From positions 1 through 50,100 of IMG/VR virus record IMGVR_UViG_3300030380_002955: DNA of 50,100 nt; one strand, given 5' to 3'. Under the pieces are notes generated by a model. That model was not told the DNA's origin. It saw only the letters and a list, made by a program, of their open reading frames with translations, and made no database searches. The DNA is from a virus (Duplodnaviria; Caudoviricetes). Made by a program: the position numbers and the translations under genes. The stretch's first letter is position 1; each line of letters opens with the position of its first letter. This document shows positions 1-50,100 of the stretch, in pieces.

Positions 1-25
1 AATACAAAAAAGTCAAAGGAGCTAG
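1..25 (+). CDS. 3' end of an upstream gene (probably head scaffold), truncated by the window
   Basis: Frame ...IQKSQRS-TAG ends at 25 and overlaps the AAGGAG RBS of the next gene; position immediately upstream of the capsid cluster. Confidence 0.35.
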
Positions 26-27
26 AT

Positions 28-516
28 ATGACTGAGAAGAGAAATGTTAGAGCACAAGAAGTAAGAGAAAATGTTCGTGATATAGAGAGTAGACCTCAAG
101 CATCATGGACACCTCCAGCGTTGTTAGATGCACCAGATGCTAGACCTGGTTTCGTACAACGATGGGTAGCTACGTCAATACAGGGAAAGGACACACCTGA
201 TAACGTATACAAACGTATGCGAGAAGGGTGGGAAGCTAGACCTGCGAGTACTGTGAAGAATCAGTTGTTTCCGACTATTAATCACGGGCAATGGGAAGGT
301 TGTATAGGTATAGAAGGTATGCTTCTATGTGAAATGCCAATAGAGAAACATCGGCAGATGAAAAGTTATTATGCAGGCAAAAGCGTAGAACAAAACCAAT
401 CTTTAACTAGCGATCTGACTGCTTTAGAGCAAAAGTCTGGACAAAAAATCTATCAAGAGAGAAAAAGTTCAGTTAGTGGTGGCAGACAAGTTTCTGTCAT
501 GGAAGATCAAACTTAA
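28..516 (+). CDS. Conserved phage head-module protein
   Basis: RBS AAGGAG; W-x-P-P-x-L-L-D-A-P, RW and REGWE motifs typical of the gene preceding decoration/MCP genes in marine podoviruses. Confidence 0.65.
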   Translation: MTEKRNVRAQEVRENVRDIESRPQASWTPPALLDAPDARPGFVQRWVATSIQGKDTPDNVYKRMREGWEARPASTVKNQLFPTINHGQWEGCIGIEGMLLCEMPIEKHRQMKSYYAGKSVEQNQSLTSDLTALEQKSGQKIYQERKSSVSGGRQVSVMEDQT

Positions 517-531
517 CTAGGAGAAGAAAAA

Positions 532-1086
532 ATGGCAAATGTAGACGCCGCTTTCGGGTTAATGCCCGTTCGTCATCTTAGTGGTAATGGTTATTCTAGA
601 GCCAACGTATATACTATAACTTCAGGGTTAGCTGAAAACATCTTCACAGGTGATGTAGTTATTATAACTTCAGATGGAGTTTTAACACCTCATTCAGCTA
701 CAGAGGTAAATAATATAGGCGTATTTGGTGGAGTATCCTACACTGCTACAGATGGATCTTATGTATATTCGCAATACTGGCCGTCAGGAACAGTTGCAAC
801 GAATATAAAAGCATATGTATATGACGATCCATATACAGTGTTTAAAGCTCAATCAGCAGGAGCTCCTGCACAGACTAACATAGGAAACTGTTGTGACCTT
901 GTTGCTGGTGCTGGATCTACTACTACAGGTCAATCTGGTTTTGAATTATCAGGAACTATGGCGGCAGGCACTGCGACTGCTAAGATCATAAGTCTGTTAG
1001 AAACACCAGATAATGCCTTTGGTACAAATGCAATAATGGAAGTACTTATCAATGAGCACTTGCTCAAAGATAGTGCTGGAATATAG
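532..1086 (+). CDS. Capsid decoration/cement-like protein
   Basis: MANVDAAFGLMP start, Gly/Ala/Thr-rich, YDDP motif, directly upstream of MCP. Confidence 0.6.
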   Translation: MANVDAAFGLMPVRHLSGNGYSRANVYTITSGLAENIFTGDVVIITSDGVLTPHSATEVNNIGVFGGVSYTATDGSYVYSQYWPSGTVATNIKAYVYDDPYTVFKAQSAGAPAQTNIGNCCDLVAGAGSTTTGQSGFELSGTMAAGTATAKIISLLETPDNAFGTNAIMEVLINEHLLKDSAGI

Positions 1087-1099
1087 GGAGATTTAAACA

Positions 1100-2002
1100 A
1101 TGGCAATGAATAGAGCACAATTTGCAAAAATGCTTGAGCCTGGTTTAAACACCTTGTTCGGGTTAGAGTATGATAGCTATCCACCAGAGTACACACAAGT
1201 ATTTGAAAGCAATACTTCTCAAAAAGCATTTGAGGAAGATGTATTGTTGACAGGCTTTGGTGCGGCTCCAACAAAAGATGAGGGTGCTGGAGTCAGTTAT
1301 GATTCTGCTTCTCAACAATGGACTGCTAGATATCAACATGAAACAGTAGCGTTGGCTTTCTCTGTTACAGAAGAAGCTGAAGAAGATGGACTTTATGGTT
1401 CACTAGCTTCAAGATATACAAAAGCGTTAGCGAGATCTATGGCAACAACCAAAGAAATCAAAGCCGCAACTATCTTAAACCAAGCTACTACAACTGCAGG
1501 TGGAGATGGAGTATCATTATTGAATACTGCACATCCAACTCAAAATGGCAACCAAAGTAATACTTTGGCTACTGCGGCAGATTTATCTGAAACTTCATTA
1601 GAAAGTATCTTGATAAATATTGCTGATATGAAAGATGATCGTGGTCTTAGGATCGCCGCACAAGGAACAATGTTAATTATTCCTACTGCTTATACTTTCG
1701 TAGCTGAGAGATTACTTGAAAGTCAATTAAGAACTGGAACTGCAGATAACGACTTAAATGCTATCAAGTCAGGTGGTTACCTACCTCAAGGATACCATGT
1801 AATGAGACGTTTAACAGATTCTGATCAGTTCTTTATCAAGACAGATGTACCAGATGGTCTTAAAATGTTCCAAAGAAGTCCTATGAAAAAAGGCATGGAA
1901 GGTGAATTTGAGACTGGAAATGTACGCTATAAAGTAAGAGAAAGATATTCTTTTGGTTTTACTGATTGGCGTGGAATTTTCGGAACAGAAGGTGCCGCAT
2001 AA
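1100..2002 (+). CDS. Major capsid protein (Mu gpT-like, HK97 fold)
   Basis: LEPGLN..FG, TEEA.ED..Y, LIIP, T.N.RYK.RERYSFG..DWRG motifs; strong RBS GGGAG. Confidence 0.9.
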   Translation: MAMNRAQFAKMLEPGLNTLFGLEYDSYPPEYTQVFESNTSQKAFEEDVLLTGFGAAPTKDEGAGVSYDSASQQWTARYQHETVALAFSVTEEAEEDGLYGSLASRYTKALARSMATTKEIKAATILNQATTTAGGDGVSLLNTAHPTQNGNQSNTLATAADLSETSLESILINIADMKDDRGLRIAAQGTMLIIPTAYTFVAERLLESQLRTGTADNDLNAIKSGGYLPQGYHVMRRLTDSDQFFIKTDVPDGLKMFQRSPMKKGMEGEFETGNVRYKVRERYSFGFTDWRGIFGTEGAA

Positions 2003-2014
2003 GAAACTAAGATG

Positions 2015-2036
2015 GGAGAGGGGGTAACTCCTCTCC
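2015..2036 (+). terminator. GNRA-capped hairpin after MCP (terminator or processing/stability element)
   Basis: GGAGAGGGG-GTAA-CTCCTCTCC, 9-bp stem with one G-U pair; no U-tract. Confidence 0.5.
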
Positions 2037-2046
2037 TAAACATAAC

Positions 2047-2084
2047 CCTTGACTGCGAAAGCAGACATTTGCCAAGACAAGGAG
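2047..2084 (+). ncRNA. Structured RNA element downstream of MCP (resembles the Mu-gpT-DE motif)
   Basis: CCTTG...CAAGG outer stem covering the RBS, inner CTGC-GAAA-GCAG hairpin; lies directly downstream of a Mu gpT-like gene. Confidence 0.5.
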
Positions 2085-2090
2085 ATTGAC

Positions 2091-2561
2091 ATGGCTAAAT
2101 CAACTTTTTCAGGACCCGTAGTATCCAATAATGGTTTTATATCTGCTGGTTCTAATAACATAAAAAACATTACTGCAGAAACAACTTTAACATTTAATGA
2201 TCATGCTGGTCGTATTATAGAAGTCAATGATGCAGATGGTGCAATAACATTACCTTCTATCGTATCTGCAGAATTAGGTGCAAAATATACATTCTTTATA
2301 GGCACAGATGCAACAGACTTAGATATCAAAACTGATGGAACTGACAAATATGTTGGATCAGTCATGGTTGCAGTCACAGATGGATCAAAAAAATCCTTTA
2401 TTCCAGGAGCTACAAATGATGTAATATCATTAAATGGTGGCACACAAGGTGGTGACAAAAATTCATATGTTGAGATTACTGCACTTGCAACTGCTGAATA
2501 TCTAGTGCAAGGCGTATTGATTGGTTCTGGAACAGTAGCGACACCTTTTGCTGATAGTTAA
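2091..2561 (+). CDS. Virion structural protein (head fibre/decoration-like)
   Basis: Likely start ATG 2091 after AAGGAG (track start 2049 is TTG); MAKSTFSGPV N-terminus, ATPFAD C-terminus. Confidence 0.65.
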   Translation: MAKSTFSGPVVSNNGFISAGSNNIKNITAETTLTFNDHAGRIIEVNDADGAITLPSIVSAELGAKYTFFIGTDATDLDIKTDGTDKYVGSVMVAVTDGSKKSFIPGATNDVISLNGGTQGGDKNSYVEITALATAEYLVQGVLIGSGTVATPFADS

Positions 2562-2573
2562 TAGGAGGTACTA

Positions 2574-2984
2574 ATGGCTGATATAACATCAAGCACTATA
2601 CTTTCTGAAAATACTCGTCAAATCGTTATGGCATTTCAATATCAGTATGTAGATACTGGAGATGAATCTGCAGTTAAAAAGGTAGATGTTTCAACATTAC
2701 AATCAAACGCCAATGGCAGTCCATGTACTGGAGTTAAAATTACAAAGTGTACTTGGGTTGTTAAAGGCATGACTGTAAGAGTTTTAGCAGATGCTGATTC
2801 TGATATTATTATGCTGAATCTTGATGAGGGTCAAAGTGGTGAGGTAGACTACACAGATGTTGGTGGTTTACCTAACACAAAGCAGACTGGCACAAGTCCA
2901 AGTGGTGATATAATGTTTACCACAACTGGTGCAGGAAGTGGTGATTCGTATCAAATTGTTTTAACAATGACTAAGAAATATTAG
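2574..2984 (+). CDS. Virion structural protein
   Basis: RBS AGGAGG; beta-rich composition; within head-tail cluster. Confidence 0.55.
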   Translation: MADITSSTILSENTRQIVMAFQYQYVDTGDESAVKKVDVSTLQSNANGSPCTGVKITKCTWVVKGMTVRVLADADSDIIMLNLDEGQSGEVDYTDVGGLPNTKQTGTSPSGDIMFTTTGAGSGDSYQIVLTMTKKY

Positions 2985-2992
2985 AGTGAAAT

Positions 2993-3691
2993 ATGGCAAC
3001 ATCAAACACAGTTGCATTTAGACCTAATATAGAAGAAATAATAACTGAGGCTTATGAAAGATGTGGTCTTGATATTCAGACAAGAACTGGAGATCAAGCC
3101 ATATCTGCAAGGCGTAGCCTCAACTTATTATTCTCAGAATGGGCAAATCGTGGCATAAATTATTGGGCAGTAACTCAAAATACTTTGAATTTAGCTCAAG
3201 GTACAAGTTCTTATGATCTACCCGCAGGTATTTTAGACTTTCTAGATGTTGTAATCTACAATTCAGCAGATGCTACTAGAACAGATACAATACTTAACAG
3301 AGTTACAATATCTGAATATAATCAAATACCAAACAAATCAAATACTGGAAAACCAAATCAATATATGTTGGACAAAGGTAGGCAAACTGGATCTAACAAT
3401 ATTTACAAAATATATGTTTGGCAAACACCAGATATTGGTACTTACAGATTAAATTATTGGGCAATGACACAATTAGACGATGTAACGCTATCTAATCAAG
3501 ATGCAGACATACCTTATACATGGTCAGAGTGCATATGTGCTGGACTTGCAAGTAAGTTATCAGTCAAGTTTGCACCTGATAAGTTTCCATTATTAAGTGG
3601 ATTGTATAAAGAGGCTTTTGAATATGCATCATCTAACGATAATGATGGCGTTTCTCTTAAATTACAACCTACAGGACTCAACCTAAGATAA
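2993..3691 (+). CDS. Head-tail adaptor / tail tubular protein A-like
   Basis: EAYERCG, ARRSLNLL..EWANRG.N.W, GKP.QY motifs. Confidence 0.7.
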   Translation: MATSNTVAFRPNIEEIITEAYERCGLDIQTRTGDQAISARRSLNLLFSEWANRGINYWAVTQNTLNLAQGTSSYDLPAGILDFLDVVIYNSADATRTDTILNRVTISEYNQIPNKSNTGKPNQYMLDKGRQTGSNNIYKIYVWQTPDIGTYRLNYWAMTQLDDVTLSNQDADIPYTWSECICAGLASKLSVKFAPDKFPLLSGLYKEAFEYASSNDNDGVSLKLQPTGLNLR

Positions 3692-4875
3692 TGGCTAACT
3701 TTGCTTCAGGAAAAAAATCTAAAGCCATAAGCGACATAAGTGGAGCAAAGATACCTTATACCCAATTGAAAACTACTTGGGATAATTTAAGAGTAGAGCC
3801 TTCAGAGTACGATCCAAAGCACCCACAACTAACTCCAGCTACAAATGTAGTAGATGCAACTGCTTTACGAAACCCAAGACCAGATAATGATCCAGAAAAT
3901 GTAGTTATAAATTTTGCCTTTACGAGCAACATATTTTTATCAAGGGTTGAGAGATCTCAAATAGGCACACACATAAATGCACTTACAAGCGTTGGAACTG
4001 TGTCATTATTTGTAGAAGAAGAGCAAACAGGAGTACAAGGTACAAGTGCAGTAGGATCGGCAGCCGCGGGTCTTGGTGTTGATGGAGTTCAAGCCACTGG
4101 AGCTATTGGAACTGTAGTTGCAGAAGATCAAGTAGATGTAAGTCCAAGTGGAACTGTAGGCACAACTGCGATTGGTGATTATCAAACTGGTGCAGTTACC
4201 ACTGGTGTTCAAGCAACGGGTGCGACTGGCACTGAAACAATTGAACATGATAGAATATTTGATCTACCAAATGGTGGAGTAGATGGAACTGGGGCAATTG
4301 GCACTTCAGCACCACAGTCAGATGTAATCTCTAGTGGTGTAGTGGGAACTACTGCTACAGGAGCAGAGGTTGGTCAATCTAATGTGATTGCAACTGGAGT
4401 TGCTGGAACTGGTGCTATAGGTACTTTTGGCGAAGAAGGAAATGGCACACTCAATCTTACCATCACGCCAACAAGTGCAGTAGGTACTGCAAACACAGGT
4501 ACAGAAATTGCTGAATCTGTTATACCAGAATCAAATACTAATGGTTGGGGTGAAAATCCATTTGGATATGCTGAATGGGGTGGAGATGGTGAGGTTAAGG
4601 CAACTGGTGGTGTAGGTGAAAGTAGCATAGACATATTTAACGGGCCAAATCCAGTAGATGCAGTACAAGGAACAACTGCAATAGGAACTTATGTTCCAGA
4701 AAATGAATTAACAGAAAGTGGAGTTGCAGGAACTGGTGGAATTGGTACAGTAAGTCTAGATACAGATGTTCCAACCACTGGAGTTGCTGGAACTACTGCA
4801 GTAGGAACTGAAAGTGTGGCGATCAATCCTGGGTTTGGTGAAGGAGCATGGAATGATGGAACATGGGGTAATTAA
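3691..4875 (+). CDS. Structural protein with Gly/Thr/Val repeats (fibre-like)
   Basis: N-terminal ISD.SG...EYDPKHPQL..PRPD module; many GVxGTxAIG-like repeats; Trp-Gly motifs near the C-terminus. Confidence 0.6.
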   Translation: MANFASGKKSKAISDISGAKIPYTQLKTTWDNLRVEPSEYDPKHPQLTPATNVVDATALRNPRPDNDPENVVINFAFTSNIFLSRVERSQIGTHINALTSVGTVSLFVEEEQTGVQGTSAVGSAAAGLGVDGVQATGAIGTVVAEDQVDVSPSGTVGTTAIGDYQTGAVTTGVQATGATGTETIEHDRIFDLPNGGVDGTGAIGTSAPQSDVISSGVVGTTATGAEVGQSNVIATGVAGTGAIGTFGEEGNGTLNLTITPTSAVGTANTGTEIAESVIPESNTNGWGENPFGYAEWGGDGEVKATGGVGESSIDIFNGPNPVDAVQGTTAIGTYVPENELTESGVAGTGGIGTVSLDTDVPTTGVAGTTAVGTESVAINPGFGEGAWNDGTWGN

Positions 4876-5502
4876 ATGAATTATACAAGTTTAGTAACAA
4901 ATATTAAAAATTATTTAGAAGATGATGGAACAGAATTTGAAACATCAATACCTACAATAATAACACAAGCTGAAAGTATGATATTTGGAAGATTGCCTAA
5001 TTTACCTTGTTATAGAAAAAAACTTTCTGGAAATTTAGTTATAGGTACAAAAGAGTATTCTGTAAGTGGTGCGAGAATGATTAGACAAGTTGCAGTCACT
5101 CAAGCAAATAGTGATGTAATTTACTTAAAACATAGAGTAGATAGCTATCTTAGAGATTTTACACCAAATGCAAGTACATCTGGAGTTCCATTTATGTATG
5201 CGACAAGTGAAGCAGATACATCTGGAATCAAAATTTTATTAGCACCTTCACCAAGTGCTACTTTAGCATATGAAGTAGACTTTATAGGTCTAGAAACGGG
5301 ATTGTCTCCTAGTAACCTCACTAGTTGGATAGGAGATAATGCAGAGCAAGTTTTGCTAACTGCTTGTTTGTTGGAAAGTTCCTCTTTTCTTAAAGCTCAG
5401 GATAGTGTAAACTTGTATAAGGCTCAATTTGATGAGGCAATAGCATTGTTTCAGCAAGAGATGCAACGTAATTATCAAGCAGAATACGAAGGAGGTATTT
5501 AA
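4876..5502 (+). CDS. Adaptor/tail-associated structural protein
   Basis: MNYTSL...I.QAE..I, G.P..YA, LAPSP, W....A..LL..CL.E pattern. Confidence 0.6.
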   Translation: MNYTSLVTNIKNYLEDDGTEFETSIPTIITQAESMIFGRLPNLPCYRKKLSGNLVIGTKEYSVSGARMIRQVAVTQANSDVIYLKHRVDSYLRDFTPNASTSGVPFMYATSEADTSGIKILLAPSPSATLAYEVDFIGLETGLSPSNLTSWIGDNAEQVLLTACLLESSSFLKAQDSVNLYKAQFDEAIALFQQEMQRNYQAEYEGGI

Positions 5503-5504
5503 CA

Positions 5505-5924
5505 ATGGCGATAACACAAGCAATGTGTACATCATTTAAAGCAGAAATTTTAGATGAGGTTCACGATTTAGCGGCAGATACATTAAAGATAGCTCTTTAT
5601 ACAAGTTCTGCATCATTAGACGCTTCAACGACTGCATATACAACCTCAAATGAGGTAGCTAGTGGTAATGGTTACACAACTGGTGGTGAAGCATTAACAA
5701 GTAAAACTGTATCAACAAGTGGTACAACTGCATTCTTTGATGCCGCTGATCCTACATGGACAAGTGCATCATTTACTGCTAGAGGTGCATTGATATATAA
5801 TAACTCTGCAAGTGACAAAGCAATAGCAGTATTGAACTTTGGTGGAGACTTTACAGTTTCATCTGGTACATTTAGAATTGTTTTTCCTGCAGCGGGTGCA
5901 AATGCTATCATAACTATAGCTTAA
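5505..5924 (+). CDS. Tail structural protein
   Basis: MAITQAMCTSFK, K.ALYTS, GYT.GG, ARGALIYN, L.FG motifs. Confidence 0.65.
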   Translation: MAITQAMCTSFKAEILDEVHDLAADTLKIALYTSSASLDASTTAYTTSNEVASGNGYTTGGEALTSKTVSTSGTTAFFDAADPTWTSASFTARGALIYNNSASDKAIAVLNFGGDFTVSSGTFRIVFPAAGANAIITIA

Positions 5925-5936
5925 AGGAGTAAGTAA

Positions 5937-7445
5937 ATGGCTAGTAGCTACGTCAATAATCTTAGATTAAACGAAATGGCAACTGGTGATGCCAGTGGTA
6001 CATGGGGAACAACAACAAATACTAATCTGGAACTGATTGGTGAAGCTCTTGGTTTTGGCACAGAAGCTATAACAACAAATGCTGATACTCATGACACAAC
6101 AGTTGCTGATGGTGCAAGTGATGCTGGTAGAGCTATGTATCTTAGATACACTGGTACACTAGATAGTGCTTGTACAATTACAATTGCACCAAATACTATG
6201 AAACGTATGCAATTTATAGAAAATGCTACTAGTGGATCACAAAACATAATAATAAGTCAAGGTCTTGGTGCAAACATAACTATACCACCTGGAGATACTA
6301 AAGCAGTATACTTAGATGGTGCTGGCAGCGGAGCGGCAGTTGTAGATGCTTTTGCTTCTCTAAATGTAGTAGATTTAAAAGTACAAGATGATTTAACAGT
6401 TACAGATGATTTAATTGTAAATGGTGATATTGACCTTGAAGGTAACATGGATATCAATGGTACTTTAGAAACAGATGCTATTTCAATAGATGGTACAAGT
6501 GTTACTGCAACTGGTGCAGAATTAAATTACAGTGATACTGGTCAATCAGTTGGTGTTGTTGTTGCAAGTAAAGTTGTAACTGCAGATGCTAACAAAGATG
6601 TGGCATCATTTAGAAATATAACATTAACTGGAGAACTTGATGCAGGTTCATTAGATGTTTCTGGAGATGCAGATATAGATGGAACATTAGAAGCAGATGC
6701 AATTACCTTAGGTGGTACTGCTCTAGCTTCATTATTTAGTCCATTAGCTGGTGGCAGTGACATTGTTACAACTGGAGCATTAAATTCTGGTTCAATAACA
6801 TCTGGCTTTGGTGCTATAGATAATGGTTCTTCTGCCATTACAACTACAGGTACTATTACAGGTGGGCAACTTACAGTTGATGACATAACAATAAATGGTT
6901 CTACCATATCTGATAGTGGAGCTTTCACCATAGATGCTGGGGCATCTATTAGTCTTGATGCTGATGGTGGAGAGTTAATATTTAAAGATGGTGGAACTTC
7001 TATTTTAGACATATCTAATAGTTCAAGTAATGCTGTGATTGGTTCAAAAGTTTCAGATAAAGACCTTATCTTCAAAGGGAATGATGGTGGTTCAACTATA
7101 ACTGCTCTTACTCTTGATATGTCTGGAGCAGGAGCGGCAACATTTAATAATGATGTAACTGCCTTTTCTGATAAAAGACTTAAAACAGATATTGAGCCAA
7201 TAACAAATGCTTTGCCAAAAGTTATGCAAATGCAAGGTGTATCATATAAAAGAAATGATATAGAAGATGCAAGAACTCAAGTTGGTGTATTAGCACAAGA
7301 TATGGAAGCTATTTTACCAGAAGTTGTTCTTACGGCAGATGATGAAATGCAAACCAAATCAGTTGATTATGGCAAAATATGTGCAGTATTGATAGAATCA
7401 ATTAAAGAATTAAAAGCAGAAATAGACGAACTTAAAGGGAGATAA
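5937..7445 (+). CDS. Tail fibre with C-terminal intramolecular chaperone (peptidase S74-like)
   Basis: GTWG..TNTN N-terminal anchor; FSDKRLKTDI...GVLAQD...PEVV...VDYG followed by a coiled coil. Confidence 0.85.
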   Translation: MASSYVNNLRLNEMATGDASGTWGTTTNTNLELIGEALGFGTEAITTNADTHDTTVADGASDAGRAMYLRYTGTLDSACTITIAPNTMKRMQFIENATSGSQNIIISQGLGANITIPPGDTKAVYLDGAGSGAAVVDAFASLNVVDLKVQDDLTVTDDLIVNGDIDLEGNMDINGTLETDAISIDGTSVTATGAELNYSDTGQSVGVVVASKVVTADANKDVASFRNITLTGELDAGSLDVSGDADIDGTLEADAITLGGTALASLFSPLAGGSDIVTTGALNSGSITSGFGAIDNGSSAITTTGTITGGQLTVDDITINGSTISDSGAFTIDAGASISLDADGGELIFKDGGTSILDISNSSSNAVIGSKVSDKDLIFKGNDGGSTITALTLDMSGAGAATFNNDVTAFSDKRLKTDIEPITNALPKVMQMQGVSYKRNDIEDARTQVGVLAQDMEAILPEVVLTADDEMQTKSVDYGKICAVLIESIKELKAEIDELKGR

Positions 7446-7448
7446 TAA

Positions 7449-8273
7449 ATGGCTCTACCATCAGTTGGCTCAGCAATAAGTTTATCTCAAATTCAATCAG
7501 AGTTTGGTGGTTCTAACCCTATATCTCTTTCAGAATACTATGGAAAAGGTAACGCTCCAGGTTCTGGTGCAATTACAATGTCAGCAGATTTTGGTGGTAC
7601 TAGCAATGCTCCACCAGACCCTCAAACATTTAGTGGTGCTGGTACAAGTAACATAACTATTGCAGATAATGTTCAAGCTATTGGTGTTCAACTTGTTGGT
7701 GCTGGTGGTGGAGGTGCTGGTGCTGGTGGAATGTTTAACTTTAATGGTGGTGGTGGTGGAGCTGGTGGTAACGTCATTGCTTACCATAATGTTAGTGCTG
7801 GACAAACTGTAAGTGCAATTCGTGGTTCAGGTGGTGCTGGTGTAGGAATGTTTACTGGTGGTCCGAATGTTGGTAAACCTGGTAATGCAGGTCAAAGTAC
7901 TCGTGTTACACTTGCTGGGTCAACTATAGCTACTGGTAATGGTGGTAGTGGAGGTACGGCTCCAACAACTGGTGGTTCAGGTGGAGGCACAAGCACAGGT
8001 GGAAGTGTTTATAATGTGACTGCAAACACTGGTAATTCTGGTGGAAATGGAATGGGTTCAGGTTCGCTATCAGGTGGTGCAGGTGGTTCATCGCCAGTAG
8101 GCTCGGGTGGAGCTAATCCTAACAATTCACCTGGTGGTGCAGGTGGCATTGGAGCAGGTGGAGGTGGAGCAGGTTCTAACATGGGCATAAGAAGTGGTGG
8201 TAATGGTGGTGCAGGATATGTCAAGGTTACTTTTTACACTTCACAAAATCCCCCACCAGACCTTAGTTTTTAG
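7449..8273 (+). CDS. Glycine-rich tail-fibre tip/adhesin-like protein
   Basis: ISLS.IQ.EFGG.NPISLSEYY N-terminus; polyglycine motifs GAGGGG. Confidence 0.7.
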   Translation: MALPSVGSAISLSQIQSEFGGSNPISLSEYYGKGNAPGSGAITMSADFGGTSNAPPDPQTFSGAGTSNITIADNVQAIGVQLVGAGGGGAGAGGMFNFNGGGGGAGGNVIAYHNVSAGQTVSAIRGSGGAGVGMFTGGPNVGKPGNAGQSTRVTLAGSTIATGNGGSGGTAPTTGGSGGGTSTGGSVYNVTANTGNSGGNGMGSGSLSGGAGGSSPVGSGGANPNNSPGGAGGIGAGGGGAGSNMGIRSGGNGGAGYVKVTFYTSQNPPPDLSF

Positions 8274-8297
8274 ATAAAATTATAGGAGTTTTAAAAA

Positions 8298-8591
8298 ATG
8301 CCAACTTATGTTTACCCAACAGATAGTGAAAATTTGTTGATTAATGATGCTAATTTTAGACAAAATGCATATAATGATATGCAAGATTTTGCATCAAAGA
8401 TTCAAGAAATAATAAGTGGTAATGTTGTAACTATGTCTCAAGAAGAACTTGACACAATGTCAGATGATTATAAACGAGACGTTGTCAGCCATAATACGGC
8501 TTTTTTAGAGACTTTGGTTGCCTATGATGTTTGGACAACTGAAGATATGACGACAGTTAATAATGCAATCACAAATGGCAATGCTTATTAG
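8298..8591 (+). CDS. Hypothetical protein (tail-fibre associated)
   Basis: RBS AGGAG; acidic; follows fibre genes. Confidence 0.5.
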   Translation: MPTYVYPTDSENLLINDANFRQNAYNDMQDFASKIQEIISGNVVTMSQEELDTMSDDYKRDVVSHNTAFLETLVAYDVWTTEDMTTVNNAITNGNAY

Positions 8592-8671
8592 ATAAATCCT
8601 TAATATTTGTAAAAGAACCTTTTATATGTTAGATTTTAAAAAAGTCATTATGTTTAAAAGGGGAAAAAACA

Positions 8672-9415
8672 ATGAATGATTTAACTAACAATATTAGACT
8701 TAAGTCTTCTGCAAATCCTAATCTTATTCAATCTACATCTTCTGCAAATAGAACTATAGAAACACCACGACAGAAATGGAAAGTAAAAGTTATGAAAGAT
8801 GGCAAAACACCTTTTGTACTCTTTGATAAGTGGTATACACCTAATGAAGAAAAAAATATTTGGAAAGAATTAGATTGGTATTCATCTCAAGATAATATTG
8901 AAAGAGCAGAAAATACTTATGTTGCAACATATGATGATGGCACACCAAAATCCAAAGCATCTCGTTTTCACATTCAAGAGTTTTTTACACAAAAAGGACT
9001 ACAAAGAAGTCATGTTTTTAATTATATGTATAAACAAAGAACACCAGAATTCCATGATATTGTAGGACAAATAAAACCTTTTTGTAATAGCTTTTTTTCT
9101 ACAAATTCAGATAGTACATTGATTCATTATTATGAAGATAGTGAATATTATGATGCACACTACGATAATTATGCATGGACTATGCTTATATGGTTTGTAA
9201 AAGAACCAAGACTATTTAATGGTGGTGATTTTGAATTTACTGACTCTAAACTGAAAGTAAAACTAAAACACAATAGAGCAATATTTTTTCCTTCTATGTT
9301 TGAACATAGAGTAACCCGAATTAAGATGAAAACAGAACCAAAAGAAGTTGGCTATGGTAGGTATTCAATAACACATTTTTATATTTCTGTGCCTTCTGGA
9401 AATATTAGAGATTAA
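8672..9415 (+). CDS. 2OG-Fe(II) oxygenase
   Basis: Y.AHYD, GGDF.F, FFPS...H.V and R.S motifs. Confidence 0.85.
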   Translation: MNDLTNNIRLKSSANPNLIQSTSSANRTIETPRQKWKVKVMKDGKTPFVLFDKWYTPNEEKNIWKELDWYSSQDNIERAENTYVATYDDGTPKSKASRFHIQEFFTQKGLQRSHVFNYMYKQRTPEFHDIVGQIKPFCNSFFSTNSDSTLIHYYEDSEYYDAHYDNYAWTMLIWFVKEPRLFNGGDFEFTDSKLKVKLKHNRAIFFPSMFEHRVTRIKMKTEPKEVGYGRYSITHFYISVPSGNIRD

Positions 9416-9418
9416 AAA

Positions 9419-10027
9419 ATGCAGATAGCTGAACAAAATATACGAACTGTGCCAAATGCAGAACATATGTTCTGGGTTTTTAAAAATGTCCTTAATAAAG
9501 AAACGTGTCAACGTATAATAGATTTAGGTAAAGAGAAATGGATAAAAGGTAGAATAGTAAAGAAAGAGGACAGTGCAGGAACTGTAGCCACAGAAATAAG
9601 AAGTTCAGATGTGGCTTGGTCTGATGATGATTGGCTTTACGACATTTGTTGGGATTTTCTTAATACTGCAAATGTAAATTCAAATTGGAATTTTCAAATA
9701 AGTGCTTGTGAAGCTATGCAGATAACTAGATATAGAAAGAATGGGTTTTACGACTTTCATCAAGATGGTAATGGATTTACTAGACTTAATATACCAGAAG
9801 ATGAACTTATACATGGAACAACAAGAAAGTTATCTATGACCATTATACTTAATGAAAATTATGAAGGAGGTGAGTTTGAATTTTTTGACCACGATAATAA
9901 TTTAATTAAAGAAAAAATGGGTACTGTTATTGTATTTCCTTCTTATATGTTACATAGAGTTAGATCAGTAACAAAAGGAATTAGATATTCATTAGTTGCT
10001 TGGTTTTCAGGCGAACCATTTAAATAA
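9419..10027 (+). CDS. 2OG-Fe(II) oxygenase (prolyl-4-hydroxylase/PKHD-like)
   Basis: Y.FHQD, RKLS, YEGGEF, VFPS..LHRV..VTKG.RYSLV.W. Confidence 0.9.
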   Translation: MQIAEQNIRTVPNAEHMFWVFKNVLNKETCQRIIDLGKEKWIKGRIVKKEDSAGTVATEIRSSDVAWSDDDWLYDICWDFLNTANVNSNWNFQISACEAMQITRYRKNGFYDFHQDGNGFTRLNIPEDELIHGTTRKLSMTIILNENYEGGEFEFFDHDNNLIKEKMGTVIVFPSYMLHRVRSVTKGIRYSLVAWFSGEPFK

Positions 10028-10041
10028 GAGAGATTATATTA

Positions 10042-10356
10042 ATGGCAAAAAAATCATTACAGAAAAATAGCAAATATAATGAATATGACATTGATGGAGA
10101 TGGTGTTGTTACAGATGCCGAGCTTGAAAATGCTAAATCTATCAAAGAAACAGAACAACTTCTAAGAAAACAACTGGCTCAATTGAGAATTGCACGATAT
10201 ACACTAATTGGTATGGGTGTGTTTACAGTAGCTTGTTTCTTTATTCCTCTAGATAGGCTAGAAGCGATGAGTGATATATCTAATCTTTTTTACATTTCTG
10301 GTGCTGGAATAGTAGGTGCATATATGGGTGCATCGGCTTTTATGAGTAGAAAATAA
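10042..10356 (+). CDS. Membrane protein with EF-hand-like loop (holin-like)
   Basis: DIDGDGVVTDAE loop plus two hydrophobic segments; lies in the lysis cluster. Confidence 0.6.
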   Translation: MAKKSLQKNSKYNEYDIDGDGVVTDAELENAKSIKETEQLLRKQLAQLRIARYTLIGMGVFTVACFFIPLDRLEAMSDISNLFYISGAGIVGAYMGASAFMSRK

Positions 10357-10568
10357 TGTTTAAGGCTTTGGTAACTATTTGTGTAATAGGAATACCAAAT
10401 AATTGTCAAGTCCTAGAGGATCAACTGGGACCATATGAAACAGAGTTTGAGTGTAAACAAAGAGCTTTAGCAATTAGTAGACAAGTGCATCAATATTATC
10501 CATTATGGAAATCAACAAAATATAGATGCCAAAAACTACCTGTAGGGAGGCTGAAATGGAAAATATGA
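10356..10568 (+). CDS. Small Cys-containing hypothetical protein
   Basis: TAATG coupling to the upstream gene; GPY.T...C motif. Confidence 0.55.
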   Translation: MFKALVTICVIGIPNNCQVLEDQLGPYETEFECKQRALAISRQVHQYYPLWKSTKYRCQKLPVGRLKWKI

Positions 10569-10702
10569 TATTAGATGCATGGAATGATCTTAGTTATCTA
10601 GAAGGTGCATTATTTACATTGTGGTTATTTATCCTTTATTATGGTAAAGTTTGGATAGATAGCAAGTTTAGAAGAAAGGAATGCAAATGCTCACCGCACT
10701 AA
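10556..10702 (+). CDS. 48-aa single-pass membrane protein (not in ORF track)
   Basis: RBS GGGAGG; MENMILDAWNDLSYLEGALFTLWLFILYYGKVWIDSKFRRKECKCSPH. Confidence 0.55.
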   Translation: MENMILDAWNDLSYLEGALFTLWLFILYYGKVWIDSKFRRKECKCSPH

Positions 10703-11094
10703 TCGGGCCAGTTTCAAACCTTCTTGGTAAATTTATTGAGGATAAAGACCAAAAGAACAAGTTGGCACACGATCTAGCCACTATTGCACAGAAACACGCT
10801 CAGGAACTTGCAAAAGGTCAAATAGAGGCTAACGTACAACAAGCGAAACATCCTAGCTTATTTGTTGCAGGAGCACGACCAGCGATTATGTGGATATGTG
10901 CTTTAGGTTTATTTACACAGTTTTTTATTATGCCTATAGCAGAATGGGCAACAAGTGTCTGGGCTCCAGAGGTTTTGCTTCCAGAACTTAATACTGGTGA
11001 ACTTATGACTTTAACGCTTTCGCTTCTGGGACTTGGTGGCATGAGATCATTTGAAAAAACAAAAGGTATAGCCAGAGAGAATATGAAAAAGTGA
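10687..11094 (+). CDS. Holin (3TM, GTA-holin-like)
   Basis: S.FVAGARPAI.W and LLGLGGMRSFEK motifs; likely start ATG 10687. Confidence 0.8.
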   Translation: MLTALIGPVSNLLGKFIEDKDQKNKLAHDLATIAQKHAQELAKGQIEANVQQAKHPSLFVAGARPAIMWICALGLFTQFFIMPIAEWATSVWAPEVLLPELNTGELMTLTLSLLGLGGMRSFEKTKGIARENMKK

Positions 11095-11192
11095 TGTGGA
11101 CATGGTTGAAATTGTCAAAATTCTTTAATAAAATTGGTAATTATTTTTATTATCGTCATGTACAATGTGTAAAACGTAGGCAAGGTAAATAA
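11094..11192 (+). CDS. 32-aa cationic amphipathic peptide (not in ORF track)
   Basis: MWTWLKLSKFFNKIGNYFYYRHVQCVKRRQGK; TGATG overlap with the holin and TAATG overlap with the lysozyme. Confidence 0.55.
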   Translation: MWTWLKLSKFFNKIGNYFYYRHVQCVKRRQGK

Positions 11193-11635
11193 TGGACATA
11201 GATAAATTAAAAAACGAATTGATAGCCGATGAAGGAGTAAAATACGAAATATACTTAGATCATTTAGGTTACAAAACTTTTGGCTGCGGGCATTTATGTA
11301 AAGCTACAGATCCAGAGAATGATATGGATGTAGGCACAGAAGTAAGCGAAGAAAGAGTTAGCGAGTGTTTTGAGCAAGATTTAGAGAAGGTTATTGAAGA
11401 TTGCAGAATACTATATGAACATTTTGATGATCTTCCAGAAGATGCAAAAAGAATAATTGCAAATATGATGTTTAATCTGGGCCGCCCAAGATTGACCAAA
11501 TTTCGTAAAATGTATGAAGCCGTGATGGATGCGAACTGGATTGAAGCCGCAATTCAAATGGAAGACTCAAAATGGGCAAGACAGGTTCCAAATAGAGCAC
11601 AAAGACTTTGTGAGAGAATGAGGAATGTAGCATAA
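11192..11635 (+). CDS. Endolysin, T4-lysozyme-like (GH24)
   Basis: E-x8-D-x5-T catalytic motif (DEGVKYEIYLDHLGYKT), NM.FNLG, SKW..Q.PNRA. Confidence 0.9.
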   Translation: MDIDKLKNELIADEGVKYEIYLDHLGYKTFGCGHLCKATDPENDMDVGTEVSEERVSECFEQDLEKVIEDCRILYEHFDDLPEDAKRIIANMMFNLGRPRLTKFRKMYEAVMDANWIEAAIQMEDSKWARQVPNRAQRLCERMRNVA

Positions 11636-13518
11636 TGCCTTTAGTACCATTACAATTTAAAGCTGGAATAGTAAAAGACATAACAGAATATGCTTCTGGT
11701 CAAGCTGGTTTTTATACAGATGGTAATCTTGTTAGATTTAGAAATGGCTTTCCAGAAAAAGTAGGTGGATGGCTAGAAGAAACATATGCATTCACTGCAG
11801 ATCAAGACACTCCAACAACTGTAACTGGTAAGCCAAAACATTTAGTGGCTTGGAGAGCTATATCAGATAGTTTTGATAGAATTATTGTAGGTACACATAA
11901 TCATTTGTATGTAATTAATAATGGCGTATTTAATGATATTACACCATTAAGAAAGACAACTAGCAATATGACTAATCCTTTAGTAGTGACTAATGGTAGT
12001 TCAGTTGTAACTGTTACAGATACAAGTCATGGTGCACAAACTAATGATTTTATAGTTATCAAGGATGCGACTGCAGTTGGTGGGATAAGTGCAGATACTT
12101 TAAACAGACTAGAAGGCTACCAAATAACTAAGGTAGATGATAACACATACACATTTGTAGCTGGTAGCCAAGCAAGTAGTGGAGCAACTGGTGGTGGAAC
12201 TGCAATAGATATACAATATTTAATTGGCAATTCAGAAGGCGTAGGTTTTGAAAGTTCAGATCCAGCACTTGGATATGGTGTTGGGTCTTGGGGTGAAGGC
12301 ACTTGGGGTACTGCTAGAGATGTGGCATCAAGCAGTGTAAGTATAGATGCGACTAATTGGTCACTTGAATTATTTGGTGAAGATGTGCTTATAAATAACA
12401 GAGGTGGTAGATTATATTATTGGGATACGTCTTTAGGAGATGATGCTAGAGCAGTATTAGCCTCTTCTTTGTCTGGTGCCAGTGGTATACCTACAAAAAT
12501 AAGAACAATAGCAGTGTCTTTTCCAGATCGTCATGTAATAGCTGGGGGAACAAATGATTTAACTAATGGTGAAATAGATCCAATGTTAGTAAGATTTTCA
12601 GATCAAGAAGATTTTACAGTATTTACGCCTACATCCACCAATACTGCAGGTGACCAAAGGCTTGAAATAGGCTCAAAAATAATTGCACTAACACCTACAA
12701 AAGATGAGATGTTTATACAAACTGATGAAGCCGCATATGGTATGAACTTTGTCGGGCCGCCCTTTACGTTTTCTTTTAGACTTTTAGCAGTGAATTGTGG
12801 AGCAGTAGCTTTACATGGAACTGCTAATGTTGATGGAGATGTTTATTGGATAGGTAGGAGCAATTTCTTTGTTTATGATGGCGTAATAAAAGAGTTACCA
12901 TGTTCAGTGCAGTATTATGTATTTGATAGAATGCAAAAAAGATATTTTGATAAAATATATGTAGGTCACAATAAAAAATATAATGAAGTGACTTGGTTCT
13001 ATGTCAGCGAAGATAATACAGTAGAAGACAACCCAGAGCCTGATAGTTATGTAACATTCAATTATCAAGATGGTGCTTGGACTATTGGATCTTTAGCAAG
13101 GAACGTATGGCATGATGCACAAGGCTTTAGACAAGTGCCTTTTGCTTTTGACGCTGATGGTAAATTATATAATCACGAAACTGGAACTAGTGATAATGGT
13201 AGTGCCATGAATGCACACATAGAATCAGGTGATGTAGAATTAGATTCTGCAGGAGAAAATTTGTTTTTAGTTGATAAAATAATTCCAGATGCAACCATGA
13301 ATAGTAACACAAATCTGTTTATACAACTTAAAACAAGAAAGTATCCTAACGCTACAGAAATTACAAAGGGTGCATTTACAGTAACTTCAGAGACACAAAA
13401 GATAAGCACAAGAGCAAAAGGTAGGCAAATGGCTATTAGATTTTTTAGTACTGGAACACAAGATCAATGGTTACTAGGCGATTTTAGAATAAACGCTAGA
13501 AAAGATGGTATGAGATGA
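11635..13518 (+). CDS. Tail hub/nozzle (P22 gp10 / tail tubular B-like) with beta insertion
   Basis: 627 aa; VRF..G.PEK.GGW, RFSDQED..TPT.TNTAG, C.V..YVF, W..G.L.R..W. Confidence 0.75.
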   Translation: MPLVPLQFKAGIVKDITEYASGQAGFYTDGNLVRFRNGFPEKVGGWLEETYAFTADQDTPTTVTGKPKHLVAWRAISDSFDRIIVGTHNHLYVINNGVFNDITPLRKTTSNMTNPLVVTNGSSVVTVTDTSHGAQTNDFIVIKDATAVGGISADTLNRLEGYQITKVDDNTYTFVAGSQASSGATGGGTAIDIQYLIGNSEGVGFESSDPALGYGVGSWGEGTWGTARDVASSSVSIDATNWSLELFGEDVLINNRGGRLYYWDTSLGDDARAVLASSLSGASGIPTKIRTIAVSFPDRHVIAGGTNDLTNGEIDPMLVRFSDQEDFTVFTPTSTNTAGDQRLEIGSKIIALTPTKDEMFIQTDEAAYGMNFVGPPFTFSFRLLAVNCGAVALHGTANVDGDVYWIGRSNFFVYDGVIKELPCSVQYYVFDRMQKRYFDKIYVGHNKKYNEVTWFYVSEDNTVEDNPEPDSYVTFNYQDGAWTIGSLARNVWHDAQGFRQVPFAFDADGKLYNHETGTSDNGSAMNAHIESGDVELDSAGENLFLVDKIIPDATMNSNTNLFIQLKTRKYPNATEITKGAFTVTSETQKISTRAKGRQMAIRFFSTGTQDQWLLGDFRINARKDGMR

Positions 13519-13679
13519 TTAGGCTTCCATCACCTACAGGAATAGATAATTATCTTAGATGGGCAAGACAACTTATCCAATCTCTAGAATTACAACAAAA
13601 ATCAAATGAACTTACCACAAGTGGTGCAACAAAAGATGCAGAAAATAAATCAGAAGCAGTGAGTTGGTTTAATGGCTAA
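13515..13679 (+). CDS. 54-aa protein (not in ORF track)
   Basis: ATGA overlap; MIRLPSPT...LIQSLE..., fills the gap between tail genes. Confidence 0.55.
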   Translation: MIRLPSPTGIDNYLRWARQLIQSLELQQKSNELTTSGATKDAENKSEAVSWFNG

Positions 13680-13995
13680 TAATTACAAAAATGCAAAGGT
13701 AGATTTAGTAAATACAAATGTAACTACATTATATACTGCTCCAGCCGCACACACTGCAATATTTAAATCTATACTTGTTTCTAACGATAGTGGTAGCTCT
13801 GATACAATCACCTTGACAATTACTGATAGTGCCAGTGCAGTTTTTAGTGTATATAAGGTAAAGAGTGTAGCGTCAAACGCCACAGAAGAATTGCTAACAC
13901 AACCATTGGTTGTTATGGAGAGTGAAATTTTAAAGGTTACTGCAGGAGCATCAAATAGACTTCACGTTGTTGGCAGTTTCTTAGAGATTACATAA
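13672..13995 (+). CDS. Small virion structural protein
   Basis: MANNYKN, LYTAP, beta-sandwich-like pattern. Confidence 0.6.
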   Translation: MANNYKNAKVDLVNTNVTTLYTAPAAHTAIFKSILVSNDSGSSDTITLTITDSASAVFSVYKVKSVASNATEELLTQPLVVMESEILKVTAGASNRLHVVGSFLEIT

Positions 13996-14005
13996 GGAGA
14001 GTTTT

Positions 14006-15397
14006 ATGGCAGTAGATGACGAATTTGGTGTATTTAACAATATTTTAAATCTTGATGGCACTACATCAAACGATGATGATGACAATATTCCAATCAACTA
14101 CAATGTCTATCAAGTAAAGTCACAAACTCCAACTATGTCAGATCAAGACATACAAAGACTATATGGTACAGATGCTTTTCCAGTATTTCAATGGGCAAAG
14201 AAGATAAAGACTGGAGAAAGAACATATAAACCAGGCGATGAATATGACGAAGACATGATGGAAAAGTACAGAAAGATTGGTAACTTACCACCTGGATTTT
14301 TATCAGCACAAGAGATTATAGCACAACAAGCCTTACAAGGAACTGCAGGACAAATTGGTACAATGGTTGGGTCTAGCATAGGTGCAGAAATATCAAACCC
14401 ATATGCGACTGGTGATATGCTAGATAAGATTGGCAGTGGTATTATGAAGACTGGGCGAGATACTACACTTGAACAAATAAACAATGCAAGATTTGGTAAC
14501 TTGCCAGAAAAATCACAAAATTTAATAAAATCCTTTGGTTTAGAAGATAATTATATAAGAGAACTTAGTAGTGAGAAGTTAGCTAAAGCAACTGGAAATT
14601 TAGCTCAATTTGAAAGAGGAAAAGCCACTGGAACATTACTTGAAACTTCTAAAGGTAGTGGAACATTTGTACCTACAGATGATTTTGGTAAAGCAAGAAA
14701 TTTTGCATATGGCGATGAGACTAGTGGTTTTCCAGAAGGATTTGACCCAACATTAGATAGCAAAGATGGTTTAGCTCCATTAAACACTGTTACAGAGGCA
14801 TCAACTTTAGGCACTGTTACTGACAGATTAAATCCTTTTACAGATGCTGGATCAGCAAATGTAACATCTAGTGGAGTAGGTGCTGGACTTAACTTTGTTA
14901 GCAGAGTTGCCTCTGGACAAGATATAGATGATGCCGCAAAGTCAGCCGCAGATGCTGGATTGGTACAATATGCAACAACTGCACTACTAGCCGCAACACC
15001 ACTAGCACCATTCTCAACTATAATAGGTGGCGTTGTTGGTGGTTTTGTAGGTAGAGTTATATGTAACGAACTTATGAGACAAGGCATAATGGATAGAAAA
15101 CAAGTGGTATTAGACTACAAGTTTACTAGAGATTATCTAACACCAACTCATGTATCAGGTTATCATGTATGGGCAGTATGGATGGTCAAGCAAATGAGAA
15201 AAGGTAGACTAGTTGGACTTTGGTCACATATAGCAGGGCATAGAGCTAAAGAAATAGCTTATATTTATGGCGAAAGAGACAAGCCAGATTACTTAGGTAA
15301 ATTATATAGAAAAATCCTAGAGCCTATCTGTTGGACTATAGGTACTTTTTGTAAAGAAACAGATTGGTCAATATTATATAGAAAGAAGGAGGTCTAA
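14006..15397 (+). CDS. Putative internal virion protein with C-terminal IC-x-x-L...GY-x-x-W domain
   Basis: RBS AAGGAG; hydrophobic Gly-rich stretch then VICNELMRQG...GYHVWA. Confidence 0.55.
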   Translation: MAVDDEFGVFNNILNLDGTTSNDDDDNIPINYNVYQVKSQTPTMSDQDIQRLYGTDAFPVFQWAKKIKTGERTYKPGDEYDEDMMEKYRKIGNLPPGFLSAQEIIAQQALQGTAGQIGTMVGSSIGAEISNPYATGDMLDKIGSGIMKTGRDTTLEQINNARFGNLPEKSQNLIKSFGLEDNYIRELSSEKLAKATGNLAQFERGKATGTLLETSKGSGTFVPTDDFGKARNFAYGDETSGFPEGFDPTLDSKDGLAPLNTVTEASTLGTVTDRLNPFTDAGSANVTSSGVGAGLNFVSRVASGQDIDDAAKSAADAGLVQYATTALLAATPLAPFSTIIGGVVGGFVGRVICNELMRQGIMDRKQVVLDYKFTRDYLTPTHVSGYHVWAVWMVKQMRKGRLVGLWSHIAGHRAKEIAYIYGERDKPDYLGKLYRKILEPICWTIGTFCKETDWSILYRKKEV

Positions 15398-15399
15398 CT

Positions 15400-15732
15400 A
15401 TGGCTGAAGAAATGAATAATATGGGTGAAAACCCACCTATGGAAAGCCAAATGCAAATGGGTGCTGAACAAGAGGCAAGGCAAAAGATTATGGGGTCTTC
15501 CAATACAGTTGCAACCATTCTTATGTCTAGACTTATGGAAATGTCACCAAATGAATTACAAATGCTAGATAAGGCTATTACGCCAGACGTAGCAAAAGTA
15601 TTGATTAAATTACTTCCAGAGTTAAAAGATTTAATTGATGCAGTTGAGCAAGGTGGTGTTGCAGATGCAATGCCTGAAGATCAGAAGATGGATGATATGC
15701 CAGAGCAAATGGGTGCTTTAGGCAGTATGTAA
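15400..15732 (+). CDS. Met/Glu-rich protein ending in MGALGSM
   Basis: RBS AAGGAGG; TAATG coupling to the GNAT gene. Confidence 0.6.
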   Translation: MAEEMNNMGENPPMESQMQMGAEQEARQKIMGSSNTVATILMSRLMEMSPNELQMLDKAITPDVAKVLIKLLPELKDLIDAVEQGGVADAMPEDQKMDDMPEQMGALGSM

Positions 15733-16166
15733 TGATAAGAAGAGCTAATGTTTTAGATACGTCAGCCTTAATCTTTATGTTAAATGAGATGCATAAAGAG
15801 ACAGAAGTTGAAGTTCCTAAGATAAATACTCATAAGTTAATAAATAAAATAAATGATTTATTGCATAGGGGTTTGGTTTTAGTGGCAGTAAAAGACAATA
15901 AAATAGTTGGATCAATAGCTGGAATGGAAGTTACTGACTGGTGGTCTGACGAAAAATATATTTCTGACACTTGGTTTTACGTCTTTCCAAACGAAAGAAA
16001 ATCAAATTTTGCAAAAAATTTATGTATTGACTTTATAAAAATAGCAAAAGAGGCTAAACTAAAAGTTAGATTAGGTCATATTTTTTCTGGTGATTTAGAA
16101 CGAAAAGATAATTTTTATTCTAAATTAGATCTAGTTAAGATAGGATCAACTTATATGGAGAAATAA
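15732..16166 (+). CDS. GNAT-family acetyltransferase
   Basis: MIRRA, IVG.I, FYV.P..RKS..A..L, FY.KL motifs. Confidence 0.8.
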   Translation: MIRRANVLDTSALIFMLNEMHKETEVEVPKINTHKLINKINDLLHRGLVLVAVKDNKIVGSIAGMEVTDWWSDEKYISDTWFYVFPNERKSNFAKNLCIDFIKIAKEAKLKVRLGHIFSGDLERKDNFYSKLDLVKIGSTYMEK

Positions 16167-16167
16167 T

Positions 16168-17391
16168 ATGGGCAGTGCTTGTACAGTTGGAACTACACCT
16201 TTACCAGATCCAAAGAAGGTAATTAGTGGCACAGATATACCAGAATGGGTTTCGGCAGCGGGTAGAAGACTGTATGAACAAAGTGAAGAATTAGCTACCC
16301 AAGACTTTCCAGAATATACTGGACCCAGAATTGCTACATACGGAGAAGATGGTAGTAAACTTACTGAACGAGAGCAAACTGGTCTAGATTTATTAGCAGA
16401 AGGCACTGATTCATTTCAAAGCTACTTAGACAATGCAGAAACTATGGCTGGAACTCTAGGTGGTGGGTTTAATGCTGGAACATTTACTGCTGGTGACCCA
16501 AATGTAATTGTAGGCGAAAGTTTTCAAGCACCTACATTTCAAGATAGCAACACATTTGATAGAACATTTGAGTATGATCAATTTAATCCTGATATGGCAA
16601 GGCAGTATCAAAATATATTTCAAACGTCAGTTGATCCAGCGTTAGAAGAATTAAACAGACAAAGGGATCTAAGACAAACACAAAACTCTGCAGATGCAAT
16701 AAGAGCAGGGGCATTTGGTGGATCTAGATTAGGTTTAAGAGAAGCAACTACTGATGCAGAAATAGCAAGAGCAGGATCTGATTTAAGAAGACAAGCTGGA
16801 AGAGAAGGTCTGCAGTTCGCAACACAAAGGTATGATACTGATAGGACATTTGACGCTAATAGATTTGATACAGATAGAAGAAACTTTGAAGCTGATAGAG
16901 CCTATGATAGAGGTGCATTTGAATCAGATAGAGCATTTGATGCAAGCAGATTTGATGCTGATAGAGCCGCTAGATTTGGTGCTGAAGATCAAAGAAGAGC
17001 AGGATTTGAAACTGCAGAAGCCGCAAGACTTAGAGGTTTTGAGACTGATGAAGCTAGTAGATTAAGAGCCGCAGAAACATTACAAAGTTTTGCACCTTTG
17101 GCACAAAGTCTTCAAGAACAAGCCGCATCTGGATTATTGACTGCTGGACAAGCTCAAAGACAATTAGACCAAAGAGCTTTAGATTTAGCTTATGGAGATT
17201 ATTTAGAACAACGACAATACCCACAAGAACAATTAAACTTTGCTTTGGGTGCTTTACAAGGTGTGCCATATAACACTAGAACAATAGGTCTAGAGCAAGG
17301 TATGCAGTATGCACAAACACCAAGTATTTATGGACAAACAATAGGTGGACTAGGATCACTAGCTAGTGCCTATTATTTAGCTAATAGATAG
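16168..17391 (+). CDS. Ejection/DNA-transfer protein (pilot-like)
   Basis: IP.WV, Y.GPRIA, AGAFGGSR, QRQLDQ..LD, hydrophobic C-terminus; internal F-[DE]-x-D-R repeats. Confidence 0.7.
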   Translation: MGSACTVGTTPLPDPKKVISGTDIPEWVSAAGRRLYEQSEELATQDFPEYTGPRIATYGEDGSKLTEREQTGLDLLAEGTDSFQSYLDNAETMAGTLGGGFNAGTFTAGDPNVIVGESFQAPTFQDSNTFDRTFEYDQFNPDMARQYQNIFQTSVDPALEELNRQRDLRQTQNSADAIRAGAFGGSRLGLREATTDAEIARAGSDLRRQAGREGLQFATQRYDTDRTFDANRFDTDRRNFEADRAYDRGAFESDRAFDASRFDADRAARFGAEDQRRAGFETAEAARLRGFETDEASRLRAAETLQSFAPLAQSLQEQAASGLLTAGQAQRQLDQRALDLAYGDYLEQRQYPQEQLNFALGALQGVPYNTRTIGLEQGMQYAQTPSIYGQTIGGLGSLASAYYLANR

Positions 17392-17401
17392 GAATAATTA
17401 G

Positions 17402-19027
17402 ATGGCAAAAGTTACTCTGAATCAAAATGACATAGATAATTTTTCAGAAGACCAAAGAATTTTATTTAGAGAACAACTTGGTGTGAATAAAATACTGCCT
17501 GGAACGTATTTCTATGGTGCAGATAATGATGATATTTTTACTGCAGATAAAAAAGAACCAAGTGGTATATTAAGATATGAAGATAATCCAGGAATAAAAC
17601 CAGTTTTTGTATCTAGTAAAAACACAGATAGTTTTATAGATAAAAATAATGCTTTACGACCAGGTGAAAGAACTACATTTGGAAGTTCAGCTACAAATCC
17701 ATATATGGACTTTAATGCACTAGGATCATTTGGTAAGTTTATGAAACCAGCCATGATGATAATGGATCAAGCCTACAGTTCTGTAGATAGAGAGCCTACC
17801 CAAAGAGAAAAAAATATAAATTTAGGAAGAAATGCATTACAGTTTTTTACTAATTTGTCAATTGCATCATCCCAACCAGGTGCAACTTTAGTTGGTGCTG
17901 GAGTCCAAGCTGGAGCTAAAGTGGCTCAAGACTATCTAGATAGAACATTGAAAAAAGAACAAGATGACAAGAAATTAGAACAAGCTAAAAAAACTGGTGC
18001 AATATCTCTTGGTATGCAACTATTTACAGCGGATAATAAGTTAAAACAACTACAAGCAAAGCCTAAAACATTTAAGGGTGCGAGTAGAGGTGATTTAGTC
18101 AGATATATGAGTAAAGAAGATGCTGAAAAATATTTTTTAAATTATGGAATGAAAAGAGACAACCCAAATTTTGACGATGCAGTTTCAAAACTACTTGCAC
18201 CTAGACCAGAATTAATAGGTCAGTACATTAAGGATGATACTGGAAAACAATTAGAATTATTGCCAGTATATAAAGGTGATGAAATTGTCAGATTTAATTT
18301 ATCTGCTCAAACTGGTGCTGAACCTGGATTAGATTTTAAGGGTAAAACGAAAAGAATAGAAAATATAAATTTGAAAATATTACCTAATCTTACTAAAGCT
18401 AGAGTTGACCTTCTTCCAAAAGCAGAATTGGCTATGCAATTACTTATGGGTGGAGAGCAAACAGGTAGATATCTTAGTGCTCTTAAATCATTTAAAGAGT
18501 TTTATGCTGGATTTTTTAATCTAGGCACAAAAGATCTTGAAGGTATGCAATTATTAGAAAGTATATCTAATCAATTAGCACCAGGAATGAGAGAAGCTGG
18601 ATCGGGCCCGATGTCTGATAAAGATTTGGAAGTTTTCAAAAGTGCTATTTTAACTTTAGATAACACTCCATATGCAAACTATATATCTCTTTATACATTT
18701 TCTAGAGCTAAACAAAACATGATTAAAATGATAACGGCAGAGCAAGAGATGTTGCAAAGTCCAAATAAGTTTTCTCAAGCAGATATTAATAAAAGATTGG
18801 AAGAAATAGATACTGGAATATACAGACGATTTGTAAATAAAAAAGATGGCGAAAGACTATATGACGATGAAATAGAAGATGAAAATGGTCTTACAGAGGA
18901 AGATAGAGCAGTACAAGCATGGGAAAAGACATTAAAGAAAGGTGATGTGGTTTTAAATAGAGATGATTTTGGTAATGAACTATATCAAGGAAAAAGAACA
19001 TTAATCGTTATTGGCGGCCCGTTCTAA
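17402..19027 (+). CDS. Ejection/DNA-transfer protein (P22 gp20-like)
   Basis: Helical; GSGPMSDKDL motif; position in the ejection cluster. Confidence 0.55.
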   Translation: MAKVTLNQNDIDNFSEDQRILFREQLGVNKILPGTYFYGADNDDIFTADKKEPSGILRYEDNPGIKPVFVSSKNTDSFIDKNNALRPGERTTFGSSATNPYMDFNALGSFGKFMKPAMMIMDQAYSSVDREPTQREKNINLGRNALQFFTNLSIASSQPGATLVGAGVQAGAKVAQDYLDRTLKKEQDDKKLEQAKKTGAISLGMQLFTADNKLKQLQAKPKTFKGASRGDLVRYMSKEDAEKYFLNYGMKRDNPNFDDAVSKLLAPRPELIGQYIKDDTGKQLELLPVYKGDEIVRFNLSAQTGAEPGLDFKGKTKRIENINLKILPNLTKARVDLLPKAELAMQLLMGGEQTGRYLSALKSFKEFYAGFFNLGTKDLEGMQLLESISNQLAPGMREAGSGPMSDKDLEVFKSAILTLDNTPYANYISLYTFSRAKQNMIKMITAEQEMLQSPNKFSQADINKRLEEIDTGIYRRFVNKKDGERLYDDEIEDENGLTEEDRAVQAWEKTLKKGDVVLNRDDFGNELYQGKRTLIVIGGPF

Positions 19028-19036
19028 GGAGTAACT

Positions 19037-21436
19037 ATGGGAAAAAATAGACAAGTACCATCTTATATGACAGATGGGTCTAGTGCGAAAATAGATGAAA
19101 ACCAAGATAGTGGCGTTAGTTTAGCAGTTCCAACACCTGAAGAACTATCTATAGATAATTCTGTAGGAGAAAATATTGCAGTGGCTACAGATAAATCATC
19201 TGGTCTGATAGATAGTTTATATGATGCTTGGACAGGTGATAATGCTGATATTGAATTTCCAGATCTTCCAGAAACTACAGATTTAGAAGATTACTCATTT
19301 TGGGATGAGTTTACAAACCCAACTGCGGCTTTAAGTCTTATGTTTGCTAGAGATGATTGGTCAAAGGCAGAAATAATAAAAAATAATTTTGCAGACGATA
19401 ACAGATTTGGTGGTATTAAATACGACAAATTCAACAATCCTATGTTGGAGTGGAGTGATAAATTATATTATGTAAATAAGCCAGGTGCTAGTGAGCAAGA
19501 TATGGGTACAATTATGGGTGAGGTTGTCAAATATCTTCCTGCAAGTAAAGTTGTAAATGCATCAAGAAGTATAGCTGGTAGGATATTAAGTGGGTTAGGT
19601 TTATACACCTTAACTGAAGCTGGTGGAGAGGGTATAGAATCGCAATTAGCTCCAGAGGTTGCCAAAGGTAAAAAAAGAAGTGCAGAAGACGTTGCAGTAG
19701 ATTCAGCTAAAATGGGAGCAATATCAACTGGAATGGATTTAGTTGTACCACCAATACTTAGAGCACCAAAAGCAATTGCACAAGGTGTAACAAGAACTGG
19801 TGCACGATTACTAAAGAAAGATATTCCTAGTTGGGCAGAACCAGTCATAAAATCAAAGTCTAAATATGGACTTACACAAGGACAAGCACAAACAAAAACC
19901 CCTGGATTAGGAACAAAAGTACCAGCGTCTGAAAGAATTATGGAAGAAGATTTTATCAGAAATGCTCCTGGTGCAGAAAGTGCAGAAGCAAAAAAAATAT
20001 TAGATGACTTTGATGAAAATCAACTAAACGCTATAAGAAATGATGCACAAAAACTTCAATACGAAATGGGATCAAAAAAAATAATACCTGGTGAACAAGC
20101 AGATAATGTTCCAACTACATCTACACAAGATATAAAACAAATAGTCACTGATGAAGCTAAAAATCTAAAAAAACAATCAAAAGAAAGTTATGATTTTGTA
20201 GGAGGAGCATTAGATCAACCTCAAGTATCTGTAGAAGGTCTTACTACAATTTTAAACCAAATAAGAAATAACCCAGAATTTAAAGGTTTATTGCCAAGAC
20301 AATTAAAAAGAATGACCATACTTGCAGAAGAATTGTCAGCTTTAAGTGAACTTGAAAAAGCCATGTCAAGACCAGGATCTAACTACAAACAATCTATAGA
20401 TTTTAATGAAATAGTAAAACAACAAAAAGTTATTAACGAGGCATCTAGAACTGCAGAAAGAGGATCACCAGAAGCAAGATTGCTTGGTATGTTAAAAGGT
20501 GAATTTGATAAGTTTGTATTTGATGGAATTGATAGTGGATTTATTACTGGAAATAAAGTTGTAATTGATCAGCTAAAAAAAGCAACAGATTTATATAAAA
20601 AATATATAGGAATTAGTGGCAAGGGCACTGCAAAAGATAAAGCACAGAAAGCAGTCAATAATATTCTTGCTGATCTTACAAATCCAGCTTTTGAAGCAGA
20701 CAAAGTTGTAAATGTATTTTTTGGTCATTCAAAATTTAATCCAACACCAGTCATGGCTGAAGTATTAAGAAAAATGAAAGCCAATCTTCCAGAAGAAAAG
20801 GCTAAAGAAGTTATAGGTTTGGTCAAAGATGCAGTTTTACATAAAGCATTTTCTGGAAAAGGTAACGAAGTTACAAGAACTAATATAGTTCAAAACTACA
20901 ATGATATTTTTAATAAAAATAAAAATTTAATAAATATGTTATTTTCTAAAAAAGAAATAGAAAAAATAGCAGATTTTAGAAAGAATGTTGCACCTACATT
21001 ATGGGCAGATCCTGCATATGTAATGAATAAGTCAGGATCTGCATATGTATTTACCTCTGCAATGGCAAGAAATGGATTGTTAACTCAATTAGAAATACCA
21101 ATTGTGTCTCAAGTTTCAGGTGGATTAAATTCAATACGAAACACTAATATAGCATATGATGCTATAAAGAATTATGTAACAAGACAAAATCAGCCATTAT
21201 TTGATTTTCCGCTGCCTGGTGGTTATGGATCTGTATTAGAGAGAATGAATAGAATGTTTCAAGGTCAAGCATCTATAGTTCCTAAAGGCGTTGATTCAGA
21301 TAGACAAGCATTATTAGTAGGTGCAAAAGAAGATATAATTGGCACAGAAGAAGTTGATACGTCTGCACTTAAATCACTAGCTAGTAGTATAGATGCTGAA
21401 ACAAGAAAGAAAATTTTACAACAAGTAGGGCAATAA
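19037..21436 (+). CDS. Large ejection/internal virion protein (P22 gp16-like)
   Basis: 799 aa, helical; YVNKPG.S.QD and LTQGQ motifs; last gene of the ejection trio. Confidence 0.55.
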   Translation: MGKNRQVPSYMTDGSSAKIDENQDSGVSLAVPTPEELSIDNSVGENIAVATDKSSGLIDSLYDAWTGDNADIEFPDLPETTDLEDYSFWDEFTNPTAALSLMFARDDWSKAEIIKNNFADDNRFGGIKYDKFNNPMLEWSDKLYYVNKPGASEQDMGTIMGEVVKYLPASKVVNASRSIAGRILSGLGLYTLTEAGGEGIESQLAPEVAKGKKRSAEDVAVDSAKMGAISTGMDLVVPPILRAPKAIAQGVTRTGARLLKKDIPSWAEPVIKSKSKYGLTQGQAQTKTPGLGTKVPASERIMEEDFIRNAPGAESAEAKKILDDFDENQLNAIRNDAQKLQYEMGSKKIIPGEQADNVPTTSTQDIKQIVTDEAKNLKKQSKESYDFVGGALDQPQVSVEGLTTILNQIRNNPEFKGLLPRQLKRMTILAEELSALSELEKAMSRPGSNYKQSIDFNEIVKQQKVINEASRTAERGSPEARLLGMLKGEFDKFVFDGIDSGFITGNKVVIDQLKKATDLYKKYIGISGKGTAKDKAQKAVNNILADLTNPAFEADKVVNVFFGHSKFNPTPVMAEVLRKMKANLPEEKAKEVIGLVKDAVLHKAFSGKGNEVTRTNIVQNYNDIFNKNKNLINMLFSKKEIEKIADFRKNVAPTLWADPAYVMNKSGSAYVFTSAMARNGLLTQLEIPIVSQVSGGLNSIRNTNIAYDAIKNYVTRQNQPLFDFPLPGGYGSVLERMNRMFQGQASIVPKGVDSDRQALLVGAKEDIIGTEEVDTSALKSLASSIDAETRKKILQQVGQ

Positions 21437-21603
21437 TGGCAAAACCAACAACACAAGAAATTCATGTAACATTAGAGAAACATATTGCCGTAAGTGATGA
21501 ACGCTGGAAAGAAACAATCCTCAGAATCAAAAGAATGGAGCATATTATGATAGCAACCTCTGGAACTGCCATAGTAATGCTAATAGGTCTGCTAGTGAGG
21601 TGA
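21436..21603 (+). CDS. 55-aa coiled-coil plus C-terminal TM protein (XhlA-like; not in ORF track)
   Basis: TAATG coupling; MAKPTTQEIHVTLEKHIAVSDERW...TAIVMLIGLLVR. Confidence 0.55.
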   Translation: MAKPTTQEIHVTLEKHIAVSDERWKETILRIKRMEHIMIATSGTAIVMLIGLLVR

Positions 21604-21604
21604 A

Positions 21605-22351
21605 ATGGTCGTTGCAGAAATACTCACGGGCATTGCATTAGTACAGAAATCAGTAGAATTTATAAAAAGCAATATCAATACAGTTTCCGATATTAAAGGC
21701 ATAGCTAAACAAATAGATGGCTTCTTTGAAGGAGAAGCTCAGATGAATAAAAAGTCTGGAACTGTAAGTATAAAAGAACAGTTTGGTATAGAATCAACTG
21801 CCTCTGATTTTATTGATAGAAAGTTACTTGAAGAAAAGCGTAATGAGCTTAAAAATATAATTAATCTCCGGTTCGGACCTACTGCTTGGGATCAAATTAT
21901 TGCTGAAAGAGCTAATAGAATTAATGAAGCTAAAGAAGCAGTAAGGCTAAAAAAAATAGAAAAGAGACAACAACAAAAAGAAATTATAGATACATTACAG
22001 ACAATGGGTATAATATTTTGTGTCGTTGCAGTGATTGTTATAGGTGCAGTAATGGCACTCAAGGCGTATGCAGATTCATATAAATACATCCCAAAAGATT
22101 ACACACGACAACAAAAAATTAATCGTGGTGAAATAATTTTACCAATTATGACTACCTGCAGACTTATGAAACAAAAAGTTTTTAAAGATAAAATGGCTTG
22201 TATTTATATAGGTGCACAAAAGACATATGAACTAGAATTTACAGATATATCAATTGGATGCCCCAGAAGATATAAATGTAAGCTCAATCCCAATGGTAAA
22301 GAGCCAAACATAGATCAAGTAATGGAAAGTCTCAGAAGTATAGCAGAGTAG
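21605..22351 (+). CDS. Membrane protein with Cys-rich C-terminal domain
   Basis: Coiled coil, one TM segment, TTCRL...CIY...CP..Y.C. Confidence 0.6.
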   Translation: MVVAEILTGIALVQKSVEFIKSNINTVSDIKGIAKQIDGFFEGEAQMNKKSGTVSIKEQFGIESTASDFIDRKLLEEKRNELKNIINLRFGPTAWDQIIAERANRINEAKEAVRLKKIEKRQQQKEIIDTLQTMGIIFCVVAVIVIGAVMALKAYADSYKYIPKDYTRQQKINRGEIILPIMTTCRLMKQKVFKDKMACIYIGAQKTYELEFTDISIGCPRRYKCKLNPNGKEPNIDQVMESLRSIAE

Positions 22352-22421
22352 CCTATAACAGTTTCAGCTACTCTATTAGGAATAAAAGAGGGGAAACATT
22401 AGAGGATTTAATGTTCACTTT
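22345..22421. terminator. Hairpins between convergent operons (probable terminators)
   Basis: AGAGTAGC...GCTACTCT and AACATTA...TAATGTT inverted repeats, the latter followed by a T-run. Confidence 0.4.
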
Positions 22422-22445
22422 TACTTACTGATCCTAAAACGTAGG

Positions 22446-22589
22446 TTACGTCTTAGACACTTTAGCTTTTTTAGCCTTAATTATCAATGTAAGAATGTAC
22501 AGTGCTCTTTTGTATTCCTTCTTTATCAAAGCATCCTCTAAAAAATCAAGGATACTATTCTTACCATTAAGGATATTCATAATCGCCAT
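22446..22589 (-). CDS. 47-aa hypothetical protein (not in ORF track)
   Basis: MAIMNILNGKNSILDFLEDALIKKEYKRALYILTLIIKAKKAKVSKT; abuts the stop of the upstream gene. Confidence 0.45.
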   Translation of the reverse strand: MAIMNILNGKNSILDFLEDALIKKEYKRALYILTLIIKAKKAKVSKT

Positions 22590-23075
22590 TTATATATATT
22601 TTCTTTCATAATATCCATTAGCAGTCCTAATTGACTTCTTTTCAAACCAATATGAGAAGCGACTATCCCAAGTATCATATACAGTGCCTAGTCTCATGTT
22701 CATTAGATGCCTATTGACTGCTACTATTATGTTACCTAGATGTGTAAGCTCATCAAGTTTAGTTCTTTCACTAGATCCAAACTTACGAAGTGATACCCAT
22801 CTCCATCCATTATTTAAAAGATAATCATGGTAGATCTTTTTGTAATTACCATTTCTAGGCGTACCACCTTTTTCTCTAGTCCTGGATTTCATTTGCTTAG
22901 ATACCTTATCATTCTTTTTAGACAAGTAATCTTTATTGATCTGAAATAGTTTATCATAAACTGTTTTGTAATCTTCTCCAGTAGCATGGGTGATTGCTCT
23001 TACGACACAATCCCCAGCTTCACCTTTAAAATAGTTTGATCTTCCAGCATCACTGTAAGTAAAATTTAGTTCCAT
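22590..23075 (-). CDS. Conserved phage protein, possible papain-like Cys/His fold
   Basis: GDCVVRAI, later H and DTWD motifs; RBS GGGGA. Confidence 0.55.
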   Translation of the reverse strand: MELNFTYSDAGRSNYFKGEAGDCVVRAITHATGEDYKTVYDKLFQINKDYLSKKNDKVSKQMKSRTREKGGTPRNGNYKKIYHDYLLNNGWRWVSLRKFGSSERTKLDELTHLGNIIVAVNRHLMNMRLGTVYDTWDSRFSYWFEKKSIRTANGYYERKYI

Positions 23076-23076
23076 A

Positions 23077-23343
23077 TTATTCCCCTTTGCAAAAAAGTTT
23101 AGCTTGTTGTTTTGCTATTTTAATAGAATCACAGTGTGTCCAATTACTGCCACCATGATCAGAACACCAAAACATCCAACCCTTCATATCTTTAAATTCT
23201 TTATAAATACAAACAGTGTGTTTTCTTGTGTACTTATTGAAGGAAGGAATATATCTATTCCCACCTTCATACTTTACTACTTGATAATATCTATGAAACT
23301 TATGCTCGTGTTCATGCCAAGTATCTCTTTCAAAAGCTATCAT
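23077..23343 (-). CDS. Hypothetical early protein
   Basis: RBS GGAGG; tight operon packing. Confidence 0.55.
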   Translation of the reverse strand: MIAFERDTWHEHEHKFHRYYQVVKYEGGNRYIPSFNKYTRKHTVCIYKEFKDMKGWMFWCSDHGGSNWTHCDSIKIAKQQAKLFCKGE

Positions 23344-23571
23344 TTAAAAACCTCCCATATTATATTTAGACCAATTCTCATTCCACATATCAACTATGTG
23401 ATCCATTAGACCTTCATAACTAAGATCAGGGCACATTCTGTATTCTCTATTCCATAAGGTATAGGCTTGATGTTTAGCTTGTCCAACAGTATCACATCTC
23501 TCAATAATCTTAGGTAATTCTACATCTAAGAATTTATCGCTACTACTTTGTAGATAATTATGCATCCCCAT
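23344..23571 (-). CDS. Hypothetical early protein
   Basis: TAATG coupling with the upstream ORF. Confidence 0.55.
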   Translation of the reverse strand: MGMHNYLQSSSDKFLDVELPKIIERCDTVGQAKHQAYTLWNREYRMCPDLSYEGLMDHIVDMWNENWSKYNMGGF

Positions 23572-23735
23572 TACTTAGATCCTTCAAACATAAATTTTAC
23601 TTTGGCAAATTCTACTGCCTTTTTTTTAGTATGAAACATATCAACTACTTTGCCTTTACACTTAACAACCCAATTCCAATTGTCATCCCATTGACCTACA
23701 GTTGATTTACAAACTTTCCAATTTCCAAATTTCAT
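23571..23735 (-). CDS. 54-aa early protein (not in ORF track)
   Basis: MKFGNWKVCKSTVGQWDDNWNWVVKCKGKVVDMFHTKKKAVEFAK...; first gene after a promoter with GGAG RBS. Confidence 0.6.
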   Translation of the reverse strand: MKFGNWKVCKSTVGQWDDNWNWVVKCKGKVVDMFHTKKKAVEFAKVKFMFEGSK

Positions 23736-23741
23736 TTTTTA

Positions 23742-23801
23742 ACTCCAAATTTTATTGTTCATTTTCTTTATTGTATCCGATCTAAATATAGATGTCAACC
23801 C
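23742..23801 (-). promoter_or_regulatory. Early sigma70 promoter and conserved leader (leftward)
   Basis: GGG-TTGACA-17nt-TACAAT, then GAACAATAAAATTTGGAG. Confidence 0.8.
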
Positions 23802-23850
23802 TTAATAAATGTTTTTATACTCTATTTAAATGTTTTTTCGCCCATATTAG

Positions 23851-23919
23851 GGGTTGACTTATGTATTTACATATGATAGAATCAATTTAAGATAAATAAC
23901 GAACAACAAAAATTGGAGA
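23851..23919 (+). promoter_or_regulatory. Early sigma70 promoter and conserved leader (rightward)
   Basis: GGG-TTGACT-17nt-TAGAAT with extended TGn; leader TAACGAACAACAAAAATTGGAG. Confidence 0.8.
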
Positions 23920-23925
23920 TTTTTT

Positions 23926-24153
23926 ATGAAGAACGTAGTCAAAACAAAGCCTAAAGAAAAGTCTTGGGTAAGTGCAAAACTATTTCATGTTTATTTTAAC
24001 CAAATGAGATTGCCAATATGTGGACTTAGGTTTGCATGGGCAGTAGTGGGTCATAAATGGGTTAGGGTGCAACTACCTTTCTGTAACACCAAGTTCAAGC
24101 TAAGAAGATCCATATGGGATCAAATGGATGTAATTGGAAAGGGAGCAAAATAA
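23926..24153 (+). CDS. Hypothetical early protein
   Basis: First gene after the promoter; RBS GGAG. Confidence 0.6.
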   Translation: MKNVVKTKPKEKSWVSAKLFHVYFNQMRLPICGLRFAWAVVGHKWVRVQLPFCNTKFKLRRSIWDQMDVIGKGAK

Positions 24154-24377
24154 TGATTAAGTTTTTAGAAGATAAGATAGTTTATACAAAAACTATCAAA
24201 ACAAATAAACATAAGAAATTATTTTTACATTTTACAATAGAGAATGATTTTTATTTTCAACAAGCAAAACAGAAATTTGACTTTTGGAAAAAACATATTC
24301 AAGAGGTTTGTTCTGATAAGCAATTTAAAAATAATATAGTTACTCAAGAATATTTTTTGTAGGGAGCAAAATAATGA
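24140..24377 (+). repeat. 17-nt direct repeat AGGGAGCAAAATAATGA at 24140-24156 and 24361-24377
   Basis: Exact match read from the sequence; flanks one ORF. Confidence 0.8.
24153..24362 (+). CDS. Hypothetical early protein
   Basis: Likely start ATG 24153 (TAATG overlap, RBS GGGAG), not 24114. Confidence 0.55.
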   Translation: MIKFLEDKIVYTKTIKTNKHKKLFLHFTIENDFYFQQAKQKFDFWKKHIQEVCSDKQFKNNIVTQEYFL

Positions 24378-24784
24378 AAGTAAAAAAACACACAAATATT
24401 CCAAAGGTAGTTAAAGTTTGGTACTCTATTGATGCAAGTGCTGAAAATGGAAAGAAAAAGTTCTTTGATACTCTGTATCATTGGGGTATTGTTGAACAAG
24501 TAAAAGCATATGATTTTTGGCGAGAGTTTGAAGATGGTAGGTTTGATGAAAAAAGTCTAGCAAGAGTTGAACTCAAAGTTGACAATGCATTTAGAAGAGC
24601 AATTGATATAAAAGAAAATCTTTTAAGGAGCTTAGATTTAGATCACAGTATCAATGATGACATATTAAAGAATGTTAGAAGGTTTATAAGTACACAACTT
24701 AAAGACCTAACTGATGATCACTATAAAATTCAAAACATATTCAAAGATATAAAAGCAAATATAATCTTAAAACAAATGGAGTAA
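24374..24784 (+). CDS. Hypothetical early protein
   Basis: RBS GGGAG. Confidence 0.6.
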   Translation: MKVKKHTNIPKVVKVWYSIDASAENGKKKFFDTLYHWGIVEQVKAYDFWREFEDGRFDEKSLARVELKVDNAFRRAIDIKENLLRSLDLDHSINDDILKNVRRFISTQLKDLTDDHYKIQNIFKDIKANIILKQME

Positions 24785-24800
24785 TTTCTGGGAGGTTATT

Positions 24801-25271
24801 ATGAAATTTTTTATTATACTTTTTCTTGTATTGCTATGTTGTTTTAGTAAAGCAAAAGCAAATGAGATAGAATGTCTTGCACTAAACATATACCATGAGG
24901 CAAGAAATCAGCCAACAGTAGGCAAATTAGCAGTAGCACAAGTAACAATGAATAGGGTAAAAGATGTTAGATTTCCAAATACTATTTGTGGAGTTGTTTA
25001 TCAAGGTTATTATTCCAACAATTTTCCTATAAAAAATAAGTGTCAATTTAGTTGGTGGTGTGATGGCAAGTCAGATAAGCCAAGAGACTTGCAGTCTTGG
25101 AGCTATTCAATGATGTTGGCTACACGAATGTATGAAGGTTTCTTTGATAATATAGATGTAGTTAAAGATGCAACTCACTATCATGCAGTATATGTCAGTC
25201 CATATTGGACAAAAATGAAAAAGAAAGTTAGGGTCATTGGAGATCATGTATTTTATACTTGGGAAAAATGA
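24801..25271 (+). CDS. Cell wall hydrolase, SleB/Hydrolase_2 family
   Basis: Signal peptide; CLALNIYHEAR, AVAQV..NRV..FP.TIC.VV, CQFSW.CDG, ATHYHA, IG.H.FY. Confidence 0.9.
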   Translation: MKFFIILFLVLLCCFSKAKANEIECLALNIYHEARNQPTVGKLAVAQVTMNRVKDVRFPNTICGVVYQGYYSNNFPIKNKCQFSWWCDGKSDKPRDLQSWSYSMMLATRMYEGFFDNIDVVKDATHYHAVYVSPYWTKMKKKVRVIGDHVFYTWEK

Positions 25272-25567
25272 ATTACGAAAACTGTGCAAAATGTGGGATT
25301 AAACTCAGAGGTGCTACTAGAGTTAGAACACGACCTAAAAAGTGTTTTAAGTGTTTAGGACAAAATGAGATATCAAAAAACTTTGAACTCAGTAAAGTAA
25401 CTAAAGAATTTTTAAATCCTAATTCAGACGAATCAGATGGTGGCAATGTATTTGTAGACGATCCCGCTGCCAAAAATGAAATAGAATATGGTAAAGTAGT
25501 GAAAAAATCAGTAGGAATTATTTTCACACAAAGTTCTTTAGGAAGCGTAATGAAGGATGATAGCTAA
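25268..25567 (+). CDS. Zn-ribbon hypothetical protein
   Basis: CAKC and CFKC pairs; ATGA overlap at 25268. Confidence 0.55.
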   Translation: MNYENCAKCGIKLRGATRVRTRPKKCFKCLGQNEISKNFELSKVTKEFLNPNSDESDGGNVFVDDPAAKNEIEYGKVVKKSVGIIFTQSSLGSVMKDDS

Positions 25568-26709
25568 AACATACTGATCTGTTTGTCCTCTGGTCTATTG
25601 AATTTAGGATTGTATGCCTTCCTATCTTCTCCAATATACTCATGTGAATAACATATCCTATTAGTCTCTAAAGGTATTAGGCGTTTCTTGTAATCGTAAG
25701 TATCAGAGCTTCTATCCTTTAGATTAGTAGCAGTAGCTCTCCATAAAGGCGATTTTTGCCTATACTCACCCATTCTTATATGAGAAGTCTTAGAATAATA
25801 TCTTACGCCACTTTCTATGTGAATGTCAGCCACTGCATCTGAAAGTCTAGTTCCAAGTCCTAAACCCTGGAAATCTGGAAGTATTACAGTTCTAGCTTCT
25901 CTCCAGTTTTTTCTTCTATCTCCTTCATATAAAGGTGGCGTATATCCTGGCAGTGATACACTAGAAGAAAAGCCTATAATCCTATCTTTCCACAAACCCA
26001 AATAACAGTGAGCGGCTTGAGGTAATTCTTCAGTTAGATAATGATGCTTCTTAAACAGTTCCCAATACTTTCTGACCCCTTTGATAACTCTAATTTCAAT
26101 GGGTTGCCGAACTAACCCCCTTGATGCAAACTTCTTAGCATCAGTGTTAAAAACCCAATCTGGATCTAGCCATTCTAAAATATCATCGTGACAGGTCGCT
26201 AGAACTATATTTTTTAGGTTATTACGCTTCACATACTTAGATAAAGATAAAGAGCATGACTTAGCTACATCTCTATTAACGACTGACGTAAACTCATCAA
26301 TAACGATATTACTGCCTAATCGTCTAGCTAGATCGCATCTAAAGCCTTCTCCATTAGATAATACGTTTCTAGGTTTTGCCCAAGTTGGAACTGTATTTAA
26401 TCCAACTGCTCCAAGTCTTTCTATAGCATCCTCTACAGAATCAAAGTGAGAAGCTATAGATTTATTGTAATCCCATTCTAATTCTTTTTCTTTTCCATAC
26501 TGATTTAGTATAGATGTTTTACCACTGCCACTAGATCCATATATTACACCAATACCAAAGTCTCCTTCAAACTTAGAAAAGTGTGGAATTGTAAACTCTG
26601 TTTTACCATCAAATTCAAAATCAAAATTTTTAAAAATTACTTTATCTATTTCAGACATTTCTACTTCACTAGTTAAAGTCGTAGATTTGTAGTTATATAA
26701 ATCTTCCAT
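25564..26709 (-). CDS. ABC-ATPase/GNAT fusion (Mom-like acyltransferase candidate)
   Basis: Walker A GSSGSGKT, signature LSNGE, Walker B IVIDEF, H-loop ATCH; C-terminal HHYL and RTVILPDFQGLGLG acetyl-CoA motif; no TM partner gene. Confidence 0.8.
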   Translation of the reverse strand: MEDLYNYKSTTLTSEVEMSEIDKVIFKNFDFEFDGKTEFTIPHFSKFEGDFGIGVIYGSSGSGKTSILNQYGKEKELEWDYNKSIASHFDSVEDAIERLGAVGLNTVPTWAKPRNVLSNGEGFRCDLARRLGSNIVIDEFTSVVNRDVAKSCSLSLSKYVKRNNLKNIVLATCHDDILEWLDPDWVFNTDAKKFASRGLVRQPIEIRVIKGVRKYWELFKKHHYLTEELPQAAHCYLGLWKDRIIGFSSSVSLPGYTPPLYEGDRRKNWREARTVILPDFQGLGLGTRLSDAVADIHIESGVRYYSKTSHIRMGEYRQKSPLWRATATNLKDRSSDTYDYKKRLIPLETNRICYSHEYIGEDRKAYNPKFNRPEDKQISMF

Positions 26710-26721
26710 GTTAATCCCCTA

Positions 26722-26748
26722 AAGTAAAAGGGAGCATAAAGCTCCCCT
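26722..26748 (-). terminator. Rho-independent terminator
   Basis: Minus strand GGGAGC-TTTAT-GCTCCC-TTTTACTTT. Confidence 0.7.
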
Positions 26749-26752
26749 TATA

Positions 26753-27667
26753 TTAAGCTATCTCTAGCTCTTTCCATTTCTTACTATTAATCATACTTCT
26801 TACATCGTTTTGTCTACGTTGCTGAACTATATGATTATTAGTGCTAGTGCCTTTTACATCTCCTAGATGTGTAGACCATGCAGTTGCAGACTGATATGCA
26901 CACCATAGAGAGCCTTTAGCACCATTTCTACCATAATCACCCTTACCATGAATTTGAGCTACTTCAGCGTCATATAAACCCATAAGATGATATAACTGCT
27001 TTTTATTGGTATCAGACTGACCACTAGCAAGTTTTATCTCATTAGCTTGACTTTTAGCTATAGTGGTTTTGAAAAGATCAATTACTTGCTCATCTTCTAC
27101 TCTAGTATCCCACCATTTTTTAAAGCTCTCAGTTTCGTCAGTGATAGCAGTAACTGCATTCTGTATCTTCTTATTAGATGCATCTACGTTAAAGTGAGTA
27201 GTATGTCTATTAGCAGTATAGGCGATCTTTTGACCACTTACCAAAGTATTAAAACATACTTCATTCATCCAACCAAAGAATGACTGAAACTTCCACTTTT
27301 GATTGTAGCTATTTCTAGCCACAAACTTTAGATACAAATCATGGTCACCTACTTGAACATGGTGTGCTGGAAGTAATAACTCCATTTTAGCCATAGCACC
27401 ATTTTCGTAAGTACTTACAGTGATTTCATTATTAGAAAAGTCTAAGCCACCTTTTTGCATAGATTCTATAGCTCCACCAAAAGCATCAACATGATGAATT
27501 GGCTTGTATCTAGACTTAACGATGCCAAGAGGATCACCCTCTTGAGCACCAAATTGATTAAGGCGAACTACTTTTCTACCCATGTAGGAAGGGATACCTT
27601 GTATATCCCTAACATCTATTTTAAATGATACGTCTTGTAACGCTTCTTGAATTTTTGTATCTAACAT
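26753..27667 (-). CDS. DUF932-like phage/plasmid protein
   Basis: LGIV..RY, NSY, VC.N.L, RHT, SLW.AY...T.W.TH motifs. Confidence 0.75.
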   Translation of the reverse strand: MLDTKIQEALQDVSFKIDVRDIQGIPSYMGRKVVRLNQFGAQEGDPLGIVKSRYKPIHHVDAFGGAIESMQKGGLDFSNNEITVSTYENGAMAKMELLLPAHHVQVGDHDLYLKFVARNSYNQKWKFQSFFGWMNEVCFNTLVSGQKIAYTANRHTTHFNVDASNKKIQNAVTAITDETESFKKWWDTRVEDEQVIDLFKTTIAKSQANEIKLASGQSDTNKKQLYHLMGLYDAEVAQIHGKGDYGRNGAKGSLWCAYQSATAWSTHLGDVKGTSTNNHIVQQRRQNDVRSMINSKKWKELEIA

Positions 27668-28050
27668 TATGCTACTCCTGCTAGTTTAAATAATTTATTA
27701 TGTTTGAAACCTATGTTGAACTCCCAAGCTAGTTGGTCACCACCATAGTATTTATCGTGCTCCAAACCATCTGCCTCAAGTATCCACTTGATTGCAGTTT
27801 TGTAGTTGTTAGCACCTAGCTTACAAGTGTCTTTTATTCTCTTAGCTAGATTAGATACATTCTCAGCTTTGATTCTAGCTTCTTCTGCATCGTTCTTGAC
27901 CATATCGTCAATAAGATTATCCCAAATTGCTTGTTTGGCATCTTGGTCTGCAATTTCCCAATGAAACCAAAATCTTTCAGTAGGTCTGCAACCCCAAGCA
28001 TCTTTATGAAGGTCAGAGATTGTATTTTCGCAAAAAGTATATTTAGTCAT
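27667..28050 (-). CDS. Hypothetical early protein
   Basis: Likely start ATG 28050 after GGAG; ISDLHKDAWGCRP motif. Confidence 0.65.
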   Translation of the reverse strand: MTKYTFCENTISDLHKDAWGCRPTERFWFHWEIADQDAKQAIWDNLIDDMVKNDAEEARIKAENVSNLAKRIKDTCKLGANNYKTAIKWILEADGLEHDKYYGGDQLAWEFNIGFKHNKLFKLAGVA

Positions 28051-28055
28051 TTGTT

Positions 28056-28117
28056 TCTCCAATTTTTGTTGATCGTTATTTTATTAATATAATAAATGTA
28101 TATACATAAGTCAACCC
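28056..28117 (-). promoter_or_regulatory. Early sigma70 promoter and conserved leader
   Basis: GGG-TTGACT-17nt-TATATT; TAACGATCAACAAAAATTGGAG. Confidence 0.8.
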
Positions 28118-28132
28118 ATAAAAAGAGTTTTT

Positions 28133-28318
28133 TTATATTTTTTTTACAAATTCTAATTTTGCATAGATTATATTGGTTATTCTTATGAAGTTATCTAACG
28201 CTTTTAGGTTTTCTTCTTTAGATAAATTACCTTTAGCAATATCGCCTTTGTGATTTTGTAGTAACTTTCTAAGGTAGACAACTTCATCAGAAGCCTCTTT
28301 AACCATTAGTTTAACCAT
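28133..28318 (-). CDS. Hypothetical protein
   Basis: Overlapping operon packing. Confidence 0.5.
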   Translation of the reverse strand: MVKLMVKEASDEVVYLRKLLQNHKGDIAKGNLSKEENLKALDNFIRITNIIYAKLEFVKKI

Positions 28319-28514
28319 ATGGTATTCCTTTTATCAGCATCTTTTCTTTTATATCTAAGCCTTTTTTATAACCTTTTTTATAATAATCAGAAAAGGTATT
28401 TTTTGGATTTGAACTTTCATCGTACAAAGCATCTTCAATACCTTGTGTATAATGCGATAAATAACCCACTCTTCTTTTGGCTATGATATCATTTTCATTA
28501 GTTTCATTTGACAT
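28311..28514 (-). CDS. Hypothetical protein
   Basis: Likely start at MSNE (28514); Y..GY..G motif. Confidence 0.5.
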   Translation of the reverse strand: MSNETNENDIIAKRRVGYLSHYTQGIEDALYDESSNPKNTFSDYYKKGYKKGLDIKEKMLIKGIPYG

Positions 28515-28765
28515 TACAATAAATCTCCTTGTCTTGTGTCCATAGGCTTCCAAGCATAATAATATAAGGTGTTCATACGCTTTACAAATTTATCAGGAAC
28601 TACAGTCTTCTTTATAGGTTTATCTAATTGAGAATAAGCTATAATCATAGTTCTATCTTGATAATGTATTTTAACATCTGATTTAGTTGCTATGGCTTTT
28701 TCTATATATTTACCATGAACTGGAACTAAACCACCAAAAAGAGTTCTAATTTCTTTAACTATCAT
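28514..28765 (-). CDS. Hypothetical protein
   Basis: ORF track; QGDLL C-terminus. Confidence 0.55.
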   Translation of the reverse strand: MIVKEIRTLFGGLVPVHGKYIEKAIATKSDVKIHYQDRTMIIAYSQLDKPIKKTVVPDKFVKRMNTLYYYAWKPMDTRQGDLL

Positions 28766-29075
28766 CTTTTTTCCTTTCGTGTGCAGTTATTCTAGTATCA
28801 GCCATCAAGCCATGTAATTTATTTTCTAGGCGATCTAGCTTTTGATCAGACATTTCATGGTAATATCCATCCAATTGTCTATACATACATATTAATTTTA
28901 TCAGTTGATTTATTTCAGTGAATGTAAGCAAAGATCTATTTAAAGAACCAATTTCCTTAATAATCTTGCTACTGTGATCTTTGCAATACACATTCATAGC
29001 TTGACCATAGTCTTTTGATTTATTTTTCAAGAAAGTGGCACTAGCTTTTATTCTTTCAGCTTTACGATTTTTCAT
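28755..29075 (-). CDS. Hypothetical protein
   Basis: RBS GGAG; operon packing. Confidence 0.55.
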   Translation of the reverse strand: MKNRKAERIKASATFLKNKSKDYGQAMNVYCKDHSSKIIKEIGSLNRSLLTFTEINQLIKLICMYRQLDGYYHEMSDQKLDRLENKLHGLMADTRITAHERKKDDS

Positions 29076-29077
29076 AT

Positions 29078-29209
29078 CTACACTCCAAAGTTGGCGTTAA
29101 AACAAGAATTATCTATTAGGCATACAAACCAAAACAGATAATAAAAAAAGAACATGGTGGCTATAACAGAAGCTATAACCCCCAATAATTTTAAGATACT
29201 AAGCAACAT
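29078..29209 (-). CDS. 43-aa hydrophobic membrane peptide (not in ORF track)
   Basis: MLLSILKLLGVIASVIATMFFFYYLFWFVCLIDNSCFNANFGV fills the operon gap. Confidence 0.5.
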   Translation of the reverse strand: MLLSILKLLGVIASVIATMFFFYYLFWFVCLIDNSCFNANFGV

Positions 29210-29429
29210 CGTTAAGACCTACGCCCTTCATGTGCTCTTCATAGTCAGCATATGACATATTTTCTTTCTCAAAATTCTCTACGATGTTTTTCTTTTCAGC
29301 GAGAGACTTTTTGATAATTTTCATAGACATGGCTATGTAGTAGTTATCCTTACCATATAGTGATTGATGACAAGCAAGGTTGAGTGCTAGTTTATCCAAA
29401 ACCTTTATATCGTGTAATAATTCGTTCAT
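29199..29429 (-). CDS. Hypothetical early protein
   Basis: First gene after a promoter; RBS AGGAG. Confidence 0.6.
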   Translation of the reverse strand: MNELLHDIKVLDKLALNLACHQSLYGKDNYYIAMSMKIIKKSLAEKKNIVENFEKENMSYADYEEHMKGVGLNDVA

Positions 29430-29435
29430 ATCGTT

Positions 29436-29495
29436 TCTCCTAATTTTATTGATCGTTACTTATTATATAATTTATGTATATATAAATGTCAACCC
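29436..29495 (-). promoter_or_regulatory. Early sigma70 promoter and conserved leader
   Basis: GGG-TTGACA-17nt-TATATAAT; TAACGATCAATAAAATTAGGAG. Confidence 0.8.
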
Positions 29496-29514
29496 TTTTA
29501 AAATGTTTTATTAC

Positions 29515-29583
29515 GAGGTAGATAGGGGAAATCAAATAAAAAACCTATCTACCTCTATCCATAGAGGGATGAGCCACTATGGA
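29515..29583. other. Two adjacent large-loop hairpins
   Basis: GAGGTAGATAGG-17nt-CCTATCTACCTC (perfect 12 bp) and TCCATAG-12nt-CTATGGA. Confidence 0.6.
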
Positions 29584-29584
29584 A

Positions 29585-29920
29585 TTACAATTTGATTGCT
29601 CTATAGTTGGCTGACATAGTTTGCCATGCATTTATTTTAGCTTCAGCGGCTACTCTCATAAACTTATGTTTTTCATCTACTTCTATAGCCATTTGCAATG
29701 CTCTTAAATGTTTTGTGTATTCATCACTAGCGTAGGCTTCTCTTTCTTGAGCAGAAACAGACATTTCTAAATGATCTTTCATTAGTAACGCCTTAAGTGA
29801 TTTTCTATATTCTTCTAGGTAACTACGTTCTGCTTTAGCTTTGGCTACTTCGGCAGCGGAATCCCTAAGATAATCTAAAGCCTTTGATACTTCTTTTTCT
29901 GAAATTATTTGTTCGTTCAT
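29585..29920 (-). CDS. Conserved coiled-coil phage protein
   Basis: AQEREAYAS.EY and W.T..AN.R motifs. Confidence 0.6.
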   Translation of the reverse strand: MNEQIISEKEVSKALDYLRDSAAEVAKAKAERSYLEEYRKSLKALLMKDHLEMSVSAQEREAYASDEYTKHLRALQMAIEVDEKHKFMRVAAEAKINAWQTMSANYRAIKL

Positions 29921-30258
29921 TTTTTAAATCTTTCTTTGTTGTAAGGCGAAATGTTCCACCAATATTCAGCATTTTTTCTACCAAAGTCCTCATCAAGATT
30001 ATAGTTGACCCAAAAATTATCTTCATGTCCATTAACATCATGTAACTCAGCATGGTGACCATAACATAGTGGCACTACATTATTATCACTAGCCTTCATA
30101 CCCATGCCTCTTTTCCCATCATATGGCTTTAGTAAATGATGAGCTTGGACATTGCCTCTGCACCAATCAGCAGAGACTGTTGTAAGGCAACATCTTTGTC
30201 TTGCTACATATTCCAAATGTTTTTTATTTTTGATTCTTTTAGACTTTGGTATTAACAT
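29917..30258 (-). CDS. HNH-like / DUF968-like Zn-binding nuclease
   Basis: HL..V....CC, AHHL, GMG.K.SD...VPLC..HH..LH; likely start MLIPK. Confidence 0.7.
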   Translation of the reverse strand: MLIPKSKRIKNKKHLEYVARQRCCLTTVSADWCRGNVQAHHLLKPYDGKRGMGMKASDNNVVPLCYGHHAELHDVNGHEDNFWVNYNLDEDFGRKNAEYWWNISPYNKERFKK

Positions 30259-30259
30259 T

Positions 30260-30544
30260 TTAGTAACCCGATCTAGGTGCACAAGTTACATCAGCTATCA
30301 TAGGTATAGGTCTTTCGTTTACATACCTATGGCTATAGAACACTACGGGTCGTAGATTAGCAGTCTTGCAATCTTCTATGGCGTTTATGACTTCTTGCCT
30401 ATGCATAAGATGAACTTTCTTTTCTACTATTACATCAGTGTTATGTTTAGCTCTATACTTGACACTATCTATTTGGGTAGATCCACAAGCAGATACTGCT
30501 AGTAATGATGAGAATAAAAATACTTTACCAATCAATGTCATCAT
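30260..30544 (-). CDS. Putative lipoprotein
   Basis: Signal peptide ending LLAVSA-C (lipobox-like); RBS GGAG. Confidence 0.55.
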   Translation of the reverse strand: MMTLIGKVFLFSSLLAVSACGSTQIDSVKYRAKHNTDVIVEKKVHLMHRQEVINAIEDCKTANLRPVVFYSHRYVNERPIPMIADVTCAPRSGY

Positions 30545-30935
30545 CAGTCTCCTCTTTATGTAAAACATTTCTTTCACTATTTGGATCACTGTAAGAGCTA
30601 TCAGAAGAGAACTCTCTTACTTTTAAGCTAGTGTAAGAATTACCAGCTTCTGAAGTTTCTTTCCATCCTGATATAGTCATAGCACCCTTATCCATAACTT
30701 TATTCACAACACCTTTTGCATTAGGTGATTTATCAGATTGTTTGTCTTCATTTTTCTTCATACTTCCAATGGCTCTATACAATTCTACCATAGGCTGACC
30801 ATCTTTATTCTTACGACTTACTCCTATGATTCTCTGCTCATCACCATCAATGTTTAATTTACCTTGCTGAATGATTTTCCAATCGTCTGTATTTTTAAAC
30901 AAAATACCAGAATTAGTGTTATCTCTCTTTGACAT
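30525..30935 (-). CDS. Single-stranded DNA-binding protein-like
   Basis: DNTNSG.LFKN, ISGW, Y.SL pattern and acidic tail DDDIDW; follows ERF. Confidence 0.65.
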   Translation of the reverse strand: MSKRDNTNSGILFKNTDDWKIIQQGKLNIDGDEQRIIGVSRKNKDGQPMVELYRAIGSMKKNEDKQSDKSPNAKGVVNKVMDKGAMTISGWKETSEAGNSYTSLKVREFSSDSSYSDPNSERNVLHKEETDDDIDW

Positions 30936-30936
30936 A

Positions 30937-31668
30937 TTATTCTCCCTTTATAAATTTAATTAAGTTATTGCATTTAGTAATCATAGCGTCTGCATTCTTT
31001 TCATGCTCTTTTGGCAATCCCTCTGCCCAAGAAATCATATCTTGTAACTGAATAATTGTAATTGATGACCATTCATGGTGCTTCTTCATGGATTGCTCAT
31101 TTAATGTTTTGATGTATGTAAGAAAGCTATTTACTCTACTAGCTATTTTGCCTTTAGCATCAAACAAAACATATTCTCTTTTAGGCATTTCTTTCTTAGT
31201 CTTTGTATTGTTATCTATTATGTTAGCCTCTTTACCAACTCTTCCAGATGCTGAATTGCCATCATCCTCAAAGTCAGCTTCAAGATTTAACATAGCTTGT
31301 ATCTGATATCTTCTAAGGTAAGTTATTGCTGATCCTACATCTTGGCTTTTAGCAGTTTGGTTACCAAGAGTAGTTGCAGAAGATATAAACTGCATACTAG
31401 GCAAGTGAGTAATCGTGGTTGTAAGTACGTTTTCCAAACTAGTCTCAGTGCTACATATCTGCACTTGATACATGATTGATAGTTTGTGCTTATGTAAGGA
31501 TGGAAGACAAGCATTAAATATATCATCTAATGTGCTATATAAATGTGGATCGCCTTTTTTATTTTTAAAATAATTATTCACACCATTTTTTTCTAATGGT
31601 AGGAACTCTAGTCTAGCATCTTCAATAGCTTGACAGACTACTGCAGTTAAATCTGATTGATATTTCAT
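30937..31668 (-). CDS. erf: ERF-family single-strand annealing protein
   Basis: Q..GSAITYLRRY....L.L...EDDGN signature. Confidence 0.85.
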   Translation of the reverse strand: MKYQSDLTAVVCQAIEDARLEFLPLEKNGVNNYFKNKKGDPHLYSTLDDIFNACLPSLHKHKLSIMYQVQICSTETSLENVLTTTITHLPSMQFISSATTLGNQTAKSQDVGSAITYLRRYQIQAMLNLEADFEDDGNSASGRVGKEANIIDNNTKTKKEMPKREYVLFDAKGKIASRVNSFLTYIKTLNEQSMKKHHEWSSITIIQLQDMISWAEGLPKEHEKNADAMITKCNNLIKFIKGE

Positions 31669-32435
31669 TATTTTTTACTCCAAATTTTTGTTGATTGATT
31701 CTTCATTTCTTCTGACCACATCCAACTATCATAATTAGGATAGTGCATAGATGCTAACTCATAAGGATCATCGCTGATACTTAGGAATTTCTGTAACCCA
31801 AAACAAATATTAATAACTTGGTTTAGGCGTTGTTCTACATTCTGCAGTTTAAAAGACATTACCTCTTTCTTGGTAACGTAGTCGCACCAAAGCTCTTTAT
31901 CAGGAAATGCTTTTGAATATACTGCGAGTTGTCTTTGATGAGCATCAGAAAACTTTGATGGTCTAACACCAACTGTTTTCAAATCTCTAATGCTATCTTC
32001 ATACACAAAATCTATGTAACCTAGAAATGGTATAGGTAAATCTTCATGCAAAGAATAATAAATTTTATGTTGATAATGTGTAGGCGTTCCTAAATCAGAA
32101 TATATATCTAATGCTGAATTATAGTATAGCTCTAATGCAGTTCTTTCTTTAATTAGCTTTTCATCGTCTGTAGATATGTTGTGTTCAATACATTCTGCAT
32201 CAAATGAACCATATAGAAACTCATCTATAGCTTTAGGTGGTAGATCTTTATTGGTTATTCTTTTTTGTAAGGCGTGTTCTACTGCATTACCTCTAAATGC
32301 ACCAACACCAAAACTACCCTTCATACCACATAAATATGTGCCTATAAATAAGGCTGGGTCTGATACCCAAAGATTTACTTTGCTTGGGGACAAGTGTTCT
32401 ATGCCATGTGTCTTAAAAGGATTATTACTTTTCAT
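31668..32435 (-). CDS. PD-(D/E)XK exonuclease (Cas4/RecB-like)
   Basis: HLSPS, RG.A.E, GYID, DLKT, QLAVY motifs. Confidence 0.85.
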   Translation of the reverse strand: MKSNNPFKTHGIEHLSPSKVNLWVSDPALFIGTYLCGMKGSFGVGAFRGNAVEHALQKRITNKDLPPKAIDEFLYGSFDAECIEHNISTDDEKLIKERTALELYYNSALDIYSDLGTPTHYQHKIYYSLHEDLPIPFLGYIDFVYEDSIRDLKTVGVRPSKFSDAHQRQLAVYSKAFPDKELWCDYVTKKEVMSFKLQNVEQRLNQVINICFGLQKFLSISDDPYELASMHYPNYDSWMWSEEMKNQSTKIWSKK

Positions 32436-32745
32436 CTTTGATCTCCTTATTGTTTTGCACTCTCCACATTTCCCACAATTCCATTACTGCATTAGTTTTG
32501 AAATAAGCGTTGCCTTTGATGTTCCCATCAATTGAGCAGTATGCCCATTCACCACAGTAGGATGTAGTCTTGTACACTTCACCTATAATTTTATTTTGAT
32601 ACCAAACAACCCAATCAGATACATTAGAAGCATATGCATAAAGCCTTTCTTGCTCTGTCTTGTATCCCTCTGTGGGTCTTTTTGTTTTGAGATTTTTACG
32701 AATGTTGAACTCAACATTATAGTCTTCATATTTTTGTTTATACAT
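32425..32745 (-). CDS. Hypothetical early protein
   Basis: First ORF downstream of the twin-hairpin leader. Confidence 0.55.
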   Translation of the reverse strand: MYKQKYEDYNVEFNIRKNLKTKRPTEGYKTEQERLYAYASNVSDWVVWYQNKIIGEVYKTTSYCGEWAYCSIDGNIKGNAYFKTNAVMELWEMWRVQNNKEIKDEK

Positions 32746-32772
32746 TGGTTATTCTTTCTTTTTTATTCGTTA

Positions 32773-32880
32773 TGTTTGGAAGTGAACGCCAACACGCCGC
32801 TGGTACTTTCCCCATTCACTTCCATTGTGTTTGAAAGTGAATGTCAGCCCTTCACAGCATATATAACATTCACTTCCATT
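32773..32880 (-). ncRNA. Twin stem-loop RNA with shared stems and unique loops
   Basis: Two units TGGAAGTGAATG-(23/24 nt)-C[AG]TTCACTT[TC]CAAACA; both stem mismatches are G-U pairs on the minus strand. Confidence 0.6.
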
Positions 32881-32884
32881 TATA

Positions 32885-32917
32885 TTCCTACTCCCATTTA
32901 AAAGGTTTGTCAAACCC
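32885..32917 (-). promoter_or_regulatory. Leftward sigma70 promoter
   Basis: GGGT-TTGACA-17nt-TAGGAA; predicted start falls at the first hairpin. Confidence 0.55.
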
Positions 32918-32927
32918 TTTTTTTTAG

Positions 32928-32956
32928 TTTACTTTATTTGAAATATGTTTTACTGT
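32928..32956 (+). promoter_or_regulatory. Rightward promoter for the Cro/replication operon
   Basis: TTTACT-17nt-TACTGT, back-to-back with the leftward promoter. Confidence 0.4.
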
Positions 32957-32977
32957 AATTTTTTTATGGAGAAACTA

Positions 32978-33193
32978 ATGCAATTAGGAGAATGGATTAG
33001 AAGGAATGGCTATAACTATAGATCTTTTGGTGAAGAAATAGGAGTGTCATTTAGAAATGTTGAAAAATGGAGTAGAGGCGAAACACTTCCAAGATTTAAC
33101 AAAGCTAAATTGATATTTGATTTTACCAACAATGAGGTTACTGGGCATGACTTTTACGAAAAACAAATACAACGCCATCAAACAAACTTATAA
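32978..33193 (+). CDS. Cro/XRE-like HTH regulator
   Basis: F...IGVS...V.KW.RG...PR, T..EVT..DFY; likely start ATG 32978 after GGAG. Confidence 0.8.
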   Translation: MQLGEWIRRNGYNYRSFGEEIGVSFRNVEKWSRGETLPRFNKAKLIFDFTNNEVTGHDFYEKQIQRHQTNL

Positions 33194-33473
33194 TGGTGAG
33201 GTATTTGATAGTAAGAAAGAACTTAAGAGGTATATGGAGTTAGAGCTTCTGCTTAGAGCAAAAGAAATAACTGATTTAGAATTACATCCTAAGTTTGATC
33301 TTATGGTCAATGGCGTTAAGATAGGAAGATATACTGCAGACTTTAGGTATAAAAATGGCAGTGATATTATTGTAGAGGATGTAAAGTCTAAGGCAACTAA
33401 GACTAGAGATTATATGTTAAGAAAAAAAATTTTAGCTACATATGATCCACCAATAATTATCACAGAGATATAA
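33147..33473 (+). CDS. DUF1064-family endonuclease
   Basis: NKYNA, FDSKKE..RY.EL, Y.ADF.Y, EDVKS motifs. Confidence 0.8.
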   Translation: MTFTKNKYNAIKQTYNGEVFDSKKELKRYMELELLLRAKEITDLELHPKFDLMVNGVKIGRYTADFRYKNGSDIIVEDVKSKATKTRDYMLRKKILATYDPPIIITEI

Positions 33474-33483
33474 GGGGAAATAT

Positions 33484-34107
33484 ATGTCGTGGTCAGCGTT
33501 AAAATGGGCATCTGAAGTAAAGGTAGGTAATTCTACAGATAAGCTAATATTAATTATATTGGCGAACTATACAGATGCAGAGGACAGTTGTTATCCTTCT
33601 CATAGGAAGTTAGCAGAGGTATGTGAATGTAGTACAGATACAGTGATTCGTGCTTTGAAAAGACTTGAAAATAAAAATTTTATTGAGGTTGAGAGAAGAT
33701 TTCAACTTACTCAAAACAATAATCACAGACAGACAAGTAACATATATAAATTGAAAATAGATACCCAGTCGCAAATTGCTACCCCACCCCCCATGCAGAA
33801 TGCAACACCAATAACCTATCATAATAAAAAAGAATATAGTAAGGAATTTGAGATATTTTGGAAAGAATATCCCAATAGACCAAACGATAATAAGTTTGGA
33901 GCATCACAAAAGTTTAATTTAGTTATAAGAGATAAAGAAATTACTTTTGAAAATTTAATAAATAAGACTAAAATGTTTGCTAAGTCGCAGGCCGGGAAAG
34001 ATGAAAAATATATTCCACACGCTAAGACTTGGTTATCACAAAAAAGATTTAACGATATAGAGAAACCAAAACAACGAACAACAAACTTAAATTTATTAGT
34101 AGGATAA
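33484..34107 (+). CDS. Replication initiator-like protein (N-terminal HTH)
   Basis: K.IL..LA.Y....CYPS...LA, FE.FW..YP and YIPH..TWL...RF.D motifs. Confidence 0.8.
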   Translation: MSWSALKWASEVKVGNSTDKLILIILANYTDAEDSCYPSHRKLAEVCECSTDTVIRALKRLENKNFIEVERRFQLTQNNNHRQTSNIYKLKIDTQSQIATPPPMQNATPITYHNKKEYSKEFEIFWKEYPNRPNDNKFGASQKFNLVIRDKEITFENLINKTKMFAKSQAGKDEKYIPHAKTWLSQKRFNDIEKPKQRTTNLNLLVG

Positions 34108-34111
34108 AAAA

Positions 34112-35887
34112 ATGATGAATAATGAAAAAACAATTATAGAAAAAGCTCAAGATGAAGGAATTTTTTTAAATAGCTATAGTGAAGGCGATTATAGGACTAG
34201 ATGCCCTAACTGCAGTCCAAGTAGGAGAAAGAAGCACGATCCATGTCTTTCAGTAACAGTTAAACATGATTCTATCGTTTGGATGTGTCATCACTGTGAT
34301 TGGAGTGGAGGTGTTAGAGAAGGTAGAGCCAACTTACCAATAAGACAATCTAAAGTTGTTAGAGATGAGGGAATACAATTAGCACCACCAATTCCAATTG
34401 TATCCAATGCGAATCACGATCTATCACAAAATTCAATAACTTGGTTGCATAACAGAAAGATATCTCAAGCTACTGCAGAGACATTTAAATTATTTACTAA
34501 AGATCACAAGTTGTGTTTCCCATACTATTTAGATGGAGATATAGTAAACATTAAAAGCAGAACTAGAGATAAGAAGTTTCTGCAGGAAAAAAATGCAACT
34601 AAGTGCTTGTATAATATAGATATGTTAAAAACATTTTGGGAAGAAACTAACATGAAGAATGTAATCTTTGTGGAAGGTGAAATGGATGTATTGGCATTGT
34701 ATGAGGCTGGATTTAGAAATGTAGTTAGTCTACCAGATGGAGCACCTCAAACACCCAAGTTTAAATCTGACGATAAAAGGTTTAAGGCGTTTGAACACTC
34801 TAAATGGATTTTTGATGCAGATGAAGTGATTGTAGCTACAGATGCTGATGAAAATGGCAAGGCGTTGAGGTTGGAGATTATTCATAGGTTTGGTAAAGAC
34901 ATATGTAAAGTTGTCAATTTTCCTCGTGAAGATGATTGGCAATGTAAAGATGCCAACGAATGTTTAATAAAATATGATAAACAAGTTCTTAGAGAATGTA
35001 TACAATATGCTGAAGAGTTTCCAGTTCAAGGTTTGCATGGAGTAAAAGAGTATCACGATAGTGTTCAGAACATTTATGATGGTAATGAGCAGAAGGCTTT
35101 TAGCACTGGATTCAAAGAGTTAGATAAAATATACAAGGTCATGCCAAGTACATTTAACTTGATAACTGGTATTCCAAATCATGGTAAAAGTAATTTTTTA
35201 GATCAGATACTTTTAAACTTGGCAGAGAATGAGAACTGGAACTTTGCAATATTTAGTCCAGAGCATTCAACTCCAAACCATATTAGGCGTTTACTTGAGA
35301 AGAGATGCAGAAAGCCATTTGATATAGGACTGACTGCTAGAATTACCCAAGACGATCTAAACAGTGGGATAGAGTTTTTAGATAATCATTTTAAATTTAT
35401 TGAAAATACAGAAGAGATTCCAGACATAGAATTTATATTAGGTAAGGCAAAAATTGCTAAACAAAGGTTTGGTATCAAGGGTTTAGTCATAGACCCATTT
35501 AATCAGATCAGTCCTAATAGAGATTATTCTAAAAGAGAAGATGAACACATTCGTGACATAATTGCTAAGTGTCAGCAGTTTGCAAGAAACCATCAATTAG
35601 TAGTTTGGATGGTAGCTCATCCACATAAATTACAGAGGAATGATAGTGGCGTAGTTCCTCCACCAGATTTATATCAAGTGAGTGGTTCTGCACATTGGGC
35701 AAACATGAGTGATACTGCATTAGTAGTTCATAGAGACTTTGAAGATAATTCTACTAAAATCATTACAAGAAAGATAAGGGAACAAGGTGTATATGGTCAC
35801 ATAGGACAAAAGTTTTTTACATATAACAATACAACTAAGGTTTATGAAGAAGTTGTAGAGGAGAATACAGATGGATATTACGTCTGA
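34112..35887 (+). CDS. DNA primase-helicase (T7 gp4/Twinkle-like)
   Basis: Zn finger CPNC...CHHC, TOPRIM EGEMD / D.D / KDANE, Walker A GIPNHGKS, IDPFN, VAHP, SGSA. Confidence 0.92.
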   Translation: MMNNEKTIIEKAQDEGIFLNSYSEGDYRTRCPNCSPSRRKKHDPCLSVTVKHDSIVWMCHHCDWSGGVREGRANLPIRQSKVVRDEGIQLAPPIPIVSNANHDLSQNSITWLHNRKISQATAETFKLFTKDHKLCFPYYLDGDIVNIKSRTRDKKFLQEKNATKCLYNIDMLKTFWEETNMKNVIFVEGEMDVLALYEAGFRNVVSLPDGAPQTPKFKSDDKRFKAFEHSKWIFDADEVIVATDADENGKALRLEIIHRFGKDICKVVNFPREDDWQCKDANECLIKYDKQVLRECIQYAEEFPVQGLHGVKEYHDSVQNIYDGNEQKAFSTGFKELDKIYKVMPSTFNLITGIPNHGKSNFLDQILLNLAENENWNFAIFSPEHSTPNHIRRLLEKRCRKPFDIGLTARITQDDLNSGIEFLDNHFKFIENTEEIPDIEFILGKAKIAKQRFGIKGLVIDPFNQISPNRDYSKREDEHIRDIIAKCQQFARNHQLVVWMVAHPHKLQRNDSGVVPPPDLYQVSGSAHWANMSDTALVVHRDFEDNSTKIITRKIREQGVYGHIGQKFFTYNNTTKVYEEVVEENTDGYYV

Positions 35888-36062
35888 TATAGATGAAGCC
35901 ACACAAAAAGTTCTAGATCAAAAGTATGAAGATGCTATGCTATTGTTGAAGGAGCAAGACTTTAAACTCTACACAAGGCTAAGAGCAAATGAAAAAGTTG
36001 GGTTTGAAAAAAATGTAGACACAATTGTGAATGATGATGAGCAATTTGAAATGGTGTTATAA
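35871..36062 (+). CDS. Hypothetical protein
   Basis: RBS GAGGAG; TAATG coupling to terS. Confidence 0.55.
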   Translation: MDITSDIDEATQKVLDQKYEDAMLLLKEQDFKLYTRLRANEKVGFEKNVDTIVNDDEQFEMVL

Positions 36063-36550
36063 TGACTAAGAAACTTACTAAGAAAAATAATAAGGTTGGT
36101 AGACCTAAATTTGTAGTTACAAAAGATATGTGTGAAAGAGCAGAAGCCTATGCATCTCAAGGACTTACGTCTGAACAGATAGCTCTAGCTCTAGGGATAG
36201 GCGAATCAACTTTGTATGATAAACAGAACGAGTTTAAAGAGTTTGGAGAGGCTATAAAAAGAGGTAAGGGTAGAGGCATTCAAAGAGTAACTAACAAATT
36301 ATATGAGAAAGCTCTTGAAGGCGATAATACTGCAATGATTTTTTATTTGAAAAACAGAGCGGGTTGGCAAGATAAGATAGAGAAGGAAACTATAGTAGAG
36401 CAAAGGCAAGTAATAGACTTAACTAGGATAAGCGACAATGAACTTAGCAAACTTAAATCAATCCTTACCTCAGTTACTACAGAAGGTGGAAGCAGAGGAA
36501 ATGAAAAGGTCATTGAAGGAGTTCACGAAAAACTCTTGGGAAGCGATTGA
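36062..36550 (+). CDS. Terminase small subunit
   Basis: GRP, HTH (QIA.ALGI..STLY), AMIFYLKNRAGW; upstream of terL. Confidence 0.75.
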   Translation: MTKKLTKKNNKVGRPKFVVTKDMCERAEAYASQGLTSEQIALALGIGESTLYDKQNEFKEFGEAIKRGKGRGIQRVTNKLYEKALEGDNTAMIFYLKNRAGWQDKIEKETIVEQRQVIDLTRISDNELSKLKSILTSVTTEGGSRGNEKVIEGVHEKLLGSD

Positions 36551-37940
36551 ACCCGGCAGAGATTTTTATGACAATTGGCATATAGATGCAGTATCAGAAC
36601 ATCTACAAGCAGTCGTAGAAGGCGATATAAAAAGACTTATAATAAATATCCCACCAAGACATATGAAGTCTATAAGCGTAGCAGTAGCACTACCAGCTTG
36701 GACTTGGACAATACAACCATCTAAAAGATTTCTATTTGCAAGTTATGCAGGATCTTTATCAATTAGAGATAGCGTTAAGTGTAGAAGATTAATTGATAGT
36801 GCTTGGTACAGAAGATATTTTGGAGATACATTTTCATTAACGTCAGATCAAAACCAAAAGCAAAGATTTGAGAATGATAAGACTGGTCAAAGAATAGCAA
36901 CGTCAGTAGATGGAGCACTAACTGGAGAAGGTGGTGACATAATAGTTATTGATGATCCACATAACGTAAGAGAAGCAGAATCATCCACAGTTAGAGAAGG
37001 AGTTCTTGAATGGTGGGATCAAGCTATGCAGACAAGATTGAACGATCCTAAGACTGGTGCATTTATTATTATTATGCAAAGAGTACATGAGAACGATCTT
37101 ACTGGGCACATATTGGCAAACGAATATAATGACTGGGATCACTTATGCTTACCCGCAAGATATGAAATAGGTCATCCAACACCTACCAAAACATCATTAG
37201 GGTTTACAGATCCAAGAACAAAAGAAGGCGAACTGCTATGGGAAAAGAGAATAGATCATAGTACATTAGAGCAATTAGAGAAAAGTCTAGGGTCATATGC
37301 AAGTGCTGGACAACTACAACAAAGACCTATGCCAAAAGGTGGTGGGATATTAAAGGCTGAATGGTGGGTTCCCTGGGAAAAAGAAGATTTGCCAGAGATA
37401 GATTACTTAGTCCAAAGCTATGATACTGCCTTCAGTACAAAAGAAACAAGTAGTTACAGTGCAAGAACTACTTGGGGTATTTTTAAGATGAATGGACAAG
37501 TTAATGCTATAGTAGTAGAAATGTGGTATGATAGAGTAACGTATCCAGAATTAAGGAAACTTGCACAAGAAGCATATGATGACTGGCAGCCTGATACAGT
37601 TTTGATAGAGAAGAAGGCTAGTGGACAAAGTTTGCTACAAGATTTAAGAATGGGTGGGATACCAGTGTTGGCTTACTCACCAGACAGAGACAAGATTGCA
37701 AGAGCACATAGTAGTTCTGCATTGTTAGAAGATGGTAGAATATATTATCCACATGGGAAAAAATGGGCAAAAAATCTAATTGATATATGTTCAGCCTTTC
37801 CTGCGGGTGATAATGATGATATAGTTGACACTTGTACACAGGCTTGGTTAAGATTGAGAAAAGGTTGGTTTATCACTCATTCTACAGATTATGACGAAGA
37901 TGATAGTACAGAAGAGAGAAGGATGACAATATATGGCTAG
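36438..37940 (+). CDS. terL: Terminase large subunit
   Basis: INIPPRHMKS, TGEGGD....DDP, IMQR.H..D, QQ.P, SYDTA, IE.KASG, DD.VD...QA. Confidence 0.95.
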   Translation: MNLANLNQSLPQLLQKVEAEEMKRSLKEFTKNSWEAIEPGRDFYDNWHIDAVSEHLQAVVEGDIKRLIINIPPRHMKSISVAVALPAWTWTIQPSKRFLFASYAGSLSIRDSVKCRRLIDSAWYRRYFGDTFSLTSDQNQKQRFENDKTGQRIATSVDGALTGEGGDIIVIDDPHNVREAESSTVREGVLEWWDQAMQTRLNDPKTGAFIIIMQRVHENDLTGHILANEYNDWDHLCLPARYEIGHPTPTKTSLGFTDPRTKEGELLWEKRIDHSTLEQLEKSLGSYASAGQLQQRPMPKGGGILKAEWWVPWEKEDLPEIDYLVQSYDTAFSTKETSSYSARTTWGIFKMNGQVNAIVVEMWYDRVTYPELRKLAQEAYDDWQPDTVLIEKKASGQSLLQDLRMGGIPVLAYSPDRDKIARAHSSSALLEDGRIYYPHGKKWAKNLIDICSAFPAGDNDDIVDTCTQAWLRLRKGWFITHSTDYDEDDSTEERRMTIYG

Positions 37941-40365
37941 AGAACCTCAAGTAATTCCCTTTGCTGAAGCTATGCCTTCAGACAATTTTCAAGTTGAAGA
38001 AATTGGTAATGATGAAGTTCTAGTTGGTGATCCAAGTCTAGACATTGAAGAGAAGTCAGAAACTGGCTTTGATGAAAACTTAGCAGAACAAATTGATGCA
38101 AAAGAATTAAATGCAGTCGCTAGTGATTTAATTAGTTTTTATGAAACAGATAAGAACGCTAGATCAGAGTGGGAGTTTAGATATAAGCAAGGCTTAGAGA
38201 CATTAGATCCACAAGGTGGTCAAGAGGAAGAAGAAGATCAAAGAGCATCAAGAGGATTGAGTACTGTAGTTCATCCTATGATAGCAGAAGCCGCAACACA
38301 ATTTAATGCAAGAGCAATAGCAGAATTATATCCAAGTGGCGGGCCAGTCAAAACTGTAATAGTTGGCGATCCAAATGAGGAGATGGAAGAACAGGCAAAA
38401 AGAGTAAAAGATTATATGAATTATCAGATTACTCAAGAGATGCCAGAGTACTTTCCAGATTTAGATCAGATGTTATTTCAGCTACCATTAGTTGGTCATA
38501 CATTTAAAAAAATATGGTGGGATGCAAACTTAGAAAGACAGTGTTCTCAATTCGTGAAAGCAGAAGACTTTGTAGTATCGCCAGAGAGTAAAGATCTTTA
38601 TACGTCTATTAGATATACTCATGTAATTAGAATGCCAAGAAACGACTTTAACAAGTATGTGCAGTCTGGTTTATATCTACCAAGCAAATATACCTCAGAA
38701 GACATAGATCCAAGTGGAGATATTGGAAGTGAGATAGAAGGCGTAGATCCTTACAATAGTGAATCTAAAGATGAGGTAATGACATTGTTAGAGATGCATT
38801 GCTATCAAAGTTTTGATGGAATTGATGATGTAGATCAAGATGAAGATAATCAAGTTCACCTACCTTATGTAGTTACAATTGACTATGATTCAGAAAAGGT
38901 TGTTGCAGTAAGACGTAATTGGGAAGAAGAAGATAAGAAAAAGAAAAGAAGAGATTGGTTCGTAAGTTACAAGTTTTTACCAGGAACTGGGTTCTATGGT
39001 TTTGGTTTGTATCATATGATAGGTGGACTTGGTAGAGCGGCTACTGGGTCATTAAGAGCACTGTTAGATAGTGCGGCTTTTGCAAATATGCAAGGTGGGT
39101 TTAAATTAAAGGGTAGAGTTACTGGTGGAGAGATGCAGATTAATCCAGGTGAATTTGCTGACTTGGATGCTACTGTAGATGATGTGAACAAAGCGATAAT
39201 GCCACTGCCTTTTAAAGAACCATCTCAAACCTTGTTCAATCTAATGAATGCTATCACTGATATTGGTAGAAGATTTGCGAATACTGCAGACCTAAATGTT
39301 GGGGATGTTAATCCAAATGCTCCCGTTGGAAGTACTGTCGCACTGATTGAGCAAGGTAGTAAATCATTTAGTGCCATACACAAAAGATTACATTATGCAC
39401 AAGGGCAAGAGTTTAAACTTTTATCTAAATTAAATGCAGAGTATCTACCAGAACAATTTAAGTTTGCACAAAGTGGTGTAGATACAATTATATATGCTAA
39501 AGACTTTAACGATAGAATAGATATTATTCCAGTCAGTGATCCAAACATATTTAGTACTGCACAAAGAATAGCACAAGCTCAAGCAGTGTTACAGATGGCT
39601 AATTCAGCACCTCAACTACATGATCAGTATGAGGCGTACAAAAGAATGTATGAAGCGATTAGAATTAATAATATTGATGAAATACTTAAAGCACCAGAAG
39701 AAGCAGTTAGATTAGATCCAATAGATGAAAATATGTCTGTTATGTATGGTAAGCCTATAAGAGCATTCCCAGAGCAAGACCATGATAGTCACATTGCAGT
39801 ACATATGCAGTTTTTATCTGATCCTTCTCTAGCTGGAAATCCAGGGGCAAGAGCTATGCAACCAATATTAATTGCTCATATAGCTGAACATATAGCATTG
39901 TTGTACAGGCAGCGGATGCAAAGTGGTATTAATATGGAGATGCCTCCATTGCCAAATCTCAAAGATCCAAAGTTTAAATTTGAGGATATAGATCCAGCGA
40001 CAGATATGGTCATAAGTCAAAGGGCGGCTGAAGTAGTTAAACAAGCACCACAAATGCAGGCAATTGCACCGCTACTAGCAATGGCAAATCAGCAACAACA
40101 AGCTAGTAACCCATTACAATATGCACAAGAACTTGCTAAACTAGAGGCAGAGGCGTTGAAAGCTAGAACACAAGTGCAGATACAAGCTGATCAAGCTAAA
40201 GCACAACAGAAACTAGCAATCAATGAAGCAGAAGCTAAGCAAGATATGCAAATAGAGCAAGCTAAGTTACAACAAGAATTACAAGCAAAAGTAGCAAAGC
40301 TAGAATTAGAACTACAATTAGAACGAGAAAAAAACGCTATTAAACTACAAAAGGAGCTAAGATAA
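37933..40365 (+). CDS. Portal protein with long C-terminal coiled coil
   Basis: HP...EA..QF.A, M.EY, FLPG.GFYGFG, HKRLH, DIIPVSDPN; Q/A/E-rich barrel. Confidence 0.9.
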   Translation: MAREPQVIPFAEAMPSDNFQVEEIGNDEVLVGDPSLDIEEKSETGFDENLAEQIDAKELNAVASDLISFYETDKNARSEWEFRYKQGLETLDPQGGQEEEEDQRASRGLSTVVHPMIAEAATQFNARAIAELYPSGGPVKTVIVGDPNEEMEEQAKRVKDYMNYQITQEMPEYFPDLDQMLFQLPLVGHTFKKIWWDANLERQCSQFVKAEDFVVSPESKDLYTSIRYTHVIRMPRNDFNKYVQSGLYLPSKYTSEDIDPSGDIGSEIEGVDPYNSESKDEVMTLLEMHCYQSFDGIDDVDQDEDNQVHLPYVVTIDYDSEKVVAVRRNWEEEDKKKKRRDWFVSYKFLPGTGFYGFGLYHMIGGLGRAATGSLRALLDSAAFANMQGGFKLKGRVTGGEMQINPGEFADLDATVDDVNKAIMPLPFKEPSQTLFNLMNAITDIGRRFANTADLNVGDVNPNAPVGSTVALIEQGSKSFSAIHKRLHYAQGQEFKLLSKLNAEYLPEQFKFAQSGVDTIIYAKDFNDRIDIIPVSDPNIFSTAQRIAQAQAVLQMANSAPQLHDQYEAYKRMYEAIRINNIDEILKAPEEAVRLDPIDENMSVMYGKPIRAFPEQDHDSHIAVHMQFLSDPSLAGNPGARAMQPILIAHIAEHIALLYRQRMQSGINMEMPPLPNLKDPKFKFEDIDPATDMVISQRAAEVVKQAPQMQAIAPLLAMANQQQQASNPLQYAQELAKLEAEALKARTQVQIQADQAKAQQKLAINEAEAKQDMQIEQAKLQQELQAKVAKLELELQLEREKNAIKLQKELR

Positions 40366-40874
40366 TGCCAATAGTTATAACACCAACAGGGCAATTCATT
40401 GATTCTGTAACTGGAAACCCAGTAGACTTACCGCCACAAAGACCAGACTTGCCAATGCAAAAAATGGCTGGTGCAATGTCTGATAGAGATATGAGAACTA
40501 TAGAAGGTGCAAGGTCTAGAGAAAACATTCCAGCTAACATGGATATGGGTATGAATAGTGAAATGCCAGTGCCTATGACAGTCGTAGATCAAGTAAACGC
40601 TTTAATGGCAATGGGTTTAACAGAAGATCAAGCTCTTGAAGCAATTGCAATAGAAGAACGATCTGCAAGAGTTGACCCTCAGAACTTCTCTGGAGGAGCA
40701 AAATCTGATATGGGAATGGGTGCACTAAGTGGACTGCCTAGACAAAATGAAGCACCTATGGCAATGCCAACACCTAGACCAGAAGACTTAATGATGATGC
40801 AACAAATGCAAGGTAAAGATAGAACATTTAATCCTAGAGATCCAATTAACTCTTATAATGCTCCTAATACATAA
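40365..40874 (+). CDS. Met/Pro-rich protein carrying MGALSGL
   Basis: TAATG coupling to the portal; low complexity. Confidence 0.6.
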   Translation: MPIVITPTGQFIDSVTGNPVDLPPQRPDLPMQKMAGAMSDRDMRTIEGARSRENIPANMDMGMNSEMPVPMTVVDQVNALMAMGLTEDQALEAIAIEERSARVDPQNFSGGAKSDMGMGALSGLPRQNEAPMAMPTPRPEDLMMMQQMQGKDRTFNPRDPINSYNAPNT

Positions 40875-40883
40875 GAGGCAACT

Positions 40884-41921
40884 ATGGCTGAAAGACTTGG
40901 TGCATTAGGAAATCTAACTAGAGGCGAATTTGATAAATTGTCTTTAGGTGTACAAGGACAAAATGATGGTACAGATTTATTTGGTCTGTATAATTTTACT
41001 CCAACTACTGCCCTAACTAGTGGACTTGGCTTTGTTGGTGGAATGGGAACACCAATAGCAGTTGGGTCTTTGATAGGAAATTATCAAGCAGAAGAAGCCG
41101 CAAATAAATTATTAGGCAATCCAACAAACTTTATGAATAATGTAAAGCAACCATCAAACCCAAATTCTGCAGTGCAAACAGTAAGAGGAATGATTTCTGA
41201 CACTGATAAAGATGGTGTAATAAGTAATTATGAGATGAACCAATTTGGTCAAAGCATACCAGGATTAGACTTAGCTTCTATGTACACTGGTGGCAATCCA
41301 AATAAAATGGTAAAAGGTGCTGGAGGCAAAATGATGCCATCTGATGCAAAGGCAAACCCTTACAGTAGTCGTTCTTTTCAAAACCAAATGAATAGAGGTT
41401 TTTATTTTGATGACACAATTTCTCAAAACCAAATAGATGATAATATGAAGTCAACCAAAGACTACGCCGCTGATGCAATCAATCAAACTAACGTAACAAA
41501 CATGAAGGGATACGATCCTAATTTTGCCAAAGCAGTTACAAGAGAAAATCAAGAGGCATCTGGAAGTGGTGGTGATGGAACTTATATTTGTACTGCACTC
41601 TATGAAATGGGTGAAATGAAAAAATATATCTACAAATATGATCAAGTTTATGGCAAGAGAGTTGACCCTAATGTATATCGTGGATATTGTTTATGGGGTA
41701 AGTATGTAGCTACAAAACTAAGGTATAAAGGCTTTACATATAAAATAGTTAAACCTTTAGCACTAGCATGGGCAAAACAAATGGCTTTTGACTTATCCAA
41801 AGGTAGATATGGCAAGAACAATAAGGTTGTAAAGGTTATAAGTAAAATAGGCGAAGGTGTATGTTATGCACTTGGTCTTATTGTAAATATTAAACTTAAA
41901 AAAGGAGTAAAATATGGCTGA
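40884..41921 (+). CDS. Putative internal virion protein: N-terminal LGALGNL, EF-hand-like loop, C-terminal ICTAL...GY..W domain
   Basis: DTDKDGVISNYE; GSGGDG linker then YICTALYEMG...RGYCLWG. Confidence 0.6.
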   Translation: MAERLGALGNLTRGEFDKLSLGVQGQNDGTDLFGLYNFTPTTALTSGLGFVGGMGTPIAVGSLIGNYQAEEAANKLLGNPTNFMNNVKQPSNPNSAVQTVRGMISDTDKDGVISNYEMNQFGQSIPGLDLASMYTGGNPNKMVKGAGGKMMPSDAKANPYSSRSFQNQMNRGFYFDDTISQNQIDDNMKSTKDYAADAINQTNVTNMKGYDPNFAKAVTRENQEASGSGGDGTYICTALYEMGEMKKYIYKYDQVYGKRVDPNVYRGYCLWGKYVATKLRYKGFTYKIVKPLALAWAKQMAFDLSKGRYGKNNKVVKVISKIGEGVCYALGLIVNIKLKKGVKYG

Positions 41922-42204
41922 TATTAACGTAGAGAATATGGAAGAGAATGCTGAACTATTTATGGAAAAGATGGGGTTTTCTCACGATTCGCCAGGATTG
42001 GAGTTAACACCAGATCAGTTAGTTAACTTTCTATTGTTATGTTACCAAGGTATGGTTCTTCCAGACGAAGAAGAAGAAACAGAAATGGAAGAAGAGCACA
42101 TGGGTGATGGCATGAAAGTCAAAGTAATGAAAGTTGATAGTGGCGATATGAGAAGTGTCATGGATGAGATACTAGGACATTCATCACCAAAGATAGGAAT
42201 GTAG
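41914..42204 (+). CDS. Acidic hypothetical protein
   Basis: RBS AAGGAG. Confidence 0.6.
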   Translation: MADINVENMEENAELFMEKMGFSHDSPGLELTPDQLVNFLLLCYQGMVLPDEEEETEMEEEHMGDGMKVKVMKVDSGDMRSVMDEILGHSSPKIGM

Positions 42205-42206
42205 AT

Positions 42207-42488
42207 ATGCAAAATATACCAAATGATATTGGTGCTTTAGCAAATTTACAAAAGGCTATCCCATTAAGTGATATGCCAGAAGGTAGGGTTGAGCAAGTGG
42301 GCGAGGATTATGGAGTAATAGCTCAATTCATCGGTCCAAATTTAGAAGATGCTATTAGTGTTTTCAAAGAGGGTAATGGATATTATGCAAGTGGACATAA
42401 CTTTGATTTTTTTGCCAGCGATATTCCTGATCTTATGAAAAAACTTAAAGTATATGGTGCAACTGAACTTTATTATGGGAGATTATAA
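42207..42488 (+). CDS. Hypothetical protein with N-terminal IGALANL
   Basis: ORF track; operon packing. Confidence 0.55.
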   Translation: MQNIPNDIGALANLQKAIPLSDMPEGRVEQVGEDYGVIAQFIGPNLEDAISVFKEGNGYYASGHNFDFFASDIPDLMKKLKVYGATELYYGRL

Positions 42489-42490
42489 TC

Positions 42491-42634
42491 ATGCCAGGAA
42501 AAGTATACTCAAAAAAACAACAGAAGATAGCCAACGTAGCAAAGCCAAGAAACAAGTTGACTGGTGCTGATTTTAAAAAATTAGCCATGCTTAAAAAGAA
42601 AAAGAAAAAAAAGACTAAAACAAAGATGGCATAA
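42491..42634 (+). CDS. 47-aa Lys-rich protein (not in ORF track)
   Basis: MPGKVYSKKQQKIANVAKPRNKLTGADFKKLAMLKKKKKKKTKTKMA; RBS GGGAG. Confidence 0.65.
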   Translation: MPGKVYSKKQQKIANVAKPRNKLTGADFKKLAMLKKKKKKKTKTKMA

Positions 42635-43900
42635 ATGGCTGATCCCATTGTACGAAATCTAGTAAAGCAATTCTTAACTAAGAACTTTAAACCATTATTT
42701 AGCAGTAATGAGCTTGGAGCATTAGGTAATATTAGCAATACAAGCGAAGATTTAATTAAAAAGTTTGGTGCTTTGCCTAAATTTGAGATTACTGGCGAAG
42801 ATTTGAGAAGCGTTGGTGCTGAAAAATTTAGAATGAAAGACTTTCTTTATGAAAACCCATTACCTTTTCAAATGGATTTTACAGAATTAAAAGGAGCACA
42901 AAGAGATCCACTTAAAGACTTTTCCATGAGAGCACAAGTGGGTGCAATACAGAAAGATCCTACACTTGCTTCAGATGCATCTTTGCTAAAAGGTAAAACG
43001 ATTGTTCCATTAGTTGGAGATAGGTCAAGTAGAGACGTTATTATAACTGGAATAGGTGATATAGATTTTGAAAACCCAGTCAGAACAAGTGGTGGTATTC
43101 AATTCATGGATGACAAAGATCAAAGCTGGGCTTCAATGATGTCAGTTATGAAGGATATCAATAAGACTGTAGAGACAGTAGAACAGATGGGTGGTAAGCC
43201 AGTTGGCATGACAACTGCTATGGGTGCATCTGGTGGTGATTTTTCATTAGATACTGCAAACTTAATAATTGAATCATTAAAAGCAAAAAAATTATCAAGA
43301 AAACAACTTGATGATATTACTGATGCAATTCGTAATAAAGTAAAAGATGGTAAAACTCCTTTTGCAAATATGCCAAATTTAAACAATATGAATGAGTTTG
43401 AAAGTTATTTTAAAGGATTAGTAGGATCACCTAGAAGTGAATTGGTGAAAGCATTTGATAAGGCAAAAGTACAAGATGCTGGCGGCCCGAACATAGGTCA
43501 GTTGAGATTTGCAGTTACAAACCCAGGATTAATAGCAGAGGATTTTCTAGGCATGGGTGGCAGATTTTCAGACATTAAGTCAGGCATGACACCTAGCACA
43601 CACCCATCATACGACACAAAGATATCTAAAGCACCAGGAGCAGAAGTATTTACTTTTGGAACTGGAATACCAAGAACTATCATGCTTAGAGAGCCTATGA
43701 AGAATGTTAGAGCAGAAGGCAAAGGTTTTGGTACGTTAAAGGCAATGCCCGCAGATCAAAGAAAACTGCAAATGGACTTGCCTGTTCAGCCAGTTGACCA
43801 ACAATTAATAGATGAAGCATCTAAATTCTTAGAAATAAAAAGAAATCTAGGCGATAAAGAAGCCTATGAGTATGCACAAAGATTAATACCAGCTACATAG
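42635..43900 (+). CDS. 421-aa hypothetical protein with LGALGNI and FGALPK motifs
   Basis: ORF track; GDRS, GG..FM, HPSY.T motifs of unknown function. Confidence 0.6.
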   Translation: MADPIVRNLVKQFLTKNFKPLFSSNELGALGNISNTSEDLIKKFGALPKFEITGEDLRSVGAEKFRMKDFLYENPLPFQMDFTELKGAQRDPLKDFSMRAQVGAIQKDPTLASDASLLKGKTIVPLVGDRSSRDVIITGIGDIDFENPVRTSGGIQFMDDKDQSWASMMSVMKDINKTVETVEQMGGKPVGMTTAMGASGGDFSLDTANLIIESLKAKKLSRKQLDDITDAIRNKVKDGKTPFANMPNLNNMNEFESYFKGLVGSPRSELVKAFDKAKVQDAGGPNIGQLRFAVTNPGLIAEDFLGMGGRFSDIKSGMTPSTHPSYDTKISKAPGAEVFTFGTGIPRTIMLREPMKNVRAEGKGFGTLKAMPADQRKLQMDLPVQPVDQQLIDEASKFLEIKRNLGDKEAYEYAQRLIPAT

Positions 43901-43908
43901 GAGTTGAT

Positions 43909-44088
43909 ATGGCAGTTAAGAAAAAGAAAAGCACAAAAAAGAAAGGTTCTATACCTACAAATAAAGCGTTATATGCTAGAGTAAAAGCAGAAGCAAAACG
44001 TAAATTTGATGTTTATCCCTCCGCATATGCAAATGCCTGGCTTGTTCGGACATACAAAAAACGAGGTGGAGGCTATAGGTCAGCATAA
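43909..44088 (+). CDS. 59-aa basic protein (not in ORF track)
   Basis: RBS AGGAG; KF.VYPSAYAN.WLV..YK..GG.Y; TAATG coupling. Confidence 0.7.
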   Translation: MAVKKKKSTKKKGSIPTNKALYARVKAEAKRKFDVYPSAYANAWLVRTYKKRGGGYRSA

Positions 44089-44381
44089 TGGCAAAGACTA
44101 GTGGTGGACTTACAAAGTGGTTTAAACAAGATTGGGTAGATATTGGCTCTAAGAAGAAAGGTGGTGGCTTTGCCAAGTGTGGTAGGACAAAACAAAAGAA
44201 AGATGCCAAGAGAAAATATCCTAAGTGTGTGCCTAGAGCAAAAGCAAACGCTATGTCTAAATCACAGATTAAGTCTGCAGTAACAAGAAAGAGATCAAAA
44301 GCTCAAGGAGTTGGTGGTAAACCTACAAACGTAAAAACAATAGTGAAAAGGAAGAAAAAAAATGGCAAAAAAAGCAGTTGA
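44088..44381 (+). CDS. Small basic conserved phage protein
   Basis: GGLTKWFKQDWVD, CGR, YPKCVP motifs. Confidence 0.7.
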   Translation: MAKTSGGLTKWFKQDWVDIGSKKKGGGFAKCGRTKQKKDAKRKYPKCVPRAKANAMSKSQIKSAVTRKRSKAQGVGGKPTNVKTIVKRKKKNGKKSS

Positions 44382-44523
44382 AGCACCTAAAGGTTTTCAT
44401 TGGATGAAGTCTGGCAGCGGATTCAAGTTAATGAAAGGCGAGTATAAGCCACATAAAGGTGCAGTTAAAAAGGCTTCATTTGATATACAAACAGTACATA
44501 CGTCAGCACAAAAGAAGAAGTAA
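44362..44523 (+). CDS. 53-aa basic protein (not in ORF track)
   Basis: APKGFHWMK...LMKG.YKPH; TAATG coupling. Confidence 0.65.
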   Translation: MAKKAVEAPKGFHWMKSGSGFKLMKGEYKPHKGAVKKASFDIQTVHTSAQKKK

Positions 44524-44780
44524 TGGCTACCTATAAGGGCAAAAAGGTTACACTAAACAAACCTAGACGTATTGCTAAAGGTGAAACATCCTATGGCAAA
44601 AAGAAGTCTGTGGTTTATGTTACTGATGGAGATAGAATAAAGCGTGTAACTTTTGGTGATCCTAATATGAAGATCAAGAAAAACCAAAAAGGTAATAGAA
44701 AGAGTTTCAGAGCTAGACATAACTGTGACACACCTGGACCGAAAACAAAGGCTAGGTATTGGTCATGTAAGGCTTGGTAG
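44523..44780 (+). CDS. Small basic conserved phage protein
   Basis: V.FGDPNM, RKSFRARHNC, ARYWSCKAW. Confidence 0.7.
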   Translation: MATYKGKKVTLNKPRRIAKGETSYGKKKSVVYVTDGDRIKRVTFGDPNMKIKKNQKGNRKSFRARHNCDTPGPKTKARYWSCKAW

Positions 44781-44781
44781 C

Positions 44782-45627
44782 ATGAATATAGGTGCTTTAA
44801 GACAACTTGTGAAACAAGGTGCGAAACAAAACAAGATTGTTGGTAATCCATTTAGTAGTAAGGATGATATTGAAAATTATTTCAGAAGTGAAATAAGGCG
44901 TGGAGCTTTACCTAAGAAAAACCAAAAATACTTTGATACCTTTGATCCTAACATTTACTATCATTCCACCATAGAGGACATAGATAAATTTGATCCTCAA
45001 ATGTCAATAGAAAAAGGTGCTTATGGTCAAGACAGTATATTTGATCCTCTAGACACAAGAGGTGCAACTTATTTTACAAGTGACAAAGAACTAGCTAATC
45101 AAGTCTTGCAAGATAAAAGAATAATGACACAAGCAGAATATAACAGACAAAAAAGAAATATGGGTAGTGGTCAATATCCAGACTTTGATGTTGATACTGT
45201 GTATAATCCAAAAACAGATGAAGAATTTTTATCTGCATCACGAATATATCCAGTTAAAATTAAAACAGATAAATTATTTGATTTTGAAGACGATGTTGAT
45301 TTTGACAAGTTAGAAGAAAAAATATTAGCAAAGTTCTCTGACGAAAGTGATGAATATAAACTTCTAAATAGAGTTCAATCTGGAGAATGGTCTATCCTTG
45401 AAAGACCACAAATACAAAAAGAACTAAAAGAGCTAGGATTTACAGGATATAGAACAAGCGAAGCTGGGACAGTAGGTTTGTTTAATCCAGATAAAGGCGA
45501 TGTAAGAAGCCTATACGCTAAGTTTGATCCTAAAGAGGCTAAGAGTGGCGAGATACTAGCAACTATTGTTCCATATGCCTCTGTGGGCACTATAGGAGCA
45601 CTAGCAGGCTTGGATGAGGGCACATAA
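44782..45627 (+). CDS. ADP-ribosyltransferase-like protein (polyvalent-protein ART type)
   Basis: YYHST...FD, GATYFTSD..LA, IYPV.I, GFTG...E, FNP..VRS...FDP; likely start ATG 44782; IGAL at both termini. Confidence 0.6.
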   Translation: MNIGALRQLVKQGAKQNKIVGNPFSSKDDIENYFRSEIRRGALPKKNQKYFDTFDPNIYYHSTIEDIDKFDPQMSIEKGAYGQDSIFDPLDTRGATYFTSDKELANQVLQDKRIMTQAEYNRQKRNMGSGQYPDFDVDTVYNPKTDEEFLSASRIYPVKIKTDKLFDFEDDVDFDKLEEKILAKFSDESDEYKLLNRVQSGEWSILERPQIQKELKELGFTGYRTSEAGTVGLFNPDKGDVRSLYAKFDPKEAKSGEILATIVPYASVGTIGALAGLDEGT

Positions 45628-46211
45628 TGGTAAAGCCTATAGTAAAAAAAGGTATTGAAGAACTATTTGGTGCATTACCCAAGTCTTTAAATGATCTAAG
45701 AAAGGGTGCAACTATTAGAATAGATAATCCACAATTTTTAGATGTGTTGACTGGCGAAACATACGTTGAAAAAAAAATTAGAGAAAATAACGAATACATA
45801 GAAGATCTAGTAAAAAATTATGGTAAACCAAGAGAGGATATAACTATAGGCAATGTAAGTGGAGTGACTGGCTTTGCTGATAATATTAAATTAAGTCCAA
45901 AAGAAATATTCAACATAAAAGGTCATGCTGGAGAAGAAAAATATAGAATGTCTAGTCCACAATTAGAAAGATTAAAAGAAAGCATAGCTAAAGAAGGTTA
46001 TCGTAAGGCTGATGAAGGTGGCGAAAGAATACTAATTCATGTAAGAGAAGATGGAGTTCCTTTTATTACAGAAGGTAATCATAGAATGGTAGAAGCGTAT
46101 CAATCCAATAGACCTTTTATCTCTGCTGATATAAGATACCTAAGAGGATCAGAGAACGTAGACGGGCCGCTAAATCCTAAGAGAATAGGAATAGACTTTG
46201 GTGAGGAGTAA
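45627..46211 (+). CDS. ParB/Srx-like N-terminal-domain protein
   Basis: LKESIAKEGY...ILI.V.......EGNHR..A motif; FGALPK near the N-terminus. Confidence 0.6.
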   Translation: MVKPIVKKGIEELFGALPKSLNDLRKGATIRIDNPQFLDVLTGETYVEKKIRENNEYIEDLVKNYGKPREDITIGNVSGVTGFADNIKLSPKEIFNIKGHAGEEKYRMSSPQLERLKESIAKEGYRKADEGGERILIHVREDGVPFITEGNHRMVEAYQSNRPFISADIRYLRGSENVDGPLNPKRIGIDFGEE

Positions 46212-46213
46212 TT

Positions 46214-46405
46214 ATGGCTAGAAGTAAAGTTAAAAAAGTTGCAAACGCTGAGATCAGAGCGGCAAAAACATTTCTAAATAAAAAAGGATTATCTACAGAA
46301 GAGGTAAGTCCAAAGAAGTTTGCACAAGCCGCAAAGAAACTTGACAAGAGTTTTAAAGAAACTTTACAGATATTAGCTAGAGAATTAAGTGGTGGACAAG
46401 TTTAA
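46214..46405 (+). CDS. 63-aa basic protein
   Basis: RBS GAGGAG; Lys/Ala-rich. Confidence 0.6.
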   Translation: MARSKVKKVANAEIRAAKTFLNKKGLSTEEVSPKKFAQAAKKLDKSFKETLQILARELSGGQV

Positions 46406-49077
46406 TGGCTGAGAATGCATTCACGCCATATGGAACTACAGACGCTAGTATTCGTAGAGAAACAGAACGCTTATCTGATCAAAAGTATATGGATATGCAA
46501 AAGCAGAGAGAAGATCTGTATGGACTGCCTTTAAAATCACTTGAGCCATCACAAAGAGATAAAGACACAAAAAAAACACAAGAGATGTTATCTTATCTAG
46601 GACTAAAGCCAGAAACATCAACAAGATTTGCTAGAGATTTAATAGGTAGGGATAGATATGATCCCGCTGCCAGTGCAGGAGTTTTAGATTTTACACCTTA
46701 TGCACCTTTAGTTTACGATTTACCTCAAGACATAGATGAGTTTAAAAGAGCAAGAGAAGCTGGAAGTTTAAGTGGTCAATTGTACAGTGGTGCAATGATA
46801 GGTTTAGATGTGCTTAGTCCATTGCCTTTTGGATTGTTGGCTAACAGAGTATTTGGTAATCCATTAAAAAAGTTTGCAAAGTCAGTTGGTGATAAAGTAA
46901 AAGGCGATACTACACCAAAGATAGGTGCATTTTCATCAATATTAGAGCAACCTACAGTACAACCTAAGATGATTGCTAATACTAAACTACAAGCACCAAG
47001 TATGGCTATGGTAAACCCTAGAAAGGTAGATGACTTAGGATTTTATTATAAGTCAGAAGAGGTTGCTAATACTATGCAACAAAAGAAAGGATCAGGGGAA
47101 CAATTCTTGGCTTTCTTTAAGAATAAAGGCGTAAAAGATAGTGAGTTATATGATACTGGCTTAGAGGAGTTATTTAAAAGAGATAAAGTCACCAAAAAAG
47201 ATATATTAGATAATATTGATTTAAATAGATTGCAGTTACAAGAAAGGACTTATGTTGGTAGCGATGTAAGCAGTAACTTAATATTTGAAGATATAACAAA
47301 AAAACTAGAATACAAAACACCAGAGTTTAACAAATATAGTCAAAACGAATTAGATAGTATGGATGGTGTGGATTTAAATGATATACCTGATGGAACAGTT
47401 TCAACAAGAGTGTTGGAAGACACAAAAACTGGATATAAGATTGTATATGATGAAAATGGAGAAAATTTTCTAACATACAGACCAAATACAGATATATTTG
47501 ATATTGAGCAATCAGAACAAGCTAGAGCACTTATAGATGAGCATGAGACGTTAGAAGGTTTTAGATTTGATGAAATAGCTCAAAAGGGAAATATAAACGA
47601 AGCTACAGTAGCTACTGAAGGTATTGCTATAAACAATGGCGATTATATAAGTACAGATGCTAGATTTGCAGATAACACACAAAAAGGTGGCACTAATTAT
47701 AAAGAATATGTATTGAGAAGGCAGTCATTTAATCCAACTATGGCTATGAGAAATGAATATGTGAAGCCAGATGATTTTCAAAATCAGATACATTATGAAG
47801 ATTTTAATCCTATATTTCATGTAAGAACAAAAGATAGAACTACTACAGATGGTGGTAAAACTCTTTACACAGAGGAGTTGCAGTCAGATAGAGGTCAACA
47901 AGGTAGAAAATATGGATTTAGTTCTGGTAAAAACTTTGATGAAACAGTAGCAAAATACAAAGAATTAAATGATAAAGTCATTGATGTATTTACAGATTTA
48001 CCTGTCAAACTAAAAAGTATGGAACAAGAATATCTTTATCAGTTAAAAAATCCAGGGAAACCACCAATAAGAATACCATTAAGAAGTGACTTAAATCAGG
48101 ATCAAATAAACTATTTTTCTAGACAGTCATCGTCAGGCAGGGCAAGACTTGATAATGATGACTTTTTAGACTTTGAAGCAAGTAGAATGCCAGATGAATA
48201 TAAAACTATGAAGTTATCAGACTATATAGAGTTTTTAAGTGACCCAAATAATCCAATAAGAAATGATATAGAAACATTAAATCTTATGAGAAATATAGGT
48301 GGCGTAAGTCAATTATATCAGATAGGAAAAGTACCTAATAGGATTGATTTTAATAGCTTAGATAAAGAAAAACAGTTAAATCTTTTACGTTCAGCTTTGC
48401 AAGATATACAATACTCAAGATATGATTTGAGTAAAAGTAGGCATAACAATGCATTCCCAGATTTAGATACCTTTGCTGGATTCGCTGATGATTTAAGAAA
48501 TGATTTAACACAAACATATAATAAATTACAAGGTAACGTACCTGGTGGAGATTTAGTTGATAATACTGAGGACTGGACAAGATTAGGCATAAAAAGACTA
48601 TTACAGAAAGCAGTTGAAGGTAATTATGATTCTGTTACATTCTCGCCTGGTCAAATACAAGTTGATAGATGGGGAAACCCAAAGCTCAAAGATTTTTACG
48701 ATAATATAATACCAAAGATGGCAAAAGAAGTCGCTGGAAAGAAGAATGTAGGTATAAAAGAAGTTGAGATAGCACCAAATGATTTTCATACAATATTTAT
48801 GAGAGGAAGTAGTGCTATGGATAGACGATATTTTGTATCAAGAGTTGGAACAGATAGACCTATAGCTGGGTTTGATACATTAGAAGATGCACAAAGATAT
48901 GTTAAAAACCTAGATAGTATAGAAAATCAAAAGTCTATAGCCATTACAATCACACCAGAACTGAAAGAAAAAGTATTAAAAGGATTATCTTTATTTACTA
49001 TGGGTGGTGCAGTTCTAGGACTAGAAGAGCAGATAGGAGCACTAGGCAGTATGCCTAGCACTCAAAATTTAACTTAG
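46405..49077 (+). CDS. Large polyvalent-protein-like virion protein
   Basis: GVK..EL..TGL, GG.NY.E..L, H.R..DR, EELQSD..Q.G, KRLL..A....YD, FYD..IP; ends EQIGALGSM. Confidence 0.6.
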   Translation: MAENAFTPYGTTDASIRRETERLSDQKYMDMQKQREDLYGLPLKSLEPSQRDKDTKKTQEMLSYLGLKPETSTRFARDLIGRDRYDPAASAGVLDFTPYAPLVYDLPQDIDEFKRAREAGSLSGQLYSGAMIGLDVLSPLPFGLLANRVFGNPLKKFAKSVGDKVKGDTTPKIGAFSSILEQPTVQPKMIANTKLQAPSMAMVNPRKVDDLGFYYKSEEVANTMQQKKGSGEQFLAFFKNKGVKDSELYDTGLEELFKRDKVTKKDILDNIDLNRLQLQERTYVGSDVSSNLIFEDITKKLEYKTPEFNKYSQNELDSMDGVDLNDIPDGTVSTRVLEDTKTGYKIVYDENGENFLTYRPNTDIFDIEQSEQARALIDEHETLEGFRFDEIAQKGNINEATVATEGIAINNGDYISTDARFADNTQKGGTNYKEYVLRRQSFNPTMAMRNEYVKPDDFQNQIHYEDFNPIFHVRTKDRTTTDGGKTLYTEELQSDRGQQGRKYGFSSGKNFDETVAKYKELNDKVIDVFTDLPVKLKSMEQEYLYQLKNPGKPPIRIPLRSDLNQDQINYFSRQSSSGRARLDNDDFLDFEASRMPDEYKTMKLSDYIEFLSDPNNPIRNDIETLNLMRNIGGVSQLYQIGKVPNRIDFNSLDKEKQLNLLRSALQDIQYSRYDLSKSRHNNAFPDLDTFAGFADDLRNDLTQTYNKLQGNVPGGDLVDNTEDWTRLGIKRLLQKAVEGNYDSVTFSPGQIQVDRWGNPKLKDFYDNIIPKMAKEVAGKKNVGIKEVEIAPNDFHTIFMRGSSAMDRRYFVSRVGTDRPIAGFDTLEDAQRYVKNLDSIENQKSIAITITPELKEKVLKGLSLFTMGGAVLGLEEQIGALGSMPSTQNLT

Positions 49078-49424
49078 TTCTTGATTGGCACTAAGTAACC
49101 TAGATCAGAATAGTTGCCATTCACATGGATTCTATATTCTTTACTACCTCTTGTCTTAATGCGAACTACATCGCCATGATTAAGAGGTAAAGTCTTAGAT
49201 AACCTTTCAGTCTCTGCATAATCTGCATCTGAATAGTGAGACTTGATACAAGCACCCACAGACATAATCCAAATCTTATCTTCTTTCTGATCTTCAAAAA
49301 GGTAACACTTAGATGTGCCTCTGTTGTGATTTACATTGAAAGTAAGCTCTTGGTGCTCACTCCTTCTATCTAGAATACTATCGCCATGCTTATCCCAAAT
49401 ACTTTCTACTTCTAAATATCTCAT
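49074..49424 (-). CDS. Hypothetical early-type protein
   Basis: RBS GGGAG precedes ATG at 49424; convergent with the late operon. Confidence 0.55.
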   Translation of the reverse strand: MRYLEVESIWDKHGDSILDRRSEHQELTFNVNHNRGTSKCYLFEDQKEDKIWIMSVGACIKSHYSDADYAETERLSKTLPLNHGDVVRIKTRGSKEYRIHVNGNYSDLGYLVPIKN

Positions 49425-49436
49425 AGTCAATCTCCC

Positions 49437-49820
49437 TTAATAACCATATTGTTGATAAAATGCTTGATCTTCTTCTTCTGTAGTTGTAGCTGAAACTGCA
49501 TCTACAATAGCTACGAAAGCCTCATAGGGATCGTTTCTAGCTACAGTGAAGTCAACACCACTAGAAGTCTTAATTGATGCTTGTACCTCATCCATAGGGA
49601 AAGCAGTGACACAACCAACTGTTTTATAATTATAACCATCTTCTGTATAATTAATATTCCATATTGGTGTGTCTGTATCCCAACCATATATATGTAATGA
49701 TGGATTGTTAGTAGTTATTCTCTCGAAGCTATACTGAATGTTAGTAGGATGACCTTTTTTATTTACATAACTATTGTATCTACCATAACCTACTATTTCT
49801 TTTGATAAAACTGTCTGCAT
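49437..49820 (-). CDS. Hypothetical early-type protein
   Basis: Likely start ATG 49820 after GGAG. Confidence 0.6.
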   Translation of the reverse strand: MQTVLSKEIVGYGRYNSYVNKKGHPTNIQYSFERITTNNPSLHIYGWDTDTPIWNINYTEDGYNYKTVGCVTAFPMDEVQASIKTSSGVDFTVARNDPYEAFVAIVDAVSATTTEEEDQAFYQQYGY

Positions 49821-49825
49821 TTTTT

Positions 49826-49893
49826 TCTCCAAATTTTGTTATTCGTTAATGTCTTAAAATTAATATAATCTTTGTAGATACATAAGTCAACCC
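49826..49893 (-). promoter_or_regulatory. Early sigma70 promoter and conserved leader
   Basis: GGG-TTGACT-17nt-TATATT; TAACGAATAACAAAATTTGGAG. Confidence 0.8.
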
Positions 49894-49997
49894 TTAAACA
49901 AGGTTTTATTTAATTAATTGTGTTTTTTTTAAAATTAGTTACTATATTAGTTATGTTAAGAGTAAATTTTCCATCACTGTACAAAGGAGGTAGTAGT

Positions 49998-50087
49998 ATG
50001 AAATATGGTAGTAAATCAAAGATGGTTAAACCAAAGGTTAAAAAAATTAAAGTCAAGAAAAAAGGCAAGAAGAATGGAAAATACTAA
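49998..50087 (+). CDS. 29-aa Lys-rich peptide (not in ORF track)
   Basis: RBS AAGGAGGT; MKYGSKSKMVKPKVKKIKVKKKGKKNGKY. Confidence 0.6.
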   Translation: MKYGSKSKMVKPKVKKIKVKKKGKKNGKY

Positions 50088-50100
50088 AGACGTAGAAATT

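Follow-up and report, generated by a model that had tools for sequence, protein, structure and literature searches.

Unrelated late proteins in the phage genome analysed here carry a common short peptide with the core G-A-L, which raises the question whether this peptide is an address that brings such proteins into the phage head. The window, i.e. the whole stretch of 50,100 nucleotides of the IMG/VR record IMGVR_UViG_3300030380_002955, contains an almost complete phage genome. The phage is marine and short-tailed, and belongs to the CRP-901-like clade, a sister group to the HTVC023P-type pelagiphages. More than 598 relatives of this phage were found in IMG/VR by means of the portal protein. 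The 5′ end of the record is missing, by about 1.4 kb or more, and in relatives this region contains only the scaffold gene and a GroES-like gene. The window encodes the major capsid protein at 1100..2002 (plus strand, as all features below; Phage_capsid_4, E 3e-13) and the portal protein at 37933..40365 (phrog_1216 portal, E 9.6e-32), both untagged. The portal gene is the upstream border of a cargo module of 14 ORFs at 40365..49077, the gene content of which differs among relatives. The cargo proteins are encoded as separate ORFs of 93-890 aa. Seven of the module ORFs are tagged (40365, 40884, 42207, 42635, 44782, 45627, and 46405); the other seven are all small, six of them basic and one acidic, so the tag is not necessary for every product of the module. 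A scan for promoters and terminators between 36000 and 50100 gave hits at chance level only.

The Met/Pro-rich 40365 protein possesses MGALSGL at residue 118 of 169 (40716..40736), and GAL is kept in 27 of the 29 unique members of its family despite diverging flanks. N-terminal copies are present in the 40884 protein (LGALGNL, residue 5, 40896..40916), in whose family 21 of 27 unique members possess GAL among their first 45 residues, and in the 42207 protein (IGALANL, residue 8 of 93, 42228..42248), whose tag is kept in all four unique homologues. The 42635 protein carries two copies, LGALGNI at residue 27 (42713..42733) and FGALPKF, of the GALP kind, at residue 44 (42764..42784), and LGAL was found in 16 out of 16 close homologues. 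The AF2 model of this protein has a mean pLDDT of 84, with values below 50 for residues 14-34, and the tagged N-terminal arm is thus predicted to be disordered. An ADP-ribosyltransferase (ART)-PolyVal-like protein, with ATG 44782 as the likely start, possesses three copies, namely IGALRQL at the N-terminus (44788..44808), the internal GALP-type RGALPKK at residue 40 (44899..44919; kept in the close homologues P0218 and P0219), and IGALAGL at the C-terminus (45592..45612), with seven residues after GAL. The 45627 protein has FGALPKS at residue 14, near the N-terminus (45666..45686), and its homologues in L056 and L074 carry N-terminal GAL tags of other sequence. Finally, IGALGSM occupies residues 877-883 of the 890 residues of the 46405 protein (49033..49053), and a homologue in L020 possesses LGALSNM at the matching place.

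A second site of tagged genes is located at 14006..21436, and comprises ORFs 14006, 15400, a GNAT gene at 15732, 16168, 17402, and 19037. We refer to it as the putative ejection block, a label suggested by gene position and by one weak match, that of the 16168 protein to the DNA ejection protein family phrog_4287 (E 7.3e-7). The 14006, 15400, 17402, and 19037 proteins gave no match to known ejection proteins or to other families. The 15400 protein ends with MGALGSM as its final seven residues (15709..15729), and 113 of the 120 cluster representatives of its family terminate likewise in GAL followed by 2-5 residues. The 16168 protein contains a conserved internal LGALQGV (17245..17265) and a degenerate C-terminal copy, IGGLGSL (17341..17361), to which orthologues align IGALGTA and VGALGSL. 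Only degenerate versions are present in the window's 14006 and 17402 proteins. FNALGSF of the 17402 protein (17711..17731) is aligned with GAL in four of five orthologues. FGVFNNIL lies near the N-terminus of the 14006 protein (14024..14047), and orthologues show IGALTGL, LGALTNI, and IGALSKI near the matching place, where the alignment is gappy. The 19037 protein of the window lacks a terminal tag; its single GAL is located in mid-protein, at residue 390 of 799. GAL is absent from the GNAT protein.

The sequence-only reading from which this work started had described a tag [ILMF]-G-A-L-x-x-[LMI] on unrelated late proteins of the region 40365-49077, and every copy that it listed is present in the translations. 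Two of its weaker variants, IGGLGSL and FNALGSF, turned out to align with true G-A-L of orthologues, as given above. The proposed location was right for seven of the eight pattern matches, which fall inside 40365-49077 (11 ORFs and 2,753 aa in this count); the eighth belongs to the 15400 ORF, and the region is only part of a system that includes the ejection block. The early and replication proteins of the window are free of the full pattern, as had been claimed, and the codons of the copies differ at wobble positions, in agreement with conservation at the protein level; explanations of the motif at the DNA level were rejected because of this codon variation. The statement that the carriers are otherwise unrelated held for 12 tagged and neighbouring proteins compared by BLAST (E<0.01), except for a C-terminal domain common to the 14006 and 40884 proteins. 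Side by side with these copies, RGALPKK is the third GALPK of the window, and was not in the earlier list.

Whether the motif exceeds what composition predicts was checked with within-protein shuffles of 71 window ORFs (15,864 aa). The pattern [ILMF]GAL..[LMI] was observed 8 times, against a mean of 0.221 expected, and none of 1000 shuffles reached 8; GALPK was observed 3 times, against 0.015 expected in the same shuffles. The pattern had been defined on the same window data used for this test. In an unbiased tripeptide scan of the window, bare GAL (16 observed, 6.4 expected) was not among the top outliers, and an unbiased tetrapeptide scan did not single it out either. Because the pattern is post hoc and bare GAL is no top outlier, the decisive support is the independent replication in relatives.

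With a pattern slightly wider than the original one ([ILMFVY]GAL..[LIMVF] or [ILMFVY]GALP), six whole genomes of the clade contained 33 matches in the 17,268 aa of the cargo genes and 15 in the 12,031 aa of the ejection block, compared with 2 in the 67,810 aa of all other genes. Bare GAL occurred in these genomes at 3.13, 2.58, and 0.41 per 1000 aa, respectively. A second comparison was made at the level of protein families, from which the window and CRP-901 had been excluded. GAL was found in 27 of 51 post-portal families and in 4 of 102 control families. It lay in the first 35 residues in 14 of the 51 and in 1 of the 102, and in the last 16 residues in 10 of the 51 and in none of the 102. 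When the post-portal families were sorted by tag position, the tag was N-terminal in 14, C-terminal in 11, and at both ends in 4 of the 51. Module representatives contained 36 GAL, where 5.8 were expected, and controls 2, where 4.6 were expected. The 24 post-portal families without GAL have a median length of 104 aa, and those with GAL of 247 aa.

The surroundings of the core are also constrained. In 125 dereplicated instances, chosen on GAL only, a hydrophobic residue occupies position -1 in 72% and position +5 in 73%, where the background is 28%, and 62% have G, S or P at position +3. The consensus in the clade is hydrophobic-G-A-L-[G/S/P]-x-hydrophobic-[P/G], within flanks rich in Gly, Ser, and Asn. 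Thirty-one of the 125 instances fall in the first 25 residues (14.2 expected) and 22 in the last 15 (9.1 expected); the remaining 72 lie between, many of them in the low-complexity 40365 family. C-terminal tags have 4-15 residues after GAL and N-terminal tags as few as three before it, the ORFs of relatives having been called by a simple longest-ORF rule, so that N-terminal distances may be wrong and C-terminal distances are unaffected. Tandem GALGAL is present among the tags of relatives, and an 803-aa ORF of L056 possesses four internal copies.

The check proposed by the sequence-only reading, whether relatives tag non-orthologous cargo with the same motif, gave a positive answer. Non-homologous cargo proteins of relatives are tagged near the N- or the C-terminus. 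In the loci L104, L107, and L112, each genome possesses a row of four to five adjacent genes that begin with a near-identical 17-residue leader that includes RGALE, followed by bodies that are unrelated at E 1e-3, except for two short matches in L107. The codons of these leaders differ at synonymous sites. The motif could nonetheless be a non-functional by-product of composition, of low complexity, of common ancestry of the termini, or of DNA homology used in gene shuffling. Such an origin would fit a pattern drawn up post hoc around a tripeptide that is unremarkable in the unbiased scan and lies in Gly/Ser/Asn-rich flanks, and the leader DNA of neighbouring genes in the three arrays is similar enough for recombination. 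However, it does not account for the excess in the module representatives and in the window (8 matches where 0.22 were expected), for the hydrophobic residues at -1 and +5, or for a motif that outlasts change of flanks and codons, is nearly confined to two gene blocks, and is missing in out-group phages. We regard this explanation as close to refuted.

The out-group consists of five phages with 38-43% portal identity, in whose 57,124 aa no motif match was found; these stretches also contain no homologue of any tagged protein by tblastn at E<=1e-3. A terminal tag is present in all 16 ART-like homologues encoded in clade loci, each of them with a C-terminal GAL, and in none of five encoded in other loci. 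Among cluster representatives, 34 of 47 close and 5 of 103 remote ones are tagged, and terminal GAL occurs in 2 of 50 ART-like homologues longer than 450 aa. The tag thus tracks the phage clade and not the protein family. A modular terminal tag on unrelated late proteins, as originally proposed, is linked to one clade and to two gene blocks, whose products are, judging by position and weak homology, internal or ejected virion proteins.

We consider it somewhat probable that the motif is a portable docking tag which, at either terminus, brings the ejection proteins, together with cargo that can be exchanged, into the procapsid. The internal virion proteins would be the ejection proteins of 14006-21436 and the variable post-portal cargo of 40365-49077, with one short linear motif in common. 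Flexible tails at the N- or the C-terminus bear it, in some proteins at both ends and in some as a tandem. During procapsid assembly the tag would dock on a conserved assembly component, and any bearer of the tag would be enclosed in the head and then reach the cell along with the DNA. Such a short tag, functional at a free end, would let cargo genes be recruited or swapped with no change of the capsid. Tagged proteins would accordingly be expected in the virion, and the tag would bind a partner during assembly. P22 and T4 suggest, by analogy, that this partner is most likely part of the scaffold or core; the tag may be removed later.

The closest known system is the capsid-targeting sequence (CTS) of T4, the sole common peptide of diverse and rapidly changing head-internal proteins (IPI-III and Alt), among them an ADP-ribosyltransferase, which encloses them in the prohead (PMC3012670). 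Similar to the CTS, the GAL tag is a short peptide on otherwise unrelated, here presumably head-internal, proteins that include one resembling an ADP-ribosyltransferase, and the arrays of L104, L107, and L112, with one N-terminal leader on unrelated bodies, have the same layout. The CTS is N-terminal only and is taken off by the prohead protease. The GAL tag, in contrast, is N-terminal, C-terminal or both, is also found on ejection proteins, and belongs to a podovirus clade; no protease gene was found in the Pfam scans of the window. In phage P1, a reporter is directed to the capsid by the first 30 residues of DarB, fewer than 30 terminal residues suffice for a protein to enter, and the Dar proteins have no consensus in common (PMC9024508). 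DarB resembles the present case in using a terminal peptide as capsid signal; the GAL consensus, in contrast, is common to dozens of families.

To our knowledge, P22 is a podovirus that lacks a prohead protease. Similar to the phage studied here, it is a podovirus, and its ejection proteins gp7, gp16, and gp20 are loaded into procapsids. Their entry requires the scaffold and not the portal, and uses N-terminal parts (PMC8402733). P22 differs in having three ejection proteins and no variable cargo module, and in the available text of the same source no common peptide motif is described for gp7, gp16, and gp20 (PMC8402733).

The motif could instead be a processing site only, at which a phage or host protease would cut the internal proteins, within G-A-L or beside it, while the head matures; the common motif would then mirror common cleavage and not targeting. 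Its length of about 7-8 residues, small central residues, and hydrophobic residue two places before Ala are similar to the P3/P1 logic of assemblin-type proteases (L/I-x-E in T4, S/A/G-x-E in phiKZ, V/L-x-A|S in herpesviruses), terminal copies all retain at least three residues per side, and the several internal copies in large proteins of relatives, such as the 803-aa ORF of L056, are possible domain junctions. The motifs of the T4 gp21, phiKZ, and SPN3US proteases are likewise short, degenerate, and recurrent in many head proteins. In those systems the motif is also found in scaffold and capsid proteins, the ones that known prohead proteases mainly cut, and the protease gene is present. Here, on the other hand, GAL was found in none of five scaffolds and none of six capsid proteins of clade genomes, and Pfam scans of 74 window ORFs detected no peptidase family and no MuF domain. 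For the 42635 protein, which is the largest of the conserved unknowns, the AF2 model had no match among PDB folds, of proteases or of any other kind, at E<=0.001. The missing 5′ end is an unlikely place for a protease, as relatives have the scaffold and GroES-like genes there. Moreover, a cut would often take off just 3-8 residues, and tandem and double-ended tags suit avidity better. We therefore hold a role in processing alone to be improbable. Cleavage and targeting are compatible, because the T4 targeting peptide is also cut off.

Other searches were equally negative. A PDB sequence search (E<0.06) returned nothing for the 42635 family, the head-gene families 28-516 and 532-1086, the portal, the ART-like family, or the 45627 and 19037 proteins. 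NCBIfam gave nothing useful for 10 proteins, and neither did Pfam and PHROGs for 20 cargo or scaffold-position proteins of relatives.

As for the partner on which the docking tag would act, the motif is absent from the two conserved capsid-adjacent families 28-516 and 532-1086, and hydrophobic-GAL was found in none of six clade portals. The major capsid protein qualifies as a candidate receptor by elimination only. Two cargo-module families were considered as receptors and rejected: the 44523 family has 73-88% identity, yet is found in unrelated marine viruses, and the 41914 family is clade-specific among isolates, yet went undetected in several tagged loci. Complex prediction of residues 1-40 of the 40884 protein with the scaffold of relatives, the capsid protein, and the acidic 41914 protein returned a score of 0.02 (mark 0.32), which gives no answer either way.

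That neither of these families is a conspicuous untagged, clade-specific receptor would fit a motif that acts as a sticker by mutual association, bundling ejection proteins and cargo into one internal body or chain with no separate receptor, and perhaps helping to form a conduit across the envelope after ejection. Multivalency points in the same direction (the 44782 protein carries three copies and the 42635 protein two, four of the 51 families are double-ended, and tandem GALGAL occurs), as do the several low-complexity Met/Pro/Gln/Gly-rich carriers of the 40365 and 15400 families, which have a sticker-and-spacer layout, and the fact that structural ejection proteins and enzymes bear the same tag. 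Nevertheless, seven residues with a G-A core are a weak unit of self-association, and a bundle would still require an anchor in the procapsid. Self-association in place of docking is unlikely in our view.

A further possibility is an exit signal, which would engage the portal or tail channel, or a conduit of ejection proteins, and order or permit translocation of proteins into the cell. A tag at a free end is well placed for threading, cargo and the proteins presumed to form the conduit have it in common, and the cargo module follows immediately 3′ of the portal gene. However, with signals at N- as well as at C-termini, threading would have to be possible in both directions, and the data do not separate exit from entry. 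We are aware of no earlier example of such a sequence-specific signal for ejection in tailed phages, and consider this role very unlikely.

Proteins that enter the cell with phage DNA are difficult to infer from sequence. In the literature searched, no common sequence label for such cargo was found beyond the T4 internal proteins, no virion proteomics on the CRP-901-like group was found, and, within the incomplete coverage of that search, no description of the GAL motif was found. If the docking reading is true, the tag marks the injected set of a very abundant group of marine phages, including an ADP-ribosyltransferase-like enzyme and dozens of orphan families, which are probably counter-defence or takeover factors. 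A podovirus would then keep a fast-changing cargo module with neither a protease nor fusion proteins, and the tag would offer a simple handle for testing loading and for putting foreign proteins into capsids. A bolder version, which we find doubtful, is that the tag is a universal, direction-independent label, so that seven residues at a free end suffice for entry into the head with no protease or covalent fusion, and several tags strung on spacers of low complexity gather the ejection proteins and the enzymes into a single internal body. Injected proteins could in that case be read from sequence, foreign proteins could be loaded by means of the tag, and one abundant lineage of ocean podophages would possess an exchangeable effector-delivery system.

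The ART-like protein connects the module with polyvalent and MuF effectors, whose ART-PolyVal-type domains are encoded beside packaging genes and presumed to be enclosed in the virion and injected (PMC5512222). The likeness to the polyvalent proteins of Iyer et al. (2017) lies in the ART-PolyVal assignment, which holds at the family level, and in the position of the genes beside the portal and terminase genes. Those effectors are giant chains or fusions to MuF or portal proteins, whereas the cargo proteins of the window are small and separate, each with its own tag. The 44782 protein alone matches ART-PolyVal at E 0.0063, below the Pfam cut-off, and 12 of 36 members of its family match it, with a best E of 1.3e-16. 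Its remote homologues include proteins of 1,200-3,800 aa. An Atlas lead also points to ART-PolyVal for the 44782 protein.

All instances of the hydrophobic-G-A-L-x-x-hydrophobic tag listed in the sequence-only reading are present in the window translations. The pattern [ILMF]GAL..[LMI], which was defined from the very data counted here, is more frequent than composition predicts, with eight matches in 71 ORFs (15,864 aa) versus 0.221 in within-protein shuffles, and none of 1000 shuffles reached eight. GALPK was found three times versus 0.015 expected. Seven out of the eight matches lie within 11 ORFs of the post-portal cargo module (40365-49077), and the eighth corresponds to the last seven residues of the ORF starting at 15400. 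The seven tagged proteins of the module are all of at least 93 aa; the seven untagged ones have at most 97 aa, and six of them have a pI of at least 10.3. As claimed, the motif codons vary between copies, at wobble positions. The carriers were also said to share no other homology, which holds for most of them. The exception is the pair encoded at 14006-15397 and 40884-41921, with a common Cys/aromatic-rich C-terminal domain of ~100 aa (27% identity over 104 aa, E 2e-6), the sole similarity detected by BLAST among 12 tagged or neighbouring proteins at E<0.01. This paralogy links the ejection block (14006-21436) to the cargo module. Since the pattern comes from the sequence it was tested on, and the bare tripeptide GAL (16 observed, 6.4 expected) was no outlier in an unbiased tripeptide scan of the window, replication was sought in sequences that the earlier reading had not seen.

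The record is a single contig of 50,100 bases, truncated and not circularly complete, because its start falls inside the scaffold gene, and the scaffold and GroES-like genes are missing. Positions 1-27 (frame 2) hold the last seven codons of a scaffolding-protein gene, encoding a C-terminal heptapeptide identical to that in the related contig G002; the scaffold of relatives is a 310-aa charged coiled-coil protein. Genes for the scaffold (~310 aa) and the GroES-like protein (~135 aa) lie upstream of the 28-516 homologue in CRP-901 and in four contigs of relatives; they are missing from the window, as noted at its termini (1-27 and 49833-50100), and fall off its 5′ end. Genes identified in the window include an HK97-type capsid protein of 300 aa (1100-2002), primase/helicase (34112), large terminase (36438-37940) and portal (37933-40365). 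The window also encodes a holin, a lysozyme, a tail fibre bearing an endosialidase-chaperone domain and, in the tail region, two paralogous SU10-type adaptor proteins (2993-3691 and 4876-5502). Two adjacent 2OG-Fe(II) oxygenase genes (8672-9415 and 9419-10027) are located between the tail-fibre and lysis genes. The nearest isolates are the Roseobacter phages CRP-901 and CRP-902, which grow on Roseobacter sp. FZCC0083. Their portal protein is 73% identical to that of the window, and the DNA of terminase and portal is 67% identical; both phages are placed beside the HTVC023P-type pelagiphages in PMC10149686.

Six genomes were counted, namely the window, 50 kb of CRP-901 and four IMG/VR contigs of 49-54 kb, with the slightly wider pattern [ILMFVY]GAL..[LIMVF] or [ILMFVY]GALP. 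We found 33 matches in 17,268 aa of post-portal cargo genes, 15 in 12,031 aa of the block homologous to 14006-19037, and 2 in 67,810 aa of the remaining genes; the six genomes, like many of the loci below, are related, so that these counts are not independent events, and the family-level counts and the out-group contrast are fairer measures. The range 40365-49077 proposed for the tag thus included a tagged module, but was too narrow, since the ejection-protein block also carries matches. In this block, one protein (16168) matches the PHROG annotated as 'DNA ejection protein' (E 7.3e-7), and orthologues of the 16168 and 17402 proteins show true G-A-L aligned with the weaker variants noticed there. 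The 15400 family has the C-terminus M-G-A-L-G-x-M/V/I in all six genomes, and among 120 cluster representatives 113 terminate 2-5 residues after GAL. The block also includes an untagged GNAT acetyltransferase gene (15732-16166), at the same place in CRP-901 and the four related contigs.

Within the clade, the tag was never found in scaffold, capsid or portal proteins, in the two conserved head proteins beside the capsid gene, or in three small conserved module proteins. Its absence from scaffold and capsid weakens the reading of the motif as a pure cleavage site, as do the tags located only 3-8 residues from the end, which are often seen, and the Pfam scans of 74 window ORFs, where no peptidase family was detected; it remains a less likely alternative, and cutting after targeting would fit the T4 model.

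More than 598 portal relatives are present in IMG/VR, from which 80 loci were retained, with ORFs called by a simple rule. Gene content after the portal differs from phage to phage among the 18 loci with at least 5 kb in this region. Related phages do tag non-orthologous cargo, as ORFs without a BLAST match to the window bear x-G-A-L-x-x near an end. The family-level comparison, which left out the window and CRP-901, covered 51 post-portal BLAST families and 102 control families from the same loci. GAL was present in 27 of the 51 (last 16 residues in 10, first 35 in 14) versus 4 of the 102 (0 and 1, respectively). Family representatives contained 36 GAL versus 5.8 predicted by composition after the portal, and 2 versus 4.6 in the controls. 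Conditioned on G-A-L alone, 125 dereplicated instances recovered the proposed flanks: 72% have a hydrophobic residue directly before G, and 73% have one three places after L (background 28%). The position right after L holds G, S or P in 62%, and P or G is frequent at the fourth. The first 25 residues hold 31 of the 125 instances (14.2 expected) and the last 15 hold 22 (9.1 expected), while 72 belong to neither. It is highly unlikely that chance, composition or recombination junctions gave rise to the motif.

In a deeper branch (loci L104, L107 and L112, portal 61-63% identical), four to five consecutive genes per genome open with a near-identical 17-residue leader containing R-G-A-L-E, whose codons vary at synonymous sites. 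Many of these proteins also end in G-A-L-x-N-L-V-E/D, and the bodies behind the leaders are unrelated within each genome (E 1e-3), except for two short matches in L107. In the family of the ART-like protein (ATG at 44782), 12 of 36 members match Pfam ART-PolyVal. A terminal GAL is present in 34 of 47 cluster representatives at E<=1e-10, in 5 of 103 at weaker E, and in 2 of 50 homologues above 450 aa in length, a set that includes many giant multi-domain proteins. The homologue is terminally tagged in 16 of 16 ORFs from IMG/VR loci with window-type head genes, and in none of five from other loci (three of the five being the same protein). No motif match was found in five out-group phages (HTVC023P, HTVC027P, 023Pt_psg01, DSL-LC04 and Caulobacter phage RW; 57,124 aa, portals 38-43% identical), with 22 GAL versus ~29 expected. 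Judged from these comparisons, the tag is portable and is a trait of the phage lineage.

The deeper-branch loci L104, L107, L112, L113-L115, L119 and L126 contain arrays in which four to seven small cargo genes stand in tandem. Most of the array genes begin with a common ~17-residue leader, several also have a common C-terminal G-A-L tail, and some deeper-branch proteins bear tandem GALGAL or GAL-x2-GAL tags. The out-group loci L131-L133 (DSL-LC04, 023Pt_psg01 and HTVC027P) possess one to two very large ORFs (480-890 aa) between terminase and portal, unlike the window clade, which has none there; their post-portal module is short and the tag is absent.

A motif this short, located on the flexible ends of numerous unrelated proteins and persisting while its surroundings drift, has the hallmark of a peptide that docks to a shared partner. 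The tag on a flexible end would dock to this partner during head assembly, and its carriers are those presumed to lie within the head. A scaffold or core component is the favoured candidate receptor by analogy with the podovirus P22, since its ejection proteins are described as entering procapsids via the scaffold, with no need of the portal (PMC8402733). In other systems, such effector domains are joined in polyvalent proteins or attached to MuF or portal domains, according to PMC5512222. That joining is covalent, whereas the window phage has separate proteins, each with its own tag, which would represent a non-covalent substitute for effector fusion. A model in which the tags are stickers that associate mutually also fits, and suits tag multivalency and the low-complexity carriers. 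The motif could also be an exit signal, which these data do not separate from an entry signal. The proposed modular address tag for loading interchangeable cargo into the head is unproven; backed by the enrichment, the restriction to two blocks and the clade linkage, it is the best-supported reading for these presumed head-internal proteins, and we give it slightly better than even confidence. The initial observation is confirmed and extended.

The conserved 421-aa protein encoded at 42635-43900, the sole protein folded, gave a confident AF2 model (mean pLDDT 84, pTM 0.83) in which the tagged arm is disordered. Foldseek found no match to this model in PDB at E<=0.001, and the protein may represent a new fold. 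The 96-aa, very acidic protein at 41914-42204 (pI 4.1) combines an N-terminal domain that is conserved with an acidic linker that varies and gains a Cys/His-rich insert in some relatives; it is never tagged and is present in most, not all, tagged loci. Six small very basic ORFs (42491-42634, 43909-44088, 44088-44381, 44362-44523, 44523-44780 and 46214-46405; 47-97 aa, pI 10.3-11.2) are scattered among the tagged genes. These are never tagged, one corresponds to DUF5872, and they may enter the head through DNA binding. Of the module proteins, only that of 44088 has out-group homologues. The basic 85-aa protein at 44523-44780 is 73-88% identical across the clade, exceeding the conservation of the portal, and has relatives in unrelated marine viruses, namely pelagimyophage HTVC008M, T7-like pelagiphages, Nitrosopumilaceae spindle-shaped viruses and phages of Methylophilales and Flavobacterium.
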